From Candidatus Saccharimonadota bacterium (GTDB lineage: Bacteria > Patescibacteriota > Saccharimonadia > Saccharimonadales > Saccharimonadaceae): 64,000 nucleotides of DNA. Position 1 is the stretch's first letter; the number at the start of each line of letters is the position of its first letter. The notes beneath the pieces were generated by a model. That model did not search any database, had not been told where the DNA came from, and saw only the letters and a list, made by a program, of their open reading frames with translations. The position numbers and the translations under genes are program-made. The stretch is taken from assembly GCA_017421325.1 (NCBI GenBank), contig JAFOJO010000024.1, forward strand, positions 27,005 through 91,004. The letters run 5' to 3'. Positions 1 to 64,000 of this stretch are shown piece after piece.

Positions 1-6
1 TGGGAC

Positions 7-104
7 TTGGATTTTTAAGCACGTCATACGCTGGGCGTCCGGGAAAGATTACCCTACGGGTAACTTTCTCGGCGCCGTCAGGAATATACGTATTAAAAAT
101 CCAA
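7..104. repeat. Nested palindromic element
   Basis: TTGGATTTTTAA (7-18) pairs with TTAAAAATCCAA (93-104); inner CCGGGAAAG/CTTTCTCGG and TTACCC/GGGTAA stems. Confidence 0.65.
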
Positions 105-152
105 ATCAAATTTTATACTACCAGAAAAATACGTGACGGCCACCCGCCAGAG

Positions 153-1880
153 TTATTCGCCGGCGGAGCGAGCAACACAGCGTACAGACCACCCGTAGTT
201 GCCGTAGCCACGGGCTGGATAGATTTCATTATTGCCGCCAAAAGCCAGACTGTAAGCGCTGGTACTGCTGCTAACCGTACTAGACCAGTAGAAGCCGTAG
301 ACGCCGGGACTGTCTAGGAGGCCGCCACCGATATCACCAGACCGCACAAAGTAGTATGGATTAGAACGTAATTTATTGAAGCCACCCGTCGTGTAGCCTA
401 CAGAACCATCACCGGCAGATACTTTAGCAGTTATTTCAGCTTGATATAACATCCTACCAAATTCATTGTTAACGTTGTCTGTCTGTGAGGCATTAGGTAG
501 ACGCCAACCTTTAGGACAAATGGAGTTAGAGGCTATGGCTCCAGTAGTACTTATATTAGTAGAGTTGTTAGAAGCTATAGCGGCAGACCAGTTGTAATAG
601 TTGCCAACAAAGTAACGTTTACACTCATCTTCTGTATGGCTTGCGTTTTTGCAATCTTGCAGCGAATTATATCTTGTGTCGTTATTAGTGTTATTGGAGG
701 TATAGTAATACGTGTCACCGCCTTCGGCTGAGTATGGCGTGATGTAGTTATTGGTTGGCCAAGCAGATGGTTTAACTGAATTGCCATAAATATAGTAATT
801 AGACGTAATAGCTGTAGATACTGGAGTCCAAGTCCAGACGCCATCTTGTTCTGTATAGCCAGCTGAGTAGATACCACTACCGGATGCGGTGGTACTGATA
901 TCTGTGTTTTCCGATGTTAGTGTCGCTACGTTCGTACCGCTGATGTCTAGATCTAGATTACTAGTCATCCAACAATGTCCATCTTTAAGCTTAGTTACCC
1001 AGTAGAGTTTATCGTCTCTGGTGTCTACTAGCTGTGTAGCGGTATTTTCTCCATCTCCAGATACGGAGCTACATATATCTGCTGTCATATCCTGCATAGC
1101 GAAATAGTATTTGTTATCTTCATCTCGGTAGATTGGTTGTATGCCATGTGAAGCAAATGCTGATTCTAGATTATTAAGTGTTGGTTTATTGGTGTTTGGA
1201 TGCACTAGCATATACTTCACTTGCCCATTATAAGTACCTGCATACTGTGATGATGATGTATATACGGCATAGGTGGTAGTAAAAGATGACCCTTTGATCA
1301 TATCAGTGGCTTTTGCCGGGAGAGATGCTACTTTAGTCCACTTATCTGGGACTATGCCGTATATACCATCATAGTCTGATGTAATGACGGGAGGAGTAAG
1401 CGATGGATCATCTTTTAGGTTATTTAGACTCATAGCCCAGTTAGATGTATTACCTGACTCTGCTGTTCCTGATACTATATTAAAGTTAGAACTTTCTGTA
1501 TTAACTAGCTTATTATTACCTTCCTCATTATTACTATACCCTACTGCATATACACTATACCCATTGCCATCATTACATAGTGTAGTAATGGTAGTCTTAC
1601 CTATACCATTAGTATAAGTACCATTAATCAATTCTGCTGTATGACTACTATCTACTACACTACTTAATGTACAGGATGATGAGATAGAAAAGGATAAACT
1701 ATCTGTGGAGGAAGTAGAATCACTACTAGAATCAGTAGCAGAACTATGAAATGATAAATGAGATAAAACAACACCAGAAACCACAAGGAGAGGAATAGAA
1801 ACTAACAATACATTACGGAAAGCATAGTAGAAGAAATCTATTCTACTACTCATTAAAGATTGTTTTACTTTGTGGCCCAT
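153..1880 (-). CDS. Surface/secreted protein with C-terminal FISUMP (Fibrobacter succinogenes major paralogous, C-type-lectin-like) domain, paralog 1
   Basis: N-terminal hydrophobic segment, S/T-rich linker; motifs GHCWMTxNLDL, GNYYNWSAA, SICPKGWRLP, YWSST, SVRCVAR. Confidence 0.75.
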   Translation of the reverse strand: MGHKVKQSLMSSRIDFFYYAFRNVLLVSIPLLVVSGVVLSHLSFHSSATDSSSDSTSSTDSLSFSISSSCTLSSVVDSSHTAELINGTYTNGIGKTTITTLCNDGNGYSVYAVGYSNNEEGNNKLVNTESSNFNIVSGTAESGNTSNWAMSLNNLKDDPSLTPPVITSDYDGIYGIVPDKWTKVASLPAKATDMIKGSSFTTTYAVYTSSSQYAGTYNGQVKYMLVHPNTNKPTLNNLESAFASHGIQPIYRDEDNKYYFAMQDMTADICSSVSGDGENTATQLVDTRDDKLYWVTKLKDGHCWMTSNLDLDISGTNVATLTSENTDISTTASGSGIYSAGYTEQDGVWTWTPVSTAITSNYYIYGNSVKPSAWPTNNYITPYSAEGGDTYYYTSNNTNNDTRYNSLQDCKNASHTEDECKRYFVGNYYNWSAAIASNNSTNISTTGAIASNSICPKGWRLPNASQTDNVNNEFGRMLYQAEITAKVSAGDGSVGYTTGGFNKLRSNPYYFVRSGDIGGGLLDSPGVYGFYWSSTVSSSTSAYSLAFGGNNEIYPARGYGNYGWSVRCVARSAGE

Positions 1881-1910
1881 CTTTTAACCTCACTTATATA
1901 TAATTACTAC

Positions 1911-2045
1911 TCCCCCATGTGGTGCCACTTGTAAACGGGGTAATCATACAAAAATGGCACCGCAAGGGTGTCATATCTAACTATCTACACTAGTAACTAG
2001 GTAAAAGGCTCGATACCTTACGGTGCCGTTTTTTCTTTTACCTAG
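1911..2045 (-). promoter_or_regulatory. Conserved structured 5' leader, copy 1
   Basis: Same motif upstream of all four paralogs; promoter TTGTGA-17-TATAAT on minus strand (-10 at 2107-2112). Confidence 0.7.
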
Positions 2046-2171
2046 TCTTAACTTATTTATAAAAAATGTTCTAGTGTTTACTCAGGTAGTTAAATATGAC
2101 CTTTTTATTATAACCTATATTTTTTATTTTCACAACGCATTTTCTGAAGGTGGTTATGGTATAATTTAGGT

Positions 2172-3104
2172 ATGAGCGGGTTGGGCATAGAAAATCTAGA
2201 GAAAATTAAGCACCGAATACGCGCGGCGGACTATTTGGCAGTGGCGCAACTATACTTAAAAGATAACTTTTTACTGGAACGGCCGCTAACACCAGAAGAC
2301 ATTAAGCCGAGACTACTCGGCCATTGGGGTACTTGCCACGGCATAAATGTAGCGTATGCAAATCTCAAAAGCTATTTTGGCGATGACCCGAACTTTAGTT
2401 TTGTGCTGGGGCCGGGGCATGGGTTTCCGGCATTGCAGGCAAATCTATTTTTGGATGGGGATTTAAAAAAAGTAGACCCAAAGGCTACAGTAAATGCGGC
2501 GGGCGTAGAGTATATTTGCAAACATTTTTCATGGCCAGATGGATTCCCGAGCCACGCTAGTCCATATACGCCAGGTATTATTACCGAGGGCGGAGAACTA
2601 GGCTATGCTCTGGCTAATGCTTATGGCGTGGTACTAGGCCACCCAGAAAAGATTCTTGCCGTGCTGATAGGCGATGGCGAACTAGAAACCGCCACAGCAA
2701 TAGATTCACTTAATTTAAAGAACTTACTGGGCGGAGCTAAAAATGGCAAAATACTACCAATACTACATCTTAACGGCTATAAAATATCGGCGCCGTCTAT
2801 CTATGCGCGTAAATCTGAAAGAGAAATGAACGAGCTAATTCGTGGATTTGGTTTTACGCCCATATGGATAGATGCGGAAGACATAGAAAGTTTCCAAATG
2901 GCTTTGGTACAAAAGATAGAAGCACCGTTCTATATTCTAAAAAGCGAGAAAGGCGAGGGTGGGCCAAACCGCCACCAGGATGCACACCAGATCCCACTGA
3001 AAGACCCAAAAACCAACCCAGAAGTGCTAAAGCAACTAGAGGAGTGGCTAAAATCATATAACTTTGTGGAAGTATTTGATGCTGAGAAAGGGGAATTGAA
3101 ATGA
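2172..3104 (+). CDS. xfp: Phosphoketolase, N-terminal (TPP-binding) half
   Basis: KPRLLGHWGT, GPGHG, HEGGELGY-like and GDGE motifs. Confidence 0.85.
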   Translation: MSGLGIENLEKIKHRIRAADYLAVAQLYLKDNFLLERPLTPEDIKPRLLGHWGTCHGINVAYANLKSYFGDDPNFSFVLGPGHGFPALQANLFLDGDLKKVDPKATVNAAGVEYICKHFSWPDGFPSHASPYTPGIITEGGELGYALANAYGVVLGHPEKILAVLIGDGELETATAIDSLNLKNLLGGAKNGKILPILHLNGYKISAPSIYARKSEREMNELIRGFGFTPIWIDAEDIESFQMALVQKIEAPFYILKSEKGEGGPNRHQDAHQIPLKDPKTNPEVLKQLEEWLKSYNFVEVFDAEKGELK

Positions 3105-4240
3105 ATTTATATTCACCTGCAAAAAGAATAGGGGAGCTTTTGGCGGCAGAGTTTAAGAAAAACCCGCATTTTTACTTTTTTTCGCCAGACGAAACTACGT
3201 CGAACAAATTTGACCAAATTTTTAACGTAGAAAAACGGGCGTGGGCAATGCCGACTAAAACTTGGGATTTGCCAGAAGGTGAAGATGGGCGGATAGTAGA
3301 GATGTTATCCGAAAACGTGCTATTTAGTGTGATGACCGGGCACCTAATGAACGGTGAGCCAGCCATGATGGGGAGCTATGAAGCCTTCTTCCCGATTATC
3401 ACCGCACAACTATTACAACAAATAAAGTTTATTAAACAAGCCAAAGAAGTGAGCTGGCGGGCACCAATGCCAGCGGCAAACCTGCTTTCTACCTCTACCT
3501 GCTGGCGACAAGATCACAACGGCTACACTCACCAATCGCCAGCGTTGATTTCTACTTTACTGAGCGTGCCAAGTAATTTGGCGAATTGCATTTTCCCAAT
3601 AGACGACGTAGCGGCAGAAGTAACCTATAACTTTATGATAAATTCTACCAATGTAGTAAATCTGGCTACCTTTAACAAAATAGACGAGCCGAGATATCTA
3701 AATAAAGAACAAGCGGAGCAGGAAATAAAAGATGGAGCCACTATATACGAATTTATTTCGGACCCCGAGCCGGATATAGTATTTACTGCGGCAGGGGATT
3801 TGGTGGCAAAAGAAATGGTAGAAGCAATAAAGATATTGAAGGAAGATTTGCCAGAAGTAAAAATTCGTTTGGTATATATAAACTCACTATCTTACCGAGC
3901 GATTGGTACTACGGAAAATAAACTTAGCGCGGAAAAATTTGCCGAAATGTTTACCAAAGATAAGCCAATTATTGCGAATTTTCATGGCTATCCAGAAACT
4001 TTGGAAAATATTTTGGAAAACTATACCATACGTGGGCGGCTGAGGGTACACGGCTATAATGAAGAAGGCTCTACCACCACACCGTTTGAAATGCTGCGTA
4101 GAAATGTAGCGTCACGTTATGACATCACCACAGATGTGGCAAAACTATATGACCGGGATGATTTGATACTAAAATATCAGGAAACTTTGGCTAAAAACCA
4201 CACCTATGCGCTAGAGCACGGCGAAGATATGATAGAATAA
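3101..4240 (+). CDS. xfp: Phosphoketolase, C-terminal half
   Basis: FSPDET.SNK, EMLSE, YEAF, WRQDHNGYTHQ.P, HGY.EEG.TTTPF motifs; ATGA overlap with the upstream half. Confidence 0.85.
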   Translation: MNLYSPAKRIGELLAAEFKKNPHFYFFSPDETTSNKFDQIFNVEKRAWAMPTKTWDLPEGEDGRIVEMLSENVLFSVMTGHLMNGEPAMMGSYEAFFPIITAQLLQQIKFIKQAKEVSWRAPMPAANLLSTSTCWRQDHNGYTHQSPALISTLLSVPSNLANCIFPIDDVAAEVTYNFMINSTNVVNLATFNKIDEPRYLNKEQAEQEIKDGATIYEFISDPEPDIVFTAAGDLVAKEMVEAIKILKEDLPEVKIRLVYINSLSYRAIGTTENKLSAEKFAEMFTKDKPIIANFHGYPETLENILENYTIRGRLRVHGYNEEGSTTTPFEMLRRNVASRYDITTDVAKLYDRDDLILKYQETLAKNHTYALEHGEDMIE

Positions 4241-4245
4241 AGATT

Positions 4246-4932
4246 ATGGAATTATTTATTTTAATATTAACTTTGGCAATTTTTGCCGAAACAAGTTTTC
4301 TCACCGCTAGCAAATATAAGCCGATAAAGGGTGGGAGTAGGAAAATCTACGTAGATACTTCGGCTCTAATAGACGGGCGAATACTAAATATTGCCCGGAC
4401 CGGATTCATGGATGGGGATTTAATAATACTAAAAAGCGTACTACTGGAGCTACAGCTTCTGGCAGACGGGAAAGATACGGAAAAACGAAACCGCGCCAGA
4501 GCCGGGCTAGAAGTAGCAGCGGAATTAGAGCGAGTAATAGAAGTAAATACCGAGATACTAGATAATGGCATCGAGGGGCGAAAAAAGGTGGACGAGGAAC
4601 TGCTGAGGCTGGCCAAAGAAAATAAGGGCGTAATACTGACGCTAGATTATAACTTAATTAAAGTAGCGGCGGCGGAGAAAATCCCTACGCTAAATATTAA
4701 TGATCTAGCGCTTGCAGTAAGAAGTGAATTTTTACCGGGCGAGAAAATGAAGCTAAAAATATTAGAAAAAGGCTCGGGCCGGGGGCAGGGAGTGGGGCAT
4801 CTATCAGACGGCACTATGGTAGTGGTAGATAAAGCCGCCAACAAAGTGGGGCGGGAGCTCACAGTAGAATTTGTGAAATTCCACGAGACTTCAGCTGGGA
4901 AGATGATTTTCGCTAGAATTGCCAGAAAATAG
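4246..4932 (+). CDS. PIN/TRAM domain protein (YacL-like)
   Basis: YVDTSALIDGRI PIN motif; C-terminal GQGVGHLSDGTMVVV TRAM motif. Confidence 0.85.
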   Translation: MELFILILTLAIFAETSFLTASKYKPIKGGSRKIYVDTSALIDGRILNIARTGFMDGDLIILKSVLLELQLLADGKDTEKRNRARAGLEVAAELERVIEVNTEILDNGIEGRKKVDEELLRLAKENKGVILTLDYNLIKVAAAEKIPTLNINDLALAVRSEFLPGEKMKLKILEKGSGRGQGVGHLSDGTMVVVDKAANKVGRELTVEFVKFHETSAGKMIFARIARK

Positions 4933-5117
4933 CACTATATATAATATATAGTGGGACACATACGCTATATATAGCGTATAGTAGGTGTGCAAAACGCTAG
5001 ATATAGCGTATTTTGGCGTTTTTGGGGCTACTATATATTATATGTACAGCCAAAAAGTATATGTGCGATAAAAAGCGGGCCAATCCTTAAACTGGCCCGC
5101 TGGTTTACCTTTAAACG

Positions 5118-7880
5118 CTATGGTGTAGGTTTACCTGGTTTTGAACTCGAGTTCGAACTTGAGCTTGAATCACTATCCACTGCAGGTTGCTTGGTAGGGG
5201 TAAGTGTCATTTCGCTAGTAGCAACATAGCCCGAAGAATCGGAAACGGTAAAGCTGATGGATGTTTCGGTGCCTTTTAGGGTATAGCCATGGACCACGCC
5301 ATCTCCGCCTAACGAAATACCACCTTGTTCTACACCGTTAACATAGAGCGTGTAGCCAGCAATATCGTAAGTACCGCGCTTAACCGTAGCGATGATGTTA
5401 TTACCGCTAGTAGAGAGGGCAACTTGCGGAGGAGTATAGTCGCAAGGGTCGCTAGTGTTGCGGTCGTATGGCTCTGGCACGCTATATACATCGTTGCCGG
5501 TCATGGGGTCGGTAGTTTTAGTGACTTCTACTTCAATCTTGTAATCTTCTGGTGTACAGCTAGAAGCTAGCAAATGGTTATAGCGGTTGAACACCAGTTT
5601 CTCTTTAGCGACGCCAGAGTTTTTGCTAGAGTTAAACCAGCTAGGCCAAATGTCAGTTCTACCGTTAACGGTGAGGGTTTGGATGCCGGCCGGCTTAGCT
5701 GGCTGATCGCCATAATGCCAGCGACCATCTGGCTCGTAAACTTCTTTGTGGACGCGTTCCATATAGGTACCGACGGTGTTTCTGACGACATCGTTAGCAT
5801 TTGAGGAAAGCCCCGCGCCGTCGTGGTTGCCATTCCAGACAAACGTAGAGAGGGCAGTAGAATAACTTTCAATTAAGGAATCTTTGGTTTCAGCAGCATT
5901 AGAGGTAGTAGTAGTACCAGTTTTGGTAGCAGTCCAAACATCTGGAACTACATAGCCAAAACTCTGCGAGCCGCCAGCGGCATAGATACTAAAACGGGCG
6001 CTGCCATCGCTTAGAATATTTGAAATCATGTAGGCGACTTGGTCGTCTACCACGCGGGTAGCTTCTTTATCTTCCCAAGTCTCAATAGTTTCACCAGAAG
6101 AATTTTTAACTTCTAGCACATAGGCTAAATCTTTATATGAACCACCGCGGGCAAGAGAAGCATAAGCATTGGCATGCTCTACCATGCGAACACCACAGCC
6201 AGAGCCAATAGCAATAGACAAACCATACCCCTCACGACCTTCACAATAAGTGCTGTCGCCAAGTGCATGAGCAATTTCAAGCGAATTGTCTATGCCGTTA
6301 ATATAAAGCGCCTTAACTGCGGCAATGTTTAGAGAGTGGCCTAATGAAAAACGAATAGTAACATCACCATAGAAAGTATTGGTAGCGTTAGTCAGAGAAC
6401 AGCCACCGGAGTAGCCGGCACAATAGAGCCTGTTGATGTTCTCGTCTCTCAAGATAGAGCCTGGGCCATAGTTAACACCTTCGCGTTGCATAAAGAGTGG
6501 GGTATAGTCCAAGATCGGTTTGATAGAAGAGCCCGGTTCAATTAGGCCGTCAGTGGTTACGTTTAATTCGCCATAAGCAGGATTTGTAAAATCCGCTGAG
6601 CCAACCATAGCAACTATTTGCGAAGTTTCTACGTCTACCGAAACCAACGCTACGTTATCGCTATTATTTTTGTAGGAGAAACCCATACCTACATTTACTG
6701 CATCTTCGGCAATCTTTTGCGCGCGAAGGTCTAGAGTAGTTTTAATAGTCCAGCCACCGGCCCGCATAGTTTGGATGCCGTATTTATCTTCTAATTGTTT
6801 ACGCACCTCGAGCACAAAATGCGGAGCTAGCATATTAGAATATTGGGCAGATTCTGGCTTGATAGTGTCTAGCACAGCCACTTGCTTAGCCTCTTCCGCT
6901 TCGTCTTTAGTAATATAACCCATTTCTGCCATCACATCTAGAGTGTATTGCTGACGCCAAAGTAGCTGTTCGTGGCCGTATTCATTATATGGGTTAAATA
7001 CACCAGGGTTATTTGGAATGGAGGCCAGCAAAGCTGACTCGGCTAGAGTTAGGTCTTTAGCGGACTTACCGAAGTAAGTTTGTGCGGCAGACTCTACGCC
7101 GTTACGGCGACCACCATAAGGCGATTGGTTAAGATACATGGTAAGAATTTGGTCTTTGGAATACATACGCTCTAGCTCGATAGCTAAAATTAGTTCCTTA
7201 ATTTTACGAGCAAGGCCACCGCGGTTTTCACTGGCAGCTTCATCGGCAAAGTAAACTTGCTTGATAAGCTGTTGAGTTAATGTAGAGCCACCCTGTACAC
7301 CATGGCCGCCGAGAGTAGAAAATGTCGCCCGCACAAGAGCGCCAAAATCTACGCCGATATGGTTGTAGAAGTTGCGATCTTCGATGGCGACAGTAGCCTG
7401 ATACATATAGGGCGAAATTTCATCGGCATCCACTACTAAGCGATAGTTTTCATTACCGGTATCTTTCCAGAGCACTTCGCCATTACGATCTAGATAAGTA
7501 TTGACGGTTTCAGAAATTGACATTTCATCGAGACGGATTTCATCGAGATCCTTTTTATAGTAAAGGAAGAGGCCGCCGATAAAGATTACTAAAACCAAAA
7601 AACAGGCGGCAATAGTTTTCCAAATGGTTTTTTGACCACGCTTGGAAAACCACCATTTGAATACGCGCTTTGGGTGCAGACGCGCAAAAAAACGCTTAAC
7701 TGGGTCTTTAGGAAGTTTGGCCAGCTCTTCGGCGCGGCGCCTAGCTTCAGCCTCTTTCTTAGCCTTATGCTTGTAGCTAAGGCTGGTATATAATTTCATA
7801 TTCTTTTTCGCAGTTTTTTTGGGTTGTTTAGTCGTTTTATTCTTGAACGGCAAAATAACCTCAGATTTTTTCTTTACCAT
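5118..7880 (-). CDS. ponA: Bifunctional transglycosylase/transpeptidase PBP1A
   Basis: EDRNFY, GGSTLTQQL, RKIKE, SSIK, KTGT motifs; start placed at MVKK, 6 nt after TATAAT. Confidence 0.9.
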   Translation of the reverse strand: MVKKKSEVILPFKNKTTKQPKKTAKKNMKLYTSLSYKHKAKKEAEARRRAEELAKLPKDPVKRFFARLHPKRVFKWWFSKRGQKTIWKTIAACFLVLVIFIGGLFLYYKKDLDEIRLDEMSISETVNTYLDRNGEVLWKDTGNENYRLVVDADEISPYMYQATVAIEDRNFYNHIGVDFGALVRATFSTLGGHGVQGGSTLTQQLIKQVYFADEAASENRGGLARKIKELILAIELERMYSKDQILTMYLNQSPYGGRRNGVESAAQTYFGKSAKDLTLAESALLASIPNNPGVFNPYNEYGHEQLLWRQQYTLDVMAEMGYITKDEAEEAKQVAVLDTIKPESAQYSNMLAPHFVLEVRKQLEDKYGIQTMRAGGWTIKTTLDLRAQKIAEDAVNVGMGFSYKNNSDNVALVSVDVETSQIVAMVGSADFTNPAYGELNVTTDGLIEPGSSIKPILDYTPLFMQREGVNYGPGSILRDENINRLYCAGYSGGCSLTNATNTFYGDVTIRFSLGHSLNIAAVKALYINGIDNSLEIAHALGDSTYCEGREGYGLSIAIGSGCGVRMVEHANAYASLARGGSYKDLAYVLEVKNSSGETIETWEDKEATRVVDDQVAYMISNILSDGSARFSIYAAGGSQSFGYVVPDVWTATKTGTTTTSNAAETKDSLIESYSTALSTFVWNGNHDGAGLSSNANDVVRNTVGTYMERVHKEVYEPDGRWHYGDQPAKPAGIQTLTVNGRTDIWPSWFNSSKNSGVAKEKLVFNRYNHLLASSCTPEDYKIEVEVTKTTDPMTGNDVYSVPEPYDRNTSDPCDYTPPQVALSTSGNNIIATVKRGTYDIAGYTLYVNGVEQGGISLGGDGVVHGYTLKGTETSISFTVSDSSGYVATSEMTLTPTKQPAVDSDSSSSSNSSSKPGKPTP

Positions 7881-7953
7881 GCATATATTATACATAATTT
7901 ATGTAAAAACCGCAAAAACAAAACGTAGCCATTAAGAATATACTTTATATTGC

Positions 7954-8087
7954 TGCATAATTCATCATATCTCGGAAGCTTCGCAATGTGATATTAAATT
8001 ATATCACATTGCTTCGCCCCTTCGGCGGCAAGAATTTACCTAAGGGTAAATTTTGCCTTTATGTTCCTCAATATAATGAATTATGCA
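7954..8087. mobile_element. ~134-bp MITE-like element, copy A
   Basis: TIR TGCATAATTCAT/ATGAATTATGCA, two internal hairpins, homologous inverted copy at 45438-45570. Confidence 0.7.
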
Positions 8088-8114
8088 ATATCGCCCCATG
8101 CTATAATAAAAGTT

Positions 8115-9053
8115 ATGGATATCTCGATTATTGTGCCAGTTTACAATGCGGAGAAATATTTGGATAAATGTATACAATCCACATTGCAGGCTTTAAGCAA
8201 TTTTGATGGGCGTGGAGAAATTTTGTTGATTGACAATAATTCGACAGATAAATCTGGTGCTTTGATGCAGAAATATCAGAAAAAATATCCAGAAACGATA
8301 TTTTTATACAAACAAAAGACGCCAGGCGCAGCAGCAACCAGAAATTATGGCGTTTCGAAAGCTACTGGGAAATATATTTGGTTTATAGATGCGGACGACA
8401 CTATTAGCAGCGATGCTGTAGTAAAGTTAGCGGAGAGGGCTAAAGAGAAAACAGTAGATTTAGTAATGATGGGTGCGAAAAGAATTTTCCCAGATGGCCA
8501 TACAAATTTCTTATCAGCTATATGCCCCCATGAAAATGATTATAAAAGTAAATTTGTACGATACGGCGCTGGGCCGTGGCAGTTTATCATAAGGAGAGCT
8601 TGGTGGAATAAAAATAATTTTAAATTCCGCGAGGGAATTATTCATGAAGATATGGAACTAATGTCAGCATTAATACTTTACACAGATAAATTCGCTTGCG
8701 TAGATGAGCCTTTGTATAATTATTATCAAAATCCAGAATCGGTACTACATAAAACTAGCTGGGACCCGCATTATTTTGATATTTTTTCGGCACTAGCGGG
8801 ACTTTATGCAAGGTTCGATGAAAAAGGGGCAGTGAGGAATTATTATAATGAACTGGAGTGGTTTTTTATTTGGAATTTACTGATAGATTCGGCTAAGGAT
8901 TTTGGCAAATTTAAAGAAGGGCACAGTGGCTTCAGGCGTTCACGACAAATGCTAAAACAATATTTTCCAAATTGGCGGAAAAATATCTTTTTAAAACAAA
9001 AACCATTAAAACTGCGGGCGCGAGTGTTTTTAAATTATTATCGATGCAAATGA
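8115..9053 (+). CDS. Family 2 glycosyltransferase
   Basis: ISIIVPVYN, DNNSTD, ATRNYG, FIDADD, HED motifs. Confidence 0.9.
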   Translation: MDISIIVPVYNAEKYLDKCIQSTLQALSNFDGRGEILLIDNNSTDKSGALMQKYQKKYPETIFLYKQKTPGAAATRNYGVSKATGKYIWFIDADDTISSDAVVKLAERAKEKTVDLVMMGAKRIFPDGHTNFLSAICPHENDYKSKFVRYGAGPWQFIIRRAWWNKNNFKFREGIIHEDMELMSALILYTDKFACVDEPLYNYYQNPESVLHKTSWDPHYFDIFSALAGLYARFDEKGAVRNYYNELEWFFIWNLLIDSAKDFGKFKEGHSGFRRSRQMLKQYFPNWRKNIFLKQKPLKLRARVFLNYYRCK

Positions 9054-10108
9054 TTTTTAATTTTAGCTAGCATTTTATTTAGATAATAAAATGCATTTAA
9101 TGAGGATTCGTAAGTGCCAACTAATTCAATAACGTGCCCGCCAAAACCTTTTTTAAATTCGTAAATCCCGTAATCTTTGGCATTTGGGTCGGGCAAGCCT
9201 TGAATGCCATAAAAATTATAACGTTTAAAATGGTGCTTGGCGGCGTATTGAATCATATACCACTGAATAAGATATTGTGCGTTGTAATCTCGCATGTATT
9301 TTTGATCTGAGCCAGAAAATAGATAGATGATTTCGTCGCCATACATAATAAACATAGCTGCCGAGAGTGGTACTGTTTTGCCGTCAATCTTGGCTTCGGC
9401 GAGAATGAATTTGGCTTCGTTTTTTGGCACAAAAAGTCGGTACATTTTCTCATAATACGCTAATGGGCGGTCGGTAAAGTTGCGACGTTCGGACGTAGAT
9501 TCTGTAATTTGTTTAAGCTTGGGAAGTTCATCTTCGTCAATTTCGCGTATTTCTACGCCCATTTTTTCGGCTTTACGAATATGATTTCTAGTATTTCTCT
9601 TAAATTCGGACCAAAGTTCGTCGGCAGTGCGACCATTAATATCCAACGCAAAAAGATATTTTGGCTGAGAAGCGTGTTGTACTGGCTTAAAACCTAGGCT
9701 CTGGAGAGCAGAAACAACCTTTTGATGGTTGAAACCATGCTCGACCTCAATGCCATTGCGGTCACGTTGGATGAGTTCGTAATATGGACTAATTTGTAAC
9801 ACGTAGCCATTATGCGTTTTAGCATAAGAGCGAATTTTGGAGAGGAAAAACTTAGTGAGCGCGGTCTTTTCTAAATCTAGCAGTGGGCCTCCTGGTATAG
9901 TAAAAAGTGATTTACCAAAAAAAGTAGGTTTAGCAAAAGCTAGGGCGGCTGCAAGAATTTCTTCACCCTCTTTCACGGCAAAGTAATATGATGTCCAACC
10001 TTCAGATTCTCTATAACTGGCAATTTCTGATGTTTGAGTGAAAGAGCGATACTGATTTTGGTTGGCAAATTTCTTAAATTCTTCAACCGAGATTAAAACA
10101 AATTTCAT
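9038..10108 (-). CDS. FemABX/MurM-family peptidoglycan bridge aminoacyltransferase
   Basis: FTQTS, GGPLLD, RRNFTDRPLAYY, YNFYGI, GIYEFKKGF motifs. Confidence 0.85.
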   Translation of the reverse strand: MKFVLISVEEFKKFANQNQYRSFTQTSEIASYRESEGWTSYYFAVKEGEEILAAALAFAKPTFFGKSLFTIPGGPLLDLEKTALTKFFLSKIRSYAKTHNGYVLQISPYYELIQRDRNGIEVEHGFNHQKVVSALQSLGFKPVQHASQPKYLFALDINGRTADELWSEFKRNTRNHIRKAEKMGVEIREIDEDELPKLKQITESTSERRNFTDRPLAYYEKMYRLFVPKNEAKFILAEAKIDGKTVPLSAAMFIMYGDEIIYLFSGSDQKYMRDYNAQYLIQWYMIQYAAKHHFKRYNFYGIQGLPDPNAKDYGIYEFKKGFGGHVIELVGTYESSLNAFYYLNKMLAKIKNHLHR

Positions 10109-10152
10109 GTTTTTATTATACATCGATTATCGAATTTGTTATAATGAATTAT

Positions 10153-11793
10153 ATGCGAAGATTTAAGTTTAAGTCGGTGGTAAGATTGGCCAATATGAAG
10201 CTGTCGGTAAAATCGGCAGCGATCGTACTAGCTTCGTCTACTTTGGTCTCGGCTTTACTTGGGTTATTTCGCGACCGCTTGTTAAATTCCTATTACTTGG
10301 GCACTTATCCTACCGGGATCGATGCTTATACGGCAGCGTTTACCATACCAGATTTTATGTTTTTTATTTTGACTTCGGGCGCGTTAGCAGTATCGTTTAT
10401 TCCAGTATTTAATCAAAGGTTAGCTTCGGGTAACAAAAAATCAGCGTGGGAACTTTCTTCTAGTTTACTTAATTTGTTTGCAATTTTAACCTTAATTACT
10501 AGTGTGCTGATTATGATTTTTGCGGACCCTTTAATTCGCTATATTGTGAGTCCAGGATTAGACGAGTCTGGCATGATTCTCGCTATTAATATGACACGGG
10601 TGATTGCGATTAATCCGTTTTTGTTTTCTATTGCTACGGTGCTGACTTCTATTCAGCAGGCCGTGGGACGTTTTGTATTTTACGCCTTTGCGCCGGCGAT
10701 TTATAACATTGGTATTATCATTGGTATTACTTGCTTTACGGGCGGGATTAATGTCTTTGGCGTAGAAGTATTTGGCGGCGGGATTATGGGTGTGGCGCTA
10801 GGCGTAATACTGGGGGCGATTATGCAGCTAATCGTGTCTTTGATTGGACTATTTGGCCTAGGAATGGACTATAATTTCAAAATTAATTGGAAAAATCAAG
10901 GATTTAGGTCTATTTTGCGTCTATTGCCAGCGCGGTCACTAGATCAGGGGATTGACTACATAAATGGAATCGTAAACACAAACTTGTCCTCGCGGATGGG
11001 CGCTGGGGCGGTGAGGTCGTTTAACCAGGCATCTTCTTTACATTTAATGCCGGTAAATTTAATTGGTGTAGCAATTTCTACCGCTTTTTTTCCAAAACTA
11101 ACCGAAGAATTAGGTAACGGCGAAAAAGGGGAATTTAACAATACTTTTCGACAGGCGCTACGTACAATTATTTGGATAGCATTGCCGGTGTCGGTAATTG
11201 CGTTTTTTGGGCGGGGTTATGTAACCAGTTTTATTTCCAACATTGGCAATAACGATAGCAACGGCACAATCGCTTCAATACTTGGCACTTTGTGTATCGC
11301 GATTTTTGCGCGCAGCGTGTTTCATATTGCTTCGCGCGGATTTTACGCCTACCAAGATACCAAAACACCATTCGTGGTATCTATCGTTGCGATTGGGCTA
11401 ACGATTTTGCTATCAATATGGTTTTACGTGCTAGGCTGGGGGGTGGACGGGTTGGGCCTCGCGCAGTCTATCGGCGCAATTGTAGAAATTATTATCCTGC
11501 TGTATATTTTGCAAAAAAGGTCAAAGAAAGAATTATTAGATAAGGCTTTTTGGCGGGCAATGTTAAGAATGGCGTTTGCCACGATAATTGCTGGATGTGT
11601 GGCATTTTCGATGACTAAGTTTATTCCGCTGATGGCGACAGATAATTCGTTAGTAATCACCATTCCGAAATTCTTGGCGATTTCAACGATTTCGGCTGTT
11701 GCGTATATCGTGGCAAGTTATTTCTTGGACCTGAAGGAAGCTAAGCCAATCTTTAGCTACTTTAAGAAAATTTTGTTTAGAAACGCCAAGTAG
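10153..11793 (+). CDS. murJ: Lipid II flippase MurJ/MviN
   Basis: LGLFRD, DAYTAAFTIPD, SFIPVF; polytopic membrane protein. Confidence 0.9.
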   Translation: MRRFKFKSVVRLANMKLSVKSAAIVLASSTLVSALLGLFRDRLLNSYYLGTYPTGIDAYTAAFTIPDFMFFILTSGALAVSFIPVFNQRLASGNKKSAWELSSSLLNLFAILTLITSVLIMIFADPLIRYIVSPGLDESGMILAINMTRVIAINPFLFSIATVLTSIQQAVGRFVFYAFAPAIYNIGIIIGITCFTGGINVFGVEVFGGGIMGVALGVILGAIMQLIVSLIGLFGLGMDYNFKINWKNQGFRSILRLLPARSLDQGIDYINGIVNTNLSSRMGAGAVRSFNQASSLHLMPVNLIGVAISTAFFPKLTEELGNGEKGEFNNTFRQALRTIIWIALPVSVIAFFGRGYVTSFISNIGNNDSNGTIASILGTLCIAIFARSVFHIASRGFYAYQDTKTPFVVSIVAIGLTILLSIWFYVLGWGVDGLGLAQSIGAIVEIIILLYILQKRSKKELLDKAFWRAMLRMAFATIIAGCVAFSMTKFIPLMATDNSLVITIPKFLAISTISAVAYIVASYFLDLKEAKPIFSYFKKILFRNAK

Positions 11794-11809
11794 TGGTATA
11801 ATTTAGGAT

Positions 11810-12097
11810 ATGGAAATAAAACGCGAGGACATTATACATTTGGCGGATTTGTCAGATTTTTCTTTGAGTGAGTCGGAAATTACGTCTTTGGGGCAAGATT
11901 TGCAGGGAATTATCGGCTATATTTCGCAGTTAGAAGAATTAGACACCGACAATACTAAGCCAACCTATCAGGTATTTGAAATGGAAAATGTGTGGCGGGC
12001 AGACGAAATTTTGCCACAAGATGCCACACGTGAGGAGTTATTAGCCTTGACTAAAGAAGAAAAAGATAATCAAATAAAGGTACCGAAAGTATTATGA
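11810..12097 (+). CDS. gatC: Asp/Glu-tRNA amidotransferase subunit C
   Basis: I.HLA.LS...L pattern, KVPKVL end, position before gatA. Confidence 0.9.
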   Translation: MEIKREDIIHLADLSDFSLSESEITSLGQDLQGIIGYISQLEELDTDNTKPTYQVFEMENVWRADEILPQDATREELLALTKEEKDNQIKVPKVL

Positions 12098-13464
12098 AAA
12101 TAGCAAACAAAAAAGTAACAGCCGAGAGATTGGTGCGTGATGCTTTGGAAAAAGCCAAGCATTTTGCAGATTATAATATTTTTACGTTTTTGAACGAAGA
12201 AGGTGCTTTGGAAAAGGCACGCGAAATTGATGCGAAAATCGCCCGCGGGGAAGAAGTGGGGCGGCTGGCTGGCGTGCCGTATGCCTTGAAGGATAATTTT
12301 CTCAGCCCTGAAGGGCAAACTGCCGCGGCTTCGCATATTTTGGAGGGGTTTGTGTCGCCGGTGACAGCTACAGCAGTAGAAAAATTAGAGGCGGAAGGTG
12401 CGATTATGGTTGGGCGCACCAATATGGATGCATTTGCACACGGATCATCTACAGAAAATTCGTATTTTGGGCCAACGCACAATGCTTGCGATAAAGAACG
12501 AGTTGCCGGTGGATCTTCTGGCGGTTCGGCGGTAGCGGTAGCATTAGATATTGTAGAGTTTGCAACTGGCACCGATACTGGCGGTTCTATACGCCAACCG
12601 GCTTCATTCAATGGCGTATATGGATTAAAGCCTACGTATGGCACTATCTCGCGCTATGGCGTAGTAGCAATGGCGTCCTCTACGGATTGTATTGGATTCT
12701 TTACAAAAACCCCAGACGATATGAATTTATTAATGGAGATTGCGAGCGGGCAAGACGAAAAAGACCTTACGACTTTACCAGATTACTACGACAATGCAGG
12801 CGCCAAAAAGATTACTAAGGTCGGAATTATCAAGGATTTTGACAACAACTCAGTACATCCAGAAATCCGCAAAGCTTTACAGAATAAAATCGAGCTACTA
12901 AAATCTAAGGGCTATGAAATCGTAGATTTAGAAATGCCGGCTTTAAAATATGCGCTCGCGGCATATTACATAATTGTACCGGCAGAAGTAGCAAGTAATT
13001 TATCGCGCTATGACGGAGTGCGATACGGATTTCGTTCGGAAAAATCGGAAGATTTAGACGCGCTCTATAAGAATACACGCGGTGAAGGTTTTATGCCAGA
13101 AAATAAACGCAGGATTATGATCGGGAACTTTGTATTGTCTAGCGGATTTTATGATGCATATTTCCTAAAAGCAGCCAAAGCGCGAACTTTAATCGTGCAG
13201 GAGTACACAAAAGCCTTCGAGAAGTGCGATTTTATACTTTCACCGGTTACGCCAAATCCAGCCTTTAAGTTAGGCGAAAAAACTAGTGATCCGGTAACTA
13301 TGTATCTAGAAGATGCGATGACGGTACCATTAAACCTTGCTGGCGTACCTGGCCTTACTATACCGGCCGGTAAGACAGAGGATGGCGTCGCCCTAGGGCT
13401 ACAGCTGATTGGCCCGCGACGCAGCGATAAGAATTTAATCGAATTCTCTAAGGAGCTAATATAA
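12094..13464 (+). CDS. gatA: Asp/Glu-tRNA amidotransferase subunit A
   Basis: Amidase signature GGSSGGS, GTDTGGSIRQPA, SRYDGVRYG. Confidence 0.97.
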   Translation: MKIANKKVTAERLVRDALEKAKHFADYNIFTFLNEEGALEKAREIDAKIARGEEVGRLAGVPYALKDNFLSPEGQTAAASHILEGFVSPVTATAVEKLEAEGAIMVGRTNMDAFAHGSSTENSYFGPTHNACDKERVAGGSSGGSAVAVALDIVEFATGTDTGGSIRQPASFNGVYGLKPTYGTISRYGVVAMASSTDCIGFFTKTPDDMNLLMEIASGQDEKDLTTLPDYYDNAGAKKITKVGIIKDFDNNSVHPEIRKALQNKIELLKSKGYEIVDLEMPALKYALAAYYIIVPAEVASNLSRYDGVRYGFRSEKSEDLDALYKNTRGEGFMPENKRRIMIGNFVLSSGFYDAYFLKAAKARTLIVQEYTKAFEKCDFILSPVTPNPAFKLGEKTSDPVTMYLEDAMTVPLNLAGVPGLTIPAGKTEDGVALGLQLIGPRRSDKNLIEFSKELI

Positions 13465-13883
13465 TGGACGGCGGAGTAGTAACTTTTATCTTTGCGATAC
13501 TATTCGTAGCCGTGCTGGTATTTATTGCAATTTTATTAACTGGTAAGCGCGGGCACCATTTTAATGTAGAAGCTTATCAGTCACGGTTTTTGGCGATTGA
13601 AAATAAATTATCTCAAGATAATCCAGCCACTTTTATAACGACAGTGATAGAAGCGGACAAATTACTGGATAAAGCACTGATAGAGATGGGTGTGCCGGGC
13701 AAAACTATGGGGGATAGATTAAAGCGTTCTGGTGGAAGATTTACAGATATTAATGCGGTGTGGCGGGCACACAAATTACGTAATGCTATCGCGCACGAGC
13801 CCGATTTGGAGATGAGTCATAAAAAAGCATCTAATGCGTTGGCGGTTTATAAGCAAGCGTTAAAAGATTTAGGAGCCATATAA
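13464..13883 (+). CDS. Membrane-anchored hypothetical protein
   Basis: N-terminal TM; EADKLLD...GKTMGDRLK...AHKLRNAIAHE. Confidence 0.7.
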   Translation: MDGGVVTFIFAILFVAVLVFIAILLTGKRGHHFNVEAYQSRFLAIENKLSQDNPATFITTVIEADKLLDKALIEMGVPGKTMGDRLKRSGGRFTDINAVWRAHKLRNAIAHEPDLEMSHKKASNALAVYKQALKDLGAI

Positions 13884-15295
13884 TGAAATATATACCTACA
13901 ATTGGCATAGAATGTCATGTACAGCTAGCCACCAAAACGAAATTATTTTCCGAAGTAGATAACGATGCGCGCGGTAAAGAGCCAAATTCTTGCGTATCGC
14001 CGGTAGATTATGCCTTGCCAGGCATGCTGCCGCGTCTAAACGGGGAAGCAATAAAGTTTGCAATCTTGGCTGGTAGGGCCATGAACTGCGAAATTAATGC
14101 TTATTCTAGGTTTGATCGTAAACATTATTTCTACCCAGATTCACCAAAAGGCTATCAGATTACTCAGTTTTATCATCCGATTATCGGTGAAGGTTATGTG
14201 GAATTGCCATCCGGTGCCAGAATTCGCATAGAGCACGCACACCTAGAGGGTGATGCGGGCAAATTAACGCATTTTGATATGTATTCACTGGTGGATTTAA
14301 ACCGCGTAGATACGCCACTAATTGAAATTGTTTCTATGCCGGATATTCACTCGGCGAAAGATGCACACGATTATTGTAAGGAACTATGGCGGCTGATGAC
14401 TTTTGCCGGGGTATCGTATGGAGATTTATATAATGGCAATATGCGTTTTGATGTAAATGTTTCTTTGGCGCCAGAAGGCGCTACTGAGCTTGGTACGCGC
14501 GCCGAGGTGAAGAATTTAAATTCATTCAGAAGCGTAGAGCGAGCCGTAGAATATGAAATTGCACGACAGAGCAAAATACTAGATGCTGGTGAAAAGGTAG
14601 TACAAGAAACTAGGGGTTGGAACGATAGCACAGGCAAAACTACCGGGCAGCGTAGCAAGGAAGAGGCTAAAGACTATCGCTATATGCCAGAGCCAGACTT
14701 ACCACCGATTAATCTAACCGCTGAATTCATTGAGACAGAATCCGCAAAATTGCCGCTAATGCCAACAGGTTATCGCAAGAAGTTTGGCGGTGTTTTGAAG
14801 GCTGAAATTTTAGAGGTTCTACTAGATTATGCCGAATTAATGAAAAAACTTGCTGAGATTGATGAGAAATATGTGGTAGCAATTGCGAATCTGTTTACTT
14901 CTGTATTACTAGCTGAGGAAAAATCGGCGGAATATCTCAATGATTTGCCAACTGCAAAGCAATTAAATGACCTGGCAGAGATGAACGAAAAGAAAGAGCT
15001 CAGCTCTACCGCTACAAAAGAGGTATTCCTCCGATTGTTTGATCCACAAATGAAAGGCCGCGACACTAAGGTCATCGCTAAGGAATTGGGGTTAATTCAA
15101 GAAAATGATTTGGGCGCCCTAGAAGCAATAGTAGATACGGTTCTAGCTAAGCCAGAGACTCAGAAGGCCCAGGCCGATTTTAAGGCTGGGGAAGAAAAAG
15201 TGATTGGTTTCTTGGTGGGACAAGTGATGAAAGAATCCCATGGTAAAGCTAATCCATCTGCCGTGCAAGAGATTTTACGAAAAAAGTTAGCTTAA
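13883..15295 (+). CDS. gatB: Asp/Glu-tRNA amidotransferase subunit B
   Basis: IGIECHVQL, FDRKHYFYPD, DYRYMPEPDLPP. Confidence 0.97.
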   Translation: MKYIPTIGIECHVQLATKTKLFSEVDNDARGKEPNSCVSPVDYALPGMLPRLNGEAIKFAILAGRAMNCEINAYSRFDRKHYFYPDSPKGYQITQFYHPIIGEGYVELPSGARIRIEHAHLEGDAGKLTHFDMYSLVDLNRVDTPLIEIVSMPDIHSAKDAHDYCKELWRLMTFAGVSYGDLYNGNMRFDVNVSLAPEGATELGTRAEVKNLNSFRSVERAVEYEIARQSKILDAGEKVVQETRGWNDSTGKTTGQRSKEEAKDYRYMPEPDLPPINLTAEFIETESAKLPLMPTGYRKKFGGVLKAEILEVLLDYAELMKKLAEIDEKYVVAIANLFTSVLLAEEKSAEYLNDLPTAKQLNDLAEMNEKKELSSTATKEVFLRLFDPQMKGRDTKVIAKELGLIQENDLGALEAIVDTVLAKPETQKAQADFKAGEEKVIGFLVGQVMKESHGKANPSAVQEILRKKLA

Positions 15296-15299
15296 GCGC

Positions 15300-15328
15300 T
15301 TGACGGATGCTAATGGATGCGGTAAGAT
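15300..15328 (+). promoter_or_regulatory. Sigma70-type promoter
   Basis: TTGACG (15300-05), 17 nt, TAAGAT (15323-28). Confidence 0.65.
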
Positions 15329-15455
15329 GGTCTACATAGACGGTGATATCTGTCTTGTGTTATTTAAAACGATTGTAGGAAAATAAACCCAGGACGGTGG
15401 CTCGTCATTGACGTAAGTATATACTACGTCCCAGCCGGAAAGGAGGAAATTATCC

Positions 15456-15623
15456 TTGACGCGAACATTTTTCCCGATGAGGATCCCAGGTTTTGCCGCA
15501 CCAATAGGGCGGCCAGTACCTGAAGGATTAGGCCTCTTGGAGAAGCCGCTGGGGGATGATAATCAGCAAAGTACCCCCTTCACCGTGGCGGCACAAGCGT
15601 ACGATAAGCTTGTGCCGAAGTAG
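15456..15623 (+). CDS. Possible 55-aa small ORF (TTG start)
   Basis: AGGAGG 9 nt upstream of TTG; no recognisable homology. Confidence 0.3.
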   Translation: MTRTFFPMRIPGFAAPIGRPVPEGLGLLEKPLGDDNQQSTPFTVAAQAYDKLVPK

Positions 15624-15899
15624 CTTAAGAGGCTACCGTTTGCGGAAGTTATGTTATCTAAGTTTTTTTCACTTCCCCTAATACAGTAGCCTCGGTAAAA
15701 ATCCGCGCATACGTTCACAGATGCGTAGGCATGCGAACACACAAAATCGTTTTTTATCGTTTTAGTAACACGTCCGAACATTAAAAGTCATCCGGTAGGC
15801 GCGATCCAGAGCCAGTCGCAAATCTAAACCCTATTGCTAGTTAATGAACAATTGAATAATGAATAATCTTTTCGGCTCAGGATGACTATTATCCTCTCT

Positions 15900-15930
15900 A
15901 ATCCCAGTACAGCCAGTACTGGGATTTTTC
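15900..15930 (+). terminator. Intrinsic terminator
   Basis: AATCCCAGTAC-AGCCA-GTACTGGGATT followed by Ts. Confidence 0.8.
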
Positions 15931-16049
15931 CTGCCTTTCAACCAAATCTAGTGGTTTATGCTTGACAAGAATAAGCATGTGTGGTATAATGATGATATGG
16001 ATAGGAGGTTTGCAGCCTAGCCAAATAAAAAACAGGACCGGTGCTGTCT

Positions 16050-16760
16050 ATGAAAATAGCAAAAGTAGTTTTAACATTCATCTCTAATTTCCTCCAAGCA
16101 AGGAAAAAGAGAAAGGAGAGAAAGAGGATAGGAAACTATCGCAGGGAAAGGTATTATAGCAAAAAGGCAAAAGATTTCATACGAAGACCGTTTATATACT
16201 CGAGCATCCCCAGGACCGAAAAGGTGTTGATCATCGCCTACGGCGTTCTGGATTTCTACAAGTATTACGGCAAACGGTATCTATTGCAAGCCGTAGAAGT
16301 CGCATTATCTTTATGGAGCGATATTCTACAGCTTGACTTGGTGGCGTCGATGTCGCCAGAGTCATTAGAAGACTATAATATCCCGGCAGTGAATGCATGT
16401 TTCAATGATCTACTGTTGAAGTACGGTCACTTAGATGTAGTATACCACAAGCGTAAATACAGAAAGTTGAAGCATGCAGCTTGTAAAGCTGCTAGTTCTA
16501 AAGCCGGTGATCACTTCTATCTTACGGAACAAAGAATCGGGATGCCAGTAAGAATGTTCTTGGTGTGGTATAAGGGCGGAGTGTCTATTCCGAACGATAT
16601 ACTGCAGGAATGGTCAGGGATACCAGCGGATAAGCTGGAGGATGCATACCAAAGCATTTTACAGATCTTTAAGGATGACTTAAAATCAAATGGAAGATGG
16701 GACATGCTGACTAATTCAACCAAAAAATTCGAGGCTCCGATTATTGAAGTTTCAATCTAA
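16050..16760 (+). CDS. Hypothetical basic protein (unrecognised)
   Basis: Long ORF with own consensus promoter TTGACA-17-TATAAT (15962-15990) and a UUCG-loop terminator at 16795-16818; GTG at 16041 is an alternative start. Confidence 0.7.
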   Translation: MKIAKVVLTFISNFLQARKKRKERKRIGNYRRERYYSKKAKDFIRRPFIYSSIPRTEKVLIIAYGVLDFYKYYGKRYLLQAVEVALSLWSDILQLDLVASMSPESLEDYNIPAVNACFNDLLLKYGHLDVVYHKRKYRKLKHAACKAASSKAGDHFYLTEQRIGMPVRMFLVWYKGGVSIPNDILQEWSGIPADKLEDAYQSILQIFKDDLKSNGRWDMLTNSTKKFEAPIIEVSI

Positions 16761-16945
16761 CCCCTATTTCTCCTCATTCAGGCTAGGCCTGGGGCCCCGA
16801 GTTCGCTCGGGGATTTTTCTTGGCCAAAATTTTAGATTAAATTTCATTTTATTTTTGCAGTAGATATGGTATAATTTAGCAAAATATGTCTTGTTTTTGA
16901 GTGTGGAGCTTAAAAAAGACCAAAATAATAAATTAAAAGGAGCAT

Positions 16946-19045
16946 ATGGCTACTGAAGTTAAAGACCTAAAAAATCTGCGGAATATCGGGATTATCGCTC
17001 ATATTGACGCAGGCAAAACTACTACCTCAGAAGCGATTTTGTATCGCACGGGGTTGAAACATAAAATTGACCTAGTGAAGGGTGGCACTGGTGGTGCCGA
17101 TACCGACTGGATGGAGCAGGAAAAGGAACGTGGTATCACTATTACCTCTGCCGCGGTAACGGTTTTCTGGAAAAATCATCAAATCAACATTATTGATACC
17201 CCGGGCCACATTGACTTTACCGCCGAGGTAGAGCGTTCACTACGTGTACTAGATGGTGCCGTGGTGGTATTTGACGGCAAGATGGGCGTAGAGGCGCAGT
17301 CTGAGACTGTATGGCGCCAGGCTACTAAATATGGTATTCCACGTATTTGTTTCGTAAACAAAATTAACCAGATTGGTGGCGATTTCTATAAATCACTAGA
17401 TTCTATCCACAAGCGCTTGTCTAAAAACGCAGTAGCAATCCACTTGCCAATTGGTTTTGAAAAAGATATTTGTGGCGTAGTAGATTTAGTAGATATGAAG
17501 GCTTACACCTATAAGGATTATGCCGACCACGAGCTAACAGTCGGTGAAATTCCAGCCGATATGGTAGAGAAGGCCAAAAATGCTCGTTCGATGTTGGTAG
17601 AGGAAGCCGTCCAAGCCGATGAAAACTTGATGAATAAGTTCTTTGAGGAAGGCGAAGACGCTATTACTGTAGACGAGCTAAAGGCAGCACTACGCAAGCG
17701 CGTGCTTGACGGCGATTTCTTCTTAGTAACTGGTGGCGATGGTCGTGGTGTGATTGTAGAAAAAGTTCTAGACCTCATGACCGATTACTTGCCATCACCT
17801 CTAGATCGTGACCAAGGTCAAACCGTAGGCACCAATCCAAAGACTGGTGACGAAATCGTACGCAAGGCTGAAAACTCTGAACCTTTGACAGCTTTGGCAT
17901 TTAAGATTGCAACAGATCCGTTCGTAGGTAAGTTAATCTTTGTACGCGTATATGCTGGTAAATTAAAGTCTGGTGACACCGTATATAATGCCACAACTGG
18001 TGACAAGGAAAGAATCGGGCGTTTGGTACGTATGCATGCTAACGATCGTAAAGAGATTTCAGAGATTGGCGCAGGTGACATTGCCGCTATCGTAGGGCTC
18101 AAGAATTGTACCACTGGTACTACTCTTTGTGATCCAGCACATCCAATCTTACTAGAGTCTATCGAATTCCCAGATCCACCAGTGTCTATCGCCGTCGAAC
18201 CGAAGACTAAAGCCGACCAAGAAAAAATGGGGCTTGGGCTTTCTAAAATGGCAGAAGAAGACCCAACCTTCCGCGTGCATACTGATGAAGAAACTGGCCA
18301 GACAATCATTTCTGGCATGGGTGAGTTACACCTAGAAATCATTATAGACCGTTTGAAACGCGAACATAATGTAGAAGCCAATACTGGCGCACCACAAGTA
18401 GCTTATCGTGAAACTATTCGCGGTACCGCAGAGGCACAAGGTAAGCACATTAAACAGTCTGGTGGTCGTGGTCAGTACGGTGACGTATGGATTAAGTTTG
18501 AGCCAAACGAACCAGGGAAAGGCTTTGAATTTATTGACCAAATTAAAGGCGGCGTGGTGCCTCAAGAATACCGCAAGCCGGTACAAAAAGGCGTGGAAGA
18601 CACACTTGCTGGTGGCGTTATCGCTGGTTATCCAGTAGTAGATATTAAGGCTACACTTTATGATGGTAGCTACCACGATGTGGACTCATCCGAGCTCGCC
18701 TTTACCTTGGCTGGTGCTTTAGCTACTCGTGAAGGTATCAAGAAAGCTAACCCAGTACTCTTGGAGCCTGTGATGAAACTTGAAATCACCACTCCAGAAG
18801 AATTTATGGGTGACGTAATTGGCGATATCAACTCTCGCCGTGGCCGGATTGACGAAATGGAAGATCTGAACGGTGGTGCTAAGCTGATTAAGGCGTTCTG
18901 CCCGCTGGCAAACTTGTTCGGCTACACCGGTGATTTGCGTGGTATGACGCAGGGCCGTGCAGCCTCTTCCATGGAGCTCTTTGCTTACGAGGAAGTTCCG
19001 CCAAACGTAGCGCAAGAGATTATTGAGAAGAGAAATTCGAAATAA
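16946..19045 (+). CDS. fusA: Elongation factor G
   Basis: AHIDAGKTT, RGITI, DTPGH, GMGELHL, GGRGQYG. Confidence 0.99.
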   Translation: MATEVKDLKNLRNIGIIAHIDAGKTTTSEAILYRTGLKHKIDLVKGGTGGADTDWMEQEKERGITITSAAVTVFWKNHQINIIDTPGHIDFTAEVERSLRVLDGAVVVFDGKMGVEAQSETVWRQATKYGIPRICFVNKINQIGGDFYKSLDSIHKRLSKNAVAIHLPIGFEKDICGVVDLVDMKAYTYKDYADHELTVGEIPADMVEKAKNARSMLVEEAVQADENLMNKFFEEGEDAITVDELKAALRKRVLDGDFFLVTGGDGRGVIVEKVLDLMTDYLPSPLDRDQGQTVGTNPKTGDEIVRKAENSEPLTALAFKIATDPFVGKLIFVRVYAGKLKSGDTVYNATTGDKERIGRLVRMHANDRKEISEIGAGDIAAIVGLKNCTTGTTLCDPAHPILLESIEFPDPPVSIAVEPKTKADQEKMGLGLSKMAEEDPTFRVHTDEETGQTIISGMGELHLEIIIDRLKREHNVEANTGAPQVAYRETIRGTAEAQGKHIKQSGGRGQYGDVWIKFEPNEPGKGFEFIDQIKGGVVPQEYRKPVQKGVEDTLAGGVIAGYPVVDIKATLYDGSYHDVDSSELAFTLAGALATREGIKKANPVLLEPVMKLEITTPEEFMGDVIGDINSRRGRIDEMEDLNGGAKLIKAFCPLANLFGYTGDLRGMTQGRAASSMELFAYEEVPPNVAQEIIEKRNSK

Positions 19046-19060
19046 TCTAGCTCAAAATAA

Positions 19061-19094
19061 TAAAAAGACCAGATAAAATTATCTGGTCTTTTTA
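19061..19094. terminator. Bidirectional terminator
   Basis: TAAAAAGACCAGAT/ATCTGGTCTTTTTA perfect stem between convergent genes. Confidence 0.85.
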
Positions 19095-19190
19095 TTTGGG
19101 GGGGCAGAAAAAAATCATCATTAAACATTTAGCTATTTCCGACTATAAAAAATAATCGGCCATACGACCGATTATTTTTACTTACTTTGA

Positions 19191-21113
19191 TTAGTATTTT
19201 TTATTAAGGAATCTTTTCCTGGAGAATGCCCTCGCGCTAGCATATAGGCCGAGACTGCCACCAATGGCGAACACTATTATCGTTGCGTTATCAGACAGGA
19301 TGCCTCCGTTGGCGGTTTTTGTGATAGCACCAGTATCTGGTGGCGGTGGAGCGACCGAGACGGTCTGGCTGGCATTATCGAAATCTGAGTGAGAGAGGAT
19401 AAGCTCATCTCCATAGTAAAGCTCTTCGAAAATCACTAGATCTGTGCCGCCCAAATCTTTAGTATTTAGACTGTAGATCATTTCGGTAGTTCCGCAAGTG
19501 CTATCCGGTGTGAGCGTAATGGTTTGTTCTACTTTTTTACCATCAACCAAAAGTGGCTCTTTAGTGTTTTTGTTCATTACTACACCCTTAATAGTAAATT
19601 CCATATCCTCTTTAAGGCAGTAGTCCACCACATCTTTAATTTCTATATCTTCATTAAAAGCAACTATCTTATCGCCGTCGGCATTATCCGTAGCGGTGGT
19701 AGTGATACTAAACTCCGCACAGTCATTAGACCACTCACCAAGATCTACTACCTCGCCATTGGTTTTAATGGTAACAGTTTTCTTGGTGTCGCCAATATCG
19801 TAACAGAATTTGTTGGCATCGCATTCTAATTCGGTAATTTCATATGTGTCGTATGGGAGTGCCCCTTTGTCGTCATCTACGGCATTAGCTGCGCCAAACC
19901 AAGTGCCATAGGCAAGATATTCTATTTCATCTTCTTCCATATCGTCATAGCCATTAGTGTGGAATTTGTGGGAAGCGTGAGCTGCAGAAGTATCCACAAC
20001 GCCGTTTTCGTCCGACACAACTAAATGCTCCTCTTTGACGCCACTAGTAGATTTGATTTTGAAAACTACATTAGACATTGGCTCGCCGTCTACATCGCTG
20101 GTTTTAGTGAATTTGACATCGCCACGGATAACGTCGTCGTAAAATTTCAGTTCGTTAGCAGCACTACCAGCGATAATAGTAGGAGTCTGCTCTGACGCGG
20201 TAAGCAGATAGCTGACATTAGTTTTAGTTTCTTTAACTCGATATTTTATACCGATAGGCAAATTTCTAACGATAAGTAGCCCATTAGTATCGGTAGAGCC
20301 AGAAGCAATAAGAGTACCATCATTATAAAACTGACCATCGCCGGGATTGTAAATTCTGTTGCCAGAAGCATTATAGATTTCAAACTCAATACCACTAAAA
20401 TTGGCCTGGCCCTGTGCACTGTCACATTTTCTAGTCTCGCTGTCGCATTTTTGTATTTTAAGATCGCCATATTGAGGGTCAGACTTTATCCATACGACAG
20501 ACTGATAAAACGAGTCGCTGTCTGGATTAGTAGTGTAAAGCGTGTAATTTTTTGCAATTAGCCAAGCATCTGCATTATGGCTAATTGCATAGGCTAGACT
20601 TTCTTCGTCTTCGTCGGTACCGTTAGCTATCGTTCGAATTTTATCGAGGTTAGTAGACAGTCCGGCGTCATCGCCATTAATTACACCAATCGTGGCGTGA
20701 ATGTACGCAAAACGTTGGTCATCGGTGTTAGCCAAATTGCCATATAGAGCATTCACTAGCTCGTTGGCAGAGCCACTATTATTAGTGGCAAGGTAAACCA
20801 ATAGTTTAATTTTGTCGTTATTTAATGAAGAATAATCGTAGCTAGCGCCAGCCGGGGGGTTCTTAGACGGCTCTGCACAGAGGGCCTTATAAGGTTCTCC
20901 GCCTATCTCAACCGAATATCGATAAGTGGCACCGCTGCCATCATAACGTATAATCTCACCGCTACTGCTAACTTTCGCTTGTTCCCCTGCGGCTTCGACA
21001 ACACCAATTTGAATATTCTTCACCGCAATAAAAGCGCCTGCAATAATCGCAATGGAAGAGGTGAGTGCTAGTAAGAAGCGCTTCAGCAGCTTGGTTTTTA
21101 ATAATGTAAACAT
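19191..21113 (-). CDS. Gram-positive-type surface adhesin (thioester-like, SpaA/Cna-B-like and ester-bond/VaFE-like domains, PPDTG sorting signal)
   Basis: Signal/TM; ALCAEP..NPP; GDLKIQK, GDVKFTK and Y.VKE repeats; VIFEELY..HSDFDNASQTV; PPDTG + TM + basic tail. Confidence 0.7.
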   Translation of the reverse strand: MFTLLKTKLLKRFLLALTSSIAIIAGAFIAVKNIQIGVVEAAGEQAKVSSSGEIIRYDGSGATYRYSVEIGGEPYKALCAEPSKNPPAGASYDYSSLNNDKIKLLVYLATNNSGSANELVNALYGNLANTDDQRFAYIHATIGVINGDDAGLSTNLDKIRTIANGTDEDEESLAYAISHNADAWLIAKNYTLYTTNPDSDSFYQSVVWIKSDPQYGDLKIQKCDSETRKCDSAQGQANFSGIEFEIYNASGNRIYNPGDGQFYNDGTLIASGSTDTNGLLIVRNLPIGIKYRVKETKTNVSYLLTASEQTPTIIAGSAANELKFYDDVIRGDVKFTKTSDVDGEPMSNVVFKIKSTSGVKEEHLVVSDENGVVDTSAAHASHKFHTNGYDDMEEDEIEYLAYGTWFGAANAVDDDKGALPYDTYEITELECDANKFCYDIGDTKKTVTIKTNGEVVDLGEWSNDCAEFSITTTATDNADGDKIVAFNEDIEIKDVVDYCLKEDMEFTIKGVVMNKNTKEPLLVDGKKVEQTITLTPDSTCGTTEMIYSLNTKDLGGTDLVIFEELYYGDELILSHSDFDNASQTVSVAPPPPDTGAITKTANGGILSDNATIIVFAIGGSLGLYASARAFSRKRFLNKKY

Positions 21114-21330
21114 ACTTGTTCCTTTTATTTTATTTTTTGTGTTAGACCTTTTGTATCCTCATTATATACATAAGTTTTACGGTTGTCAAGAGTTTTTTGC
21201 AAGAATTTTGGTGAGATTTTTCTCTAAAAGCTCTTTACAAGTGGGGAAAAATAGTCTAAAATAGTATGGTAGAGTTTTGGAGCTGGTTTTTATTAGCGCT
21301 CCAACCGTAATGTAATAAAAAGGAGAATGA

Positions 21331-22515
21331 ATGGCAAATTTTGACCGTTCCAAGCCGCACATTAACGTCGGCACCATGGGTCATGTCGACCATGGTAAAA
21401 CCACTTTAACTGCTGCGATTACTAATGTACTCGCAAAGCGTTTGCCAAGTGATGTTAACAAGGCAGTCGCTTACGACCAAATCGATAACGCTCCAGAAGA
21501 GAAGGCTCGTGGTATCACCATCGCTACTTCTCACCAGGAGTATGAGTCTGAGAAGCGCCACTACGCACACGTAGACATGCCAGGCCACGCAGACTACATT
21601 AAGAACATGATTACCGGTGCCGCTCAGGTAGATGGCGCTATCTTGGTAGTTGCTGCCAATGATGGTCCTTTGCCACAGACTCGTGAGCACGTACTTCTCG
21701 CCCATCAGGTGAACGTACCAAAAATCATTGTGTTCCTAAACAAAATGGACCTAGCTGATCCAGAACTAGTAGAACTAGTAGAGATGGACGTACGTGACCT
21801 ATTGAACAAATATGGTTTCGATGGTGACAATGCGCCTATCATCAAAGGTTCCGCTACTAAGGCCCTTGAAGGCGATAAGGAAAACGAAGACGCTGTTATG
21901 GAACTCGTCAAAGCTATGGATGAGTACTTTGATGTACCAGAACACGATCTCGACAAACCATTCTTGATGCCAATCGAGGATGTCTTCTCTATCAAAGGCC
22001 GTGGCACTGTTGCTACTGGTCGTATCGAGCAGGGCGTCGTAAAATTGAACGATGAAGTTGAAATCGTTGGTCTTAAAGACACTCAAAAGTCGGTTGTAAC
22101 TGGTATCGAAGCCTTCCATAAGACTTTGGACCAAGGTCAAGCTGGCGATAACGCTGGTTTGCTCCTTCGTGGTATCGAGCGCGATCAAATCGAACGCGGT
22201 CAGGTGATTGCAAAGCCTGGTTCAATCACTCCTCATACCGAGTTTGAAGCTCAGGTTTACATCCTCAAGAAAGAGGAAGGTGGTCGTCACACTCCATTTT
22301 CTAAGGGTTACAAGCCACAATTCTACTTCCGCACCACTGACGTGACCGGCGAAGTAGAACTTCCAGCCGATAAGGAAATCGTCATGCCTGGCGATCAGGT
22401 GACCTTCAAGGTTAAATTGCTCGCTCCAGTAGCTATGAACGAGCAAGATCGTTTCGCTATCCGTGAGGGTGGTAAGACTGTTGGCTCCGGTGTTATCACT
22501 AAGGTTATAAAATAA
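21331..22515 (+). CDS. tuf: Elongation factor Tu
   Basis: [25 protein letters not shown]. Confidence 0.99.
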
Positions 22516-22529
22516 TATAGCCACTTTTA

Positions 22530-22555
22530 AAAATAGCCCCTTAAGGGGCTATTTT
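22530..22555 (+). terminator. tuf terminator
   Basis: AAAATAGCCCC-TTAA-GGGGCTATTTT. Confidence 0.85.
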
Positions 22556-22574
22556 TGTGGCTATTTGGTTTTCT

Positions 22575-22725
22575 TGTTCCAGTTACCGGAACCGTTATTG
22601 GGGCGCTATGCTTCGTTAGGAGATGCGCTGCTCATTCGCCGTACGTTAAGTACGGCTCGGTTCGATGCTCCTCCTGCCTCACCTAGCACTCCTACTAACG
22701 ATTTGTCGGAATAGTTACAAATCGC
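22575..22725. repeat. REP-like multi-hairpin element
   Basis: Stems GCCGTAC/GTACGGC, CGTTAG/CTAACG, CGATTTGT/ACAAATCG, GTTCC/GGAAC. Confidence 0.5.
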
Positions 22726-22821
22726 AAATTTTACTTTATATGAAAAATATGTTAAAATATAAGGATGGGGGAGTTCTTTTATTGTTTGGTTGGAAAATAT
22801 GGTTTAAAGGAGTGATGTAAT

Positions 22822-23805
22822 TTGGAATTTCAAAAAAAATACGGAAGTTTCGAACATATCGCATCTGGCAAGGTGCGCGAAGTTTACCTGAGTGAGGAAA
22901 ATGATGAAATAATGATGGTGGCGACCGACCGAGTTTCGGCTTTTGATCAAAAGCTCGGTATCGAAATTCCGGACAAAGGCAAGATTCTGACGGCCATATC
23001 AGCCGAGTTTGCATGTTTGGCTCAAGAAAGCTGGGGCATCCGGACTGCATATCATTACGCGGGTACACCTTGCTCCCAGGTTGTTATTGGCTGCTTTATG
23101 CTTCGTCAATTTAAAGACTATAATATTATCGGTACCGCACCCGAGCTATCTGGTCGCTTTACTCTTATGGAAAACCTTCAAATGTTCCCGGTGGAATGCA
23201 TTGTACGCGGATACCTGTTTGGTAGCATTTGGAAACTCTACGAACAGGGTGAACGCGTAATCTGCGGCGTGAAATTGCCCGATGGGCTAGTAAAGGGTAG
23301 TAAATTGGAAGAGCCAATCTTCACGCCCACCACCAAAGCCCCGGAAGGCGAACATGACGAGAACATCACACTCGAAGAAATGACGATAATACTTGGGAAA
23401 ACTGGTATGGTATTTGATGCCTGGGAAACCGCTACGGAGATCCGCGATTTATGTATCGAGCTTTACCAAAAAGCCGGCACATGGGCATACGAACGTGGCC
23501 TTATTATCGCCGATACTAAATTCGAGTTGGGATTATATAGGCTCAATGATGAAGTTGGCGTACGCATTTGCTTCGGCGACGAGATTTTAACGCCGGATTC
23601 TTCACGTTTTTGGGATGCAGAAACATACGTCCCGGGCGAAGAGCCAAAATCCTACGATAAACAGATCATTCGAGATTATTTGGCGGAAGCTCAGGCTCGC
23701 GGCGAAGTTAATCCTACCTTGCCTGCTGATATTATCGAGAAAACTCGCCAGCGTTATATCGAGCTCTATGAAAAGCTCTTTGATAAAACTTGGCCGAAAG
23801 GTTGA
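22822..23805 (+). CDS. purC: SAICAR synthetase
   Basis: SGKVREVY, ATDRVSAFD, ECIVRGYL.GS, FTPTTKA, ADTKFE, DEILTPDSSRFW, SYDKQ; TTG start with AAGGAG. Confidence 0.93.
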   Translation: MEFQKKYGSFEHIASGKVREVYLSEENDEIMMVATDRVSAFDQKLGIEIPDKGKILTAISAEFACLAQESWGIRTAYHYAGTPCSQVVIGCFMLRQFKDYNIIGTAPELSGRFTLMENLQMFPVECIVRGYLFGSIWKLYEQGERVICGVKLPDGLVKGSKLEEPIFTPTTKAPEGEHDENITLEEMTIILGKTGMVFDAWETATEIRDLCIELYQKAGTWAYERGLIIADTKFELGLYRLNDEVGVRICFGDEILTPDSSRFWDAETYVPGEEPKSYDKQIIRDYLAEAQARGEVNPTLPADIIEKTRQRYIELYEKLFDKTWPKG

Positions 23806-23897
23806 CTATTCAACTGAACCCCCCACTCCAACCAAATCCCTCGCTCACGCGGGGGATTTTTGTGATATAATGTAGAATAATAAGCATAAGGAGTATA

Positions 23898-24182
23898 ATG
23901 AGCGAGAAAAAGAGTATTTATAGTTTAAGCATTAAGGAAATGCGGAAATTACTACGGGGTTTTTCTAATACTTTGTATGGACGAACGGTGTTTTTTTTGG
24001 CTTATTTTGTGCCGATGATGGCATTTCTAGTGATGACAGGGCTAGTAGTAGCCGAAATGATCAGGCCAGAATATGAACTATTTTATCCAATTATGGGCAC
24101 ATTCTTCCTCTTTATCGGCGTATTTATTTTGGGAAATATTTACTATTATCACGAACTTCGCGTGTTCGCCGAGAAAAGATAG
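23898..24182 (+). CDS. Small two-TM membrane protein
   Basis: Own TATAAT, SD AAGGAG, two hydrophobic segments. Confidence 0.7.
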   Translation: MSEKKSIYSLSIKEMRKLLRGFSNTLYGRTVFFLAYFVPMMAFLVMTGLVVAEMIRPEYELFYPIMGTFFLFIGVFILGNIYYYHELRVFAEKR

Positions 24183-24361
24183 TGGAGGTAGCGACTATTT
24201 ACTTAATAATACACTGAGGTCATCTGTTGACAGTGGCTGCTTGATTTTTGGGGCGAAGTGTGGTATAATGGGGGTATATTAAATTAATTATCTACCTCTA
24301 AAAACTTATCGACAGACCATCTAAGCGTTTATCTAAGGTTATAGGGAAGAAAGGAAAAAAT

Positions 24362-24688
24362 ATGGCAGAAGCCAAGAAAAACGAAGGCCTGAAGATCCGG
24401 ATTCGGCTGAAGGCTTATGATCACCGCGTGATTGATCAAAGTGCAAGGCAAATCGTAGACACCGCTATCCGCACTGGAGCAAGCGTAAGTGGGCCCATCC
24501 CACTACCTACCAAGCGTAGCACCTTTACCGTAGTAAAGTCGCCACATGTATACAAGACCGGTGGCGAAGCTTTCGAGATGAAGGTGCATAAGCGTTTGAT
24601 TGATATTTCCAACGCTACCCCAAAGACAATTGAGAGTTTGCAAAACCTCTCGCTCCCAGCTGGCGTGGACGCAGAAATTAAGATGTAA
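24362..24688 (+). CDS. rpsJ: 30S ribosomal protein S10
   Basis: [29 protein letters not shown]. Confidence 0.99.
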
Positions 24689-24732
24689 CACCAAAATCCC
24701 CCGAATGGGGGATTTTTTGATATAATAGATAT

Positions 24733-26007
24733 ATGAGTAAAACCGCTAAGTTAAAGAAGCGCTTTTATTTCGTGGCGGCGAAATATTTTCGGCATTTTGC
24801 AGATAGAACTCTGAAACGTTGGCAGCCACGCGTGATTGCGATTACTGGTTCGGCAGGGAAGACCACCATGCTAAACCTAATGGAGCACGAAATGGGTAAA
24901 AAAGCGCATTACTCGCACGATGCAAACTCTGCATTTGGGGTGAGTTTTGATATTTTGGGGCTTAAAGGCGTGCGTGGGTCCAAACTACGCTGGATACATC
25001 TGTTCGCGGCAGCACCATTTAAAGCGCTGTTTTCGCGTCATAAAGAGAAGTTTTATGTGGTAGAAATAGATGGCGAGCGCCCACATGAAGCCGAGTTTTT
25101 GGCGAAATGGCTGAAGCCAGAAGTGACTATTTGGGTGTCTATTGGTAGATCACACGCGGTGCAGTTTGAAAAAGAGGTGGAAGAGGGCAGATTTAAGAAC
25201 CTAGACGAAGCAATTACGGCAGAATTTGCCAATTTGCCGCAAAATACCACCAAAAGAGTATATATAGATGCAAATTCTAAGATGATGAAGGCGGCCACTA
25301 AGGGCATTTCTGCCAAAGTAGTACCAATTAATAAAAATATTATTAAGAAATATGTGGTTTATCCAGATTCTACGGATTTTACCTATGGCGACACTACTTT
25401 TCACTTTAATCACCCCGAGCCAAAAGACATTGCGTTTAATTTATTGGTATTGCAAGATTTGATGAAATATCTGAAATTATCGTTTAAGGCGGATTTCTCA
25501 GATATTAAAATGGCGCCAGGAAGATGTTCATATTTTAAGGGGAAGAAGGGTATAGACATAGTAGATAGTAGCTACAATGCGCACATGATTTCGATGGCAT
25601 CGGTGCTAGATATGGCAAAGCGCATGCATGCCGAGAAAAAGTGGCTGGTAATTGGCGACATTGTAGACCAAGGGTCTACCGAAGCGGAAGAGCATAAGAA
25701 ATTGGCACATTTAATCGCCGAAGTAGAGCCAGATAAGGTGATACTAGTAGGCCGACGTACCAAAAAATACACTGCGCCGGAGTTAAAAAAGCTAGGCGTA
25801 TCGGCAGTGGCAACCTTAGATCCACGCAAGGCTTTAGAATATATAGAGAAGCGCTCACGTGGCACGGAAACGATTATCTTTAAGGGGAGCCAATATCTAG
25901 AATGGATTATTGAAAAGTTACTAGCCGATCCGAAGGACGCGAAAAAATTATGCCGACGCGAAAAAGCAGCAGTACAACGGCGTAAAAGTTGGGGGTTGGA
26001 TTCGTGA
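24733..26007 (+). CDS. Mur ligase family protein (MurF-like)
   Basis: AITGSAGKTT P-loop, DSSYNA, FKGSQ. Confidence 0.8.
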   Translation: MSKTAKLKKRFYFVAAKYFRHFADRTLKRWQPRVIAITGSAGKTTMLNLMEHEMGKKAHYSHDANSAFGVSFDILGLKGVRGSKLRWIHLFAAAPFKALFSRHKEKFYVVEIDGERPHEAEFLAKWLKPEVTIWVSIGRSHAVQFEKEVEEGRFKNLDEAITAEFANLPQNTTKRVYIDANSKMMKAATKGISAKVVPINKNIIKKYVVYPDSTDFTYGDTTFHFNHPEPKDIAFNLLVLQDLMKYLKLSFKADFSDIKMAPGRCSYFKGKKGIDIVDSSYNAHMISMASVLDMAKRMHAEKKWLVIGDIVDQGSTEAEEHKKLAHLIAEVEPDKVILVGRRTKKYTAPELKKLGVSAVATLDPRKALEYIEKRSRGTETIIFKGSQYLEWIIEKLLADPKDAKKLCRREKAAVQRRKSWGLDS

Positions 26008-26044
26008 TTTTAGAATTTAGGTGCATTAAAAAAGGAGGTAAATA

Positions 26045-26725
26045 ATGGCGGATCTTTATATTATTCATGGGTGGACATATACGGTAGAGCCATGGAAAAA
26101 TACTTTGGCTATGCTTCGCGATAACGGCATTAGCGTAAAGATGTTACATGTGCCGGGGCTAACCGAGAAATCCGACAAAGTTTACACGATAGATGATTAT
26201 GTAAAATGGGCGGATGAGAATATTCCAGATGGCGCAGTGGCGCTAGGGCATTCTAACGGGGGGCGGATTTTGCTGAATTTATGCGCAGATAGCCCAGAGA
26301 AATTAAAATATCTGATTTTACTAGATGCGGCAGGGGTATACGAGCCATCTGCGCGAAAAAGATTAGTAGAAAAAGTGGCGAAAATTGGTAAGCCCCTAAA
26401 AAAAGTACCAATTATAGATAAAGCGTTTCATAAAATTACCGGCTCTACAGATTATTCGCGGGCGCCAGAGAATATGAAACAGACCTTGGCGAATATGTTA
26501 GAGTCTGATAAGGATTTAGACTTTAGTAAAGTCACTACTAAGACTTTTATCCTGTGGGGTAAGAAAGATACAACTACGCCACCCCGCCAGGCCACTACAA
26601 TGTACGAGAAATTACCCAATGCCGAGCTAAAGTTTTATGCTAACTGGACACACGCACCGTATATTTCTAGCCCAGAAGAGTTAGCCCGCGCCCTGACCAC
26701 GCTAATTAAGAGGATTAAAAAGTGA
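26045..26725 (+). CDS. Alpha/beta hydrolase
   Basis: IIHGW, GHSNGG nucleophile elbow, LWGKKD, HAPY. Confidence 0.85.
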   Translation: MADLYIIHGWTYTVEPWKNTLAMLRDNGISVKMLHVPGLTEKSDKVYTIDDYVKWADENIPDGAVALGHSNGGRILLNLCADSPEKLKYLILLDAAGVYEPSARKRLVEKVAKIGKPLKKVPIIDKAFHKITGSTDYSRAPENMKQTLANMLESDKDLDFSKVTTKTFILWGKKDTTTPPRQATTMYEKLPNAELKFYANWTHAPYISSPEELARALTTLIKRIKK

Positions 26726-27906
26726 AGCGCTACTTTTTAGGTATGGCAGCAAATTATAAAGGGCGGCTGTGGGCGCACACTTTTGCGATAGGGCGCGAGC
26801 GCGACCGCGGAGCCTTGCAAAGGTTTTTGACCAAAAAATATGGTGGGCAGGCGATTTTAACTAAAAATGGTAGGTCTGCACTGGCTTTAGCTCTGAAAGC
26901 ATATTTTGAGCCGGGGGATGCGGTGATCGTAAATGGGTTTACTTGCTATGCGGTTTATGAGGCGGTGAAAGCTGCTGGACTAGTGCCGGTATGGGCGGAT
27001 ATTTCGAGTGGGGATCTAAACTATAATGCCACAACTTTAACCGCCGCTCTCCGGGCGGGTCCTGCCGTCGCAGCTTCCCCCACTGTGCTCGACTCGCGTC
27101 TGCGCGCAGCGGGGGACCCCCCAGCTCCGTCACCCGCCCGTATAAAGCCGGTAGGCATCATCATTCAAAACTCACTTGGTAACCCAGTAGATATTGCCGC
27201 TATTGAAAAATTCGCCAAAAAGCATAACCTCACAATTATCGAAGACCTAGCGCACTGTGCTGGAGTGAAATACCCGGATGGGCGGGAGGCCGGTACAGTG
27301 GGGACAGCCGCGGCTCTGTCTTTTGGTAAAGACAAAGCTATAGATACAATTTCTGGCGGAGCGGTAGTGCTTCGCGACCCTTGTAAAACGGCGATTAAAG
27401 CGCCTAGTAAACTTCCGAAAGTTTCTGATACTCTACGGGCGAGATTTTACCCGCTGCTAGGATCTATCGCTCGCGGGTTATCTCATGTACGCCTAGGCGG
27501 AGCATTTATGCGGTGCCTGGTAAAAATCCACTGGGTAGAGAAGTCGGCCGATAATAAGCTGGATTTAGAGCGAAAAATTGCCAAATTTGAAGCCAAACTA
27601 GCCTTGAAACAACTAAAAAATTTGAAAAAATCTGGCGAACCACCTTTGAGAGAGTTTTATTTGGTGCGCGATAGGGCGGAAGTACTAAAGAAATTGCAAG
27701 AAAAGGGCTACTACTTTGGTGGGTTTTGGTATGAAAAACCGGTATCACCGGAAAGATATTACAAAAAAGTACATTTTCCAGAAGATAAATGCCTGGTAGC
27801 TACAGAGGTGGCGGCAAAGATTATCAATTTTCCAACTTATTACAGCAAAAAAGATTTAGAGCCAGCGCACAAAATTGTAGCGGAATATATGGAGGGTGAA
27901 AAATGA
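26722..27906 (+). CDS. DegT/DnrJ/EryC1/StrS PLP aminotransferase with in-frame palindromic insertion
   Basis: GRSAL, IIEDLAH, SFGKDK; P/A-rich insert near residues 105-145. Confidence 0.85.
   Translation: MKRYFLGMAANYKGRLWAHTFAIGRERDRGALQRFLTKKYGGQAILTKNGRSALALALKAYFEPGDAVIVNGFTCYAVYEAVKAAGLVPVWADISSGDLNYNATTLTAALRAGPAVAASPTVLDSRLRAAGDPPAPSPARIKPVGIIIQNSLGNPVDIAAIEKFAKKHNLTIIEDLAHCAGVKYPDGREAGTVGTAAALSFGKDKAIDTISGGAVVLRDPCKTAIKAPSKLPKVSDTLRARFYPLLGSIARGLSHVRLGGAFMRCLVKIHWVEKSADNKLDLERKIAKFEAKLALKQLKNLKKSGEPPLREFYLVRDRAEVLKKLQEKGYYFGGFWYEKPVSPERYYKKVHFPEDKCLVATEVAAKIINFPTYYSKKDLEPAHKIVAEYMEGEK
27052..27140. repeat. GC-rich palindrome inside coding sequence
   Basis: CGGGCGGGT/ACCCGCCCG ends, inner TCCCCCACTGTGC/GCGCAGCGGGGGA. 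Confidence 0.65.
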
Positions 27907-28877
27907 ATTGGCAAGAGGTAATTAAAAAATTCCCAGAGGCGAATATTTTGCAATCGCCAGCGTACGGTAAGATGAACGAGCTACTCGGTGCCAAGGTGAT
28001 AGAGGAAGATTTCGGAGGAAAAGGACGCGCTCTAATGATAGTGCGAGATGCCAAGCGTGGGCGATACTTAGAAATTCCGTGCGGGCCCTTGCTAGATTAT
28101 AAAGATAAAAAGACAGTAAAAGCTGCGTTTGAAAAAATTGCCGAAATCGCCAAAAAAGAAAAGTGTGTGTTTGTACGAGTGCGACCACAATTAATAAATA
28201 CTCCGGAAAATTTACAACTTTTGGCGGATTTGGGGCTGAAAAAATCGCCCATGCACCTAGCCGCAGAACATACAGTAATTATAGATTTAACTAAATCGGA
28301 GGATGAGCTGCTCGCCAATATGCGCCGGCAAACCAGATACGAAGTGCGCCGGGCTGACAAGCAGGGAATCAAAGTAGAGAAATCACAGAGCGAGGAGATT
28401 TTTAAAGAATTCCGCAAGGTACAGGCTGAGACGGCCAAGCGGCAAGGGTTTGTGCCACCTAATCTAAAGACTTTAATGGCAGAGCGGGAAGCCTTTGGTG
28501 ATAATGTTGCGATTTATTTAGCGAAAACTGATGACGGTAAGCCAATTGCCTACGGCATGATTATCAAAGACGGCAAAGAAGGGGATTATTATGAGGCAGC
28601 TTCTACGGATTTACATCGTAAAATGCCTGGGGCGTATGCTTTGCTTTGGCAAGCAATGAAAGATTTGAAGGCCGAGGGCTATGAAAGGTTTAATCTATGG
28701 GGGATTGCGCCGCCAGGGCAGCCAAATCACCGCTATGCCGGGGTGACCACCTTTAAAACGGGGTTTGGTGGCGAAGTGGTAGAATATGTGCCGGCACACG
28801 ATATGGTAATTTCGAAAGCCAAGTATTTGAAAAATTGGCTGGTGGAAACAGCACGCAAAAAACGGAGGCATTTGTGA
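27903..28877 (+). CDS. FemABX-family peptidoglycan bridge transferase
   Basis: ILQS, GPLLD, FVRVRP, TRYEVRRA, FNLWGI, FKTGF. Confidence 0.85.
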   Translation: MNWQEVIKKFPEANILQSPAYGKMNELLGAKVIEEDFGGKGRALMIVRDAKRGRYLEIPCGPLLDYKDKKTVKAAFEKIAEIAKKEKCVFVRVRPQLINTPENLQLLADLGLKKSPMHLAAEHTVIIDLTKSEDELLANMRRQTRYEVRRADKQGIKVEKSQSEEIFKEFRKVQAETAKRQGFVPPNLKTLMAEREAFGDNVAIYLAKTDDGKPIAYGMIIKDGKEGDYYEAASTDLHRKMPGAYALLWQAMKDLKAEGYERFNLWGIAPPGQPNHRYAGVTTFKTGFGGEVVEYVPAHDMVISKAKYLKNWLVETARKKRRHL

Positions 28878-29893
28878 GAATAGTAGAAATAGAAAGCCAA
28901 GCGAAGTGGGACGGATTTATCACTTCGCACCCGGAAGCGAACTTTTTGCAATCTTGGGATTTTTACGAATTCCATAAAGCGCGTGGCAAAAAAGTAGTGC
29001 GGCGTGCGGCGGTAAATGATAAAGATGAAATAGTAGCAGCTTATGCTGGGGTGGTAGAGACTGCTAAGCGCGGCACACATCTAGCCATCGCTGGCGGGCC
29101 GATTATAGATTGGAGAGATAAAAAGTTGGTACGCGAGATTTTTGCAGACATTAGAAAGGTGGGGAAAGAGACGGGGTGTGCCTTTGTGCGGGTACGACCA
29201 CAGCTACCTTTGTCTGATAAATCTTTGAGATTGATGCAAGAGCTGGGCCTGAAAAGAGCACCGATGTATTTATCGGTAGAATATGCTGGAATATTAGATT
29301 TGAAGAAATCTCGGGAGGAAATTTTGGCGGGAGCATCACAAGGTTTCCGACGGAAACTACGTAAGGCCGAGAAAAACGAAATAGAAATTACCGCCGATGC
29401 TAAGTGCGAGTCTATTGAGGAATTTTGCAAGCTGGAGAAAAAGCACGCCGAGCGGCAAAAATATGTAGCATTTTCTAGTAGTTTTCTCACCAAGCAATTT
29501 GATGCGTTTGCTAAAAATAATGAGGTATTAATATATACTGCGAAAAAAGATGGGGAGATTTTAGCGCAAAACTTTATGATATTTTACGGGGCGGAGGCGA
29601 GCTATCATTACGGCGTATCGTCGGAGCTAGGCACCAAATATTCTGCGGCGCCACTACTGCATATGGCGGCAATGGACGAGGCCAGAAAGCGTGGTTGCAC
29701 GCGGTATAACCTGTGGGGGATAGTGGGACTAGACGAAAAAACGCACCGGTTTTATGGTGTAAGCGAATTTAAACGGTCGTTTGGCTGTGAAGAATTAAAA
29801 TACACCCCAGCACACGATATGATTTTAAACCCAGTAAAATATCAGCTAACTAAGCTGGTAGAAACCGCCCGCAAGAAAAAACGACATGTGTGA
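28874..29893 (+). CDS. FemABX-family peptidoglycan bridge transferase (tandem paralog)
   Basis: FLQSW, GGPIID, FVRVRP, YNLWGI, FKRSF; GTGA overlap. Confidence 0.85.
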   Translation: MRIVEIESQAKWDGFITSHPEANFLQSWDFYEFHKARGKKVVRRAAVNDKDEIVAAYAGVVETAKRGTHLAIAGGPIIDWRDKKLVREIFADIRKVGKETGCAFVRVRPQLPLSDKSLRLMQELGLKRAPMYLSVEYAGILDLKKSREEILAGASQGFRRKLRKAEKNEIEITADAKCESIEEFCKLEKKHAERQKYVAFSSSFLTKQFDAFAKNNEVLIYTAKKDGEILAQNFMIFYGAEASYHYGVSSELGTKYSAAPLLHMAAMDEARKRGCTRYNLWGIVGLDEKTHRFYGVSEFKRSFGCEELKYTPAHDMILNPVKYQLTKLVETARKKKRHV

Positions 29894-29998
29894 ACCTAAA
29901 TAGATCCCTCGGGGGATTTATTTTTTATGTTTATGATTTTTATCGCGCGGGAGTTAGGACAGATGTGGTATAATAAGCATAGGTAATAAAGGATTTTT

Positions 29999-30589
29999 AT
30001 GGCGAAAATAAATCGCAAATACATAGACAAACATTGGTTAGTATTTATCTTAAGAGGCGCGCTAGCGGGGGTGTTTGGATTTATTGCGCTGTTTGGCGGA
30101 ATGTCAAACGTAGAAAGCGTGGTGGCAATTATCAGCATTTTCTTACTAATGATGGGTGTAGTAGATTCGGTAGGGGCGCTATATAATTCTACCAAGAAGC
30201 ACGGATGGGTGAATTCTGTAATAGATGCCGCGATAGACGTAGTAGCAGCAGTAGTATTGCTGTTTGTCGCGCGCAATGATTTGGTGACTAGCGTGATTGT
30301 ATTATCGGTTTACACAATTTTGTCCGGCGTGATAGATATTTTTCACGGATTTCTATCTACCGTGGATCCAACAGACCGTTTTATCCGCATATTAGCTGGG
30401 GCGTGTGGCTGTATTATCGGCGCAGTAATACTGAACTCAGGGAATTTCGAGATAATGACGTTTATACGCTTCTTTGGTGTATATATGCTAATCGTTGGCA
30501 TAACGAGCTTGATTTACGGTGTACATAACCGTGCACAAAATATAGAAGACAAAATGGCGCGAAAACAGTCTAGAAAAAGAAAAAAATAA
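29999..30589 (+). CDS. HdeD/DUF308-like membrane protein
   Basis: HWLVFILRG start, about six TM helices. Confidence 0.7.
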   Translation: MAKINRKYIDKHWLVFILRGALAGVFGFIALFGGMSNVESVVAIISIFLLMMGVVDSVGALYNSTKKHGWVNSVIDAAIDVVAAVVLLFVARNDLVTSVIVLSVYTILSGVIDIFHGFLSTVDPTDRFIRILAGACGCIIGAVILNSGNFEIMTFIRFFGVYMLIVGITSLIYGVHNRAQNIEDKMARKQSRKRKK

Positions 30590-30625
30590 TTTACTATGGT
30601 ATAATCAGGTCTTAAGGAGGCCTTA

Positions 30626-31504
30626 ATGTCAGCTATTAAAAAAGCTATAATTACAGACGCTGGATTCGCCAGTCGTTATCTACCAATTACTAAAACTATA
30701 CCGAAAGCAATGATCCCGATCGGGGCGAAGCCAGTGATGCAACTGTGTGTAGAAGAATGTGTGGAGGCGGGGATTGAAGAAATTATCATCGTGGCGACGC
30801 CAAACACTAAGTCCAAGGAAGTTTACGACGACTATTTCCACAATAAAGCAGACAACGTGAAAGCTTTGCTAGATAGGCAGGGGAAGTCTGAGAGGTTTGC
30901 GGCGGTAGAAGAAGTGCTAAATTTCCCGAAAATTATCGTAATAGAACAAGACCCGAGCTTGCCATATGGCAATGGTTCGCCAATAGTGTCTGCTAAAGAT
31001 TTTGTGAAAGATGAAGAAGCTTTTGTGGTATTATATAGCGACGATTTGATTTTGGGTGAAGGTGACGTAAAGACTTTGATTGAGGATTATGAAAAAACGC
31101 CGGGCGCGAAGGGAGTGATTGCCGCACAAGAAATGCCAGAAGAAGTATGGCATAAATACGGCATGATTGCCCTAAAAGAAAATGGGACCTTAAGTCATAT
31201 TGTAGAAAAACCGAAAACACCAGATCTAGCACCAAGTAATTTAACTAGCTATGGGCGGTATTTACTGACGCCGGAAGTATTTGATTATTTATTGCCATCT
31301 AATACCGGACTAGATGGGGAACTATGGACGGTAGATGCAATCACGAAGCTAGCTGAGCACGGCGACGTAGTGGTAGCAAAAAGCAAAGGCAAGTGGATTA
31401 CTACTGGCGATCCGAAAAACTATTTCCTAGCACACTTAGAGTATGTACTAAACTATAGCGACTACGCAGACGATGTAAAGAAAATCGTAGAAACAGCTAA
31501 ATAA
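30626..31504 (+). CDS. galU: UTP-glucose-1-phosphate uridylyltransferase-like nucleotidyltransferase
   Basis: KKAII..AG..SRYLPITKTIPKAM, IVEKP, GRYLLTP, GELW. Confidence 0.8.
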   Translation: MSAIKKAIITDAGFASRYLPITKTIPKAMIPIGAKPVMQLCVEECVEAGIEEIIIVATPNTKSKEVYDDYFHNKADNVKALLDRQGKSERFAAVEEVLNFPKIIVIEQDPSLPYGNGSPIVSAKDFVKDEEAFVVLYSDDLILGEGDVKTLIEDYEKTPGAKGVIAAQEMPEEVWHKYGMIALKENGTLSHIVEKPKTPDLAPSNLTSYGRYLLTPEVFDYLLPSNTGLDGELWTVDAITKLAEHGDVVVAKSKGKWITTGDPKNYFLAHLEYVLNYSDYADDVKKIVETAK

Positions 31505-31536
31505 TTGGTGCTATAATAAAATAAAAGGAGAAAAAT

Positions 31537-31830
31537 ATGAATGTAGCCGAATGGATATTAGTAGTAATGCTTAGTGTTACGCTTTTGATTTTCTTAATCG
31601 TAGGGATTATACTATTTGTGAAGCTAATCGACGTGAGCAAAGAGATGAAAAAGGTGATGGTGGAGAGCCAAGACATTGCCAAAAATGCGAACGGAATTGT
31701 ATCTAATGTAAAAGGTATGACTTCTATCGGCGGAACGATGGAAATGTTCGTAGATAAGTATATTAATCCAAAGTTAAAGGAAAAAATTAAAGAAAGGAAA
31801 GAAGATGGCGGAAGAAAAGCAGAAGAATAA
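31537..31830 (+). CDS. Small membrane protein
   Basis: N-terminal TM plus coiled segment; SD AGGAG. Confidence 0.65.
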   Translation: MNVAEWILVVMLSVTLLIFLIVGIILFVKLIDVSKEMKKVMVESQDIAKNANGIVSNVKGMTSIGGTMEMFVDKYINPKLKEKIKERKEDGGRKAEE

Positions 31831-32152
31831 AAGCGGTGCAGGAAAGTTCTTTTTAGGAGCAGCATTAGGTGCAATAGCGGGTGCATTCGCTGGGAAATTT
31901 GTGTCTGACAAAAAATGCGATAAATGCGACTGCGAAGAAAAGTTAGATGAGCTAGAAGATGAATTCGATGATATGAAGGAAGATATAGCTGAAAAAGCAA
32001 AAGCAGCGAAAGAAGAAGTTGAAGACAAAGCCGAAGAGGTCAAAAAAAAGTCTGAAAAGGTAGGTAAAACTGTAGCCCATGAAGCTAAAAGGGTGGGCAA
32101 AACGGTAGAGAAAAGCGCCAAGAAGGTAGAAAAGACAATCAAGAATGCCTGA
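31805..32152 (+). CDS. YtxH-like protein
   Basis: FFLGAALGAIAGA followed by charged coiled coil. Confidence 0.7.
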   Translation: MAEEKQKNKSGAGKFFLGAALGAIAGAFAGKFVSDKKCDKCDCEEKLDELEDEFDDMKEDIAEKAKAAKEEVEDKAEEVKKKSEKVGKTVAHEAKRVGKTVEKSAKKVEKTIKNA

Positions 32153-35100
32153 AACGCAGCTAAAGCCTAGCGATTTCGTGCATCTACATAACCATACACA
32201 TTATTCTTTGCTGGATGGTTTGACTAAGGTGCCCGAACTTGTAAAATATGTAAAAGACCAGGGCATGGAAGCGGTGGCCGTAACGGACCACGGCACGATG
32301 TCTGGCCTAGTGGAGTTGTATAAAGAATGCAATGCGGCCGGCATAAAGCCTCTACTTGGACTAGAGGCTTATGTGGCTGCGCGTAAAATGACTGACAAAG
32401 ACCCAGCACATGATAAACAACGCTTTCATATTACACTAATCGCGATGAATAACAAAGGTTTTGAAAACCTTTGCCGGATAATGAGCAACGCCGAGGAACA
32501 CGGCAAATATTACAAGCCGCGTACTGACCACGACGAACTGCAAAAATACAACGAGGGAATTATTTGCCTGTCTGGCTGTATGGGATCGGAAATATCAGAG
32601 GCAATACGAGCGGGAGATGATAAAAGGGCATATGAGCTGATAGACTGGTACCGCAACGTATTTAAGGACCGGTTCTACCTAGAGATGCAAGACCACGGCC
32701 ACCCGAAGTCTACCACCCATTCTGCCGAGCAGAAAAAGGTGAATGACTGGCTGATGGCACATGCCGAGGAATTAGGTTTGCCGCTGGTGGTGACCTGTGA
32801 CGCGCACTACCTAACTAAAGAAGATCAAGATGCGCACGAGGTTTTATTGTGTATTGGTACGGCGGCGAATTTATCTGACACCAACCGGATGACCCTGAAG
32901 GATTACGACCTACATGTAATACCAGCGACTGAAATCATAGAGCATTGGCAAGATACCTGCCCCGAGGCGGTACGTAACACTAAACGGATAGCAGATAGAT
33001 GCGATGTAGACTTGCAACTGGGGCGGATTTTGATTCCAAAATTCCCAGTGCCGGATGGGGAAGATGAAAAAACATATCTAGATAAACTGGTGTTTCAAGG
33101 CCTAGTTTACAGATACAGCGGCAAAAAGTTGGAAGAAACCGTAGATTTAAGCGTGGAAGATTGCCGCAAGATTTTGGAGGAAGTAGATAAAGAGCGCGAC
33201 AAAACACACAAGGTGCTGCCGCGCATAGATTACGAGCTCTCCGTGGTAGATAAAATGGGCTACAATGGATACTTCTTAATCGTGCAGGACTTTATTAACT
33301 GGGGTAAGTCTCAAAGAATAGTGTATGGGCCGGGGCGTGGCTCGGCAGCGGGGTCTATTCTCGCGTATGCGCTACGTATTACCGAGCTGGACCCGTTAAA
33401 GTATGATTTGCTTTTTGAGCGGTTTTTAAACCCAGACCGTATCTCGATGCCAGATATTGATACGGATATTCAGGATACGCGGCGCGACGAGGTGATAGAA
33501 TATTGTTCGAACAAATATGGTTTTGATAGGGTATCCAATATTGCAACCTTTGGTAAAATGATGGCTAAAAACGCAGTACGCGATGTAGCGCGGGTACTAG
33601 AGGTACCGTACGCCGAGGCAGATAGACTAGCCAAAATGGTGCCAGACCCAGTAATGGGCCACCATGTACACCTGGCCGATGCCATTAAAGACGTACCAGA
33701 TTTAAAGCAAGAATACGAAACTAACCCTACCTCTAAGGAGGTGATAGATTTTGCCTCGAGATTAGAGGGGACGATTCGTAACCACGGCGTGCACGCCTGT
33801 GGGGTGATTATTGCGCCAGATGACCTAGTAAAATTTTTACCTTTGGAGGTTTCGGCCAAGGGGCCGATTGCCGCGCAGTTCCCAATGGGCCAGGTAGAGG
33901 AGCTGGGGCTTTTAAAAATGGATTTCCTCGGCCTATCTAACCTATCCGTGATTAATAATGCGCTCCGGATGATCCGGAAAGTTTATAATGACGATATAGA
34001 TTTATCTGCCTTACCGCTAGACGACCCCGAGACTTACGCGCTGCTTCAGCGGGCAGAGACTACCGGCGTGTTCCAGCTAGAATCTGCCGGGATGAAACGA
34101 TATCTGCGCGACCTGAAGGCCTCTACCTTTGAAGATATTATCGCTATGGTGGCGCTTTATCGCCCGGGGCCGATGCAGTTTATTGATTCGTTTATTAAGC
34201 GTAAGCACGGGGAAGAGCCGATTACTTATCTGCACCCGGGGCTAGAAAATTCCTTGAAAAATACCTACGGGATTATGATCTACCAAGAGCAGTTCATGCA
34301 GATATCGAAAGAGTGGTGCGGCTTTACTGGCGGGCAGGCGGATACTTTGCGTAAAGCGGTAGGTAAGAAGAAAATTGACTTAATGAAAAAGGTAAAGCCA
34401 GAGTTTATCAAAGGTGCCATAGAAATAGGTGGCGCTACCGAGGAAATTGCCGAGACATTTTGGAGCCAGCTGCTAGACTTTGCGAACTACTGCTTTAATA
34501 AGTCGCACGCGGCGTGTTATGCCCTGATAGCCTACTGGACGGCGTACCTCAAAGCACACTACCCAGACGCCTTTATGGCAGCACTAATGACGGCAGATAT
34601 GCGTTGGACAGACCGCCTAGCCATAGAAATTGCTGAGTGTAAGCGGATGGGGCTAAAGGTGCTGGGACCGGATATTAACCAAAGTTATGGTGATTTTGGT
34701 ATTGTGGGTGGCGAAAAAACGATACGGTTTGGACTCTCAGGTATTAAAAGTATGGGCAAGGCCCTGGTAGAAGATTATGTCATACCAGAGCGCGACAAAA
34801 ATGGGCCGTTTAAATCTATTTGCGATTTCGCCAAAAGAGTAGACAGTACTAAATTTAACAAAAAATCCTGGGAAGCAGCGATCAAAACCGGAGCGTTTGA
34901 TAGCTTTGGACATTCGCGGTCTGATTTGCTCTTTAATCTGGAGGCTATTCAAGCTTATGGGGCAAAAATACAGAAAGACGTAGGCTCGGGACAAACAGAT
35001 CTATTTGGCATGATGGGCGAAGCCGGAGCGGTACCAGAGGTAGAGATCAAAAAAGCACCAGTGCAACATCCAGAGAAAGAGCAATTGCTCTGGGAAAGAG

Positions 35101-35891
35101 ATTTGATGGGATTGTACCTTTCTGCACACCCGCTAGATAAATACGACACCTACTTCGAAGAGCAGACCCACCCGATGGATCTAATTACGGCCGAGAATAA
35201 CAACAAAATGGTAACAATTGGGGGAATTATCACCGCGGTGCGGACAATCCTCACCAAAAAAGGCGATAAAATGGCCTTTGTGAAAATGGAGAATAAGTCC
35301 GCCGAGACAGAGTTTATCGTATTTCCGAGTACTTTTGCGGAATATGGCGGTAAGCTAGAAGTAGATAACGTAGTACGAGTGCGGGGCAAAGTAAATGCTA
35401 CAGACAAAGAGGGAAATATCACTTCTGATGTAAAACTCCTAGCGGAGACGGTAGAATTAGTGTCTGATGATGTACTAGAAAATTATCAGCCTACCGGCAC
35501 TAAACTTGCAGCACCGACTTTGGCGCCAGACGCGGGCCGACGCCGCCGAGGGAAAATATCCGCCGAACGCGTGTATAACGGGGGTAGCGGAGGGAACGGA
35601 GCGCGTAATGTTTCTCCGACAATAGATGCGCCACGTGTGCTAAAAGAGCCGCCTAAGGACCCCCGCAAAGAGAGATTATATATATTAGTTGAAGATCCTA
35701 ATAATACGGATACTTTGAGCGCGATACGGCGCTTAGCGGATCTGAATCCTGGATTCCAAGAAGTGGTACTAGTGCTACGCGACGGGGAGCGAAAACGGCC
35801 ACTCCGGATGCCGTTTAAGGTAGAAGTGTCTGATGATCTGTTAGGGAAACTAAGAGAACTGGTGGGGAACGAAGCAGTAAAGGTAAACTAG
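32145..35891 (+). CDS. dnaE: DNA polymerase III alpha subunit
   Basis: HLHNHTHYSLLDG PHP domain, GRGSAAGS, SMPDIDTD, KMDFLGL, FNKSH. Confidence 0.98.
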   Translation: MPETQLKPSDFVHLHNHTHYSLLDGLTKVPELVKYVKDQGMEAVAVTDHGTMSGLVELYKECNAAGIKPLLGLEAYVAARKMTDKDPAHDKQRFHITLIAMNNKGFENLCRIMSNAEEHGKYYKPRTDHDELQKYNEGIICLSGCMGSEISEAIRAGDDKRAYELIDWYRNVFKDRFYLEMQDHGHPKSTTHSAEQKKVNDWLMAHAEELGLPLVVTCDAHYLTKEDQDAHEVLLCIGTAANLSDTNRMTLKDYDLHVIPATEIIEHWQDTCPEAVRNTKRIADRCDVDLQLGRILIPKFPVPDGEDEKTYLDKLVFQGLVYRYSGKKLEETVDLSVEDCRKILEEVDKERDKTHKVLPRIDYELSVVDKMGYNGYFLIVQDFINWGKSQRIVYGPGRGSAAGSILAYALRITELDPLKYDLLFERFLNPDRISMPDIDTDIQDTRRDEVIEYCSNKYGFDRVSNIATFGKMMAKNAVRDVARVLEVPYAEADRLAKMVPDPVMGHHVHLADAIKDVPDLKQEYETNPTSKEVIDFASRLEGTIRNHGVHACGVIIAPDDLVKFLPLEVSAKGPIAAQFPMGQVEELGLLKMDFLGLSNLSVINNALRMIRKVYNDDIDLSALPLDDPETYALLQRAETTGVFQLESAGMKRYLRDLKASTFEDIIAMVALYRPGPMQFIDSFIKRKHGEEPITYLHPGLENSLKNTYGIMIYQEQFMQISKEWCGFTGGQADTLRKAVGKKKIDLMKKVKPEFIKGAIEIGGATEEIAETFWSQLLDFANYCFNKSHAACYALIAYWTAYLKAHYPDAFMAALMTADMRWTDRLAIEIAECKRMGLKVLGPDINQSYGDFGIVGGEKTIRFGLSGIKSMGKALVEDYVIPERDKNGPFKSICDFAKRVDSTKFNKKSWEAAIKTGAFDSFGHSRSDLLFNLEAIQAYGAKIQKDVGSGQTDLFGMMGEAGAVPEVEIKKAPVQHPEKEQLLWERDLMGLYLSAHPLDKYDTYFEEQTHPMDLITAENNNKMVTIGGIITAVRTILTKKGDKMAFVKMENKSAETEFIVFPSTFAEYGGKLEVDNVVRVRGKVNATDKEGNITSDVKLLAETVELVSDDVLENYQPTGTKLAAPTLAPDAGRRRRGKISAERVYNGGSGGNGARNVSPTIDAPRVLKEPPKDPRKERLYILVEDPNNTDTLSAIRRLADLNPGFQEVVLVLRDGERKRPLRMPFKVEVSDDLLGKLRELVGNEAVKVN

Positions 35892-35973
35892 ACCGCAAAA
35901 AAAGAAAACGGCTGGAAAATCCTGCAATTTTGGGGTGAAAGTGGTTGGGAAAAGTTGGAAAAGTAAAAGTTGA

Positions 35974-37617
35974 TTATCTAGCGATACAGCGAAGTGATCT
36001 ACCGGTACCTTTGGTTGCTTGGCCACCGGCAAGAACAACAGCATTATTTGCAAAGCCGAAGGTATAAGCGTAAGAACTTGTATTGTTTGCGTTGGACCAA
36101 TAAAAGCTTTGTGCGTTTTGGTATTCGAATAAATTATTATTAACCCTTCCTGATTTGATAAACAAAAGGGGACTAATGGTTAAGCCGGCATCCGTATTAA
36201 TTTTGTTTTCATTGTACAAATAATTCAACCTCGCAAACTCATTAGTAGAACCAGGTATTGTTTCAGATTGGTTGGATACGGTAGGTAATCTCCATCCTTT
36301 AGGGCATATAGAGTTCTTAGGATTCTTAGATATATCATTTAATGTATCTTGTTTTAGAGAACTACTATCATTAGAAGCTATAGTCGCATTCCAGTTATAG
36401 TAATTGCCTAGTGAAGCATGTCCTGTTTCTATGCTATCTATCTTACTAGCAGTGTATGGCGCAGTATTGCTATTTTGCCATCCAGTAACGGTGGTACCGG
36501 TAAAGTCTATGGTAGTAGCACTACTAGCCGGCTCCCAATATATTACTCCATTGCTTTCTGTGTATCCATCACTATATTCTGTATATTGTCTAGTGCTAGA
36601 GTCATAAGCTACATTTAGATCCGTATTATTAGAATTAAAACTAATGGAAGAGTTAATATCTATATCTAAGTTCTCAGTCATCCAACAATGTCCATCTTTT
36701 AGTTTAGTTACCCAGTAAGTTTTGCCGTCTCTTTTGTCTATAAGCTGAGTCTGTGAAACTTCATCATATACGTCTACCTGATTGCAGATAGTTGCATCCA
36801 TATCTTGCATAGTGTAGTAAGTGCCATTTTCTGTGGTGATGGGGGTTTTATTATGTAGGGCATAGATTTCGTTAAAACCTAGATGATTGTTGTTGCTATT
36901 TGGATGCACCATAACGTATTTTACCTTCCCACTATAAGTACCAGCAGGCTGGATAGAACTAGCATAGATTTGGTAGGTAGTATTGATATAGGAACCAGAC
37001 AAAGTAGTATCTAGAGACATATCGGTTTTAGAGGTTCTTTTAGCCACTAGAGTGTAGATATCTGGTACTTCTTTATAACTATCGTAACCATTTTCTATAG
37101 TAGGAACAGTAGGATTAGATCCTGTGCCTATTCCCGCCGTTAGCTTCATGGCCCAGGATGATGGAGTAAGAGATGATGCTGTACTGCTATCATATACTCC
37201 GGTTTTAACATTATAACTATCACTAATACTACTAATAAGGTCTGTATTACCATCTATGTCCCCACTGCTACCTATAGCATAAATACTATAGCCATTATTA
37301 TCATTACAATAAGCATTCATTTTGGTATTACCTACATCTTCTACCAATTGTCCACCATTTAGTGATGCTGTATGAGCAGAAATAACTTCACCACTAATAG
37401 TGCATGAAGTAGATAGGGTAAATGAGATATTATCTGAACTAGAGCTACTAACTGTAGATTTATTATTTGCTTCCGCAGAACTATGAGAAGTACTAAAACC
37501 AAGAATAAAAGCACAAACCACAAGAAGAGGAATAGAAACTAACAATACATTACGGAAAGCATAGTAGAAGAAATCTATTCTACTACTCATTAATGATTGT
37601 TTTACTTTGTGGCCCAT
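35974..37617 (-). CDS. FISUMP-domain surface protein, paralog 2
   Basis: N-terminus nearly identical to paralogs 1 and 4; GHCWMTENL, GNYYNW, SICPKGWRLP, SLRCIAR. Confidence 0.75.
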   Translation of the reverse strand: MGHKVKQSLMSSRIDFFYYAFRNVLLVSIPLLVVCAFILGFSTSHSSAEANNKSTVSSSSSDNISFTLSTSCTISGEVISAHTASLNGGQLVEDVGNTKMNAYCNDNNGYSIYAIGSSGDIDGNTDLISSISDSYNVKTGVYDSSTASSLTPSSWAMKLTAGIGTGSNPTVPTIENGYDSYKEVPDIYTLVAKRTSKTDMSLDTTLSGSYINTTYQIYASSIQPAGTYSGKVKYVMVHPNSNNNHLGFNEIYALHNKTPITTENGTYYTMQDMDATICNQVDVYDEVSQTQLIDKRDGKTYWVTKLKDGHCWMTENLDIDINSSISFNSNNTDLNVAYDSSTRQYTEYSDGYTESNGVIYWEPASSATTIDFTGTTVTGWQNSNTAPYTASKIDSIETGHASLGNYYNWNATIASNDSSSLKQDTLNDISKNPKNSICPKGWRLPTVSNQSETIPGSTNEFARLNYLYNENKINTDAGLTISPLLFIKSGRVNNNLFEYQNAQSFYWSNANNTSSYAYTFGFANNAVVLAGGQATKGTGRSLRCIAR

Positions 37618-37650
37618 CTTCTACCTCACTTATATATGATTACTACTACT

Positions 37651-37788
37651 CCCCCATGTGGTGCCACTATATTAATGGGGATTAACAAAAATGGCACCGC
37701 AAGGGGTGCTATACATTATTACTAGATACAAAGTATTTTGTCTCTGCAACAAGGTTCCTTACGGCGCCATTTGAATTGCAGAGTAAAA
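37651..37788 (-). promoter_or_regulatory. Conserved structured 5' leader, copy 2
   Basis: Motif as in copy 1; extended -10 TGGTATAAT at 37846-37854 (minus). Confidence 0.7.
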
Positions 37789-38061
37789 TACTCATAAAAG
37801 CATATTATAAAAAATACTTTGTAAATAATAATGTATAGCTCTTTTATTATACCACGCATATGAAAAATCAAATAAAAAACGTTCTTCAAGCAGTAGAAAT
37901 CCGTATAAAGCTTATGTTTCCACATTTTCTTTTGCAAATGTAAAAAATGTGCTACAATAGTGAAGGAGTTTATTAGAAATCGTAGTTGACATTGTAATAA
38001 AACTATGATATTATAAGTAAAATTAACAATATTAACAGTAGTGGGACAAGGAGACCTATTG

Positions 38062-39090
38062 ATGGAGCAAAATGCGGAAATCCTCGAAAATGCAATCTCT
38101 GGCAGTCTAAAAATCATTGAACAAGACCGCGAAAAAGAAATTATTTCTAGGCGATTTGGGCTGACCGGAACAAAAGAAACCCTTGAACAAATTGGCGAAA
38201 TGTTGTCAATTACTAGGGAACGGGTTAGACAACTCGAAAAAGCAATTCTTATTCGTCTCCAAATTTCCGCTGAGGAGAACCAAATTCCGGAACTTGCCGC
38301 TGCTGAAAAGATTTTGATTCGCAATTTGATTGAAATGGGGCGGGTGGCCAAGATTTCTGACCTAGCCGACAAGGTTTATGGCCGAGACACCACCGCGTCC
38401 GAAAAGACCGGCATTTATTTTATAGCGACTTTCTCGAAAAGCCTAACTGTAGTAGAAGAAAATGACCGTTACCACGCAGCAGTGGGTATTGCTGAGTATG
38501 GCGATAGTAAGGAAATTCGCGAAAAAGTAGACGAAATCGTGAAGGTAATTAAAGATAACAAAAAGCCAATGACCATCGACGAGCTTGACAATAAGCTAGA
38601 TTATGAGCACCCAGACTATATAAAGGCTGTGGCGTCAATATCTAAGCTACTCGCTACCTTAAATGGGGTGTGGGGCCTCGCCAAGTGGCCGGCAGTAAAC
38701 CCGAAGAATATTCGCGATAAGATTTTTGTAATACTAGAGACTAAAAAAGAGCCAATGCATTTTTCAGAAATTGCGGCAGAGATTAAAAAGTCTAATTTCA
38801 AGCGTAAAAATGTGACGATTCAGGCCATTCATAATGAACTAATTAAAGATGCGCGCTTTGTGCTGATTGGCCGGGGGATTTATGCGCTAAGTTCGTGGGG
38901 ATACAAGAAGGGAACTATCTCGGAAATTATTAAGTCTATCCTAGAGAAGGCCGGAAAACCCCTAACGCGTGAAGAGATTGTGAAACAGGTGCTGAAGGTG
39001 CGCAAGGTGAAGGAGACTACGATACTACTGAATTTGCAGAATAAGGCGCTGTTTAAGAAAGTTGATAAAAACTCTTATACTTTGGCCTAG
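38062..39090 (+). CDS. Sigma70 region-4 HTH plus C-terminal winged-HTH (RpoE/HARE-HTH-like) protein
   Basis: RRFGL...ETLEQIG....ITRERVRQLE; IHNELIKDARFVLIGRGIYAL. Confidence 0.75.
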   Translation: MEQNAEILENAISGSLKIIEQDREKEIISRRFGLTGTKETLEQIGEMLSITRERVRQLEKAILIRLQISAEENQIPELAAAEKILIRNLIEMGRVAKISDLADKVYGRDTTASEKTGIYFIATFSKSLTVVEENDRYHAAVGIAEYGDSKEIREKVDEIVKVIKDNKKPMTIDELDNKLDYEHPDYIKAVASISKLLATLNGVWGLAKWPAVNPKNIRDKIFVILETKKEPMHFSEIAAEIKKSNFKRKNVTIQAIHNELIKDARFVLIGRGIYALSSWGYKKGTISEIIKSILEKAGKPLTREEIVKQVLKVRKVKETTILLNLQNKALFKKVDKNSYTLA

Positions 39091-39107
39091 TGTGATAGAA
39101 TAATTAT

Positions 39108-42100
39108 ATGGAACAAGTCATACATTTTATTTTAATGCCTATCTTCTGGATTCCGGTGGTGGGGATACTGGCGTTTTTGACGTACCGGAATTATAAGAAG
39201 TTAAACACCCTGAAGGTGTTGAATGTAGATTCGGTGCTATTGATGCTAGAAATTCCGCGCACCAATGATAAAAAAGAGCTGGCGGCAGAGCAGTTGTTCG
39301 CTAGTTTGCATGGTATTTTAAGAGATAAGAATGAATTAAAGAACAGTGGTGGGGTGCAAGAGCATTTGTCGTTTGAAATTGTATCTACGGCGGGACAGAT
39401 ACGGTTCTATGTATGGGTGCCGAAGGTACTACAAAGTTTTGTAGAAGGGCAGATTTATTCGCAATACCCAACCGTGCAAATCTATAAGATGAATGAAGAT
39501 TATGCAGATGACCGCACTAAATATCCGGTGAATTATTCAGCGGAACTGGGACTGATAGAGAATGAAGCTTTGCCGATTAAGACCTTTGACAACTTTGAAG
39601 TAGATCCCTTGGCCGGGATTACCGGGACTTTGGCAAAGTTAAACCCAGACAACTCTGAGGAGATGTGGATCCAGATATTGGCGCGTCCAATCCCGGATGA
39701 CTGGCATAAAAATACCACCGATAAGTGGGTGCGACAGATAAAGTCTGGCAAAAAATCACTGTTTGCCAGCACTGGCATAGACTGGACTTGGCTAGCCGAG
39801 GCGATTGGGGCACTGTTTCGCCCACCGGCAGGGGGCACGGGATCTGACGTAAAGATAGAATTGTCCGAGCGTGATAAAAATCGCATCGCCAAAGCCGAAG
39901 AAAAAGCTACCAAGCTAGGATATGAAGTGAAAATTCGCCTGGCGTACTTGGGGCAAAACCAAACCGATGCCAAGCTAAATATGCAGGCTTTGGTGGGGAC
40001 CTTTAAGCAATATAATTCTACAAACTTGAATGGGTTTAAGCAGGTGGGCGGCTCGTTCAACCCGAGCGACCTAGATGCGTATAAAATGCGGCAGTTTTCT
40101 AGTCGCGGGTTTATCTTGAATATTTCCGAGCTGGCTAGCGTGTATCATTTGCCGCATACTTCGGTAGAAACCCCGAACATTGTTTGGGCTACATCCAAAA
40201 CAGCTGAACCGCCGGCAAAATTACCAGTACTAACTGGCGAGGTTTCTAATGACGAAAATATTTCAGCCTTTGGGCTAACTAATTTCCGAGGAATCAATCA
40301 TCAGTTTGGTCTGTTGCGTCGCGATAGATCGCGCCATGTATATATTATTGGGCAAACAGGAGCAGGGAAAAGCGGGATGCTGGAACTCTTGGCACTTTCC
40401 GATATTTTCTACAATCAAGGGTATTGTATTATTGACCCGCACGGAGATTTTGCGATAGATAACCTAAGATTTGTGCCAGAAAGCCGTGTGAAGGATGTGG
40501 TATATTTCAACCCGGCGGATACGGCATTTCCGGTGGCGTTTAACCCGCTAGAGATTACCGACCCCGCTCGCAAACCCAATATATGTTCTGAAGTGATAGG
40601 TGTGCTAAAGCGAATGTTTGGTGACTCTTGGGGGCCAAGGCTAGAGCATATTTTACGTTATACTTTATTGGCTTTGTTAGATAGGCCAGAAGCTACATTA
40701 CTAGACATTTCTAGATTATTAACTGATAAGGAATTTCGTAAAGAAACTTTGGAATATTGCAAAGATGTTACAGTGTTACAATTCTGGAAACACGAGTTTG
40801 GGCAATGGAATGAAAAACAAGTAAATGAGTCCATCGCGCCAGTACTTAATAAGGTGGGGGCCTTTACCGCTAACCCGATTATTCGTAATATTATTGGGCA
40901 GCCGAAATCTTCGTTTGATATTCGTAAGATTATGGATGAAGGGAAGATATTAGTAGTGAATCTTTCTAAGGGGTTAATCGGGGAAGATAATGCGGGGATT
41001 TTGGGTTCTTTCTTAGTTACTAAAGTGCAATTAGCGGCGATGTCGCGCTCTGATATACCAGATGTAGCAGATCGGCGGCCGTTTTATTTGTACGTAGATG
41101 AGTTCCAGAACTTTGCTACAGATTCCTTTTCAGTGATTCTTTCTGAGGCACGTAAGTACGGCTTGAATTTGACCGTGGCAAACCAATACGTGGCCCAAAT
41201 GACCGACAGCGTGCGTGATGCGGTATTTGGCAACGTGGGCACCACTATTAGCTTCCGCGTATCCGCCGACGATGCACCAATACTGGTAAAGCAATTTGAG
41301 CCAACTTTTGAAGAAGGCGACATCATCCAGCTGAACAACCGGCACTTTGTGATTTCAATGATTATTAACGGTGAGAAGGTGCCAGCGTTCTCGGCTACTA
41401 CCCTTTCTATCCCAGATACGCCAAAGGATAACTTTGATGCGATTGTTGCGCATTCACGCGAAAATTACGCCCGTCCACGGATGGAAGTAGAGGCCGAAAT
41501 TCGTGAGACGATCGAACAATCTGAAAAATACAAGAAGGATTTATCCGACTCTGGTCGGCAAGAAGAGCCACGTCTGGTAATAAATAGCGCCGAGCAGCCA
41601 GTATTTAAGCCGGTGACGCGTGAGAAAAAAGAGTTTTCTACTTCTATTCGTACTAACGGCCCAAGTTTCTCATCCGAACAAAAACCGAACTTAAAATATC
41701 GGTCTACGTACCAGCCCACACCGCAGGCGGATTTCCGGCGTCAAAATTTAAGCCCAAATACCGCTGAAGGTAAAGAAAGGCTGGGCTTGAAGGATTTGGC
41801 AAAGTTAGCGGCAGACAGACAGGGAAATAACGAGGCCGCTAAACCCGTAGAGACTACGAAGCCCGCAAAAAAGGGAAAAGTAAATAGTAAAAACCAGCGG
41901 CGGAACAATAAAAAGGGAAAGAAACGCCAGGCAGTTCCCACTGTTAAGCCTACTAAGAATGCTAGTGCTACCCCTGTAAGACCAGAGGTGGAATATCAGG
42001 AAAAATCTACCGTAGATATTCATCCATCTCATAATTCTCTACCCCTGTCTACCCCTGTTAAACGGACAGAAGATTTCGCTGGAAAAGATAATTCGGTAGA

Positions 42101-42125
42101 TGGGTTCTTGTCTATAAAACATTAG
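39108..42125 (+). CDS. TraD/VirD4-like (T4SS coupling protein family) ATPase with N-terminal membrane anchor
   Basis: Walker A GQTGAGKS, IIDPHGD, YVDEFQNF, SEARKYGL; disordered C-tail. Confidence 0.8.
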   Translation: MEQVIHFILMPIFWIPVVGILAFLTYRNYKKLNTLKVLNVDSVLLMLEIPRTNDKKELAAEQLFASLHGILRDKNELKNSGGVQEHLSFEIVSTAGQIRFYVWVPKVLQSFVEGQIYSQYPTVQIYKMNEDYADDRTKYPVNYSAELGLIENEALPIKTFDNFEVDPLAGITGTLAKLNPDNSEEMWIQILARPIPDDWHKNTTDKWVRQIKSGKKSLFASTGIDWTWLAEAIGALFRPPAGGTGSDVKIELSERDKNRIAKAEEKATKLGYEVKIRLAYLGQNQTDAKLNMQALVGTFKQYNSTNLNGFKQVGGSFNPSDLDAYKMRQFSSRGFILNISELASVYHLPHTSVETPNIVWATSKTAEPPAKLPVLTGEVSNDENISAFGLTNFRGINHQFGLLRRDRSRHVYIIGQTGAGKSGMLELLALSDIFYNQGYCIIDPHGDFAIDNLRFVPESRVKDVVYFNPADTAFPVAFNPLEITDPARKPNICSEVIGVLKRMFGDSWGPRLEHILRYTLLALLDRPEATLLDISRLLTDKEFRKETLEYCKDVTVLQFWKHEFGQWNEKQVNESIAPVLNKVGAFTANPIIRNIIGQPKSSFDIRKIMDEGKILVVNLSKGLIGEDNAGILGSFLVTKVQLAAMSRSDIPDVADRRPFYLYVDEFQNFATDSFSVILSEARKYGLNLTVANQYVAQMTDSVRDAVFGNVGTTISFRVSADDAPILVKQFEPTFEEGDIIQLNNRHFVISMIINGEKVPAFSATTLSIPDTPKDNFDAIVAHSRENYARPRMEVEAEIRETIEQSEKYKKDLSDSGRQEEPRLVINSAEQPVFKPVTREKKEFSTSIRTNGPSFSSEQKPNLKYRSTYQPTPQADFRRQNLSPNTAEGKERLGLKDLAKLAADRQGNNEAAKPVETTKPAKKGKVNSKNQRRNNKKGKKRQAVPTVKPTKNASATPVRPEVEYQEKSTVDIHPSHNSLPLSTPVKRTEDFAGKDNSVDGFLSIKH

Positions 42126-42131
42126 GAAAGG

Positions 42132-42310
42132 GAATTTAAAACCCATTTTTCTTCTGCGCCTACGCTGCACGCCGGGAAGAATTTTTCTAAATTTTTTCAC
42201 GAAAAATCGCTCGTCTCACGCCGGATAAGGGTTCGCTCGTCGATTTTTCTAAAATTTAGAAAAATTTTCTCGGGTTTGCTTTATGCAGAAGAAAAATAAG
42301 TTTTAAATTC
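42132..42310. repeat. 179-bp nested palindrome
   Basis: Perfect stems of 11, 13, 16 and 9 bp nested in order. Confidence 0.75.
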
Positions 42311-42540
42311 ACAAATATCAGCTTGTCGTGCGAGCAAACTGCAAAAATCCATGATGACCGGCTACATTGTCAATCATCATTTCAATATAGTTTTAATGTC
42401 GTACAATACAGATTTTAAGACATTACGGTTATGGTTTTTAGACGGTTAAGTTATCGTCTTTTGCAGGTAAGTTTTTCCTGGCGGGCGGGAATTACGACTA
42501 AAATCGTTTTTCGACTAGCTGTAGTCCTTATTTTAGCTAC

Positions 42541-42780
42541 AGTCATAATTCCTATTTCAGGAGCCGGACTTGGCAGTTGATAATTTCTGCAAAATCCGGC
42601 AGACGCTCGCGTCTTACTCGTCGACTGCAGTATTTTCTATATAGAGACTCAACCTGGGGCCCAATATAATGCAATGATTTTTACAAAAATTCTCAGGTTG
42701 GACGCTCACGTAACTGGGATTTTGCAGAAATTACAACGGGCCAAATCAATTTTTATGCTCCTGAAATAGGAATTATGACT
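42541..42780. mobile_element. 240-bp MITE-like element with 24-bp perfect TIR
   Basis: AGTCATAATTCCTATTTCAGGAGC (42541-64) and its reverse complement (42757-80); inner 17-bp perfect IR. Confidence 0.7.
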
Positions 42781-43150
42781 ATAAAAAGCCTTCTAGCTTG
42801 GTGCATTTAGGCTAATTTTATAGGTTTTGGTGGATTTTTCGGGTTTTTGGGCGAATTTGGGCTAAATTTGCGAATTTGACAATTCCCTTGGTTTATTTCC
42901 CTTTTTTATGATTTTCCCTGTTTTTGGTCGGGGCGTTGGTATTATTCGTTATTTTGATTACCATTTTTGCCGAACAAAAACCGAACAGGAATAGGAAATT
43001 ATAGAATTGCAGGTACTAGAACAAAACCCGAACACTTCCCTATTATTTGCACTATTGCTTTTATTAAGGATGTGTGCTATAATGAGGTTATATTCCGATG
43101 CGGGCAATTCGAACGGAGAGATACCCAAGAAGAACCCGTTTTTTTGTTGG

Positions 43151-43652
43151 CTATTTTAGATAGGCGATTTTTTTCTTTACACCTACATTATCTAGAAAAT
43201 CTACATATTTTGGTGTATAGGTTCTGTATAATGAAGAGGTAGAATGACGATTAGGCGACAATAATTTGCAAAAACGGTTTTTATTCACTAAATATTGTAC
43301 CATTTTGAAATAGTCCCCGTCACCAGATACCAATACTACATCATCGAAAGGTTCGTTATCAGCGATTTTGGACATAATGGAAAACACTATATCGGTATCC
43401 ACATTTCCCTTTTTCTTTCCGGTCATTACTTGGCTGTGCTCACGGAATACAAGGATGAAACCTGCCGTTTGGATGAGTTCGTATAAGGCTCTGGTTTGCC
43501 TCATCTACAGCCCCTAGAAAATAATAGGCCTTAGTAACCTTATATTTGTCCCTTAAATAAATCCTGAACTTCTTAAGATCAACAATCCAATTGTTCGCCT
43601 TAGTGTTCATATATAGATTTTGTCCGTCTATAAAAGCATAATTATTTGTCAT
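43151..43652 (-). pseudogene. NYN (LabA/DUF88) nuclease-domain gene with single frameshift
   Basis: YAFIDGQNL in one frame; KGNVDTD and LVSGDGDY in another; join at AAC CAG A GCC TTA near 43489. Confidence 0.75.
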
Positions 43653-43744
43653 ATTTTATACATTATACCATACAGGTATTATTCTATGGTCCAGGAGGGA
43701 TGAGACAAAGGTCGATTGATGACTGCCCTAGGGGCAATTTAATC

Positions 43745-45394
43745 TTAGCGAGCTACGCAGCGTACAGACCTCCCGTAGTACCTGTAGTAGTTACTGGCTG
43801 GGTAGATATCAGTACCATTAAAGCCCAGGGAGTAAGCGTAAGTACTATTGCCAACCGTACTAGACCAGCAGCTGCTGCTGACACCGGGATTGACCAGGGT
43901 ACCGTCACTGACAGCGCCAGACCGCACAAAGTAGTAAGGATTAGAGCGTAGCTTGCTAAAACTAGTAACGCCACTGTAATAACCTACGGAGCCATCTCCA
44001 TTTGATAAAGCCGCGGTAATGCCTTCCCCATACAGCATCCTACCAAATTCGTTGTTAACGTTATCTGTTTGTGAGGCATTGGGTAGACGCCATCCTTTAG
44101 GACAGATAGAGTTAGAGGCGATTTCTCCTGCTGTGCTACCTATATTAGTAGAATTATTAGAAGCTATAGCGGCAGACCAGTTATAGTAGTTACCAGCATG
44201 ATAATGTTTACAATCTCCTTCTGTATGATTTGCTGCTATACACTCAGATAGTGAATTGTATTTTATATCATTTGCTTCGGAATTAGATGTATAGTAATAT
44301 ACATCACCTGGATCTGCAGAATATGGATAGTTATTTTGATTAGACCAACCAGGAACAGAAGTACCGTTTACTGGTAGGTTATATTTACCATTAGTGGTAT
44401 CTGGTTTCCATGTAGCATTACTATCAAAACTATCTGGATCCCAACCTAGATCCGTATCATTATGAGTGTAGGTTCTGGTGGCGTCTATCTCTAAGTCTAA
44501 GTTCTGCGTCATCCAGCAATGTCCATCTTTAAGCTTAGTTACCCAGTAGAGATTATTATCTCTAGTGTCTAATAATTGTGTGGCGGTACTTGTGCCGTCG
44601 TTAGCGACCATATTACAAATCCCCGCATCCATATCTTGCATAGCATAATATTCACCAACGCCAGCTATATTGATTTTATTTTTCCCGGATAAGGCAAAGG
44701 TATCCTCGATAGTTAAAGTGCCTTCATTTTTGTATGGATGAATTAGGGCATACTTCACCTGCCCCTGATAAGTACCTGCATACTGACTAGATGATGCATA
44801 TACAGCATAAGTAGTAGTAAAGGATGAACCCTCAGCCATGTCCGTAGTACCAGATGCTCTTCCTGCTACCTTAGTCCAATAAGGTGGTACTATACCATAG
44901 ACATTATTGTAATCACTTTCTATAGTAGGAGGAGTAGGAGAAGGATCATCTGGCATATTGTTTAACTTCATAGCCCATTGTGAGGTAAGACCACTTGTTG
45001 CTAATCCTGTGTCTATACTATATTGTGGATATTCAGTATTAATGAGTCTATTATTACCTTCTTCATTATTACTATATCCTACTGCATATACACTATACCC
45101 ATTACCATCATTACATAGTGTAGTAATGGTAGTTTTTCCTATATCTCCTAAATAGTTACCATTATATACTTCTGCATTATGAGAAATATTAACTACACTA
45201 GATAAAGTACATGATGATGAGATAGTAATAGCTAGATTGTCTGAACTAGAACCAGAGTTTGTAGCAGAACTATGAGGCAACGATAAGATAATGGTAGAAA
45301 TGATAACTAATGGAATACTAATGGCTAATATATTGCGGAAAGCATAGTAGAAGAAATCTGTATAACTATTTGTTTTATATTGTTTATCACCCAT
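43745..45394 (-). CDS. FISUMP-domain surface protein, paralog 3
   Basis: Closest to paralog 1 in N-domain and C-terminal domain. Confidence 0.75.
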   Translation of the reverse strand: MGDKQYKTNSYTDFFYYAFRNILAISIPLVIISTIILSLPHSSATNSGSSSDNLAITISSSCTLSSVVNISHNAEVYNGNYLGDIGKTTITTLCNDGNGYSVYAVGYSNNEEGNNRLINTEYPQYSIDTGLATSGLTSQWAMKLNNMPDDPSPTPPTIESDYNNVYGIVPPYWTKVAGRASGTTDMAEGSSFTTTYAVYASSSQYAGTYQGQVKYALIHPYKNEGTLTIEDTFALSGKNKINIAGVGEYYAMQDMDAGICNMVANDGTSTATQLLDTRDNNLYWVTKLKDGHCWMTQNLDLEIDATRTYTHNDTDLGWDPDSFDSNATWKPDTTNGKYNLPVNGTSVPGWSNQNNYPYSADPGDVYYYTSNSEANDIKYNSLSECIAANHTEGDCKHYHAGNYYNWSAAIASNNSTNIGSTAGEIASNSICPKGWRLPNASQTDNVNNEFGRMLYGEGITAALSNGDGSVGYYSGVTSFSKLRSNPYYFVRSGAVSDGTLVNPGVSSSCWSSTVGNSTYAYSLGFNGTDIYPASNYYRYYGRSVRCVAR

Positions 45395-45437
45395 TTTACC
45401 TCACCTATATAGTTTAGTTTTTTGATTAACCTACTAA

Positions 45438-45570
45438 TGCATAATTCATTAATGTTGAGGGACATAAAGGCAAAATCTATTGAAAGTAGATTTTGCCGCC
45501 GAAGGGGCGAAGTGATGTGATAAAATTTATTATCACATCACGAAGCTCCCGAAACATAATGAATTATGCA
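45438..45570. mobile_element. ~133-bp MITE-like element, copy B
   Basis: 13-bp perfect TIR TGCATAATTCATT; inverted homolog of 7954-8087. Confidence 0.7.
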
Positions 45571-45590
45571 AAAGTACATTTTAGCTTGTA

Positions 45591-45721
45591 GTGCCACTTG
45601 TAAACGGGGTAGTTATACAAAAATGGCACCGCAAGGGGTGCAATAACAAGTCATATACCAGGCTTATACCCATATAGAACTTAGTCCTTACGGCGCCGTT
45701 CATATCCTATATGGATATAAG
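45591..45721 (-). promoter_or_regulatory. Conserved structured 5' leader, copy 3
   Basis: Motif as in copy 1; TGCTATACT at 45770-45778 (minus). Confidence 0.7.
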
Positions 45722-45807
45722 TATCTAAAAAACGCACTGGTTTACTTTATAACTTGTTATTGCACTTTTAGTATAGCACAATTATTTTGCTTTGTGCGAA
45801 AAATTGG

Positions 45808-46473
45808 TTATTTCCAGTAGGCTTTGTGGGGGAGGCGGACGTCGATATACTCAAAATTAGTAATTCCCTGGCCGGCGAGATGGCGAAGAAGGCGGTCGGC
45901 ATCTTCTACCGAAACGGCGGTGCCGCGGTCGATAATCATTTTGATAAAGCCAGAATAGCCGTCTAAGTAGAAATCTACTTCACGGACAGCACCGGTGGGA
46001 AGAACGGCCCTAACCGGCTGATAGCCGAGGGCTTTAAAATCTGCTTCGGCCTGGCCGATATAATCTTTCATGCGGCTGGTGATTTTGCCGCTAGTGGCAG
46101 CGGCATCTTCGTCTACGATTTCAATGGTGGGTTGGTAGATGGACTCTGGCTCTACTACTACAGGCTGGTCTTCCCCACCCCGGAAGAAAACAAAATAAAC
46201 TACCACTAAAATAACGGCTAAAATAATAAAACCGAAGCTTACAAAAAATACACGAAAATGGCTTTTTCGCTTATCTTTTTGACGGGCGAGTTCGCGCTCG
46301 TTAGCGGTTTCGAGCTTTTCCCTTTGCTCGCCAATAGTACGGCCAGCTTTGATGGTAGAATGGCGGTTGGCGCTACGGCGCGCCAGAGTTGGTGGTGGTG
46401 AATCTTCACTAGAAAACGGGGCGCGTCCGTCCGGCACTGCTTTTTTGGATGATTTTTTCTTAATTAAACCCAC
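45808..46473 (-). CDS. FtsQ/DivIB-like membrane protein
   Basis: Basic N-tail, single TM, C-terminal YIDVRLPHKAYWK; last gene of the dcw cluster. Confidence 0.55.
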   Translation of the reverse strand: MGLIKKKSSKKAVPDGRAPFSSEDSPPPTLARRSANRHSTIKAGRTIGEQREKLETANERELARQKDKRKSHFRVFFVSFGFIILAVILVVVYFVFFRGGEDQPVVVEPESIYQPTIEIVDEDAAATSGKITSRMKDYIGQAEADFKALGYQPVRAVLPTGAVREVDFYLDGYSGFIKMIIDRGTAVSVEDADRLLRHLAGQGITNFEYIDVRLPHKAYWK

Positions 46474-46483
46474 CGTTATAATC

Positions 46484-47716
46484 CTATGCTTCCTCTAAAA
46501 TAATCTCGGCTAGGTGCTTCGCAGCGTCGGAACGGGCTTCTTCGGCGAGGCGGTCAGCCATATCGGCACGTAAGCGGGGAGATTTGACTAAGTGGTGAAT
46601 TTCTTCTAGTAATTTATCGGGGTTAGCCATCATATCGGCATCTTTTATAACGAGGGCGGCATTGGCCTGTTCTAATCTTTCGGCATTTTTAACCTGGTGC
46701 CCACCGGGTAGGCGCTCGAACGGCACTAGGATAGTGGCTTTTTTCAGCGCAGCCATTTCGGCGATGGTGGTGGCGCCAGCGCGCGAAACTACTACATCTG
46801 CAGCGCCCATGAGCTCGTTCATAGTGGTGTTGAATTCCCACATCCTAAAATTAGATTCTAAGCTGGCCTTTTCCCAGTTTTCGTACTTTTTAAGATCTAC
46901 CATGTTTTCGTAATGTTTGCGACCAGCCACTAAGCCGACGGAGGTGAATTTTAATAATTCTGACAAAATTTGACGGGTGGCCTCGTTGAGATTCTCAGAG
47001 CCTTGAGAGCCACCAGTAATAACTACTAGGGGTTTTTCGGGGTTAAAAGAAAATGCCTTTTTAAGGGAAAACTGTCTAGTGGGACTAACAGACTTAAACT
47101 CTGGACCAACTGGGATACCGGTCCATACGTAATTAGGATGTTTTTCTAATATTTCTTCAGATAAAGGCATACCAAAGGCGACTTTTTTAGCCTTACGCAT
47201 AAGTAAACGATTGGCTAGGCCAGCCACCACGTCGGACTCATGAATAACGTAAGGGATGCGGAAAAGCCTAGCAATTAGACCTACCGGCAAACAAACGTAG
47301 CCGCCTTTTAGAAAAATCACGTTAGGGCGGGAAGATTTTTTAAGTAAGCGGAAAAAAGCAGTAAGAATGCCGCCGACAAAACCAAGAAAGCCAACAATAT
47401 TACCGAAAACTAAATCTTTAAGAGTAACATTTAAATGTAGGAAGTAATCTTTAAATTTCCAGCCGGCATAGCGGTGAAATTTCCCTGCTGGGATGCGGCG
47501 CACGCGAATATACGGGCCTTTGCTACGAGCAGATTTAGCTTCTTCGCCCCAAGAAACGCCTATCTCAGTGGTGAGTTTGGTGACGTTTTTATAATATTTA
47601 AAATCGGTCCAAAATTCCACGCTGGTGCGGGGTTTTTGGCTTAAAATTTCACGAACTACGGCGACCGCTGGAGTGATGTGCCCCCCGGACCCCCCGCCGA
47701 CTACTAATATCTTCAT
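46484..47716 (-). CDS. murG: UDP-GlcNAc:lipid I transferase
   Basis: GGGSGGH, KGGYV, HESD, GGSQG, SRAGA, HQVKNA. Confidence 0.95.
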   Translation of the reverse strand: MKILVVGGGSGGHITPAVAVVREILSQKPRTSVEFWTDFKYYKNVTKLTTEIGVSWGEEAKSARSKGPYIRVRRIPAGKFHRYAGWKFKDYFLHLNVTLKDLVFGNIVGFLGFVGGILTAFFRLLKKSSRPNVIFLKGGYVCLPVGLIARLFRIPYVIHESDVVAGLANRLLMRKAKKVAFGMPLSEEILEKHPNYVWTGIPVGPEFKSVSPTRQFSLKKAFSFNPEKPLVVITGGSQGSENLNEATRQILSELLKFTSVGLVAGRKHYENMVDLKKYENWEKASLESNFRMWEFNTTMNELMGAADVVVSRAGATTIAEMAALKKATILVPFERLPGGHQVKNAERLEQANAALVIKDADMMANPDKLLEEIHHLVKSPRLRADMADRLAEEARSDAAKHLAEIILEEA

Positions 47717-48881
47717 TTCTAATTACCTCTCTACTAGTATAACACGAAAGTTGACAAACTTCACCAATAGCGAAGGTAATAAAGATCATACTAGTACCAC
47801 CATAAGAGAGCAGAGGCAAAGTAATGCCGGTAACTGGTACCAAGCTAGTCATAGCCATAATATTAACTACCACTTGAGCCAAAGTCCAAGAAAACACCCC
47901 GATAATAAGCAGGCGAGCGTCGAAATCGGCGGTACCCTCGGCGACCTTAAGCATGCGAAGTAGCATTACGCCAAAAATAGCAATAATAATGAACAGTCCA
48001 ACAAAGCCAAAAGTTTCGCCCATAATAGCAAAGACTGAGTCGTTGATAGATTCGGGCAAGTAGCCGGTAGCCTGGACAGAATTACCTACCCCTACACCAA
48101 ACATGCCGCCAGTGCCAATAGCCAGCATTGCGTTTTCTACGTGATAGGTAGAGTCGGTGCTTTCGCCACCAGTGAGAGTAGTGAGCCAGGCATCTACGCG
48201 CTGCATGCGATGAGAAGATGTAGCTACTGAACCAACCGCTACGGATAGTACTACGGCCAGCATAATAAGATATTGGCGAGCCGGCACGCCAGAAATCAGC
48301 AAAGTGCCAAAGATGATAGCGATGAGTGCCACGCCGGTGCCAAGGTCGCCCTGAGCGATAACTACTAGGAAAAGTGAAAGACCACAAACAATCAAAAGCG
48401 GCAACCAAAACTCGCGCCATTTACCAATGACGCCTTCTTCCCTTTTGCGAGAAAGAAAATCTGCGAGATAAAATACCATCGCGAGTTTGAGGAATTCGGC
48501 AGGCTGAAAACTGAGACCGCCAAAGTTAAACCAGCGGCATTCGCCAAGTTCACATTTAACGAGCGAGGAGTGGGCCATTGCTAACACCCAAAGCAAGCCG
48601 GACAAAATTAGCGCTACAATCATTAGGGGTTTAGCGAATTTCTTAACGTATTTATATGGTATCCACTTGAAGGCGGCAAAAAAGGCCAAGAGCGACAGAC
48701 CTACCGAACGCAACTGCCCGATAAAGAAAAAGTTGGAGTCGTAATCAGTACCATAAGTGTTATTTAAAACATTGGCGCGCATCGGACCGATGGCGTAGAT
48801 TACAATGAGGCCGAGCGCCATTAACCCTAGCGTGGCGAATAAAATTACAAGATCAGATTTATGCTTTCTGATGGTGGGCAT
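47649..48881 (-). CDS. ftsW: Peptidoglycan glycosyltransferase FtsW
   Basis: FQPAEFLK, QGDLGT, GGMFGVG.G.S, LPLLSYGGTS; TAATG overlap with mraY. Confidence 0.9.
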   Translation of the reverse strand: MPTIRKHKSDLVILFATLGLMALGLIVIYAIGPMRANVLNNTYGTDYDSNFFFIGQLRSVGLSLLAFFAAFKWIPYKYVKKFAKPLMIVALILSGLLWVLAMAHSSLVKCELGECRWFNFGGLSFQPAEFLKLAMVFYLADFLSRKREEGVIGKWREFWLPLLIVCGLSLFLVVIAQGDLGTGVALIAIIFGTLLISGVPARQYLIMLAVVLSVAVGSVATSSHRMQRVDAWLTTLTGGESTDSTYHVENAMLAIGTGGMFGVGVGNSVQATGYLPESINDSVFAIMGETFGFVGLFIIIAIFGVMLLRMLKVAEGTADFDARLLIIGVFSWTLAQVVVNIMAMTSLVPVTGITLPLLSYGGTSMIFITFAIGEVCQLSCYTSREVIRNEDISSRRGVRGAHHSSGRRSS

Positions 48882-49906
48882 TAGATAGCGCCTCCGGTAG
48901 CTGCAATAAAGATGCCCAAAATAGCGCAGACGCCGGCCACAATCCAAAACCGCATTACGATTTTGGCTTCGCCCCAACCTTTGGCTTCTAAGTGATGATG
49001 CAGTGGTGCAGAAATGAAGACTTTTTTGTGAAAGAACTTTTTAGAAATTAATTGGATGAGACTGGAGCTGGTTTCTACCACGAAAGGCAGACCAATTATA
49101 GGTAGAAGCAAGAACGAATTAGTCATCATAGAGACCACGCCAAGGCCAGCACCAAGGGCAAATGAACCAGTATCGCCCATCATAAAACGAGCGGGCGGCA
49201 CATTAAACCAGATATAGGATAACAGCCAGCCGACTACAGTGAGACAGAAGCCGAAGAGCATAAGATTGCCCTGGAATAAAGCAATTACGCCGTATGCACC
49301 GTAAGCCATCATAGCTAAGCCACCAGAAAGGCCATCTAGCCCATCCGTAATATTGACAGCATTAGAGGTAGCAACTACGGCAAAAGCAAAAATCAGCATC
49401 ACCCAAACGCCGCCAATAGTAAAATCTCCTACGAATGGCACTAAAATATCCGTCCAACCAAGTTTAAAGGCGAAGAACCAGCCTAGGATTAGACCTACAG
49501 CCGAGATTAAGAAAAATTTGACTGGTCCACGTAGGCCCGCTGCACCGCGGCCCGAACCAAAAATATTGATAGCGTCGTCTATGGCACCTACAAAGGCGCC
49601 GCCAAGGAAGCCTACGAGTGGCAACCAAGTTTGGCCACGATCCAGATTAAAAATCCAAGTAGTAGCGGTAACCGCAATCACGCCCACCAGCCCGGCCATG
49701 GTGGGGAAAACGCGCTTAAATTTATGGGCGTGAAGCTTAGTCATAATGGGCAAGTCTTTACCGTCTACCGTAGTTTGCTTTTGTTTCTTCCAAAATTTAT
49801 ATTTATAGGCAAAATGAGTGTAAATGGGAGTAAAAAACATGGAAAAGAGGAACCCAGCTAAGGCCAAGAGCAATCCATGAAATACTTCGTCGTTGATATT
49901 TTCCAT
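48881..49906 (-). CDS. mraY: Phospho-MurNAc-pentapeptide transferase
   Basis: PTMAG, NAVNITDGLDGL, FMGDTGS, PLHHH. Confidence 0.95.
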   Translation of the reverse strand: MENINDEVFHGLLLALAGFLFSMFFTPIYTHFAYKYKFWKKQKQTTVDGKDLPIMTKLHAHKFKRVFPTMAGLVGVIAVTATTWIFNLDRGQTWLPLVGFLGGAFVGAIDDAINIFGSGRGAAGLRGPVKFFLISAVGLILGWFFAFKLGWTDILVPFVGDFTIGGVWVMLIFAFAVVATSNAVNITDGLDGLSGGLAMMAYGAYGVIALFQGNLMLFGFCLTVVGWLLSYIWFNVPPARFMMGDTGSFALGAGLGVVSMMTNSFLLLPIIGLPFVVETSSSLIQLISKKFFHKKVFISAPLHHHLEAKGWGEAKIVMRFWIVAGVCAILGIFIAATGGAI

Positions 49907-49908
49907 TA

Positions 49909-51693
49909 TTATGCTTTCGGTTGTATCTTTAGATAATTAATTGCGTAATTAGAGAGTTTATCGAATAAATCCATTGCGTCGCCACTGCCGACGCTTTGGC
50001 CCTCTCCCCACATTTTAACCATTATCACGTATTTTGGCAACTCCCCTTCTGGGCCAATGAAGCCAATATAAGAGCCGACTAATTCTGCATAAGTATCGTC
50101 GTAAACACCGTTGCGGACTACCTGCGCAGTGCCAGATTTACCGCCAACAGCGTAACCGTATTTATCGGTGCCGTCGCGCACCTTGTAGTTACGGTTATTA
50201 ACTAACATATCGCGCATAGAAGCACTAGTCTCGGGGGAAAGGATTTGATCTTCTACAACCTCAACCTGAGACTGCGTTTTTAGTTCTCCGTCTTCCAGAG
50301 TGCCTTTCACGATGGTGGGGGTATGATAAATGCCGCCATTAATCACGGCTGAAAAAGCGGTAGCGGTTTGAATCATAGTGATGCCTAAGTTCTGGCCAAA
50401 GGTCATGTTGGCATAAACCGAGTCGCGGCCCCAGCCTTCGTTGGGGTCCGGAATATAGCCTTCGGCTTCGAATAGTTCAATGCCAGTGGCCTGACCAAGA
50501 CGGAATTTGTCGTAATAATAATTATAAAGTTTTTCGCGACCTTGCTGCGTGATGGCAGCAGGATTACCGCCGAGCAATTTAAGCGCATAGATTGAACCGG
50601 TATTAAGCGACCAATAGAGGGCGGTTTTCATAGAAATAGTGCCGTAAATTGAAGCGCGCTGTTCAGCGTTTTGGATTTTCCAGCCGTCAACAATTTCGTA
50701 ACCTTCGTTGAAATAAGTAGTATCGGCAGTCATAGCACCTTCATTGAGTGCAGCAGAGTAGGTAAAACTCTTGCAAATACTGGCTGGCTCGTAAGGAACT
50801 TCGGTAACATAATTAACGTAGGCTGAAGCATCCTTAACGTTGCCATAATCGCCTGGGTTATAGTTTGGTAAATTAGCCATTGCTAGCACCTCGCTAGTGT
50901 TTGGATCCATAACCAATACGGATGCGTTGGTGGCAACAGAAGAATTAACGGCATCTATGGCAATTTCTTCTACCCCCTTTTGCAAGCCGCGATCTACGGA
51001 TAATACTACATTTTTACCATCCTCAGCCGGAATTTTAACGTTGTCTTTGCCAATAGATAGGGCTACTTTATTAACGTCGGCGGTAGCCTTGAGCAGACCA
51101 TCCTTGCCAGAAAGTTCGCCATTAAGTGAACCTTCCACGCCATATTGGCCAAGACCGTCAGAATTAACGAAGCCCAGCAACCCCGATGCCATCTCACCTT
51201 CTGGGTAAACGCGCTGATTGTTCTTCTTAAACCAAACGGCACCAATATTTTCTTCGGCGATTTTGTTCGCCATATCCCGTGGAACATTTTTAGCTACGAT
51301 AGAATAGCGCAACCCCTCGGTGTCATAAACTTCATCTAAATCTACCACAGTATAATCTTTGGCGTAGGTTTCTAGCGCGTGTTTAATTCCCTCTTTATCT
51401 GTAACGGCGGGGTCTATAATGATTTGATAAGTGGTTTGATTTAATACTACTGGCACTGGCTCGCCGTCGTCCATCATGTAGATTTCACCGCGCTTAGCCA
51501 CGATAGTTTCTAGCAAGGTGTGAGCTTCATCTGCTTTGGCTACCCAGGCATCATGCTCAACAATCTGAATAAAAAATAGCCGCACCAAAATAATGGCGAG
51601 GGCTATCAAAACAATATTTTTCAAAATTCTAATCCGGCGAGGCATTGAAACGGCCGGGTTGGTTACCAGGTGCTGGTAATTAGTCCGCGACAT
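49909..51693 (-). CDS. ftsI: Class B penicillin-binding protein (FtsI-like)
   Basis: RVYPEG, YGVEG, YEPASICK, SLN, KSGT; start uncertain (51693 or 51645). Confidence 0.85.
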   Translation of the reverse strand: MSRTNYQHLVTNPAVSMPRRIRILKNIVLIALAIILVRLFFIQIVEHDAWVAKADEAHTLLETIVAKRGEIYMMDDGEPVPVVLNQTTYQIIIDPAVTDKEGIKHALETYAKDYTVVDLDEVYDTEGLRYSIVAKNVPRDMANKIAEENIGAVWFKKNNQRVYPEGEMASGLLGFVNSDGLGQYGVEGSLNGELSGKDGLLKATADVNKVALSIGKDNVKIPAEDGKNVVLSVDRGLQKGVEEIAIDAVNSSVATNASVLVMDPNTSEVLAMANLPNYNPGDYGNVKDASAYVNYVTEVPYEPASICKSFTYSAALNEGAMTADTTYFNEGYEIVDGWKIQNAEQRASIYGTISMKTALYWSLNTGSIYALKLLGGNPAAITQQGREKLYNYYYDKFRLGQATGIELFEAEGYIPDPNEGWGRDSVYANMTFGQNLGITMIQTATAFSAVINGGIYHTPTIVKGTLEDGELKTQSQVEVVEDQILSPETSASMRDMLVNNRNYKVRDGTDKYGYAVGGKSGTAQVVRNGVYDDTYAELVGSYIGFIGPEGELPKYVIMVKMWGEGQSVGSGDAMDLFDKLSNYAINYLKIQPKA

Positions 51694-52021
51694 ACCCCGT
51701 AACCGTGGCGTCTTCCATAGCCGCGGCAACGGTACTGTTTTTCGCCGTAGCAACAGAATTCAGACGCGCTTTTTCTACTGCGAGATCATCTTTTTTGGCG
51801 TTCATTTCGGTGATTTCATCTTCAACTTTGGAAATTTCGTAATCAAAACTAGTGGCCTTGGTACTTTCAGCCACATAAATAAGTCCGAAAATTAGGGTAA
51901 GCATACTAACTATCACAATTTGAGAGATTGAGCCTAGGCTCCTTTTGGTATGGCGAACGGTATTATGATTACGGGCAAAACTGTTTCCTGAATTTCGCCT
52001 AGTAGTATATGTTTGTTGCAT
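51680..52021 (-). CDS. ftsL: FtsL-like protein
   Basis: Single TM plus coiled coil between rsmH and the PBP gene. Confidence 0.6.
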   Translation of the reverse strand: MQQTYTTRRNSGNSFARNHNTVRHTKRSLGSISQIVIVSMLTLIFGLIYVAESTKATSFDYEISKVEDEITEMNAKKDDLAVEKARLNSVATAKNSTVAAAMEDATVTGYVAD

Positions 52022-52251
52022 TTTTCCTCGCTAATGTTTGTTTTTGTTTTGATTTATTTTAATTTGGTTTCTGTCTTAGTCCGGGAACTGATTACCAGGC
52101 AGAGCTATAAGTAACCTAGCAAGAGTTCCCGGGAAGGTCATACACTTCACACTCTCTGTGAAAACTCTATTTGGCGGACCACACTCGGCCCATGTCACTA
52201 ATCACGGAATACCGGGCAGAGTTTTTATTTTGCTCTGCCCGGGAAGGGAGA

Positions 52252-52317
52252 CTAGCGGAAATGTACCTTAACTTTTTGGGCGCGGGATTTGTTCGCGACT
52301 ACGATTTGTTTTGGCAT
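52252..52317 (-). CDS. Putative 21-aa small ORF MPKQIVVANKSRAQKVKVHFR
   Basis: AAGGAGG SD 4 nt upstream of ATG. Confidence 0.4.
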   Translation of the reverse strand: MPKQIVVANKSRAQKVKVHFR

Positions 52318-52350
52318 ATTGCCTCCTTTTGTTTTATGTTTTTATTTTTA

Positions 52351-53223
52351 TCAATTCCGCGTTGCAACTCGTAATTTTGCACTACGCGCACGCGGGTTGA
52401 TAACTAGCTCTTGATTTTCCGCAACGATAGGTTTTTTGGTGATGATTTTTAGTTCGGACTCTTCGCCAAAGCTGGAAACTTCTTTGAAATAATCTTTCAC
52501 TAACCGATCTTCTAGACTATGAAAGGTGATAATGCCGACGCGACCATCTTTATTTAGTAATTTCGGTAGCAGGGGCAAAGTTTTTTCGATTTCGCCGAGT
52601 TCGTCGTTGACGGCGATACGAATAGCCTGAAAGACGCGGGCTGCGGGGTGGGTTTTAGAATACCTAGATTTACCGATAATAATATCAGTAAGCTCTTTAG
52701 TACTCTTGATCGGGCGATGGTGGACAATTTCGCGGGCTAGCAACCTTGCACGGCCAGGCTTTTCTTCGCCAAACCTAGTGAAAATATCTGCTAGTTCCCT
52801 TTCGCTGTAGCGATTTACGATATCATCCGCCGAGAGGACCTGACTTTGATCCATCCGCATATCCAACGGGCCATCGTGCTTAAACGAAAAACCACGCTCA
52901 CCCATATCTATTTGCGGAGAAGAAACTCCAAAATCCGCCAGTATCATATCAAAAGTTCTTCCACACTCAGTAAGCTGTAGCACTGCACTATAAAAATCTT
53001 CGTTAATGATAGCAATATCGGGGGGAAATTTGCGCTCTAAGTAATCGGCGGCAAATTTATCCCGGTCTACCAGGACGGAGTTTTTATAATTCTGTGTTAC
53101 ATCCAAAATTTTGCTAGCGTGGCCGCCATAACCTGCGGTAAGATCTAAATATGTTTCGCCAGGCTGCGGATCTAGGCTAGCTAGAACTTCAGATAATAAT
53201 ACGGGGATATGTAATTTCTCCAT
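52351..53223 (-). CDS. rsmH: 16S rRNA m4C1402 methyltransferase
   Basis: HIPVLL.E, DLTAGYGGH, DFGVSSPQ, LDMRMD, FHSLEDR, NPRARSAKLR. Confidence 0.96.
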   Translation of the reverse strand: MEKLHIPVLLSEVLASLDPQPGETYLDLTAGYGGHASKILDVTQNYKNSVLVDRDKFAADYLERKFPPDIAIINEDFYSAVLQLTECGRTFDMILADFGVSSPQIDMGERGFSFKHDGPLDMRMDQSQVLSADDIVNRYSERELADIFTRFGEEKPGRARLLAREIVHHRPIKSTKELTDIIIGKSRYSKTHPAARVFQAIRIAVNDELGEIEKTLPLLPKLLNKDGRVGIITFHSLEDRLVKDYFKEVSSFGEESELKIITKKPIVAENQELVINPRARSAKLRVATRN

Positions 53224-53886
53224 ATCTTTATTATACAACGTTTGAGATCGTTCAACTAGAAACTGCGGCGGGTTTGTTTTTGTATGATTTTTATTTAGTG
53301 ATTCACAATATATCCACCACAATTTGATTGGTTTACGCGAAGTAAGCCATAGTAGATTGTGGCCGTTGAGAGACTTATTGTGTTTCGATCTCACGATCAT
53401 ATAGAGTTTTATTGGGAGGTGTGTTTAAGGAAAGAGCGCACGATTTTGGTTTCGCATCTCGCTAATATTGATGCGCGCCAGAGCTCCTAGATGATCGATC
53501 TCAAACTTTTTTAATGTACGACTTTTTGTTTAGCGTTTTTGTTTAATTATTCGCTGATTTAAGTTTATGATATTTTTTCACAAAATGCAAGAGCTTTTTT
53601 GGACTTTTTTTATATTTTTTCACACCCTGAGTTTTTCGCATTTGTGGAAAACTTCCCTGTTAATTTCCCGAACAAAGCTAGTTGAAGTTTTTCGTTTTTT
53701 GTGGTGTAATAACCGAACAGTTCTCTGTAGATAATTTGGCGCTTCCCTGTGGGTGCCGGTTTTGCTTGACTTTTTAGCGTAAATGTGATACAATTGAAGT
53801 AGTTGGGTATTTTGTGGTCTAATCGCTTTTAGCGGTTAGTTTTTTGTTTGTATGATATAATTGGGGGAAATAAGTGGAGATAATAC

Positions 53887-54894
53887 ATGGAAAATACCGA
53901 CCCTATAAAGGAAAGTAATGTGGCCGAACCGTTTGATGTCTTTCTCTGGGCGAACGAGATTGATGAAGTAAAAAACAATGTTTCGGCGGAACTGTTTTTG
54001 TTTAACAAAAATTACACACCGTATAAGATAAAATATTCAGACAAGCTGACCGGCGCAGTGAAGTCGATGTTTATGCAAGAGGCAGTGCATTATATTATAG
54101 AGGAGGCAGACAAGGGTCTGGAATGCCGCGAATACGAGCGGGCTGATGGTGAGGAGAAGGTGATTTATCGTACTTCCCTTTCAAAAGTTGGCCGCGCTGA
54201 AACTTTAATCCACCTGATTGAAAATGAGTATAAAGATATAGATTATTTCTCGGAAAACGAGTACGATTTTAAGAAGGTTAAGGGCATTATTGCAAAGTTT
54301 ACTTACCCGGGCGAAGACGGTATGAAAACTTTCTATATTGCGAAGATTTTGCCAGCTTCGGCGGCACTAAAGGGTGCGACGTCCTGGGAAATTAATGGTG
54401 AAAGTTTTGAGCCGTTCTCTGCCGAGATTGCTCTCAAAATGCCAGAAGATAACCAAGTAGCAATAGTGGATGGCACGATTATTGTGTTTAACCAAGCTAA
54501 GTTTGAAAATTTATTCCAATATGATTATAAATCTCAGGTGATTGCTGAGGCGAAGGCAAAGGAACTCACCGAGAAGTATAAGCTATCCTTTGCGGAGGGG
54601 TTGACTTTGGATTCCCTTTTGGCAGATAAGAAACCTATTCTTAAAAAAGTACAGGCGATGGATATTGCCGAAGAAATGCCGCAAGATAAACTGCTAGATT
54701 ATGCAGATGAGATGCAGCTAGAACTAATGACAGATGATGATGGTTCGATCATCATCATGGACGATAAAGACCTCACAATGTTCGTGAATTTATTGAATGA
54801 AGATTATTATGTATCGCCGGTAAATGGTAAGCGGTACGAAATAAAGTCCAAAAAATTGCTGGGCGAGCCAGATGGTGAACCGCCGAGAGGATAG
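53887..54894 (+). CDS. Acidic protein, possibly KwaB/DUF4868-like
   Basis: Recalled resemblance to the DUF4868 family (FNQAKFE.LF.Y; LLNEDY); not verified. Confidence 0.45.
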   Translation: MENTDPIKESNVAEPFDVFLWANEIDEVKNNVSAELFLFNKNYTPYKIKYSDKLTGAVKSMFMQEAVHYIIEEADKGLECREYERADGEEKVIYRTSLSKVGRAETLIHLIENEYKDIDYFSENEYDFKKVKGIIAKFTYPGEDGMKTFYIAKILPASAALKGATSWEINGESFEPFSAEIALKMPEDNQVAIVDGTIIVFNQAKFENLFQYDYKSQVIAEAKAKELTEKYKLSFAEGLTLDSLLADKKPILKKVQAMDIAEEMPQDKLLDYADEMQLELMTDDDGSIIIMDDKDLTMFVNLLNEDYYVSPVNGKRYEIKSKKLLGEPDGEPPRG

Positions 54895-54905
54895 CGCTGA
54901 CGCTT

Positions 54906-55024
54906 TGGACTTTTCTCCGGAGGTAGAAAAGTCCAGCAAAAGAGGCTAGCTAGAAAATCGAAACGGAAGTCAATCCTGTTTCGATTTTTGATTATGTCTA
55001 ATTAATCCTGTTAGGATTAATTAG
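54906..55024. repeat. Three tandem perfect hairpins between convergent genes
   Basis: 11-, 11- and 12-bp perfect stems. Confidence 0.6.
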
Positions 55025-55028
55025 TAGA

Positions 55029-55565
55029 TTATTTTTGTAATTCAAAATACGCAGTTTCTACAAAATTGGATTCGCCGAGGGTTTCGAAGGTTTTTTGTAA
55101 ATCTGATTTTGCGGCGGCGACAGAGTCGTTGGCAGCAAGATTGGATTCTATTTTGGCGTAGTAGCCATTTTTGCCGTCTATTTTATCTAAGTAAATATAG
55201 GTGCCTTCACCCATTTTCAGCTCTTGGCGACGACGGGAGACTTCGCCGGCTGGTTTGAAGCCCAGCTGCAAGATGATATTTACGGTATTTTCGTAATCCT
55301 TGATAGGCGTTTCCTCTACCACATCTACGCCAGAATCTTCGATATGACGGCGCAGAATGAGCGAATATTTGGGCGGTTTGTCTACTGCTTTCATTTCGGT
55401 GCGCATTACTAGGCGCGGTAAATTCATTCCCCGTTTGTAGCCACGCGGCACATAGACACGATCGTGCTGCCAATAGATACTCGAAAAATCTAAATCAATA
55501 TCAGAAAGCTTTTCTTCAAACTTATCACGGCTGGTGAGCTTACATTTTAAGATTACTTTTTTCAT
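55029..55565 (-). CDS. CYTH-domain protein
   Basis: QHDRVY, LVMR, V.RRRQE, IYLDKID..GYYAKIE. Confidence 0.75.
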   Translation of the reverse strand: MKKVILKCKLTSRDKFEEKLSDIDLDFSSIYWQHDRVYVPRGYKRGMNLPRLVMRTEMKAVDKPPKYSLILRRHIEDSGVDVVEETPIKDYENTVNIILQLGFKPAGEVSRRRQELKMGEGTYIYLDKIDGKNGYYAKIESNLAANDSVAAAKSDLQKTFETLGESNFVETAYFELQK

Positions 55566-55901
55566 AGGTTAATTATAACACATTCTGCTTGGGGAATTTT
55601 AGCGCGGGTGAAAAATCGAAAAAATCAAAATTTTATACATTTTACTACCGCTTAGAATAAGCAGAGCGGGATGAATTTTAAGCCTAGACGGTTTGTGATA
55701 AAATTATTGTTCGCGCAGCAAAATATTTTTGTGCGGGTGGGGGTTGAAATTATAAATAGAGTGTGCATATACTATAGGCGGGTTGGCTCCGGAGTTTAGT
55801 GGACGCGAGATTCACAAGCCCTAAAAAGAGTTTGTGGTTGTGTGAGGGTCCATTAAACGGTTATTCTAGGCAGACTAGGATCCTAGAAGGGAGATGATTA
55901 A

Positions 55902-55973
55902 ATGACCATACAGATTAATCTGCTATGTATCATCTTTTCCGGACGGAAACGCCGAAGTAAAAAATCTAGCTAG
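55902..55973 (+). CDS. Putative type I toxin-like peptide A (MTIQINLLCIIFSGRKRRSKKSS)
   Basis: Promoter TTGAAA-18-TATACT (55744-73), structured leader, SD AGGGAG 8 nt upstream, terminator 56004-56033. Confidence 0.55.
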   Translation: MTIQINLLCIIFSGRKRRSKKSS

Positions 55974-56035
55974 CTACAAAGCTAACTAGACAACCCAAAA
56001 CTTAGAGAAGTCGTCCTAGAAGGCTTCTCTTTTAT
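55958..56035 (-). ncRNA. Putative antisense RNA A
   Basis: TAGACA-17-TACAAT with extended TG (-10 element 56042-50); two hairpins ending in a T-run. Confidence 0.55.
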
Positions 56036-56047
56036 GCTTTGATTGTA

Positions 56048-57673
56048 TCACGAAATTATCTCTATGTCTACAATGCGAGCCTCGGCAGATTTTACACCGT
56101 TGAAATCATTCTCCATTAGTTTAATCAGTGGTGCTATCTTATCTTCTGGAGTGAGCGCTAGCCATTCTTCGGGAGCATAAAAGGCGACGAGTTTAAGATT
56201 GTTGCCTTTTTTATCTCTAATATCTAAGCGGAGATGATTTTGATCTGTACCCATATGAGAGACATTAGCGATATCTACTTCTGGCAAGCGGAAAATTGGC
56301 TCTTCGTTCCCTGCGCCAAAAGGTTCTAAAGATTTTAGCTCGTCCAGGAATCCTAGAGATAAATCGGCCAGGCTAGAGACATCTAAATCAGCATGATTTT
56401 TAAGGCAATCTTCCTGGCCGGTGAGATGTAGACTTTTATAATACTCGTTGATTTTCTCACGGAAACTATAGAGTTGTTTGCCATCCACCCGCACACCAGC
56501 GGCGCCAGCATGGCCACCGCCGCCGATAATGGAATCTTTAGCAAAATCTAGTGCGGCGGCTAGGCTAAAATCACCGAAGCTACGTCCGGAACCTTTAAAA
56601 ATACCGTTCCCTACCTCTGATAATACAAAGGCTGGGCGGTGATAATCTTCTACTAGGCGGCCAGCGATGATGCCCAAAATTCCCTCGTGCCAGACACCAG
56701 TTTCTATAATTACTGGGTCATCTGAAATGCCCCGAGTGGAAATCTCTTTGATGGCGGCTTGCTGTTCTGCTTTGCGTTTTTTATTGAGCTCTTCTAGCCG
56801 TTCGGCCAGGGTGGCAGCATCAGTAGGAGAGGTGGCGCGGAGCAAATCTAGCGAAAGGTGAGCGGATTTTAGCCGGCCGGCGGCGTTTAACCGTGGGCCA
56901 ATCTGAAAGCCGATGCTTTCGGCGGTAAGAGTTTTTACCCTAGCTCTATTCATTAGTTCCTTCAGCCCGGCGCGGCGAGTTTTGGCTAGCACTTTTACTC
57001 CGTAATAGCCGAGAATACGGTTTTCACCGGTGAGGAGCATATTGTCACAGATAGTGCCGATGAGCACCAAGTCTAGCAGCCATTTTTCTTGGCCGCTAGG
57101 GATTATCCCTTTCCTTACTAAGCCTTGGGCGAGTTTAAAGGCTACCCCTACACCGGCGAGGTTTTTAAGATTTGGTTTTTCTTCTACAAAATCTGGACGT
57201 TTGGGATTAACCACCGCGAGAGCATTTGGCAAATCTGTGCTACATTCGTGGTGGTCTGTAACGATGGTGTCAATTTTTAAGGTATTTAGTTCATCTATAA
57301 TGGCGTGATTTTTCGAGCCACAGTCTACCGTAATCACCAAGGTAACTCCCTGTTTTTTGGCGCGAGTAATTAGGCGCGGACTCATACCGTAACCATCCGC
57401 AAAACGGTCTGGCAACATAATATCTATATTTTCAGGATTGGCGCCGGCCAGGGTAAGCGCATCCGCCATTACGGTACTAGCGGTGACGCCGTCCACATCG
57501 TAGTCGCCATAGATTAGAATCTTCTCGTTCTCTGCTATAGCTTGATTAATTCTGTCTGCCGCCTTATCTAAATCCGGCAAAACGAATGGGTCAGTAAGAT
57601 TTTCGTATCTAGGGGCTAAAAAACTGCGATCTAGCCCACGCGCTTCTAATAAGCGTTCAAATAATTTACTCAT
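56048..57673 (-). CDS. recJ: ssDNA exonuclease RecJ
   Basis: IYGDYDVDG, TVDCG, TDHH, PRLNAAGRL, GGGHAGAAG. Confidence 0.96.
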   Translation of the reverse strand: MSKLFERLLEARGLDRSFLAPRYENLTDPFVLPDLDKAADRINQAIAENEKILIYGDYDVDGVTASTVMADALTLAGANPENIDIMLPDRFADGYGMSPRLITRAKKQGVTLVITVDCGSKNHAIIDELNTLKIDTIVTDHHECSTDLPNALAVVNPKRPDFVEEKPNLKNLAGVGVAFKLAQGLVRKGIIPSGQEKWLLDLVLIGTICDNMLLTGENRILGYYGVKVLAKTRRAGLKELMNRARVKTLTAESIGFQIGPRLNAAGRLKSAHLSLDLLRATSPTDAATLAERLEELNKKRKAEQQAAIKEISTRGISDDPVIIETGVWHEGILGIIAGRLVEDYHRPAFVLSEVGNGIFKGSGRSFGDFSLAAALDFAKDSIIGGGGHAGAAGVRVDGKQLYSFREKINEYYKSLHLTGQEDCLKNHADLDVSSLADLSLGFLDELKSLEPFGAGNEEPIFRLPEVDIANVSHMGTDQNHLRLDIRDKKGNNLKLVAFYAPEEWLALTPEDKIAPLIKLMENDFNGVKSAEARIVDIEIIS

Positions 57674-57674
57674 T

Positions 57675-57965
57675 TTAGCCTATGGTTTTACTAGGTTTGC
57701 TGCCCTTTTGGCTTTTGATGACGATGCTTTGGAGCTCTTTTAAGATTGGGAATTGCTTGTTGGTCTGGTAAATTTTAGTTTTGCCCTTCTTAGTAACAAT
57801 AAGAAACTTGCCCTCGGCCATGCGGTTTAATTCCCTTTGGATGTTGCCAGGGTCTTCTTTAATTAATTTAGCTAAGCCGCGCACATGGGTTTTAAAGTCT
57901 GGATATTTGGCAAAAACCACGATAATTTTGCGGCGCACTCGAGAAGTGACAAATATATCTAGCAT
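57675..57965 (-). CDS. Winged-helix DNA-binding protein
   Basis: HVRGLAKLIKEDPGNIQREL HTH. Confidence 0.75.
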   Translation of the reverse strand: MLDIFVTSRVRRKIIVVFAKYPDFKTHVRGLAKLIKEDPGNIQRELNRMAEGKFLIVTKKGKTKIYQTNKQFPILKELQSIVIKSQKGSKPSKTIG

Positions 57966-58026
57966 ATTACCTCGCTTAATCTTCCACTATTATAGCACAA
58001 GGTGTGTAAAAAATACAACAGCCGTT

Positions 58027-58144
58027 CACGACTAAATAACACCTTTCGGGGTCGTGTCCGTCCGGCCCGTCGCCACGGGCGGCCGGCACTAATTCTCGCG
58101 CTGCCGCGCTCCGAAATGCCCCGAAAGGTATTATTCTAGTCGTG
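58027..58144. repeat. REP-like nested palindrome
   Basis: CACGACTA/TAGTCGTG, ACCTTTCGGGG/CCCCGAAAGGT, inner GCCCGT/ACGGGC. Confidence 0.7.
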
Positions 58145-58165
58145 TCTGATGCTATAATTATATAT

Positions 58166-60109
58166 ATGTTCTATGAGGTGATACCTGGGAAGGTGTTTGG
58201 TAAGGGGGAGGTGCTGACGTATATGTCTGACGAAGCCTTAGCGCCCGGGCAGATTGTGATAGTGCCGCTAGGACGAAGCAAGGCAGTAGGCGTAGTTAGT
58301 AAAAAAGTTGCGCAACCAGATTTTGCCACCAAAAAGATTTTGCAAGTTTTGTATTCAACGCCGCTGCCGGCACATTTAATTGCTACGGCAAAGTTCGTAG
58401 CAGAATATTACCAAGTGCCGCTAGCTAGCACTCTGGGACTAATACTGCCAAATGGAGTAGATAAGAGGCGGCGAAAAACCGAACAAATGTTCGGGAACAT
58501 AGCAAAAACCGAACAGGCCGCTGCTAATGCGGAAATCCCGCTTAACCAGGCTCAAAAAAATGCGCTAGAAGCCCTAAAAAAGGCCACAGGAGCCACGAAA
58601 CTACTGCATGGCGTGACCGGAAGCGGTAAAACTAATATATACCTCAAAATGGCTAAAAATGCCCTTTTAGCGCAAAAATCTACTATACTTTTGGTGCCGG
58701 AAATAGCTTTAACGGGGCAACTTGTTCGGGTTTTTGAGAAATATTTTGGCGACAAGGTGGTATTAATCCATTCCCGACAGACAGAGGCCGAGCGACATTT
58801 GATCTTTAATTCCCTCCTAGAAACAGATGAAACTAAGATAATAATAGGACCAAGATCTGCCCTGTTTGCGCCTTTAAAAAACCTGGGGCTAATTATTATA
58901 GATGAGGCACATGAGGGCACTTACCATCAAGAGAATGCACCAAAATATTCGGCGATAAGAGTAGCAAGCTACATGGCCGGGAAGCTAGGAATTAACCTGA
59001 TTTTGGGTTCAGCTACTCCTACAGTGGAAGATTATTACTTGGCGGAGAAAAAAGGTGCTCTAGTGATACTAAAAGAAAAGGCCAAAACTACCGCAGTAAA
59101 GCCAGAAATTAAGATTATAGACCTAAAAAACAGAGATAATTTTAGTAAAAACCGGTATTTTTCTAATTCCCTGCTTGCGGCGATCAAAAACAACTTAGAA
59201 CAGGGGCAACAGACGCTAATTTTCCATAATCGTAGGGGGTCTGCGCCGCTCACGATTTGCGAAAGTTGCGGCGAGGAGATGATTTGCCCAAACTGCTATC
59301 TACCCCTGACACTACATGCCGATACCTATGAGCTGGTATGTCATACTTGCGGACACAAGGAGCGAGTACCGCTAAATTGCCCTAAGTGTGGTGCGCCAGA
59401 ATTAATACACAAGGGGTTTGGCACGAAGCTATTAGAGAGTGAATTAAAAAAGCTCTTCCCTGGTGCACAGGTAAAGCGATTTGACGCAGACAACAAAAAA
59501 GGCGAGGGGCTAGATGTGGTGTATTCAGAAGTAAGAGGTGGTGAGGTGGATATACTGGTTGGCACGCAGACCTTAGCGAAGGGGCTAGATTTACCTAGAT
59601 TAGCTACGGTGGGGGTGGCACAGGCTGATGCAGGGCTAAATTTACCGGATTTTATGGCAGAGGAAAGGACTTTTCAGCTGATTACCCAGGTGATAGGCCG
59701 GGTAGGGCGGGGGCATAGCGACAAAGCAGAGGCGTTTATACAGACATTTCGGCCGGAAAGCCCTGTGATAAATATGGCAGTAGAGTCTGACTATTTTGGG
59801 TTTTACGAATATACAGTGAAAAAGCGGCACCAGGCTGGGTTTCCGCCGTTTATGTTTGTAGCGAAGCTAGAAATCGCCATGAAAACAGAGGCGATTGTGC
59901 TGAAAAAAGTACGCACGGCAGTGGCAAGTCTCGCCCGAGATAAACGACTGTTAGTTTCCCCGCCAATGCCGGCGTTTCACGAGCATACTAGTAGGGGATA
60001 TACCTGGCAGATTATCGTGCGGACTAAATCTCGTAAAGTATTGATAGAGGCGTGTAAAGATTTAGGCCCGAATTTTCGTGTGACTTTCGACCCGGTGGGG
60101 CTATTGTGA
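58166..60109 (+). CDS. priA: Primosomal protein N'
   Basis: GVTGSGKT, LVPEIALT, DEAH, NRRG, two CxxC pairs, GRVGRG. Confidence 0.95.
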   Translation: MFYEVIPGKVFGKGEVLTYMSDEALAPGQIVIVPLGRSKAVGVVSKKVAQPDFATKKILQVLYSTPLPAHLIATAKFVAEYYQVPLASTLGLILPNGVDKRRRKTEQMFGNIAKTEQAAANAEIPLNQAQKNALEALKKATGATKLLHGVTGSGKTNIYLKMAKNALLAQKSTILLVPEIALTGQLVRVFEKYFGDKVVLIHSRQTEAERHLIFNSLLETDETKIIIGPRSALFAPLKNLGLIIIDEAHEGTYHQENAPKYSAIRVASYMAGKLGINLILGSATPTVEDYYLAEKKGALVILKEKAKTTAVKPEIKIIDLKNRDNFSKNRYFSNSLLAAIKNNLEQGQQTLIFHNRRGSAPLTICESCGEEMICPNCYLPLTLHADTYELVCHTCGHKERVPLNCPKCGAPELIHKGFGTKLLESELKKLFPGAQVKRFDADNKKGEGLDVVYSEVRGGEVDILVGTQTLAKGLDLPRLATVGVAQADAGLNLPDFMAEERTFQLITQVIGRVGRGHSDKAEAFIQTFRPESPVINMAVESDYFGFYEYTVKKRHQAGFPPFMFVAKLEIAMKTEAIVLKKVRTAVASLARDKRLLVSPPMPAFHEHTSRGYTWQIIVRTKSRKVLIEACKDLGPNFRVTFDPVGLL

Positions 60110-60172
60110 TTATTGTCTTTCCGCCTAAACAGTAATTTTTGGCTTTAGCGCTAAATGTGATATAATGTAAAC

Positions 60173-60243
60173 ATAAAGAGGAAGTTCTCTAGGAAAACTC
60201 CCTCGAATGGGTTGTTAGATTAGGCTAGTAGCCTAATCTTTTT
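60173..60243 (+). ncRNA. Putative antisense RNA B
   Basis: TGATATAAT (60158-66); hairpin 60178-60203; terminator 60216-38 plus T-run. Confidence 0.55.
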
Positions 60244-60297
60244 CTTCGGTTTGTCGTCTTTGTTCCGGTTGACAATGATCAAAGCGATTTGAAACAT
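60232..60297 (-). CDS. Putative type I toxin-like peptide B (MFQIALIIVNRNKDDKPKKKD)
   Basis: Promoter TTGACT-18-TATACT (60426-55, minus), leader homologous to module A, SD AGGAAGG. Confidence 0.55.
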
Positions 60298-60605
60298 TTT
60301 AACCTTCCTAGGGCAACTTTGGCACACCTAGAATAGCCGTTTAGTGAGCCCTCACACAACCGCAAACTCTTTTCAGGGCTTGTGAATTTTTGTGCCCACT
60401 AAACCCCCGAAGCCAACCCGCCCATAGTATAGGCAGATTGAATTTGAAAAGTCAACCCCTTACTTGGGAAATTGGGAGCGTAAGAAGTTTTACCTCTAAA
60501 GAATTAAGATGGTACTTGCGGTTATTTTAAGCCTAGGCGGAATAGGAGTGCATACCTTTGGCGAAAATGTGGGTAGTTTACTCGTAACCTAAATTGGTAA
60601 ATTCG

Positions 60606-62276
60606 TCAGCGGGCGAGACAACGGATAGAACGTCCGTGAGTTCTGCCGCTGCCATATCTACCAGCTAAATCCACCGTGTGCTTACCAAAGTATAAATAGT
60701 ATGTGCTCCTATAGTCAGAAACGGTGCTAGACCAATTACTACCACCAGAACCAGCAAAATAGAGCGGCCCACCGTCTATATTTCCAGATCGCGTAAAATA
60801 TAAAGGCGCATCGATCCAACCTACGTCGGAGTCAATGTTGTCTCTATTGTATAAATTATTAAGTTTAGTGAATTCATTAGCATCTTGACTTGAAATTACT
60901 GGCAATCTCCATCCTTTAGGACAAATAGAGTTTTGCGGATTTTTAGTTATGTTAACATAGGTATTAGACATGAATGAACTACTATCGTCGCTAGCAATGG
61001 CGGCAGACCAGTTGTAGTAATTGCCCGTTGAGCCATGGGTACTATTATTGTGGTATGGAGTTCGTGAGAAATGTTCACAAGCAGCAATAAGATAGTTGCA
61101 GTCCGACGTATCGTCGTTTGCATCCCAATACCATTCGCCTACATCCATAGAATAAGCTTTATTATTGTTATTTACCCACGCCGCACCGGTTCCAGTGTTG
61201 TAATTTCTGGTGACATTCTCTGGAGTCCAAGTAATAATTCTGGTATTCGGGTCATACGAGTAGTGTAAGTTATAGGCCCCAGTAAGTGAGTTGTCGTTTA
61301 GGTCTGTTTCCTCTGACGTAAGAGCTATAGAAGAAGATAGATCTAGATCTAGATTTTGTGTCATCCAACAGTGCCCATCTTTTAGTTTGGAGACGTAGTA
61401 TAGTTTATTGTCTCGTATGTCCACTAGTTTTTCTTCTGTTTCATAAGTAGTGGTTAAGGAGCATATTCTACTACTCATGTCTTGCATTTTGTAGTAGTTG
61501 CCAGTTTCACCTGTGATAGGATCTGTGACTTGTACTTTGTCTTTACCGGCTATATCAAAGGCTTCTTCCATAGTAGTAAGTTGGCTAGCATCATATGGGT
61601 GAGTCATGGTATATTTAACTTTACCTAGATAAGTTCCTGCTGGTTGGATGGGATTAGTGTATATTTCGTAGGTGGTATTAAAGTATGAACCAGTTAAGTC
61701 CGTGTTTAGATCCATGCTGGTGCCGGATGTTCTATAAGCCACTATAGTATCTGTACTAGGTATGAGATTATAGTTATTATATACATCTACTACAGTAGGA
61801 GCATAAGTTCCATTACTACTAGTTAACTTCATAGCCCAGGATGAAGGGGTATTGGCAGTTATTGTGCTACTATCATACACATTAGTATGAATATTATAGT
61901 TATCATTAATACTACTAACTAAATCCGTATTACCATCTGTATCATTACTACTACCTATAGCATAGATGAAATAGCCATTATTATCATTACAGTAAGCATT
62001 AATTCTAGTATTACCAATATTTCCTTCATATTGGCCATTAACTAATGTGGCATTATGTGGAGTAAGTATATTAGCGCTAATAGTACATGAAGTAGGTAGA
62101 GATAAAGAAACGCTGTCTGTACTAGAACTATATGCAGAACTATGAGATGATAAATGAGATAAAACAACACTAGAAACAACAAGAAGAGGAACAGAAACTA
62201 ACAATACATTACGGAAAGCATAGTAGAAGAAATCTGCTCTACTACTCATTAATGATTGTTTTACTTTGTGGCCCAT
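60606..62276 (-). CDS. FISUMP-domain surface protein, paralog 4
   Basis: Same architecture; N-domain closest to paralog 2. Confidence 0.75.
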   Translation of the reverse strand: MGHKVKQSLMSSRADFFYYAFRNVLLVSVPLLVVSSVVLSHLSSHSSAYSSSTDSVSLSLPTSCTISANILTPHNATLVNGQYEGNIGNTRINAYCNDNNGYFIYAIGSSNDTDGNTDLVSSINDNYNIHTNVYDSSTITANTPSSWAMKLTSSNGTYAPTVVDVYNNYNLIPSTDTIVAYRTSGTSMDLNTDLTGSYFNTTYEIYTNPIQPAGTYLGKVKYTMTHPYDASQLTTMEEAFDIAGKDKVQVTDPITGETGNYYKMQDMSSRICSLTTTYETEEKLVDIRDNKLYYVSKLKDGHCWMTQNLDLDLSSSIALTSEETDLNDNSLTGAYNLHYSYDPNTRIITWTPENVTRNYNTGTGAAWVNNNNKAYSMDVGEWYWDANDDTSDCNYLIAACEHFSRTPYHNNSTHGSTGNYYNWSAAIASDDSSSFMSNTYVNITKNPQNSICPKGWRLPVISSQDANEFTKLNNLYNRDNIDSDVGWIDAPLYFTRSGNIDGGPLYFAGSGGSNWSSTVSDYRSTYYLYFGKHTVDLAGRYGSGRTHGRSIRCLAR

Positions 62277-62307
62277 CTTCTACCTCACTTATAATTAGCT
62301 TTACTAA

Positions 62308-62442
62308 CCCCCATGTGGTGCCACTTGTAAACGGGGTAGTCATACAAAAATGGCACCGCAAGGGGTGCTATAACCTAATCAAAGTAATCGTGCGAACACT
62401 ACACATCTGACGGCTTCCCTGCGATGCCATTATTAGATATGT
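62308..62442 (-). promoter_or_regulatory. Conserved structured 5' leader, copy 4
   Basis: Motif as in copy 1; TTGAAA-18-TATAAT with extended TG (-10 at 62497-62502, minus). Confidence 0.7.
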
Positions 62443-62583
62443 AGTTTTCGCCTATAAAATAGGCACGATTTTTAATGATTAAGTTATAGCATCTTTATTA
62501 TATCACGAGCAAAAAGTGGATTTCAAGGGCTTTTTTCTTCCCTGTTATTTTGCGGATTATTCGTTCTGTGATATAATAGGCTT

Positions 62584-63156
62584 ATGAAAATAATTACCAC
62601 GCCAGATCCTAGGCTTCGTGAAAAATCCGAAAAAGTTACCAAGATTGATGATGAAATTTTGGGGATTATTGAGAACATGCGGAAACTTTCCCTGGATTGG
62701 GAAAAAGAGCACCCGTACGAGCTGTCGGCGGCAATGGCGGCGCCACAGATGGGCGCGAATAAGCGTATTATTATAGTGCGTGACGATATGGCGGATAAAT
62801 CTAAGGCGACTTTTACGGCGCTGATTAACCCAGAGGTGATAAAGGCGGATGGTAAGGTAAAGACTGATTTTGAGGGGTGCCTGTCGGTGCCGTTTATTTA
62901 TGGGAAGGTACCGCGGGCGAGCAAGGTGCGCGTGAAAGCAAAGCTGGAAGATGGTACAGAGGTGCGTATTAAAGCCACAGATGAGCTGGCGCGGACGCTT
63001 CTTCACGAGATAGACCATCTAGATGGAGTGCTGTTTATAGACCATATCAAGGGGGTGAAAGATGCGTTTTACGAAATGGACGACAAGGGTGATCTGAAGC
63101 CGGTGGATTACGATAAGAAAATCGCTAACAATAAAAAGCTGTTCCCTGATGAATAA
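62584..63156 (+). CDS. def: Peptide deformylase
   Basis: AAPQ, EGCLSVP, HEIDHLDG. Confidence 0.96.
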   Translation: MKIITTPDPRLREKSEKVTKIDDEILGIIENMRKLSLDWEKEHPYELSAAMAAPQMGANKRIIIVRDDMADKSKATFTALINPEVIKADGKVKTDFEGCLSVPFIYGKVPRASKVRVKAKLEDGTEVRIKATDELARTLLHEIDHLDGVLFIDHIKGVKDAFYEMDDKGDLKPVDYDKKIANNKKLFPDE

Positions 63157-63925
63157 GATAATCTTTTTAGGCAATGGACCGCTGGCAGAAGCGGCATTAG
63201 AAGTACTAGAAAAGCATTTTGAGGTAGTATTTCATGCGCGTACGAAGGAGGATTTAGTTAAAGTTTGCGAGATAAAGCGCGAAATGCCAGAGGTGCACGG
63301 GGTACTTGCGTCTTTTGGGGTGTTGGTCAAATCTGAGATATTAGAATTATTTGAACCAGAGGGGATTTTAAATATTCACCCTTCCCTGCTACCTTTATAC
63401 AGGGGTGCTTCACCGATAGAGAGTGCGATACTGGCGGGAGATAATGGCTTTTCCGTATCTATTATGAAGCTAACAAAGGCGATGGATGCCGGACCGGTAT
63501 ATTATCAGACCACTTTGAAAGATTTGCCCCTAGATAAAGCGGTGATTTATAGAGAACTGGCTAGGGCTGGGGCGGAGTGGATATGTGAAAATATAGACAA
63601 TTTACCCACCCCTGCTCCGCAGGATGAAGCAAAAGCAACATTTTGTGGGAAATTTGATAAATCTATGGGAGTTTTACATCCTGAAACAGAGAGCGCGGAA
63701 GAAATTTTTAGAAAAATTGTGGCGTTTCAGGGGTTCCCCAAGGCAAAATATGCGTTTTACGGCAAAAATTGTGCGATTTTAGCCGCACATAGACTAAAGG
63801 CGGGTGAGACGGCGGTTTTGCCGCTAAGGTGTGCCGACGGCCAAATTTTAAGCATAGACAACTTGCAGCCAGATGGTAAAAAGCCGATGGATGCGAAAAG
63901 TTTTATTAACGGATATAAGAAATAA
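63149..63925 (+). CDS. fmt: Methionyl-tRNA formyltransferase
   Basis: NIHPSLLP.YRGASP, MDAG; follows def. Confidence 0.9.
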   Translation: MNKIIFLGNGPLAEAALEVLEKHFEVVFHARTKEDLVKVCEIKREMPEVHGVLASFGVLVKSEILELFEPEGILNIHPSLLPLYRGASPIESAILAGDNGFSVSIMKLTKAMDAGPVYYQTTLKDLPLDKAVIYRELARAGAEWICENIDNLPTPAPQDEAKATFCGKFDKSMGVLHPETESAEEIFRKIVAFQGFPKAKYAFYGKNCAILAAHRLKAGETAVLPLRCADGQILSIDNLQPDGKKPMDAKSFINGYKK

Positions 63926-63932
63926 CCAATTC

Positions 63933-64000
63933 CTAAGCGCCGATGAGGCGGGATCGGTTGGCGCGGATCTCTTCTTTCATTTCGTTGATAGTGCGAGCGA
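63933..64000 (-). CDS. 3' end of a truncated ORF (...ARTINEMKEEIRANRSRLIGA*)
   Basis: Open frame running off the window edge and ending in TAG. Confidence 0.4.
   Translation of the reverse strand, partial: ARTINEMKEEIRANRSRLIGA

Follow-up and report, generated by a model that had tools for sequence, protein, structure and literature searches.

Domains of the Fib_succ_major/DUF1566 type are a recognised class of DGR targets (PMC5758913, PMC4159848). In the scheme of Wu et al. (2018) they appear as class 'd' or CLec2 (DUF1566 / DUF823 / Fib_succ_major) with LdtA of Legionella pneumophila as the prototype. Remote, i.e. non-adjacent, DGR targets are documented, and the DGR of Treponema denticola (TvpA) combines one RT/template with seven non-adjacent targets (PMC5758913). 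In addition, a lineage of 'CPR DGRs' has been described (PMC5758913).

The DNA analysed here, referred to as the window, is a stretch of 64 kb with a G+C content of 43% from a Saccharibacterium that inhabits the guts of ruminants and pigs; bovine, goat and other gut metagenomes contain the same DNA. In ENA assembly ERZ28653753 it corresponds, in reverse orientation, to positions 14168-78167 of scaffold_71 (114,796 bp). The window carries four paralogous genes, P1 to P4, all on the - strand and coding for about 550 residues each. These genes and the segments of interest are:

153-1880, - strand: P1, 575 aa by ORF and translation, with an N-terminal membrane anchor and a C-terminal FISUMP domain
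153-166, - strand: tail of P1, a 4-codon extension and new stop that arose from loss of the ancestral stop codon
167-356, - strand: variable-region-like segment of P1, a decayed and frozen homolog of DGR variable regions
35974-37617, - strand: P2, 547 aa, of the same family as P1 and P3 with another C-terminal subtype and without the shared blocks
43745-45394, - strand: P3, 549 aa by ORF and translation, architecture as in P1
43745-43936, - strand: variable-region-like segment of P3, 64 codons, ungapped against the subtype scaffold
60606-62276, - strand: P4, 556 aa, of the same family as P1 and P3 with another C-terminal subtype

The layout of P1 to P4 is an N-terminal hydrophobic anchor (DFFYYAFRNVLLVSIPLLVV..) followed by a Ser/Thr-rich linker and the C-terminal FISUMP domain. 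With the NCBIfam model TIGR02145, P1, P2 and P3 scored 56.7, 50.2 and 57.7 bits, above the cut-off of 41.65, and P4 came slightly under it with 40.6 bits. All four scored under the gathering threshold of Pfam PF09603 (Fib_succ_major). P1 and P3 are cell-surface, membrane-anchored FISUMP-domain proteins, putatively of the DUF1566 / C-type-lectin-like class. Nearly all relatives of the protein are found in MAGs of Candidatus Saccharibacteria / Nanosyncoccus, with about 12 to 18 copies per genome. A search of the window with Rfam gave no match, and no tRNA genes were found in it.

P1 and P3 resemble the targets of class 'd' / CLec2 in several respects: a C-terminal variable region of about 60 residues, a FISUMP/DUF1566-type domain on a surface-exposed, membrane-tethered protein, template codons AAC/AAT that are diversified at positions 1 and 2, and a motif end of ..SVRCVAR. 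On the other hand, the family belongs to a CPR bacterium with a cell wall, its N-terminus bears a transmembrane anchor instead of a lipoprotein signal, and there are 12 to 18 copies per genome of about 1 Mb. Also unlike class 'd', P1 and P3 came without a cognate template and without population variability in our searches, as detailed below.

An earlier note on this DNA had drawn attention to invariant blocks shared by the 3' ends of P1 and P3, with intervening codons that differ mainly at positions 1 and 2. The blocks TACTACTTTGTGCGGTCTGG (positions 337 and 43917 in P1 and P3, respectively), TGGTCTAGTACGGTT (273 and 43853) and TCTGTACGC (180 and 43760) each occur twice in the 64 kb, on the - strand and nowhere but in P1 and P3; P2 and P4 lack them, as had been stated. 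GCTCGC, which had been counted as a further block, is present, but with 26 copies in the window it is too short to be informative. The 3' ends of P1 and P3 aligned with 74.6% identity over 197 nt (blastn, E=2e-34), and blastn with a word size of 7 detected no further partner elsewhere in the window. The ten codon pairs quoted for P1 and P3 could all be located in alignment columns 554-597. Over the final 49 aligned codons, 14, 17 and 13 differences fell on codon positions 1, 2 and 3, compared with 137, 114 and 222 in the rest of the gene (Fisher one-sided p=0.019), and the upstream stretch NYYNWSAA..NEFGRMLY is near-identical (pN 0-0.06). The shared blocks and the codon pattern are thus confirmed. 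In the variable region pS was lower than elsewhere in the gene (0.33 vs 0.60), while pN/pS was about 0.9 vs about 0.4, with a pN of 0.29 in the region. A more divergent part of the protein exists at alignment columns 330-390 (pN 0.45-0.51). Because other parts diverge more than the variable region, the P1/P3 pair alone gives a modest signal.

The earlier note had further stated that the window holds neither RT nor template, and three tests (blastn, tblastn, RT HMM) agreed. Specifically, tblastn of the RT and accessory protein of a relative gave no match to the window, and none of the window ORFs of 50 aa or more matched, at E<=10, an HMM built from 120 DGR RTs of Saccharibacteria. A DGR RT was also not seen in the 10 kb beyond P1. 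This genome was read over 64 kb plus those 10 kb, and an RT with a cognate template may lie elsewhere in it.

Close relatives do carry the machinery. A scan of GTDB genomes for the family yielded 62 loci, and in two of them, L034 and L042, a motif screen revealed an RT that immediately follows a family member. The cassette is made up as follows:

9899-11536: target gene, a family member (L042/L034)
11621-12463: accessory ORF of 280 aa without a Pfam match (L042)
12438-13604: RT with the motifs IGNLTSQLVSN..YGRYVDD, 35 bits with Pfam RVT_1 (L042)
13652-13870, strand opposite to the RT: template of 219 nt, Asn-rich (..SPLWFVRSGNVNNGNLNNPGSEANYWSSTVNSSNNAYNLNF..NNNNRNNGRSVRCVAR) (L042)

Over the last 198 nt of the L042 target we counted 23 mismatches to the template, and 23/23 were located on template adenines. 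RT homologs are plentiful with 6974 matches at E<=1e-20. Eight RT clusters were traced to contigs (P0024, P0025, P0033, P0037, P0042, P0044, P0047 and P0056) and yielded, together with L042, eight template lineages, none of them of the P1/P3 subtype. RT cassettes were seen in many metagenome contigs and in MAGs of three related lineages, and for every recovered template lineage the site is conserved, either between KsgA and SerRS or beside NifS. Lack of a TR and RT in close relatives had been named as the finding that would speak against a DGR; because close relatives carry RT and template beside a family member, this objection falls away.

The targets adjacent to cassettes served as a positive control. 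In their 90%-identity clusters variation was almost wholly confined to the last 66 residues, with 28/7, 18/0, 28/11 and 22/0 variable columns in the last 66 residues vs the rest, and nearly each cluster member or sample had its own version. In the active VR/TR pairs, the final ~30 nt of the ORF and ~39 nt after the stop codon (..CCGCAACTCTTT..) are common to both members, a candidate 3' boundary element of the IMH type. As the relatives show, the RT of this lineage copies a template RNA rich in Asn codons (AAC/AAT) and misreads its adenines. Overwriting of the 3' ends of target genes by the cDNA then spares the scaffold and randomises codon positions 1 and 2 of some 14-17 residues that contact the ligand.

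DGRs of CPR bacteria and DPANN archaea are reportedly the subject of Paul et al. 2017. The Saccharibacteria cassettes are like those in host phylum, in being chromosomal and not phage-borne, and in a target that is a surface protein presumed to mediate host-cell attachment. They differ in that their target is one of the many paralogs of a large family, and in a second subtype for which no template was found and whose DGR imprint is seen at at least 5 loci. Also to be set against the CPR/DPANN systems are a template and an RT that lie on opposite strands, and an accessory ORF of 280 aa that lacks a Pfam match.

The P1/P3 segment is collinear, residue for residue, with true DGR variable regions of the FISUMP family. 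Amino acid differences between P1 and P3 affected 12/17 columns with Asn in the eight templates, but only 11/45 other columns (p=0.0012). P1 and P3 represent a distinct subtype with the motif NPYYFVRSG, for which we assembled 14 ungapped copies from GTDB genomes (three MAG lineages) and from contigs of JGI and ENA, together at least 6 genomes or metagenomes. One near-complete MAG, CAMVCW01 (SRR8387714_bin.9), has three subtype copies (L004, L009 and L060) along with the L042 cassette. Judged by their downstream flanks the copies reside at at least 5 different chromosomal loci. Near-invariant columns account for 146-149 of the 189 in the 14-copy alignment and include third positions; hypervariable columns, with three or four nucleotides, number 27-29. 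In an alignment of 10 copies the columns with three or four nucleotides fell mostly on positions 1 and 2 of the codons 8, 10, 15, 16, 20, 22, 33, 36, 38, 50, 51 and 54.

We also compared the orthologous loci L009 and L080, which are 85% identical over 10 kb. Their variable regions showed third-position differences in 6/64 codons vs 20 changes at positions 1 and 2, and the adjacent coding sequence was far more divergent than the scaffold of the variable region (~15% nearby). We read this pattern as the imprint left when a conserved template overwrites its targets, a process that also accounts for the low pS between P1 and P3. A variable region at the 3' end with hypervariable codon positions 1 and 2 on an invariant scaffold was found both for the subtype and for the P1/P3 pair. 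A DGR ancestry of the P1/P3 segment is well supported. Since the subtype scaffold is near-invariant across species, a template of the subtype should exist or have existed recently.

We searched for such a template in 103 loci (~1.4 Mb), in JGI metagenome contigs and in IMG/VR, and did not find one of the P1/P3 subtype. The JGI contigs and IMG/VR were scanned with the pattern TTTGTGCGGTCYGGN{40,55}TGGTCTAGTACGGTY, which recovered known templates of other subtypes and, for the P1/P3 subtype, in-gene copies only. The eight recovered templates shared 69-78% identity with the subtype consensus. Identity to P1/P3 was 60-67% for seven of them, and the eighth (L099) was compared with the subtype consensus only (72%). 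For the template of L042 identities to P1/P3 were 61-71%, with 71% overall for P3; P1 differed from it by 38 non-adenine mismatches, equivalent to a non-A identity of 70.5%. None of the eight lineages contained a template that differs from P1/P3 at adenines only. Longer contigs around the subtype proteins P0176 and P0163 showed no RT nearby. The end of the P1/P3 ORFs resembles that of active VRs (GGG[A/T]GGTCTGTACGCTG..GCTCGCT), and the post-stop element of ~39 nt is absent from P1, P3 and all subtype copies.

A Logan contig of 784 nt from run X2, which has the depth of the window strain and aligns with the P3 region and the L042 template, was considered as the template of this genome. It was rejected because it has a 3-nt indel relative to P3 and a flank unlike the conserved template flanks; it is probably another paralog.

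The dispersed paralogous targets of Treponema denticola are the model behind the reading of P1 and P3 as remote DGR targets in the earlier note. In Treponema denticola, the remote VRs differ from the TR at adenines only. In contrast, no template fits P1/P3, both genes bear non-adenine changes in the scaffold and P1 has indels as well.

P1 has moved furthest from the scaffold. Its segment is 79% identical to the subtype consensus and carries more changes than that of P3, among them one inserted codon, one deleted codon and the loss of the stop codon. The P1 protein was identical on 3 ENA metagenome contigs, of which one stems from a different strain (4 synonymous SNPs). Runs X1 and X4, one from goat and one from another gut, likewise gave Logan contigs with an unchanged P1. 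A syntenic ortholog of P1 in another species (L008; 83% nt identity, collinear UvrB flank) retains nearly all of the 'hypervariable' residues of P1 (IGGGLLDSP..YGFY..SSSTSAYSLAF..GNNEIYPARGYG).

The P3 segment is 87% identical to the subtype consensus. Private changes in its scaffold, mostly transitions, affect 9/149 near-invariant columns, the top value among the 14 copies. A close ortholog of P3 is available on the JGI contig L076, where the flank is 96.7% identical. By counting on the alignment, 25/192 nt of the region differ, mainly in hypervariable codons, of which about 12 are affected. The 3' third of the region is the same in both, including four TAC codons at hypervariable sites. Because P3 differs from this close ortholog, we concluded that P3 diversified more recently than P1. 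In Logan contigs, the P3 region was identical in runs X2 and X25 and had 2 differences in X28; from the protein fragment P0189 P3 differs in one residue.

Variability confined to the region was not seen for P1 or P3 in ENA assemblies, Logan contigs and 90% clusters, all at the contig level, at which rare within-population variants of P1 or P3 would be invisible. The 90% clusters held one variant each for P1 and P3, G492D and S346Y, both outside the region. About 5-6 independent samples per gene underlie these comparisons, and several may share one clonal strain. Strain variants of P4 are scattered along the whole protein; in the comparison with P0008, its last 66 residues hold 2/26 variable positions.

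Taken together, we favor the view that P1 and P3 are probably relics, now fixed, of a diversification by DGR within an expanded family of adhesin-like proteins. Both would have kept the imprint of a DGR and would no longer be overwritten. P1 may have been fixed before the split from a species that is ~17% divergent in nucleotides, and would since have acquired ordinary substitutions, two indels and the lost stop codon. P3 would have undergone a later diversification than P1, appears static in the sampled populations and may be starting to drift off the scaffold. An imprint that persists while overwriting has ceased would make the paralogs a standing, hard-wired repertoire of binding specificities that derives from earlier DGR activity, and not live hypervariable loci.

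It is unlikely, in our assessment, that P1 and/or P3 are live remote targets served in trans, at low frequency, by an RT and a template of the NPYYFVRSG subtype located elsewhere in the genome. The setting for this would be available: each of the three close MAG lineages, as well as many metagenome contigs, has its cassette at the conserved KsgA ... SerRS site. The flanks of that site (KsgA, membrane protein and SerRS) are represented in run X2 by contigs as deep as the window strain (~41-46x), so that the organism may well carry a DGR. Remote targets are on record for other DGRs (PMC5758913), and a scaffold that is 97-100% conserved among genomes of ~85% identity or less argues for a living template. 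Yet the cognate template was absent from the 103 loci, the JGI scan and IMG/VR, all eight recovered templates being of other subtypes, and P1 and P3 stayed constant across samples while adjacent targets change in nearly each. P1 is conserved with its ortholog and bears indels that homing would erase. For P3, the differences from L076 lie mostly at hypervariable codons, as expected of a live target, but fresh homing would have re-randomised the four TAC codons that the two share in the 3' third. The post-stop element of active VR/TR pairs is missing. Present-day remote targeting is thus not supported for P1 and doubtful for P3, where rare homing may still be going on, since about 12 hypervariable codons differ from L076 despite the 96.7% identical flank. 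Of the earlier reading as 'remote DGR targets', the homology to DGR variable regions stands, backed by RT and template in relatives and by the 14-copy signature. The part that implies targeting now does not, given that none of the eight templates fits, the regions are invariant across samples and P1 is conserved with its ortholog. The caveat attached to that reading, 'age or diverged templates', was apt.

Still less probable is that no retroelement was ever involved and that a ligand-binding loop diverged between paralogs under diversifying selection, with gene conversion keeping the scaffold similar: a composition rich in Gly, Ser, Tyr, Asn and Asp does force C/T at third positions (Tyr, Asn, Asp, Ser-AGY, Phe and Cys codons end in C/T only), the pN of 0.29 is unexceptional next to 0.45-0.51 in other windows of the gene, the position bias of the pair alone is modest (p=0.019) and the cognate template was not seen, but the differences coincide with the Asn columns of the templates (p=0.0012), the scaffold including fourfold-degenerate third positions surpasses adjacent coding sequence in conservation between species (6/64 vs ~15%) at at least 5 chromosomal loci and in several genomes, and the segment is collinear with variable regions that display adenine-only, template-directed mutagenesis in relatives.

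Beyond the view of P1 and P3 as relics, we tentatively propose that gut Saccharibacteria have a two-tier system. Here the target adjacent to the cassette would be rewritten continuously, and a predicted second template, with the NPYYFVRSG motif, would serve at least 5 dispersed paralogs in trans at a much lower rate, with dropouts like P1 adding to the hard-wired repertoire. If so, duplication would capture the output of a DGR into a germline-like family of 12-18 adhesins in an episymbiont genome of ~1 Mb, and the path by which somatic-style hypervariation turns into fixed paralog diversity would be documented.

The lifestyle of Saccharibacteria is one of attachment to host bacteria. To our knowledge few of the proteins that mediate attachment and define host range have been described. 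A large membrane-anchored FISUMP family, the binding face of which is or was rewritten by a DGR, would supply candidate host-recognition adhesins for the Saccharibacteria of ruminant and pig guts. Live cassette-adjacent targets beside frozen dispersed paralogs in one public dataset offer a natural system for asking how DGR diversity becomes fixed and what ends the targeting of a variable region. They also call for caution, as a DGR-like codon pattern by itself is no proof of current mutagenesis.

Finally, we modelled residues 255-549 of P3 with AlphaFold2 and obtained a mean pLDDT of 94.9 and a pTM of 0.93. Foldseek with this model gave nothing significant in the PDB, the best hit being 4EPS, a fimbrial protein of Bacteroides ovatus (E=0.47, 54 columns), and a profile search of PDB sequences had no match. 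A C-type-lectin relationship of P1 and P3 is presumed from the way in which the literature groups such domains. Against BFVD the top matches of the model were phage proteins annotated as 'Fibrobacter succinogenes major paralogous domain' (Fib_succ_major), with E=3e-4 and 2e-3, followed by a weaker match to a DUF1566 protein (E=0.08).

The organization of DGR (diversity-generating retroelement) cassettes, made up of target, accessory ORF, RT and template, was derived from a Saccharibacteria MAG locus with a canonical cassette and from eight further loci of relatives:

L042, 11621-13870: DGR cassette region; also in L034, L066, L068, L084, L087, L089, L093 and L099

In these nine cassettes the template is on the strand opposite to that of target and RT. 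It is located immediately 3' of the gene for a 283-aa WxL-interacting-protein-like membrane protein and has a conserved element on each side, GGGGATTCCAGAGCTGCTTTGGCC on the upstream and CCGCAACTCTTT on the downstream one. The accessory ORF, which overlaps the start of the RT, codes for 280 aa and has no Pfam match. These cassettes depart from the usual DGR arrangement with its Avd of ~120 aa.

The variable region of P0151, a cassette-adjacent target (L085, 3914-4097), was identical to its own template, which reflects either an unmutated homing product or assembly collapse. In P0254, another cassette-adjacent target, the 5' half of the variable region was diversified and the 3' half consisted of template sequence. 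Therefore mosaic variable regions exist in the Saccharibacteria lineage. The metagenome contig L079 (1400-1700) displayed the usual SerRS, membrane-protein and target context with just short remnants of the RT (32 aa) and of the accessory gene (56 aa); the contig may come from a relative whose DGR cassette has degenerated.

A conserved leader of ~125 nt precedes all four minus-strand paralogs of the window, the FISUMP-domain membrane-anchored proteins P1 to P4:

1881-2010, minus strand: leader region of P1
37618-37760, minus strand: leader region of P2
45545-45680, minus strand: leader region of P3
62277-62410, minus strand: leader region of P4

In the leader a 12-bp helix (GGCACCGTAAGG ... 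CCCTTGCGGTGCC) encloses a variable loop of ~56 nt; ATTTTTG and another hairpin (ACCCC..GGGG) come next on the 3' side. Pairing is maintained by one-sided changes only. In P3 the leader and the ribosome-binding site are set apart by an insertion of ~150 nt. The leader had no match in Rfam. Other MAGs carry the same element 5' of members of this family. The leader could act as an attenuator or be a regulatory RNA.

The family is expanded to ~12-18 loci per MAG in CAMKRV01, CAMVDR01 and CAMVCW01, all three from related Saccharibacteria (loci L004-L065). Because many contigs terminate inside family members, the data suggest that these repeats break assemblies.

The C-terminal segment of P2 (window 35974-36170) was unusually rich in the Asn codons AAT/AAC (..VNNNLFEYQNAQSFYWSNANNTSS..FANNAVV..). 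At the nucleotide level it resembled neither the other paralogs nor any template.

Two further genes were noted in the window:

43043-43679, minus strand: frameshift-split NYN-domain gene directly downstream of P3
39108-42125, plus strand: 1005-aa protein between P2 and P3; its domains are of the TrwB/TraG coupling-protein type and the HerA-like ATPase type

In the NYN gene (Pfam NYN, E=2e-9) a stop terminates the N-terminal part and the C-terminal part resumes in a different frame. The ~640-bp segment carrying it is missing from L076, the JGI metagenome contig orthologous to the P3 locus. The 3' part of the TrwB/TraG-type gene was no more than 73% identical to L076, while the neighbouring intergenic region was 96.7% identical.

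What the first reader, a model, noticed from the sequence alone, without database searches (positions are those of the whole stretch)
1911..2045. Shared switch-like 5' leader RNA in front of four dispersed surface-protein paralogs
Seen: the same element lies upstream of all four FISUMP genes (1911-2045, 37651-37788, 45591-45721, 62308-62442), each about 45-55 nt downstream of its own sigma70 promoter. On the sense strand the order is as follows. First, an outer hairpin whose stem differs completely between copies but always pairs (plus strand CTAGGTAAAAG/CTTTTACCTAG, TCTGCAA/TTGCAGA, CTTATACCCATATAG/CTATATGGATATAAG, ACATCTGA/TTAGATATGT). Its loop carries arm A (consensus AAYGGCRCCGUAAGG, more diverged in copy 4). 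Next is a near-invariant arm B (CCUUGCGGUGCCAUUUUU), then a loop with CCCC, then arm C (GUGGCACCACAUGGGGG, truncated in copy 3) before the SD (GUGAGG). B can pair with A (14-16 bp, pseudoknot geometry) or with C (long hairpin), not both. A:B mismatches resolve mostly as G-U on the sense strand. Inference: an undescribed cis-regulatory RNA switch (riboswitch/attenuator-like or protein/antisense target) co-regulating a surface-protein family. I recognise no known riboswitch consensus.
Basis: partly seen in the sequence, partly recalled or inferred. Interest (0 to 1): 0.85.

Follow-up and report, generated by a model that had tools for sequence, protein, structure and literature searches.

The report
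Structured leader RNA before surface-lectin genes
All four lectin-like surface-protein genes in this window, and well over a hundred relatives in gut Saccharibacteria, are preceded by the same uncatalogued, highly structured 5' leader RNA, whose invariant middle segment can pair with either of two partners, which makes it a strong candidate for a new gene-control element in bacteria whose regulation is almost unknown.

Summary
All four copies lie on the minus strand. Each starts at an extended -10 promoter. The tip loop carries arm A (UGGCRYC-GNRA-GG). Invariant arm B (CCUUGCGGUGCC + AUUUUU) follows 0-3 nt after the rod. A variable arm C, the SD and the gene follow.

About 130 further copies occur in animal-gut Saccharibacteria MAGs and metagenomes, nearly all upstream of secreted Fib_succ_major-domain proteins. 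Rod sequences are unrelated between copies, yet all fold. The sense strand folds about 10 kcal/mol better than the antisense strand (88/92 and 35/36 copies). A:B keeps 12 bp, varying almost only through G.U on the sense strand (184 G.U against 10 A.C). A U tract follows B in 38/38 copies found without requiring it. Rfam has no match.

My best reading, at modest confidence, is a cis-acting conformational switch or attenuator. B is a hub. The A:B pseudoknot abuts a U tract and looks terminator-like, and B:C is the nested alternative. What it controls is unproven: no transcript ends could be mapped, and B never varies, so A:B shows no two-sided covariation.

The parts
2107..2112 (-). Copy 1: -10 box TATAAT (with -35 TTGTGA at 2130-2135)
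1970..2100 (-). Copy 1: rod, a 5'-terminal imperfect hairpin (P1-P2, U-rich 5' bulge at ~2046-2070, then P3).
   Evidence: MFE folds; family statistics
2016..2027 (-). Copy 1: arm A core GGCACCGUAAGG, in the tip loop of the rod
1950..1967 (-). Copy 1: arm B CCUUGCGGUGCC (1956-1967) plus AUUUUU (1950-1955)
1912..1940 (-). Copy 1: CCCCGU...AUGGGG hairpin, with arm C GUGGCACCACAUGGGGG at 1912-1928
1888..1893 (-). Copy 1: SD GUGAGG; start codon at 1878-1880
37846..37851 (-). Copy 2: -10 box TATAAT with upstream TG (37853-37854)
37708..37839 (-). Copy 2: rod
37757..37768 (-). Copy 2: arm A GGCGCCGUAAGG (two G.U pairs with B)
37687..37704 (-). Copy 2: arm B plus U tract
37651..37680 (-). Copy 2: CCCCAU...AUGGGG hairpin, with arm C at 37651-37667
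37624..37629 (-). Copy 2: SD GUGAGG; start codon at 37615-37617
45770..45775 (-). Copy 3: -10 box TATACT with upstream TG
45638..45765 (-). Copy 3: rod
45686..45697 (-). Copy 3: arm A GGCGCCGUAAGG
45619..45636 (-). Copy 3: arm B plus U tract
45585..45597 (-). Copy 3: truncated arm C GUGGCACUACAAG
45439..45569 (-). Copy 3 only: a second, separate structured element inserted between arm C and the SD (SD at 45399-45404, start codon at 45392-45394)
   Evidence: fold -69.9 kcal/mol, z -9.07; no Rfam match; the same element follows the leader in 11 related loci
62497..62502 (-). Copy 4: -10 box TATAAT with upstream TG
62366..62491 (-). Copy 4: rod
62417..62428 (-). Copy 4: arm A GGCAUCGCAGGG (the most diverged; still 12/12 paired with B through two wobbles)
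62346..62363 (-). Copy 4: arm B plus U tract
62308..62336 (-). Copy 4: CCCCGU...AUGGGG hairpin, with arm C at 62308-62324
62283..62288 (-). Copy 4: SD GUGAGG; start codon at 62274-62276

Best explanation
This is a family of structured 5' leader RNAs with no Rfam match, found in animal-gut Saccharibacteria (Nanosyncoccus and relatives). It is transcribed from a strong extended -10 promoter in front of genes for secreted proteins with a Fib_succ_major (FISUMP, lectin-like) domain.

Shown. The RNA starts as a ~46-bp rod hairpin flush with the 5' end. The rod's tip displays arm A, and invariant arm B plus a U tract follows directly after its base. B can pair with A (a 12-bp tip-to-base pseudoknot of about -27 kcal/mol) or with downstream arm C (a nested hairpin), but not with both.

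Inferred. The leader works in cis as a conformational switch, most likely a transcription attenuator. B emerges from the polymerase before C exists, so A gets the first chance to pair with it. If A captures B, a strong helix sits directly against AUUUUU, flanked by an A-rich run, like an intrinsic terminator whose two arms are held on a strut. Transcription would then stop before the gene. If the polymerase escapes, C is made and locks B away, or a CCCC/GGGG hairpin forms, and the mRNA is completed with a free SD. Whatever tips the balance (a protein on the A tip, polymerase speed, ions) is unknown.
For: Family and location. There are four window copies. More than 104 genome loci match, about 92 of them distinct copies, nearly all in Saccharibacteria or Nanosyncoccus MAGs from sheep, goat, cattle, mouse and rabbit gut, with 8-12 or more per genome. 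Another 38 copies come from metagenomes. A -10 hexamer ends 4-6 nt before the first paired base in 91/92 copies, with an upstream TG in 79. Downstream genes encode 450-750-aa proteins with an N-terminal signal or TM segment, mostly with Fib_succ_major and/or List_Bact_rpt domains.

The rod is an RNA structure. Sense-strand MFE averages -49.8 against -38.9 kcal/mol for the antisense strand, and sense is lower in 88/92 copies (p 2e-16). The z-score against shuffles is -8.2. This is replicated at -47.6 against -38.5 kcal/mol in 35/36 metagenome copies. Rod arms are only 31-34% identical between copies. Among related rods, pairs changed on both sides are kept 69 times and broken 23 times.

A:B. 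In 82 copies taken without a motif filter, the pairs are 842 Watson-Crick, 123 G.U, 8 A.C and 11 other. No A arm is a perfect complement of B. A further 38 copies give 391/61/2/2. The core is 99.2% paired, against 44-55% when the partner columns are slid. Duplex energy is tightly distributed at -26.8 +/- 2.1 kcal/mol. One variant copy, L082, changes B's A to G together with A's U to C, turning U-A into C-G.

U tract. ATTTTT follows B in 38/38 copies found with a pattern that did not include it (37 in full, 1 cut off by the contig end), and in all 9 copies reached through proteins.

B:C. Of 75 copies, 37 have a C arm with at least 13 of 16 positions complementary to B, against 1.2% of shuffles. 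The best arms differ from a perfect complement only by wobbles. B pairs downstream over at least 8 bp in 71/79 copies.

Balance. In the window copies the A:B state is 5-12 kcal/mol below the B:C state before any pseudoknot penalty, so the two are roughly isoenergetic.

Terminator resemblance. In unrelated bacteria, chance matches to B are ordinary terminator hairpins of the form GGGCACC-CCUUGC-GGUGCCC-UUUU.
Against: There is no direct evidence of termination or of any regulation. RNA runs were available only as assembled contigs, which break at the repeated B segment, and some span the promoter, so they may include DNA. The little there is shows no excess of leader over coding sequence for copy 1.

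A:B is a pseudoknot between the tip and the base of a ~40-bp rod and needs a 180-degree fold at the bulge. The length relation this predicts (P1+P2 = P3 + 12) is roughly met by the medians (25 against 16 pairs). Across copies, however, the two lengths correlate negatively (r -0.71), not positively.

B never varies, so A:B has no two-sided covariation and R-scape-type tests would have no power. Part of A's variation (Y at the N position and R at the R position of GNRA) is also what a simple GNRA-capped tip hairpin would show.

C lies after the U tract, so it cannot take part in a termination decision, and the model does not explain why C is kept. The SD is unpaired in both states. One assembled variant of copy 2 lacks the rod interior, including A, yet keeps the gene.
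Confidence: 0.4

Rival explanations
1. The leader is a constitutive 5' stabiliser or processing module and does not switch. The rod, flush with the 5' end, shields highly expressed surface-protein mRNAs from 5'-end-dependent decay; RNase J is encoded in these genomes. The rod and/or the B:C helix could also be RNase III sites. A:B and B:C would then only make the fold more compact.
For: The rod starts at about +1 in 91/92 copies. Its structure is conserved but its sequence is not, which is what 5' stabiliser hairpins show. The MFE of the whole leader is simply the rod plus the B:C hairpin side by side, with a free SD. An RNase J gene lies next to one locus. P1 and the best B:C helices reach 17-22 bp. 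There is no excess of leader RNA over coding sequence.
Against: A stabiliser needs neither a 46-bp three-helix rod with a fixed U-rich bulge, nor a 12-nt loop sequence complementary to an invariant 3' segment, nor an invariant U tract. It also does not explain why A always carries at least one wobble and why the A:B energy is so narrowly distributed.
Confidence: 0.27
2. The leader is a docking platform for a shared trans-acting regulator, either an RNA-binding protein or a small RNA. This regulator would recognise the invariant sequences (UGGCACC-GNRA-GG in A and C, or B itself) and so co-regulate the whole lectin family. The cis pairings would be secondary.
For: B is identical in about 98% of some 140 copies although the rods have diverged completely. 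That degree of invariance is more than mutual pairing requires. A and C are near-copies of one motif, each displayed in a hairpin loop. The promoters look constitutive, with an extended -10 and no conserved -35 or operator.
Against: No trans RNA carrying a B-like or A-like sequence was found outside the leaders in the window or in about 1.5 Mb of related loci. No candidate protein is known. The wobble-only variation of A and of the best C arms points to RNA-RNA pairing with B rather than protein contacts. This rival overlaps with the best explanation, since a factor could be what tips the switch.
Confidence: 0.2
3. The leader is a small-molecule riboswitch, in which the rod, pseudoknot and bulge form a ligand pocket.
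For: It is a long, conserved leader with a pseudoknot and alternative pairings, has many copies, and matches no known class.
Against: Conserved nucleotides lie almost entirely in helices (A, B, C). The junctions and loop linkers vary in sequence. The downstream genes encode surface lectin-like proteins, not transporters or enzymes that would suggest a ligand. A 12-bp pseudoknot helix is far longer than those in known pseudoknot riboswitches (my own knowledge).
Confidence: 0.06
4. The feature acts at the DNA level: inverted repeats for site-specific inversion (phase variation), a MITE or transposon end, or an attC-like folded recombination site.
For: A, B and C are inverted repeats next to surface-protein genes, and the rod is a long imperfect palindrome. 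G.T pairs are also tolerated in folded single-stranded DNA.
Against: All ~130 copies have the same orientation of the A-B and B-C segments, and none is inverted. The segments are only ~50 and ~20-30 bp long. Rod sequences are unrelated between copies, unlike MITEs. Strand asymmetry is strong. The element sits at a fixed distance between a promoter and an SD. No recombinase or integrase lies beside the four window copies, and the genes are scattered among housekeeping genes.
Confidence: 0.03

Closest known systems
Transcription attenuators with alternative hairpins (trp, pyr and his leaders; terminator/antiterminator riboswitch expression platforms)
   Same: They are 5' leaders in which one segment (here B) has two mutually exclusive partners, and one of the two helices sits directly against a U tract.
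   Different: Here the terminator-like helix is not a local hairpin. Its 5' arm sits in the tip loop of a ~46-bp rod, so the helix is a long-range pseudoknot. The competing partner C lies after the U tract rather than before it. There is no leader peptide and no recognised sensor.
Pseudoknot-based riboswitches (ZTP, fluoride, preQ1, SAM-II)
   Same: A hairpin loop or subdomain pairs with a 3' segment next to the expression platform. As in ZTP, the sequence between the two pairing parts is variable (my own knowledge; no Rfam hit).
   Different: This pseudoknot helix is 12 bp long. There is no conserved unpaired pocket. The intervening sequence is itself a conserved long helix. The associated genes give no hint of a ligand.
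5'-terminal stabiliser stem-loops (E. coli ompA 5' UTR, B. subtilis aprE and ermC leaders)
   Same: The hairpin begins at or within a few nucleotides of the transcript's 5' end, upstream of genes for abundant envelope or secreted proteins. Structure matters and sequence does not (my own knowledge for the comparison).
   Different: The known stabilisers are short hairpins. Here there is a three-helix 130-nt rod with a conserved bulge, a conserved tip sequence and an invariant complementary 3' segment with a U tract.
Intrinsic (Rho-independent) terminators
   Same: A GC-rich helix GGCACC.../...GGUGCC is followed by AUUUUU and preceded by an A-rich run. The same stem with a CCUUGC loop serves as an ordinary terminator hairpin in unrelated bacteria.
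   Different: The two arms are 44-59 nt apart, and that 'loop' is paired with upstream sequence. The element is in a 5' leader, not at a gene end. The scan for simple terminators does not flag it.
Shared upstream switches of surface-protein families (Mycoplasma penetrans mpl invertible promoters, Bacteroides invertons)
   Same: Many dispersed paralogous surface-protein genes each carry their own copy of one conserved upstream element containing inverted repeats (my own knowledge).
   Different: Those are DNA inversions catalysed by recombinases. Here no inverted copies exist and the constraint is on one RNA strand.

Membership tests
Any Rfam 15 family | Score at or above the family's gathering threshold | tested here: not met
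   There are 0 hits in the 64-kb window. E-value mode on the element gives only chance hits, with E >= 0.38 at bit scores far below gathering. Twenty related loci (136 kb) give only tRNA and 16S rRNA.
Intrinsic terminator / attenuator | Stable GC-rich helix ending 0-2 nt before a run of U | tested here: met
   A:B is 12 bp at -26.8 +/- 2.1 kcal/mol and ends one nucleotide before UUUUU. The U run is present in 38/38 copies sampled without requiring it (37 in full, 1 cut off by the contig end).
Intrinsic terminator / attenuator | The helix is a local hairpin with a short loop | tested here: not met
   The arms are 44-59 nt apart and the intervening strand is paired in the rod, so A:B is a pseudoknot. 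The simple terminator scan does not report it.
Intrinsic terminator / attenuator | RNA 3' ends at the U tract; read-through depends on conditions | not testable with these tools
   Only assembled contigs of RNA runs were available. They break at the repeated B segment.
Intrinsic terminator / attenuator | A competing (antiterminator) pairing that forms before the terminator is complete | tested here: not met
   The only sequence-conserved competitor, C, lies downstream of the U tract. No copy-specific competitor for the rod's 3' strand was found.
Riboswitch | Conserved unpaired nucleotides forming a pocket at junctions or loops | tested here: not met
   Conservation is concentrated in A, B and C, which pair with each other. 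The loop linkers and the bulge vary apart from being U-rich.
Riboswitch | Ligand binding that changes the fold | not testable with these tools
   This needs in-line probing, ITC or reporter assays.
Riboswitch | Association with genes of one metabolic or transport pathway | tested here: not met
   The downstream genes encode Fib_succ_major / List_Bact_rpt surface proteins.
H-type pseudoknot | A hairpin-loop sequence complementary to a segment 3' of the hairpin, with pairing maintained across homologues | tested here: met
   The core is 99.2% paired, against 44-55% in slid controls. G.U to A.C counts are 123:8 and 61:2.
H-type pseudoknot | Two-sided compensatory changes | tested here: inconclusive
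   There are none in the 40-sequence alignment because B is invariant. One variant copy (L082) has U-A changed to C-G.
5' stabiliser hairpin | The hairpin begins within a few nt of the transcript's 5' end | tested here: met
   The -10 box ends 4-6 nt before the first paired base in 87 of 91 copies. The TSS itself is inferred, not mapped.
5' stabiliser hairpin | It prolongs mRNA half-life | not testable with these tools
   This needs decay assays.
MITE / transposon end | Copies share sequence along their length, with terminal inverted repeats and target duplications | tested here: not met
   Rod arms are 31-34% identical between copies, and 89 of 92 are under 80% identical to any other.
Invertible DNA switch | Both orientations of the segment between the inverted repeats are found | tested here: not met
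   All ~130 copies have one orientation and fold as sense-strand rods.
tRNA-like element / T-box-type tRNA contact | Sequence match to a tRNA acceptor end of the same organisms | tested here: not met
   None of the 43 tRNA genes in the held Saccharibacteria loci has a GGCACCG acceptor arm. There is no tRNA or T-box hit at the element.

The most novel reading that the evidence does not exclude
The leader could be a new kind of riboregulator that combines a universal 'hub' (A, B, U tract) with a copy-specific 'address' (the rod, whose sequence is unique to each paralogue). The rod would act as a strut that sets whether the two arms of a split terminator can meet. Anything that opens or bends one particular rod, such as a copy-specific antisense RNA, a helicase or a protein, would then switch that one lectin gene without touching the others. 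This would be an RNA-level counterpart of antigenic variation in an ultrasmall epibiont. Even without the addressing, a terminator whose stem is a rod-tip-to-base pseudoknot would be a new class of attenuator.
Probability: 0.12. Interest if true: 0.9.

Novelty: new variant of a known kind. Interest (0 to 1): 0.72.

Why it matters
Saccharibacteria and other Patescibacteria have tiny genomes, and almost nothing is known about how they regulate genes. My searches of the held paper library found no description of this element, and the one review I read mentions riboswitches only as a possible engineering tool.

Here, roughly 8-12 or more genes per genome, all encoding lectin-like surface proteins that are plausible mediators of attachment to host bacteria or glycans, share one elaborate leader RNA. 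Its conservation is stricter than that of the proteins themselves. If it is a switch, it is the main control point for the cell-surface repertoire of a widespread group of gut epibionts.

It would also add an unusual architecture to the catalogue of cis-regulatory RNAs: a rod whose tip pairs with a hub segment just beyond its base. It offers a native, compact control element for the genetic systems now being built for these organisms. Even if it only stabilises mRNA, it is a large, well-defined new RNA family suitable for Rfam, with about 130 sequences already in hand.

Tried and rejected
1. Known families. Rfam gave nothing at gathering and E-value thresholds, on the window and on related loci.
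2. Transcript ends. I laid contigs from metatranscriptome runs on copies 1, 4 and 2. The contigs break at the shared B-C segment, the strains differ, and some contigs cross the promoter and may be DNA. No 5' or 3' ends could be read. A locus from a widespread strain (L108) could not be submitted for a run search.
3. Fold-back geometry. The pseudoknot predicts that P1+P2 length rises with P3 length. The observed correlation is negative (r -0.71), possibly because the hinge is called from the MFE fold. This gives no support.
4. A copy-specific downstream competitor for the rod's 3' strand. The duplex energy of each rod's 3' strand with its own downstream region is -6.9 kcal/mol, against -7.0 with the 3' strands of other copies, so this is not a general feature. 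A few copies with an AAAGGAGGG SD (L036, L082) do extend C into the rod's 3' strand.
5. Co-tuning of A:B and B:C strength. There is no correlation (rho 0.05).
6. Sister families with the same architecture but a different hub sequence. I scanned all held AT-rich loci for promoter-proximal rods whose tip pairs with the 3' flank. Only canonical copies stand out, at -26.9 against -11.6 kcal/mol.
7. Variant B copies. Only L082 (CCUUACGGUGCCG) and L098 (a short U run) were found among about 100 copies.
8. tRNA acceptor mimicry by A:B. No matching tRNA exists.
9. A column-wise covariation test of the rod. MAFFT cannot align the rods, and RNAalifold recovers only A:B. I used shuffles, the strand comparison and pairwise comparison of related rods instead.
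10. Literature. Searches on Saccharibacteria, Nanosyncoccus, riboswitches and structured RNA found no description of this element.
11. Other surface genes. The TQ/SpaA/thioester adhesin gene at 19191-21113 has an ordinary short leader.
Full report
**What is in the window.** All four copies are on the minus strand. The 18-mer CCTTGCGGTGCCATTTTT (arm B plus a U run) occurs exactly four times, where shuffles give 0.10 matches within 3 mismatches. Each time it lies upstream of one of four paralogous ORFs: 153-1880, 35974-37617, 43745-45394 and 60606-62276. The four proteins are 48-64% identical. They have an N-terminal signal or TM segment and a weak C-terminal Pfam Fib_succ_major match in three of the four. 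A covariance model built from 36 copies from other genomes, with no window copy in the seed, finds exactly these four sites. They score 68-78 bits (E <= 5.5e-13) on the minus strand and only 24-41 bits on the plus strand, and nothing else in 64 kb scores comparably.

**The anatomy is larger than described.** I folded the sequence upstream of B in the window copies and in relatives. It consists of P1 (14-19 bp), a small internal loop and P2 (6-10 bp). Then comes a large one-sided bulge, 15.0 +/- 4.9 nt on the 5' strand against 0.7 nt on the 3' strand, with a U-rich motif of the CAUUUUUAUA type. P3 and a tip loop complete it. The tip loop reads (A-rich run)-UGGCRYC-GNRA-GG, followed by 5.7 +/- 1.4 variable nt. 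The rod begins right after the promoter. A -10 hexamer (TATAAT in 57 copies) is found in 91/92 copies, ends 4-6 nt before the first paired base in 87 of them, and has an upstream TG in 79. The RNA's 5' end is therefore inferred to be flush with P1, although the TSS has not been mapped. The rod ends 0-3 nt before B. In window coordinates the rods are 1970-2100, 37708-37839, 45638-45765 and 62366-62491. After B and AUUUUU come 15-30 nt, then arm C, then 20-40 nt, then the SD (AAGUGAGGU) and the start codon. In copy 3, C is cut short and a separate 131-nt structured element (45439-45569) sits before the SD.

**A large family.** Nearly all are 'Candidatus Saccharibacteria' or 'Candidatus Nanosyncoccus' MAGs from sheep, goat, cattle, mouse and rabbit gut, with at least 8-12 loci in single genomes. 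The rest are chance matches in unrelated taxa. These loci give 92 distinct copies. A metagenome scan with GCACCCCTTGCGGTGCC, a pattern that does not include the U run, added 38 more copies among chance hits. Nine copies reached independently of any DNA pattern all have the canonical B and U run. These are the four window copies plus L001, L002, L108, L116 and L117, found through protein homologues. L002 is syntenic with copy 1. Wherever an ORF could be read (about 70 cases), the downstream gene encodes a 450-750-aa protein with an N-terminal signal or TM segment. Of ten diverse representatives, seven have Fib_succ_major, four have List_Bact_rpt (one has both), and one has no Pfam match. The window itself is ordinary chromosome, carrying DnaE, EF-G, PriA and PBPs. 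A different adhesin gene in the window (19191-21113, with TQ/SpaA/thioester domains) has a plain short leader. The element therefore belongs to the FISUMP superfamily of genes rather than to surface proteins in general.

**It is not a known RNA.** Rfam 15 gives no hit at gathering thresholds in the window. In E-value mode on copy 1 and on the copy-3 region it gives only chance matches. In 136 kb of related loci it finds only tRNA and 16S rRNA. My literature searches found no description of it.

**The rod is selected as RNA on the sense strand.** Rod sequences are essentially unrelated between copies. Anchored arm identity is 31-34%, and 89 of 92 rods are under 80% identical to any other. Yet every one folds. 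Mean MFE is -49.8 kcal/mol against -23.4 for shuffles (z -8.2). The sense strand folds better than its reverse complement (-38.9) in 88/92 copies (Wilcoxon p 2e-16), helped by about 5 G.U pairs per rod. The metagenome set replicates this, at -47.6 against -38.5 kcal/mol with sense lower in 35/36. Among 25 pairs of related rods (75-85% identical), base pairs changed on both sides are kept 69 times and broken 23 times. Random expectation for a standard pair is 37.5%. MAFFT cannot align the rods, so a column-wise covariation test was not possible. The evidence here comes from shuffles, strand asymmetry and pairwise compensation.

**A:B.** RNAalifold on the sequence alignment recovers exactly one helix, the 12-bp A:B core GGCRYCGNRAGG: CCUUGCGGUGCC. 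It is 99.2% paired across 40 sequences, against 44-55% when the partner columns are slid by 1-3 positions. In 82 copies taken by position, without a motif filter, the 984 cells are 842 Watson-Crick, 123 G.U, 8 A.C and 11 other. In the 38 metagenome copies they are 391/61/2/2. A transition in arm A gives G.U at 7 of the 12 positions and A.C at the other 5, so 184:10 is a strong sign of pairing on this RNA strand. No A arm is the perfect complement of B, since every one carries at least one wobble. The duplex energy is also narrowly distributed, at -26.8 +/- 2.1 kcal/mol. Three caveats apply. First, B is invariant, so there are no two-sided changes. The one variant copy found (L082) changes B's GCCA to GCCG together with A's UGGC to CGGC. 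Second, most copies were found through B, so its invariance is partly a result of how they were collected, although the nine pattern-independent copies agree. Third, variation at the N and R positions of GNRA is also expected for a plain GNRA-capped tip. Even so, N is U or C in 79 of 82 copies, which fits pairing with B's G.

**B:C.** Thirty-seven of 75 copies have, 19-35 nt after B, an arm with at least 13 of 16 positions complementary to CCCCUUGCGGUGCCAU, against 1.2% of shuffled tails. The eight perfect arms differ from the exact complement only by wobble-compatible transitions, for example AUGGUGCCGUAAGGGG. GGCACC is the conserved core and the rest is specific to subfamilies. In the window's type, C is GUGGCACCACAUGGGGG and can alternatively sit in the loop of a CCCC(G/A)U...AUGGGG hairpin. 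The G-to-A change in that hairpin between copies turns G.U into A-U. B pairs downstream over at least 8 bp in 71/79 copies, but the B:C energy varies widely, at -24.9 +/- 9.2 kcal/mol. C is therefore real but auxiliary. The constant core of the family is the promoter, the rod, A, B and the U run.

**Two states.** The nested MFE of every full leader is the rod next to the B:C hairpin, with the SD unpaired. A:B is topologically a pseudoknot, joining the tip loop to the 3' flank of the same hairpin, so nested folding cannot show it. Adding the A:B duplex energy and the fold of the freed downstream part gives a state 5-12 kcal/mol lower than rod + B:C in the four window copies, before any pseudoknot penalty and before the loss of the small tip hairpin. 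The family mean difference is -10.9 +/- 5.9 kcal/mol. With a typical penalty the two states are close in energy, which is what a switch needs. Geometrically, A:B requires the rod to fold back at the one-sided bulge, so that P3 stacked on A:B (about 16 + 12 bp) lies alongside P1+P2 (about 25 bp plus a loop). The medians fit roughly, and the 5-6-nt linker after A is just long enough to span a 12-bp helix. Across copies, however, P3 and P1+P2 lengths correlate negatively (r -0.71), so this test gives no support.

**How it most likely works (inference).** The U run is the most telling feature. AUUUUU follows B in 38/38 copies found without requiring it (37 in full, 1 cut off by the contig end) and in all nine pattern-independent copies. 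Arm A is preceded by an A-rich run. In unrelated bacteria, the chance matches to B are ordinary terminator hairpins of the form GGGCACC-CCUUGC-GGUGCCC-UUUU. A:B plus the U run therefore looks like an intrinsic terminator whose 5' arm has been moved to the tip of a rod. B leaves the polymerase before C exists, so A has the first chance to pair. If A:B forms while the polymerase is on the U run, transcription should stop. It is established (my own knowledge: Yarnell and Roberts, 1999) that any duplex forming next to a U tract, even one with an oligonucleotide added in trans, can release the transcript. If the polymerase escapes, C captures B and the full mRNA is made. I rate this attenuator/switch reading at about 0.4.

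**Weaknesses of that reading.** There are no data on transcript ends. Only assembled contigs of RNA runs were available, they break at the repeated B-C block, and some cross the promoter. The little there is shows no excess of leader over coding sequence for copy 1. C plays no part in the termination decision. The SD is free in both states. The signal that would tip the balance is unknown.

**Rivals.** The first rival (0.27) is a constitutive stabiliser or processing module. A hairpin flush with the 5' end is what protects mRNAs from 5'-end-dependent decay, and these genomes encode RNase J. It does not explain A, B and the U run. The second (0.20) is a platform for a shared trans-acting protein or small RNA. 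This would explain why B is identical in about 98% of copies, but no trans partner was found, and it overlaps with the main model. The third (0.06) is a small-molecule riboswitch, which has no conserved pocket and no metabolic gene association. The fourth (0.03) is a DNA-level element such as an inversion site, MITE or attC-like site. Against it stand the single orientation of all copies, the unrelated rod sequences, the strand asymmetry and the promoter-to-SD context.

**Verdict.** The finding is real. As a kind of element, it is a cis-acting structured leader with alternative pairings and a terminator-like module, which puts it closest to attenuators and riboswitch expression platforms. Its architecture (5'-flush rod, tip-to-base pseudoknot, invariant hub, copy-specific rod sequence) matches none of the known classes I compared it with. 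I therefore class it as a new variant of a known kind. The function is inferred, not shown.

Noticed in passing
window 45439-45569 (minus strand): A second structured RNA element of ~131 nt lies between leader arm C and the SD of paralogue 3. It has a long closing stem GCAUAAUUCAUUAUG.../...CAUUAAUGAAUUAUGC, a GGGA/UCCC stem and three hairpins. It folds at -69.9 kcal/mol (z -9.07) and has no Rfam match. The same element follows the leader in L013, L021, L034, L041, L044, L049, L060, L073, L094, L097 and L099.
   Followed up: partly
L108 547-690 (also L009, L042, L052, L106); similar text at window ~10-150 (+): A GC-rich element follows the leader in place of a direct SD. It includes a long, nearly perfect stem of about 25 bp (GCAACCAGAAUAACACUUUUCGGGAC.../...GUCCCGAGAAAGUGUUAUUCUGGUUGC). 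It folds at -73.1 kcal/mol (z -5.4) and has no Rfam match. A related GC-rich sequence (AAGCACGTCATACGCTGGGCGTCCGGGAAAG...) lies just past the 3' end of paralogue 1, on the opposite strand.
   Followed up: partly
window 37719-37823 (copy 2 rod interior): Contigs in run X28 (labelled metatranscriptomic) and run X52 (kind unknown) join 37719 to 37823 and 37718 to 37829. They therefore lack 103-110 nt of the rod, including arm A, while keeping the gene. This could be a natural deletion variant or polymerase/RT skipping across the hairpin.
   Followed up: no
window 1913-1924, 37652-37663, 62309-62317 (minus strand): Arm C contains a tiny upstream ORF with no SD of its own: AUG GGG GAG UAG in copies 1 and 2, and AUG GGG GUU AGU AAA GCU AAU UAU AAG UGA in copy 4. 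It is probably incidental.
   Followed up: no
L036 ~4880-4940 (-), L082 ~6750-6810 (-) and 1180-1330 (-): In a subfamily with the SD AAAGGAGGG, arm C is extended so that it also pairs with the last 8-13 nt of the rod's 3' strand. It would therefore compete with the base of the rod. A CUCC stretch between B and C could also pair with the SD. This is not a general feature.
   Followed up: partly
L002 11687-12088; L117 1-350: Small ORFs with a CdiA_C toxin-domain hit lie directly beside FISUMP genes in relatives of this genome.
   Followed up: no
window 53887-54894 (+), 43151-43504 (-), 38041-39090 (+): A KwaB-like (Kiwa defence) protein gene lies at 53887-54894. A NYN-domain ribonuclease gene lies about 240 bp beyond the 3' end of paralogue 3. 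A Sigma70_r4 + HARE-HTH protein gene is divergently transcribed next to the promoter of copy 2.
   Followed up: no
window 1-64000: ARAGORN finds no tRNA gene in the 64 kb and Rfam finds no RNA family of any kind, although related loci carry tRNAs.
   Followed up: no
L206, L210, L211, L225 (unrelated metagenome contigs): The B sequence occurs by chance as the loop and 3' arm of ordinary terminator hairpins (GGGCACC-CCUUGC-GGUGCCC followed by Us) in other bacteria. In the leader, the preceding GCACC (the end of the rod) could likewise form a 4-5-bp mini-hairpin with GGUGC right before the U run.
   Followed up: partly

Follow-up and report, generated by a model that had tools for sequence, protein, structure and literature searches.

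A candidate family of ornate small-protein mRNAs between gatB and fusA of rumen Saccharibacteria

Introduction

Between the genes gatB and fusA of a rumen Saccharibacteria genome lies a structured element with its own promoter and terminator. What does it make: a large non-coding RNA, the message for a small protein, or an RNA that is both? A reading made from the sequence alone (hereafter, the sequence-only reading) proposed the first, and suggested that the element might represent a new class of large ornate non-coding RNA. Here, we describe the transcript, its relatives, the small open reading frame (ORF) that it carries, the RNA scaffold around that ORF, and the possible functions of both.

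The locus

The window is the whole stretch of DNA that was analyzed, 64,000 nt in length. Its source is a Nanosyncoccus-like Saccharibacteria genome from the rumen, and relatives of its gatB at 80–99% identity all come from Saccharibacteria MAGs of ruminant gut origin. The locus is arranged as follows:

13883–15295: gatB, the upstream neighbor of the element
15300–15328, plus strand: promoter, TTGACG (−35), a 17-nt spacer and TAAGAT (−10), with 9 of 12 matches
15335–15930 (predicted), plus strand: primary transcript of ~595 nt, discrete and very abundant, placed by RNA contigs, promoter and terminator
15900–15930, plus strand: intrinsic terminator, AAUCCCAGUAC-AGCCA-GUACUGGGAUU and then U5, its 11-bp perfect hairpin at 15900–15926
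16041–16760: p239, an orphan ORF of 239 aa between the element and fusA
16946–19045: fusA, downstream of p239

The spacer between gatB and fusA is a recombining hotspot, variable and cassette-like, with mosaic alleles; its length ranges from 83 nt to >3 kb across 80 genomes. The p239 protein matched only three unnamed clusters in a word-indexed protein search and was assigned no family in Pfam, NCBIfam, PHROGs or PADLOC, and its AlphaFold2 model (pLDDT 44) has no usable fold. Two kinds of known system were considered for the locus and set aside. In ToxIN-like type III toxin-antitoxin systems, tandem repeats of the antitoxin RNA lie upstream of the toxin gene; no antitoxin-RNA repeats were found here, the sole tandem repeat being a 7-nt × 3.6 TAATGAA array. 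Retron non-coding RNAs have a1/a2 inverted repeats beside a reverse transcriptase; there is no adjacent reverse transcriptase here, p239 is domainless in Pfam, NCBIfam and PADLOC, and the flanking genes are gatB and fusA.

A discrete and abundant transcript

The sequence-only reading delimited an RNA of ~590 nt by a promoter and a strong terminator, and all three predictions were borne out. The TTGAC of the promoter and the T/A positions of its −10 element are invariant in 12 related loci (the promoter of L040 is TTGACA-17-TATAAT), and transcription is predicted to start near 15334–15336. Of 14 elements, 13 have a terminator, and its stems covary; that of the window is a perfect hairpin followed by a T run.

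A 631-nt query was present in 14 or more metatranscriptome runs, which belong to at least six studies. RNA contigs of 100% identity extend from 15345, 15348 or 15349 to 15894–15907 (runs X20, X25, X26, X27, X28 and X30), at depths of 173 (X25), 41 (X27), 39 (X26), 31 (X30) and 24 (X20), and the RNA flanks are near zero, with a contig depth of 0 to 3 for gatB and p239. In DNA runs, depth is even over gatB, the element, p239 and fusA (e.g., ~40 throughout in X1), meaning that the sharp RNA boundaries are not an assembly artifact. The contigs begin ~10 nt inside the predicted start and end at the foot of the terminator hairpin, as random-primed libraries from the predicted 15335–15930 transcript would give. 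The L002 allele shows the same discrete-RNA pattern in two to four other studies.

Depth was compared over positions 8000–27000 (19 kb) at ≥98% identity, at which the element contig reaches 173, 24, 31 and 39 in four runs. The other genes in this range have depths of ≤8, save for one EF-Tu fragment in X26 (17.5): contig depth is 5, 6 and 17.5 for EF-Tu (21331–22515), 3–8 for purC and ≤4 for EF-G. By contig depth, which is a rough and poor proxy for expression, the element RNA is by far the most abundant RNA of the organism within the 19 kb examined, and across several independent rumen studies it stands several-fold to ~35-fold above EF-Tu mRNA.

The strand was decided from adapters, G·U bias, promoter, terminator and ORF. 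At their left ends, the contigs adjoin an Illumina Read-2 primer tail; on the right, the sequence found is AGATCGGAAGAGCGTCGTG, and one right end adjoins AGATCGGAAGAGCGTCGTGTAG. In the same run, purC, a plus-strand gene, has the matching arrangement, with the same adapter on the right, so the element RNA is plus strand. All adapter-bearing contigs share one polarity, and no antisense promoter was found within 15300–15930. The region was also read as a large structured RNA, and relative to shuffles the plus strand has an MFE z-score of −3.5. The minus strand scores better still (−6.3); fold energy, therefore, does not tell the strand.

The RNA was compared with known classes. Rfam covariance models gave no match at the gathering score over the whole window; at E ≤ 10, positions 15200–16100 gave only two chance matches, both on the terminator, and the elements of seven related loci gave nothing relevant. 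None of OLE, ROOL, GOLLD, HEARO, raiA, RNase P, tmRNA, 6S, SRP and introns was matched, and ARAGORN found no tRNA or tmRNA; the earlier statement that signatures of tmRNA, RNase P and introns are missing agrees with both searches. In tmRNA, a tRNA-like domain is formed from the 5′ and 3′ ends, and the tag ORF has neither a Shine-Dalgarno sequence (SD) nor a start codon. We rejected tmRNA on the ARAGORN result and on the form of the ORF, which has GAAAGGAGG, a TTG or ATG start and 55–68 codons. No prior description of the RNA architecture or of the peptide family was found in Rfam 15, Pfam, NCBIfam, PHROGs, PADLOC or the literature searched.

Related elements

All alignable elements sit between gatB and fusA, and they share a scaffold in the order promoter, 5′-terminal hairpin (P0), 5′ strand of a long-range helix (P1), interior of ~380 nt, 3′ strand of P1, junction (J), 3′ domain and terminator. 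We refer to the elements by the families of their ORFs. Family A is that of the window and includes L003, L005, L040 and L200; family B comprises L001/L002, L014, L054 and L202–L208; family C, L008/L209; and family D, L055. The L200 element is a mosaic. The elements of the window and L005 are 88% identical, while fusA 4-fold sites of the same pair are 43% identical. Because alleles recombine between lineages, apparent conservation overstates selection. In other cassette families, a long-range helix and a J-like motif lie upstream of the SD, and a post-stop hairpin of differing sequence is followed by GGUGGUAAUCCAC or GUGGCUCAGCCAC. A two-part DNA pattern had no matches in metagenome contigs; a short P1 pattern gave only chance matches in viral contigs, and loci L081 to L199 were disregarded.

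Two further loci, L041 and L078, have a homologous element of ~270 nt, in which P0, P1 and J are followed by a small 3′ hairpin and then a terminator. At the position of the window's GGAGG they bear CCUCC/ACUCC, and they are SD-less. The RNA contig of the L041 element is discrete (5514–5726, depth 16, flanks 0), and variants of this element differ by indels of 2, 5 and 9 nt and look non-coding. Since these SD-less elements keep the scaffold and are expressed, the scaffold is not merely an accessory of translation.

A small ORF under selection

The sequence-only reading found no long plus-strand ORF between promoter and terminator and took the RNA to be non-coding. It had missed an ORF of 55 codons behind a 9-nt perfect SD:

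15438–15446, plus strand: SD, GAAAGGAGG, with a 9-nt spacer to the start codon
15456–15623, plus strand: small ORF (sORF) with a TTG start, 55 aa, MTRTFFPMRIPGFAAPIGRPVPEGLGLLEKPLGDDNQQSTPFTVAAQAYDKLVPK
Peptide segments of the sORF product: IPGFAAPIGR, PVPEGLGLLEK and PLGDDNQQSTPFTVAAQAYDK; a family B peptide, ANLGMWAAVPDNFTIAPPTYDIK

The SD is called perfect against the general anti-SD, the 3′ end of the organism's 16S rRNA lying outside the window. The identical 9-mer, or AAGGAGG, precedes the start codon in related cassettes, whose ORFs have 55–68 codons and begin with TTG or ATG at a constant distance from the SD. The position of the stop codon is conserved in most members, all but L040.

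Several features of the ORF are those of a coding sequence. First, the ratio of synonymous to non-synonymous codon changes is 137:133 in frame for family A, versus 40:220 and 21:233 in the shifted frames, and 89:133 for family B, versus 29:184 and 19:194; the synonymous excess over shifted frames is 3- to 10-fold. Second, indels within the ORF are of 3 or 6 nt. Third, the ORF families are only ~20% identical, yet they have N- and C-terminal motifs in common, written in different codons. The N-terminal motif reads FFPMRIPGF, IIGLLAFPMPI or IGFLVFP (summarized as FFPMRIPGF or hGFLxFP), and the C-terminal motif reads AAQAYDKLVPK, FYYHKTVPT, YFYKVAPT or FYYRKVEPQ (summarized as AxxYxKxVPx). A profile search places ORFs of this peptide superfamily in at least 18 of 80 loci. 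These sequence patterns indicate that 15456–15623 is a gene evolving under protein-level selection, and translation as a protein is the best reading of it.

It is accordingly very improbable that the RNA is a purely non-coding large ornate RNA whose ORF is a by-product of structure. Such an RNA would fit the highly structured fold, the predicted helices within the ORF, some of which show compensatory changes, and the conservation of the ORF's synonymous sites, which is higher between the window and L005 (79%) than that of fusA 4-fold sites (43%). However, a by-product of structure would not be expected to combine a frame-specific synonymous excess, in-frame indels, a conserved start and a stop conserved save in L040 with peptide motifs written in different codons. 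The helices themselves tell against it: a perfect 10-bp helix put forward in the sequence-only reading (CGGCACAAGC/GCUUGUGCCG) is present in the sequence but sits in the ORF codons for AAQAYDKLV, and in L003 and L005 it loses 3 of its 10 pairs through synonymous changes. The proposal of a new class of large ornate non-coding RNA stands in so far as no Rfam family matches, and falls in so far as the RNA carries a selected ORF; a more fitting description of the elements is a new family of ornate mRNAs for small proteins, or of candidate dual-function RNAs. More generally, calls of "ornate" non-coding RNA from sequence alone can conceal genuine small ORFs.

The sORF product is rich in Pro/Gly and aromatic residues. 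Its maximum Kyte-Doolittle 17-residue mean is 0.71, versus 3.3 for the peptide of L010, a neighboring cassette family, which has a transmembrane helix. AlphaFold2 gives it a pLDDT of 54, with no predicted helix and no confident fold. No family was found for the sORF products in Pfam, NCBIfam, PHROGs or PADLOC; a word-indexed protein search returned only nine unnamed clusters; no relatives outside the group were found in 5.8 billion or 1.84 billion sequences; and an exhaustive HMMER search with the sORF profile found only known members and spurious repetitive proteins. The sORF product is a small protein that diversifies rapidly, and its gene lies in a recombination hotspot flanked by two housekeeping genes. 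Our guess is that such fast evolution reflects a role in conflict or host interaction rather than in housekeeping.

The RNA scaffold

The scaffold around the ORF is conserved and partly covarying, and consists of P0, P1, J, the 3′ domain and the terminator. Together with the other predicted structures of the leader and trailer, its parts within the transcript are:

15338–15355, plus strand: P0, 5′-terminal hairpin AGACGG/CUGUCU, 2–4 nt from the predicted 5′ end
15357–15373, plus strand: 5′ strand of P1, GUGUUAUUUAAAACGAU, forming a long-range helix with 15756–15771
15393–15430, plus strand: two 5′-UTR hairpins, GACGG-UGGC-UCGUC and GACGUA/UACGUC
15629–15693, plus strand: post-stop hairpin, GAGGCUAC.../...GUAGCCUC; a small hairpin comes next, at 15693–15705
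15746–15753, plus strand: second copy, AUCGUUUU / ATCGTTTT, with which the inner half of P1 could pair instead
15756–15771, plus strand: 3′ strand of P1, AUCGUUUUAGUAACAC, which RNAduplex ranks first among partners for the 5′ strand
15772–15784, plus strand: junction J, GUCCGAACAUUAA, unpaired, with the consensus CCGNACNUUA
15785–15891, plus strand: 3′ domain, with the closing helix AGUCAUCC/GGAUGACU and, further in, GAGCC/GGCUC

A P0-type hairpin of 6–9 bp adjoins P1 in all 14 elements, with at least seven different stem sequences, and RNAalifold finds compensatory pairs in it. Stabilized mRNAs have a hairpin a few nucleotides from the 5′ end, which is where P0 lies relative to the predicted start; the RNA contigs start inside it, at 15345–15349.

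P1 was already proposed in the sequence-only reading, as a helix of 15357–15373 with 15756–15771 that closes a domain of ~380 nt, and it is supported. The long-range repeat 15365–15373/15756–15764 is present in the sequence. In all 12 full-length elements, the 3′ strand is the best duplex partner of the 5′ strand, 370–430 nt distant. The helix is 15–19 bp long across elements, and in relatives its strands read (U)GUGUUAUUUAAAACGAU and AUCGUUUUARUARCAC. Three positions show compensatory changes, with C-G in place of U-A in L054, L202 and L002 and G-C in place of A-U in L202 and L055; in L041 and L078, P1 is kept with largely different sequence. Of the P1 alignment cells, 84.5% are paired in the natural register, versus 35–65% with a slid partner. 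Formal covariation support is modest (a score of 0.184 versus 0.155 ± 0.017 in shuffles, with 30 of 500 shuffles scoring as high) because the helix is largely conserved in sequence.

Inverted repeats such as these could also act in DNA: P1 would then bound a MITE-like mobile cassette as its terminal inverted repeat, or serve as a site of recombination. Repeats of 16–17 bp do flank ~380 bp of variable cargo, the locus is a hotspot with mosaic alleles, and the cassette's left edge is a break point in DNA assembly graphs. Nonetheless, we consider a DNA-level feature extremely unlikely. There is one copy within the 64-kb window, every member is found at the gatB-fusA site, there is no transposase, and the repeats lie inside the transcript, between promoter and terminator. 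Moreover, the P1 duplex is stronger on the plus strand in 10 of 13 elements, and its mismatches are G·U pairs on the transcribed strand (9, versus 2 on the other); this bias in stability and in G·U pairs argues for an RNA helix, not a DNA-level inverted repeat.

The second ATCGTTTT at 15746–15753 confirms that a P1 partner is duplicated, allowing an alternative register. By eye, an upstream second or partial copy is seen in L003, L014, L054 and L202 and is apparently absent from L002, L005, L040 and L008.

In the 5′ UTR, the GACGG-UGGC-UCGUC hairpin is sequence-invariant in family A, as is CGGTGGCTCGTCATTG. The GACGUA/UACGUC hairpin covaries, with pairs 87–105 and 88–104 changed on both sides in L040 and L200. 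For family A, RNAalifold supports P0, P1, this GACGU/ACGUC hairpin (two compensatory pairs), which was among the helices first listed, and the terminator. All of the inverted repeats on that list are present in the sequence, including CGGCACAAGC/GCTTGTGCCG, GAGGCTAC/GTAGCCTC and AGTCATCC/GGATGACT; one of them, TCCCAGC/GCTGGGG, is a repeat in the sequence but not part of the consensus fold.

J directly follows P1 in nearly all aligned elements and is unpaired in their MFE folds; L008 has a variant J, and L209 has no recognizable copy. After J, almost all elements have a closed 3′ domain or hairpin of 25–170 nt, whose closing sequences are unrelated between elements (e.g., GCAGACGUA/UACGUCUGC); L008 is a doubtful case. 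On inspection, neither a pairing of J with the 3′-domain loop nor an anti-SD pairing of the CU-rich spacer at 15892–15899 proved to be conserved across families, and a direct repeat, CGAACATT (15462 and 15775), is missing from relatives and was treated as chance. Beyond P0, P1, the 5′-UTR hairpin, the closure of the 3′ domain and the terminator, the fold is a predicted model only, not an established structure.

Possible functions

The reading that we favor, if by a modest measure, is that the element is an autonomous gene for a ~55-aa protein, with an mRNA built to accumulate. Such accumulation might come about in several ways. First, P0 would block decay that depends on the 5′ end. Second, the very strong SD may hold a 30S subunit or a ribosome on the leader, like the STAB-SD of cry3A. 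Third, P1 would link one UTR to the other outside the reading frame and would not need to be opened by ribosomes: its strands are 83 nt upstream and 133 nt downstream of the ORF, a clearance that would let the helix stay closed in translation. Fourth, the 3′ domain and the terminator would block 3′ exonucleases. Together, these elements could yield a long-lived, heavily translated, nuclease-resistant message. We infer that P0, P1 and the 3′ domain have this stabilizing role. If so, the scaffold would give an uncultivated phylum a natural module for high expression, and would mark what these episymbionts produce in bulk.

Some observations sit less easily with a stabilized small-protein mRNA. 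About 72% of the RNA is untranslated; the 3′ domain and J are more elaborate than stabilizers require; the stop codon is not conserved in L040; and the scaffold is kept and expressed in the SD-less L041 and L078.

Translation of an ORF enclosed by a long-range helix also recalls the mRNAs of type I toxins of the hok/aapA type, in which a stable, folded-back message is silenced by its structure and by an antisense RNA. The small ORF within a long-range 5′-3′ helix, the abundant and apparently full-length RNA pool, the variable, cassette-like locus and the transmembrane helix in the L010 peptide are all in keeping with this idea. It is nevertheless improbable, since the window peptide is not hydrophobic (0.71 versus 3.3 for L010), the SD is not sequestered by P1, positions 15300–15930 have no antisense promoter, adapter-bearing contigs have a single polarity, and PADLOC gave no match.

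A less probable reading, which we keep tentatively, is a dual-function RNA, one that is translated and whose scaffold (P1, J and the 3′ domain) would have a second activity at the RNA level, for example in base-pairing regulation or in sponging a protein or ribosomes. In size, abundance, embedded sORF and long-range helices, the element is like RNAIII and Pel (PMC12612679). The L041 and L078 scaffold, with its CCUCC/ACUCC, its indels of 2, 5 and 9 nt and its expression as a discrete RNA, points in the same direction, as do the conserved and unpaired J and the greater conservation of the 5′ UTR (76%) than of the ORF (67%) between the window and L040. On the other hand, the regulatory half is a putative one; no C/U-rich loop motif is conserved across families; stability elements and recombination could explain the conservation; and the 3′ domain is non-homologous between alleles, which argues against sequence-specific pairing by this domain.

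A step further, the P0-P1-J-3′-domain scaffold might be a Saccharibacteria-specific abundant RNA family with an RNA function of its own, the embedded, fast-evolving sORF being second and separable; we regard this as rather unlikely. Such an RNA may titrate ribosomes, an RNA-binding protein or an RNase, or may act on transcripts, and the RNA of the window may represent a coding, dual-function form (GGAGG) and L041 and L078 a non-coding form (CCUCC). If the scaffold does work at the RNA level as well, the Candidate Phyla Radiation (CPR) would have its first family of large regulatory RNAs.

Comparison with known systems

ROOL, GOLLD, OLE, HEARO and raiA RNAs resemble the element in size range, structure and high expression, and the rumen origin is as for ROOL. 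The element differs from them in giving no covariance-model match at E ≤ 10, in having a selected ORF with an SD, and in its fixed chromosomal locus, as opposed to a prophage or tRNA-associated context.

In the hok and aapA1 type I toxin mRNAs, long-range 5′-3′ pairing encloses a small ORF, and a stable full-length pool is formed. The difference lies in the peptide, which here is not a membrane toxin, in the SD, which is not occluded, and in the antisense RNA, of which none is evident. The many orphan genes of Saccharibacteria are uncharacterized. For small or regulatory RNAs of the group, a 2022 preprint on the TM7x transcriptome noted that none had been validated in the TM7x genome (10.1101/2022.03.25.485537).

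Among stabilized messages of Gram-positive bacteria, the STAB-SD of cry3A retains a 30S subunit and thereby blocks RNase J1; cry mRNAs are also stabilized by 3′ inverted repeats, such as the "positive retroregulator" at the 3′ end of cry1A (PMC4113751). The element has an SD of the GAAAGGAGG type in its leader, a hairpin at the extreme 5′ end, strong 3′ inverted repeats with a terminator and an mRNA that is unusually abundant at steady state. Here, the SD apparently also serves translation start, and the cry messages are without counterpart to the 15–19 bp 5′-3′ closing helix and the 3′ domain (100–170 nt).

RNAIII of Staphylococcus aureus is an RNA of 514 nt with 14 stem-loops that encodes the 26-aa hld, and Pel of Streptococcus pyogenes is an RNA of 469 nt that encodes the 53-aa SagA (PMC12612679). 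There is no sequence or Rfam similarity between these RNAs and the element, which has no conserved C-rich pairing loops, holds its ORF inside the closing helix, belongs to a different phylum (Saccharibacteria/CPR) and has dual function only as a candidate property. What it shares with RNAIII and Pel is a length of 470–600 nt, abundance, structure, a promoter and terminator of its own, and a small ORF that makes up a minor part of the RNA.

A hypervariable spacer between gatB and fusA

The spacer between gatB and fusA (window 15296-16945) is a hypervariable hotspot. Among the corresponding loci of 80 Saccharibacteria genomes, its length ranges from 83 nt to >3 kb, with gatB and fusA lying only ~90 nt apart in several genomes, and its contents include various small-ORF cassettes as well as genes that encode small membrane proteins or resemble p239. 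In two metagenomes, DNA assembly graphs break at 15304-15333, i.e., at the left edge of the cassette that encodes the abundant ~590-nt RNA, suggesting that alleles co-exist. There is also evidence in the sequences that cassettes recombine with one another: the relative locus L200 (1042-1753) carries a mosaic allele, in which a 3' domain typical of the L002 allele (family B) is joined to an ORF of family A, the window-type family.

Features of the spacer and of related loci

Window 15842-15867: 7-nt tandem repeat TAATGAA (x3.6), within the 3' domain of the element
Window 15962-16760: orphan gene p239 with its promoter; product of 236/239 aa
Window 16886-16909: fusA leader motif AUGUCUUGUUUUUGAGUGUGGAGC, downstream of the fusA promoter (−10 at 16870-16875) and upstream of the fusA Shine-Dalgarno (SD) sequence
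L041:5464-5763: short SD-less element, ~270 nt, relative of the window element
L078:5425-5728: short SD-less element, ~270 nt, relative of the window element

Variation among the cassettes

For the window element (15335-15925), the fold z-score is better for the minus strand (−6.3) than for the transcribed plus strand (−3.5). Nonetheless, the promoter, terminator, ORF, adapters and G.U bias of the long-range helix P1 all indicate the plus strand. The TAATGAA repeat is not conserved in other alleles. The two short relatives have CCUCC/ACUCC at the position of the window's GGAGG, as well as a CU-rich tract, and a discrete RNA is expressed from that of L041. Within the family, the two may represent either non-coding members or members undergoing decay.

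Six spacers (L056, L065, L019, L025, L069 and L015) hold other sORF cassette families, with different long-range helices (e.g., CUCGGUGGGGAGCGU/AUGCUCCCCACCGGG in L056/L065). These families carry a shared leader, AAAUCUUACCCAAG, ahead of GAAAGGAGG, and an ACUUUAA motif resembling that of the junction J and located upstream of the SD. After the stop codon they have a hairpin, with GUGGCUCAGCCAC behind it.

The p239 gene and the fusA leader

The p239 protein shares only 29% identity with its L002 counterpart, whereas the identity is 98-100% for gatB and fusA on either side. Despite this divergence, L002 keeps the p239 promoter, which is of the perfect extended type (TTGACA-17-TGnTATAAT, 15962-15990). 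The protein belongs to no family, has only three close clusters among 5.8 billion proteins, and is modeled by AlphaFold2 with a pLDDT of 44; its expression is weak (contig depth 3). The fusA leader motif has no Rfam match. Because it is kept in nearly all 80 loci, it may represent a cis-regulatory leader of EF-G.

Neighboring genes

Between gatA and gatB lies a 139-aa ORF (13464-13883) with overlapping stop and start codons and an N-terminal membrane helix; it is conserved at the same place in two further relative loci, L202 and L209. Pfam gives no significant match for this ORF. On the minus strand, 19191-21113 encodes a protein of 640 aa, in which thioester (TED), SpaA-like and T-Q ester-bond domains are recognized. 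This protein is probably a covalent adhesin, a role that, if true, would fit an episymbiont.

What the first reader, a model, noticed from the sequence alone, without database searches (positions are those of the whole stretch)
55744..56050. Type I toxin-antitoxin-like module A (between CYTH gene and recJ)
Seen: promoter, then a ~125-nt structured leader, a 23-aa peptide (hydrophobic N-half, basic tail) and a terminator. A convergent promoter overlapping the recJ stop drives a ~78-nt two-hairpin RNA. The mRNA 5' GGGTTG can pair with 3' CAACCC. TCCTAGAAGG occurs both at the RBS (55881-90) and in the terminator (56015-24), so the antisense first hairpin is also complementary to the RBS region. 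Established: this is the design of type I systems (Fst/par direct repeats; hok and AapA 5'-3' fold-back). Inference: a type I TA family; I know of none described from this lineage. The hydrophobic stretch is shorter than in classic TM toxins.
Basis: partly seen in the sequence, partly recalled or inferred. Interest (0 to 1): 0.8.

Follow-up and report, generated by a model that had tools for sequence, protein, structure and literature searches.

The report
Candidate type I toxin-antitoxin module, Saccharibacteria
A roughly 300-base self-contained cassette in a rumen Saccharibacteria genome encodes a tightly folded mRNA for a conserved 23-residue peptide and a convergent ~75-nt antisense RNA; it looks like a new family of type I toxin-antitoxin modules in a lineage where the literature held here describes none, but toxicity and the antisense transcript are not yet shown.

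Summary
It holds a promoter, a 122-nt structured leader, an SD plus a 23-codon ORF, and a terminator. It also has 5'-GGGUUG/3'-CAACCC closure and a convergent extended -10 promoter over the recJ stop, giving a predicted 77-nt two-hairpin antisense RNA.

A second copy lies at 60153-60463 (- strand). At least 16 related modules were found in rumen Candidatus Saccharibacteria contigs, in four peptide types (A, A2, B, C).

All keep an SD and a 20-25-codon ORF, with substitutions mostly synonymous or conservative. Every copy with enough flanking sequence to judge also keeps an antisense promoter and an antisense intrinsic terminator.

The two 3' hairpins covary strongly: 17 of 20 pairs change on both sides. 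Related genomes have empty sites, so the cassette is a presence/absence insertion.

Metatranscriptome contigs hold the mRNA region while the flanking genes are absent.

No Rfam, Pfam, NCBIfam, phage or plasmid match was found.

Three things are not shown: an antisense transcript, peptide toxicity, and a membrane-spanning segment (only about 10 hydrophobic residues). The 10-nt RBS/terminator repeat is allele-specific, not a family feature.

Verdict: a new type I TA-like family, with the architecture well supported and the function inferred.

The parts
55583..56060 (+). Inserted segment at the CYTH-recJ site (478 nt). It is absent from related genomes, where the two genes are 7-50 nt apart. The insertion replaced the last codons of recJ.
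   Evidence: Empty sites in L019, L021 and L023 versus filled sites in the window, L016, L017, L024 and L025. No terminal inverted repeats or clear target duplication.
55744..55773 (+). Sense promoter TTGAAA-18-TATACT, preceded by a conserved G-run
   Evidence: Conserved in all modules (GGGTTGAnnT ... TGCCTATAMT, 6 nt, GGGTTGG).
55780..56035 (+). Predicted peptide mRNA (about 255 nt), highly structured and closed by 5'-3' pairing
   Evidence: MFE -87.7 kcal/mol, z -5.1. The same architecture appears in the MFE folds of 15 homologues. RNA-library contigs cover 55830-56040 while the flanks are at or near zero.
55780..55901 (+). 122-nt leader. 5' GGGUUGG and CUCCGG are closing-stem strands. A long hairpin (about 55794-55858) has a conserved base and a swappable apex. 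There is a CUAG-rich small hairpin at 55863-55881.
   Evidence: The apex is exchanged between alleles carrying the same CYTH protein.
55885..55893 (+). Shine-Dalgarno AGAAGGGAG, 8 nt before the ATG. In most copies it is predicted to pair with codons 10-13 (AUCAUCUUUUCC) or with the upstream UUCUAGG.
55902..55973 (+). 23-codon ORF MTIQINLLCIIFSGRKRRSKKSS (stop TAG at 55971-55973)
   Evidence: An ORF of 20-25 codons with an SD is present in all 16 modules of four types. Substitutions are mostly synonymous or conservative.
55952..55957 (+). CCGAAG, the inner strand of the 5'-3' closure. It pairs with 5' CUUCGG in most copies. It is conserved in types A, A2 and B in different reading frames.
55959..55990 (+). 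A-run plus hairpin 2. On the - strand this reads as hairpin plus U-run, the intrinsic terminator of the antisense RNA. The stem sequence is hypervariable but always complementary.
   Evidence: Terminator-like hit on the - strand. Covariation. Twelve or more different stems.
55991..55996 (+). CAACCC, pairs with the 5'-terminal GGGUUG (fold-back element). It lies inside the sense/antisense overlap.
   Evidence: A 6-nt or longer complement to the invariant 5' end is present in every type (CAACCC, CCAACC, CCAAUC, CCAACCAACCC).
56004..56035 (+). mRNA terminator hairpin with a conserved UCCUAGA loop (CUAG fits the YUNR pattern) and a T-run
   Evidence: helix 3: 9 of 9 pairs with changes on both sides
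56042..56070 (-). Antisense promoter TAGACA-17-TACAAT with an extended -10 TG. It overlaps the recJ stop codon.
   Evidence: An extended -10 TGnTAyAAT is conserved in all 11 copies with enough flanking sequence, and type C has TTGATT-17-TATAAT.
55959..56036 (-). Predicted antisense RNA, about 77 nt: hairpin 1 (complement of the mRNA terminator), a GGGUUG linker, then hairpin 2 and a U-run
   Evidence: The transcript itself is not demonstrated.
60153..60463 (-). Second module (B) between priA and a 556-aa gene. It has the same promoter, leader (82% identical), closure, two 3' hairpins and an antisense extended -10 TGATATAAT. Its ORF at 60220-60297 encodes MFQIALIIVNRNKDDKPKKKIRLLA.
   Evidence: A cDNA insert at 60269-60405 is present in a metatranscriptome.

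Best explanation
This is a self-contained, two-promoter sense/antisense cassette that most likely works as a type I toxin-antitoxin module.

**Sense RNA.** The + strand promoter makes a ~255-nt mRNA. Its ends are clamped together (GGGUUG:CAACCC, and in most copies CUUCGG:CCGAAG). In most copies its SD is buried in a local stem, so the 23-aa peptide is made poorly from the full-length fold. The peptide has a short beta-branched hydrophobic head and a polybasic tail.

**Antisense RNA.** A convergent extended -10 promoter makes a ~75-nt antisense RNA. It is fully complementary to the last ORF codons, hairpin 2, the CAACCC clamp and the terminator.

**Proposed interaction.** Contact probably starts between the complementary CUAG (YUNR-type) loops. 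The ~75-bp duplex then leads to mRNA inactivation, most likely by double-strand-specific cleavage, as in TxpA/RatA and BsrG/SR4. The hypervariable but always self-complementary hairpin 2 would make each copy's antisense RNA specific for its own mRNA.

**Shown here:** sequence architecture, conservation, covariation, coding-type substitutions, insertion polymorphism, and transcription of the mRNA region.

**Inferred:** existence of the antisense transcript, RNA-RNA pairing, the mode of repression, and peptide toxicity.
For: - **Architecture at the stated coordinates:**
- **Family size:** a second copy in the window and 16 or more modules in related Saccharibacteria contigs.
- **Four peptide types:** all have an SD and a 20-25-codon ORF ending at hairpin 2.
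- **Coding signal:** within type A, 5 synonymous versus 2 conservative changes plus one 2-codon block. Between A and A2 over codons 1-12, 5 synonymous versus 3 non-synonymous. Between the two type B copies, 3 synonymous versus 1 conservative.
- **Antisense signals:** an extended -10 in all 11 copies with enough flank, a -35/-10 promoter in type C, and a hairpin plus U5-8 terminator in the 12 copies with enough sequence to judge. Predicted length is 71-77 nt.
- **Native promoter type:** the same extended -10 drives the neighbouring CYTH gene.
- **Covariation in the two 3' hairpins:** 17 of 20 pairs changed on both sides, 90% of cells paired versus 36-60% when the partner is slid, 0 of 500 shuffles as high.
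- **5'-3' closure:** recovered in the MFE folds of all 15 homologues folded. CCGAAG is conserved in different reading frames in types A and B.
- **SD sequestration:** P(unpaired) is 0.0-0.2 in 6 of 8 copies.
- **Empty sites in relatives:**
- **Recombination:** mosaic exchange of segments among copies.
- **Expression:** RNA-library contigs cover the leader and ORF while flanking genes are at or near zero. One adapter-flanked cDNA has Read 1 on the strand opposite the module B mRNA.
- **No known family matches:**
Against: - No strand-resolved reads were available, so the antisense RNA is only predicted.
- The hydrophobic stretch is about 10 residues in types A and B. In type C it is an alternating EIEFYFKF. 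This is too short for a transmembrane helix, unlike classic type I toxins.
- The basic tail partly coincides with the A-run that the antisense terminator needs, so part of the peptide composition could be a by-product of the RNA signal.
- Blocking or removing the antisense target region does not change predicted SD accessibility. No translational-control mechanism follows from thermodynamics alone.
- The RBS/terminator repeat is not conserved.
- Toxicity is untested.
Confidence: 0.6

Rival explanations
1. It is a regulated small-protein gene, not a toxin. The 20-25-aa peptide has a benign cellular role (for example a membrane-interface or nucleic-acid-binding micro-protein), and the antisense RNA simply tunes its level.
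For: The ORF is under purifying selection, but its hydrophobic segment is too short for a pore or TM toxin. The mRNA is readily detected in metatranscriptomes, which a tightly silenced toxin need not be.
Against: A housekeeping micro-protein would not be expected to be multi-copy or absent from close relatives at the same sites. It would also not be expected to be replaced by unrelated peptides at one locus (types A, B and C downstream of priA), or to decay in place (the leader-less copy in L024). Those are traits of selfish or addictive modules.
Confidence: 0.2
2. It is a non-coding RNA pair (a structured sRNA and its antisense partner, or an RNA element with another role), and the ORF is incidental.
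For: The leader is more conserved than the ORF between modules A and B. Several conserved elements are RNA-level: CCGAAG in different frames, the GGGUUG ends, and the CUAG loops.
Against: An SD at 6-9 nt plus ATG plus a 20-25-codon ORF is kept in four sequence-diverged types. Changes concentrate at third codon positions. No Rfam family matches even at E<=10.
Confidence: 0.12
3. It is an intergenic repeat acting as a bidirectional terminator or insulator for convergent genes (REP- or MITE-like), with fortuitous promoter-like sequences.
For: In the window both copies abut the 3' end of a gene (recJ, priA). The antisense terminator would also end recJ read-through transcripts. Contig breaks show that the element is repetitive.
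Against: There are no terminal inverted repeats or target duplications. A 120-nt leader, SD and ORF are not needed for termination. In L001 and L002 the neighbouring genes are arranged differently. Both promoters are conserved.
Confidence: 0.05

Closest known systems
Fst / RNA I-RNA II (par locus of Enterococcus faecalis pAD1)
   Same: From established knowledge of that system: toxin mRNA and antitoxin RNA are transcribed convergently and share a bidirectional terminator. The interaction starts at a U-turn (YUNR) terminator loop. A 5' structure limits translation. The peptide has a hydrophobic head and a charged tail. Here, transcription is convergent across the terminator, the conserved CUAG loop fits YUNR, the leader is structured, and the SD is sequestered.
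   Different: No sequence similarity of peptide or RNA. The DRa/DRb-type repeats around the start codon are not a conserved feature here. The overlap also includes a second hairpin, a 5'-3' clamp element and the ORF end. The peptide is 20-25 aa with only about 10 hydrophobic residues.
hok/sok and AapA1/IsoA1
   Same: From established knowledge: the full-length toxin mRNA is kept inert by long-distance 5'-3' pairing and SD sequestration. These loci are multi-copy chromosomal repeats. Here, GGGUUG:CAACCC and CUUCGG:CCGAAG closure is conserved.
   Different: In those systems the antisense RNA targets the 5' region or translation initiation region, and activation needs 3' trimming. Here the antisense overlaps the 3' end, including the clamp itself. 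There is no mok-like reading frame and no homology.
TxpA/RatA, BsrG/SR4, BsrE/SR5, YonT/SR6 (Bacillus subtilis)
   Same: From established knowledge: the antisense RNA overlaps the 3' end of the toxin mRNA by about 75-120 nt and acts mainly by promoting degradation. That is the mode the accessibility calculation favours here by default.
   Different: Those toxins are 30-59 aa with a full transmembrane helix, and they sit on prophages or skin-type elements. Here there is no homology, no phage context, and the peptide is much shorter.
Ibs/Sib and Ldr/Rdl repeats of E. coli
   Same: From established knowledge: these were first noticed as repeated ~300-500-nt intergenic cassettes with very small ORFs (Ibs is 18-19 aa). 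Copy number varies between strains, and sequence differences make each antisense RNA copy-specific. Here the cassette is multi-copy, polymorphic for presence, and has a hypervariable hairpin 2.
   Different: Sib and Rdl RNAs overlap the ORF or 5' region, and Ibs peptides are hydrophobic throughout. No homology.

Membership tests
Type I toxin-antitoxin systems (general class) | Small ORF (under about 60 aa) with its own RBS on a dedicated, structured mRNA | tested here: met
   An SD plus a 20-25-codon ORF in all 16 modules of four types. A coding-type substitution pattern. Structure z = -5.1.
Type I toxin-antitoxin systems (general class) | Antitoxin is an antisense RNA gene with its own promoter and terminator, complementary to the toxin mRNA | tested here: inconclusive
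   Promoter and intrinsic terminator signals are conserved in every copy with enough flank. The hairpins covary. The available RNA data are unstranded contigs, so the transcript is not shown.
Type I toxin-antitoxin systems (general class) | Peptide is toxic when over-produced, classically through a transmembrane helix | not testable with these tools
   The hydrophobic stretch is only about 10 residues, and the peptide is too short for the structure tool. Induced expression is needed.
Type I toxin-antitoxin systems (general class) | Antisense RNA represses toxin translation or stability | not testable with these tools
   Only thermodynamic modelling was possible. SD accessibility is low and independent of the 3' overlap.
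Fst/RNA II (par) family | Fst-type peptide and par RNA sequence homology | tested here: not met
   No Pfam or NCBIfam hit at E<=10. No Rfam hit at E<=10.
Fst/RNA II (par) family | Convergent transcription with a shared bidirectional terminator | tested here: met
   The sense terminator hairpin is the first hairpin of the predicted antisense RNA. The promoters face each other.
Fst/RNA II (par) family | Direct repeats shared by both RNAs that let the antisense RNA pair around the start codon | tested here: not met
   The 10-nt repeat occurs only in the window-A allele group. It is 5-7 nt in other copies and disrupted in L003 and L004. Duplex energies are no better than shuffles in most copies.
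hok/sok and AapA/IsoA | 5'-3' long-distance pairing that closes the full-length mRNA | tested here: met
   GGGUUG:CAACCC appears in the MFE folds of all 15 homologues folded, and CUUCGG:CCGAAG in about half of them. A complement to the invariant 5' end is present in all types.
hok/sok and AapA/IsoA | Antisense RNA complementary to the 5' region or translation initiation region, plus peptide homology | tested here: not met
   The antisense overlap is at the 3' end. No homology.
Known structured ncRNAs (6S, SRP, tmRNA, RNase P, riboswitches) | Match to a curated covariance model or the tmRNA/tRNA finder | tested here: not met
   No Rfam hit in the whole window at gathering score, nor at E<=10 within the module itself. 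ARAGORN found nothing.

The most novel reading that the evidence does not exclude
These cassettes are a CPR-specific class of RNA-controlled addiction or defence modules. Their effector is not a membrane-spanning toxin but a very short beta-prone, polybasic peptide acting on another target (nucleic acid, ribosome or cell envelope interface). The hypervariable hairpin 2 works as an address code that lets several orthogonal copies coexist and recombine in a genome of about 1 Mb.
Probability: 0.15. Interest if true: 0.8.

Novelty: new member of a known kind. Interest (0 to 1): 0.62.

Why it matters
Saccharibacteria and other CPR/Patescibacteria have tiny genomes and live as epibionts. Their non-coding RNA biology is almost unknown, and no paper in the searched library links type I TA systems to them.

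A multi-copy, transcribed, recombining sense/antisense cassette would add an RNA-based regulatory or addiction layer to these reduced genomes. It would also supply a compact, testable toxin candidate with an unusual design: about 10 hydrophobic residues followed by a polybasic tail.

It also explains unannotated ~480-nt intergenic gaps and contig breaks in rumen Saccharibacteria assemblies. The family gives a natural series of covarying hairpins for studying antisense specificity.

Tried and rejected
- **Known RNA families.** Rfam on the whole window at gathering score, and on 55500-56150 at E<=10, gave nothing relevant. No tRNA or tmRNA was found. I considered 6S, SRP, tmRNA, RNase P and retron msr-msd and rejected them: no model hit, no RT gene, presence/absence polymorphism, and a conserved SD-ORF.
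- **Public collection scans.** The strict leader pattern on species-representative genomes gave one locus. A looser pattern on JGI metagenomes gave four and none in viral contigs.
- **Phage and plasmid records.** blastn found no match.
- **Second antisense target.** RNAduplex of the antisense RNA against the leader and RBS was not better than shuffles except for the window-A allele. I dropped the idea of a conserved second target site.
- **SD accessibility.** Blocking or removing the 3' overlap made no difference, so I do not claim translational control through the clamp.
- **MITE reading.** There are no terminal inverted repeats or target-site duplication.
- **Strand information.** All RNA runs were held as unstranded contigs. 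Only one adapter-flanked cDNA gives a weak hint of strand.
- **Not attempted.** I did not search the protein database with the peptide, because 23-25-aa ORFs fall below usual gene-calling limits. Structure prediction needs at least 30 aa.
Full report
**Observation**

- The + strand promoter is TTGAAA-18-TATACT at 55744-55773. The RNA would start near 55780 with GGGTTGG.
- A 122-nt leader leads to the SD AGAAGGGAG (55885-55893), the ATG at 55902 and a 23-codon ORF, MTIQINLLCIIFSGRKRRSKKSS, ending at 55973.
- Downstream lie an A-run, a 26-nt hairpin (55965-55990), CAACCC (55991-55996) and a terminator hairpin (56004-56030) with a T-run.
- On the - strand, TAGACA-17-TACAAT with an extended -10 TG (56070-56042) overlaps the recJ stop. 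The 55991-55964 hairpin followed by TTTTTT scores as an intrinsic terminator. The predicted antisense RNA is 77 nt with two hairpins.
- The sense RNA folds at -87.7 kcal/mol (z = -5.1, 0 of 200 shuffles), with its 5' GGGUUG paired to CAACCC.
- TCCTAGAAGG occurs twice in the window, at 55881-55890 and 56014-56023, against 0.08 expected.

**It is a family**

A second copy lies on the - strand at 60153-60463, between priA and a 556-aa gene.
- Its leader is 82% identical, and it has the same 5' GGGTTGG and 3' CAACCC.
- Its hairpin sequences differ, and its ORF is different: MFQIALIIVNRNKDDKPKKKIRLLA.
- Profile and covariance-model searches find only these two copies in the 64 kb.

The organism is an uncultured Candidatus Saccharibacteria from rumen and gut metagenomes. 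I collected related contigs with pattern scans and by walking from exact and homologous CYTH and PriA proteins. This gave 16 or more modules in four peptide types:
- **A:** MTIQINLLCIIF(SG/PN)RKRRSKKSS
- **A2 (L025):** MAIEINLLCIIIPRRKSVPKKNLAK
- **B:** MFQIALII(V/I)NRNKDDKPKK...
- **C (L019):** MEIEFYFKFKRKPKTKKVTVQLEEQ

**The ORF behaves as coding**

Every module has an SD 6-9 nt from an ATG and an ORF of 20-25 codons that ends at or in hairpin 2.
- Within type A, point changes are 5 synonymous versus 2 conservative (I/V), plus one two-codon block (SG/PN).
- Between A and A2, codons 1-12 differ by 5 synonymous and 3 non-synonymous changes, leaving INLLCII intact.
- The two type B copies differ by 3 synonymous changes and one V/I change.
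- All four peptide types share a short beta-branched or aromatic hydrophobic head and a Lys/Arg-rich segment.
- None matches Pfam or NCBIfam at a meaningful level.

**The RNA features are selected**

- In the two 3' hairpins, 17 of 20 pairs show changes on both sides. 90% of cells are paired, against 36-60% when the 3' partner is slid, and no shuffle of 500 reaches the observed values.
- Hairpin 2 has at least a dozen different, always complementary stems. This count includes variants seen only in RNA contigs.
- The A-run before hairpin 2 is invariant, so on the other strand the hairpin is always followed by U5-8.
- The antisense promoter is an extended -10 (TGnTAyAAT) in all 11 copies with enough flank, and a -35/-10 promoter in type C.
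- This extended -10 is the native promoter type here. The CYTH gene has TGTGTTATAAT a few bases from its ATG.
- MFE folds of all 15 homologues recover the same architecture: an outer clamp GGGUUG:CAACCC, an inner clamp CUUCGG:CCGAAG in about half of the copies, a long leader hairpin, a small CUAG hairpin, an SD/ORF domain, hairpin 2 and the terminator.
- CCGAAG is kept in types A, A2 and B although it sits in different reading frames. That points to an RNA-level constraint.
- CTAG occurs 7 times in the 256-nt transcript against 1.2 expected. The conserved terminator loop UCCUAGA carries CUAG, which fits the YUNR U-turn pattern known from other antisense systems (established knowledge).

**It is an insertion**

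- In L019 and L021 the CYTH and recJ genes are 7 nt apart, and in L023 they are 50 nt apart. In the window, L016, L017 and L024 they are 480-500 nt apart, and in L025 348 nt.
- Comparing filled and empty sites places the window insertion at 55583-56060. It replaced the last recJ codons (...IVDIEIIS versus ...IVDLDVL).
- Downstream of priA the gap is 1-58 nt in L017, L021 and L028. In the window it holds a type B module, in L016 type A, in L019 type C, and in L024 a leader-deleted, SD-less copy.
- Alleles carrying an identical CYTH protein differ by block replacement of the leader apex or of the 3' hairpins. This indicates recombination among copies.
- There are no terminal inverted repeats or target duplications, and no phage or plasmid matches.

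**Expression**

- Metatranscriptome assemblies hold the module while the flanking genes are absent or lower.
- In libraries labelled RNA-Seq cDNA, a 193-nt contig (depth 22.8) runs from the leader through the ORF to the CAACCC element.
- An adapter-flanked cDNA insert covers 60269-60405 of module B, with priA and the 556-aa gene at zero depth.
- In that insert Read 1 lies on the + strand. This fits a - strand RNA if the library is dUTP-stranded, but that is unknown.
- These data show that the mRNA region is transcribed. They do not resolve the antisense RNA.

**Mechanism**

The best-supported reading is a type I toxin-antitoxin-like module. The mRNA is clamped and SD-sequestered (P(unpaired) 0.0-0.2 in 6 of 8 copies). 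A 3'-overlapping antisense RNA would form a ~75-bp duplex covering the ORF end, hairpin 2, the clamp and the terminator.

Blocking or deleting that region does not change predicted SD accessibility. Repression by duplex-dependent degradation, as in TxpA/RatA or BsrG/SR4, is therefore more likely than direct occlusion of the RBS.

It shrinks to CCUAG elsewhere and is broken in L003 and L004.

Toxicity is inferred from four traits: multi-copy, dispensable, swappable and decaying. The peptide itself does not support it, because its hydrophobic part is too short for a transmembrane helix.

**Comparison and novelty**

- The cassette works like Fst/par in its convergent transcription, shared terminator and U-turn-type loop.
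- It resembles hok and AapA1 in its 5'-3' fold-back.
- It resembles the Bacillus 3'-overlap systems in the position of the antisense RNA.
- It is a member of none of these families by sequence.
- No paper in the library links type I TA to Saccharibacteria or Patescibacteria.

I rate it a new member (a new family) of a known kind, with interest 0.62. The confidence that it truly functions as a toxin-antitoxin is 0.6.

Noticed in passing
window 53887-54894 (+): This 335-aa gene carries a KwaB (Kiwa defence) Pfam domain in the precomputed annotation. It is conserved in the same position in all relatives examined. No KwaA-like gene lies next to it; the upstream neighbour is rsmH on the other strand.
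   Followed up: no
window 53401-53886: The ~490-nt gap between rsmH and the KwaB-like gene is kept, at roughly 510-770 nt, in every related locus. It has no Rfam hit at gathering score, and its content is unexplained.
   Followed up: no
window 55572-55582 (- strand): The CYTH-like gene has an extended -10 promoter, TGTGTTATAAT, ending about 6 nt before its ATG, so its mRNA may be leaderless. In genomes without the module the same promoter lies inside the 3' end of recJ.
   Followed up: partly
window 55583-55740: The ~155-nt spacer that travels with module A contains a direct repeat of the sequence just upstream of the module's -35 (ATTTTAGCGCGGGTG at 55596 versus ATTTTTGTGCGGGTG at 55725). It also has an extended -10-like TGATAAAAT at 55696 on the + strand. 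It may be a remnant of another copy, or a second promoter.
   Followed up: no
L024 11934-12130 (-): This module copy, downstream of priA, has lost the whole leader and SD. The promoter is fused about 10 nt before the ATG, while the ORF, both 3' hairpins and the antisense promoter are intact. It looks like a decaying or disarmed copy.
   Followed up: partly
L019 11975-12320 (-): This diverged 'type C' module has the same promoter and 5' GGGTTGG, but a different leader hairpin, a strong SD (AAAGGAGG) and an unrelated 25-aa peptide, MEIEFYFKFKRKPKTKKVTVQLEEQ. It occupies the same priA-downstream site as module B.
   Followed up: partly
window 56048-56060 and L019 7983-8000: The insertion of module A replaced the last few codons of recJ. 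The new stop codon and C-terminal residues (…IEIIS) are supplied by the cassette, inside its antisense promoter. recJ read-through transcripts would therefore carry the antisense sequence and end at its terminator.
   Followed up: partly
window 55830-55972, run X39: The 193-nt RNA-library contig ends exactly at ...CAACAACCC, the clamp element upstream of the terminator hairpin. This could reflect a 3'-processed mRNA, or it could simply be a unitig break.
   Followed up: no
window 60606-62276 (-): This 556-aa protein has a faint Fib_succ_major-type C-terminal hit in homologues. The gene is itself variable: it is absent from L023, L025 and L026, and a different gene follows priA in L027.
   Followed up: no
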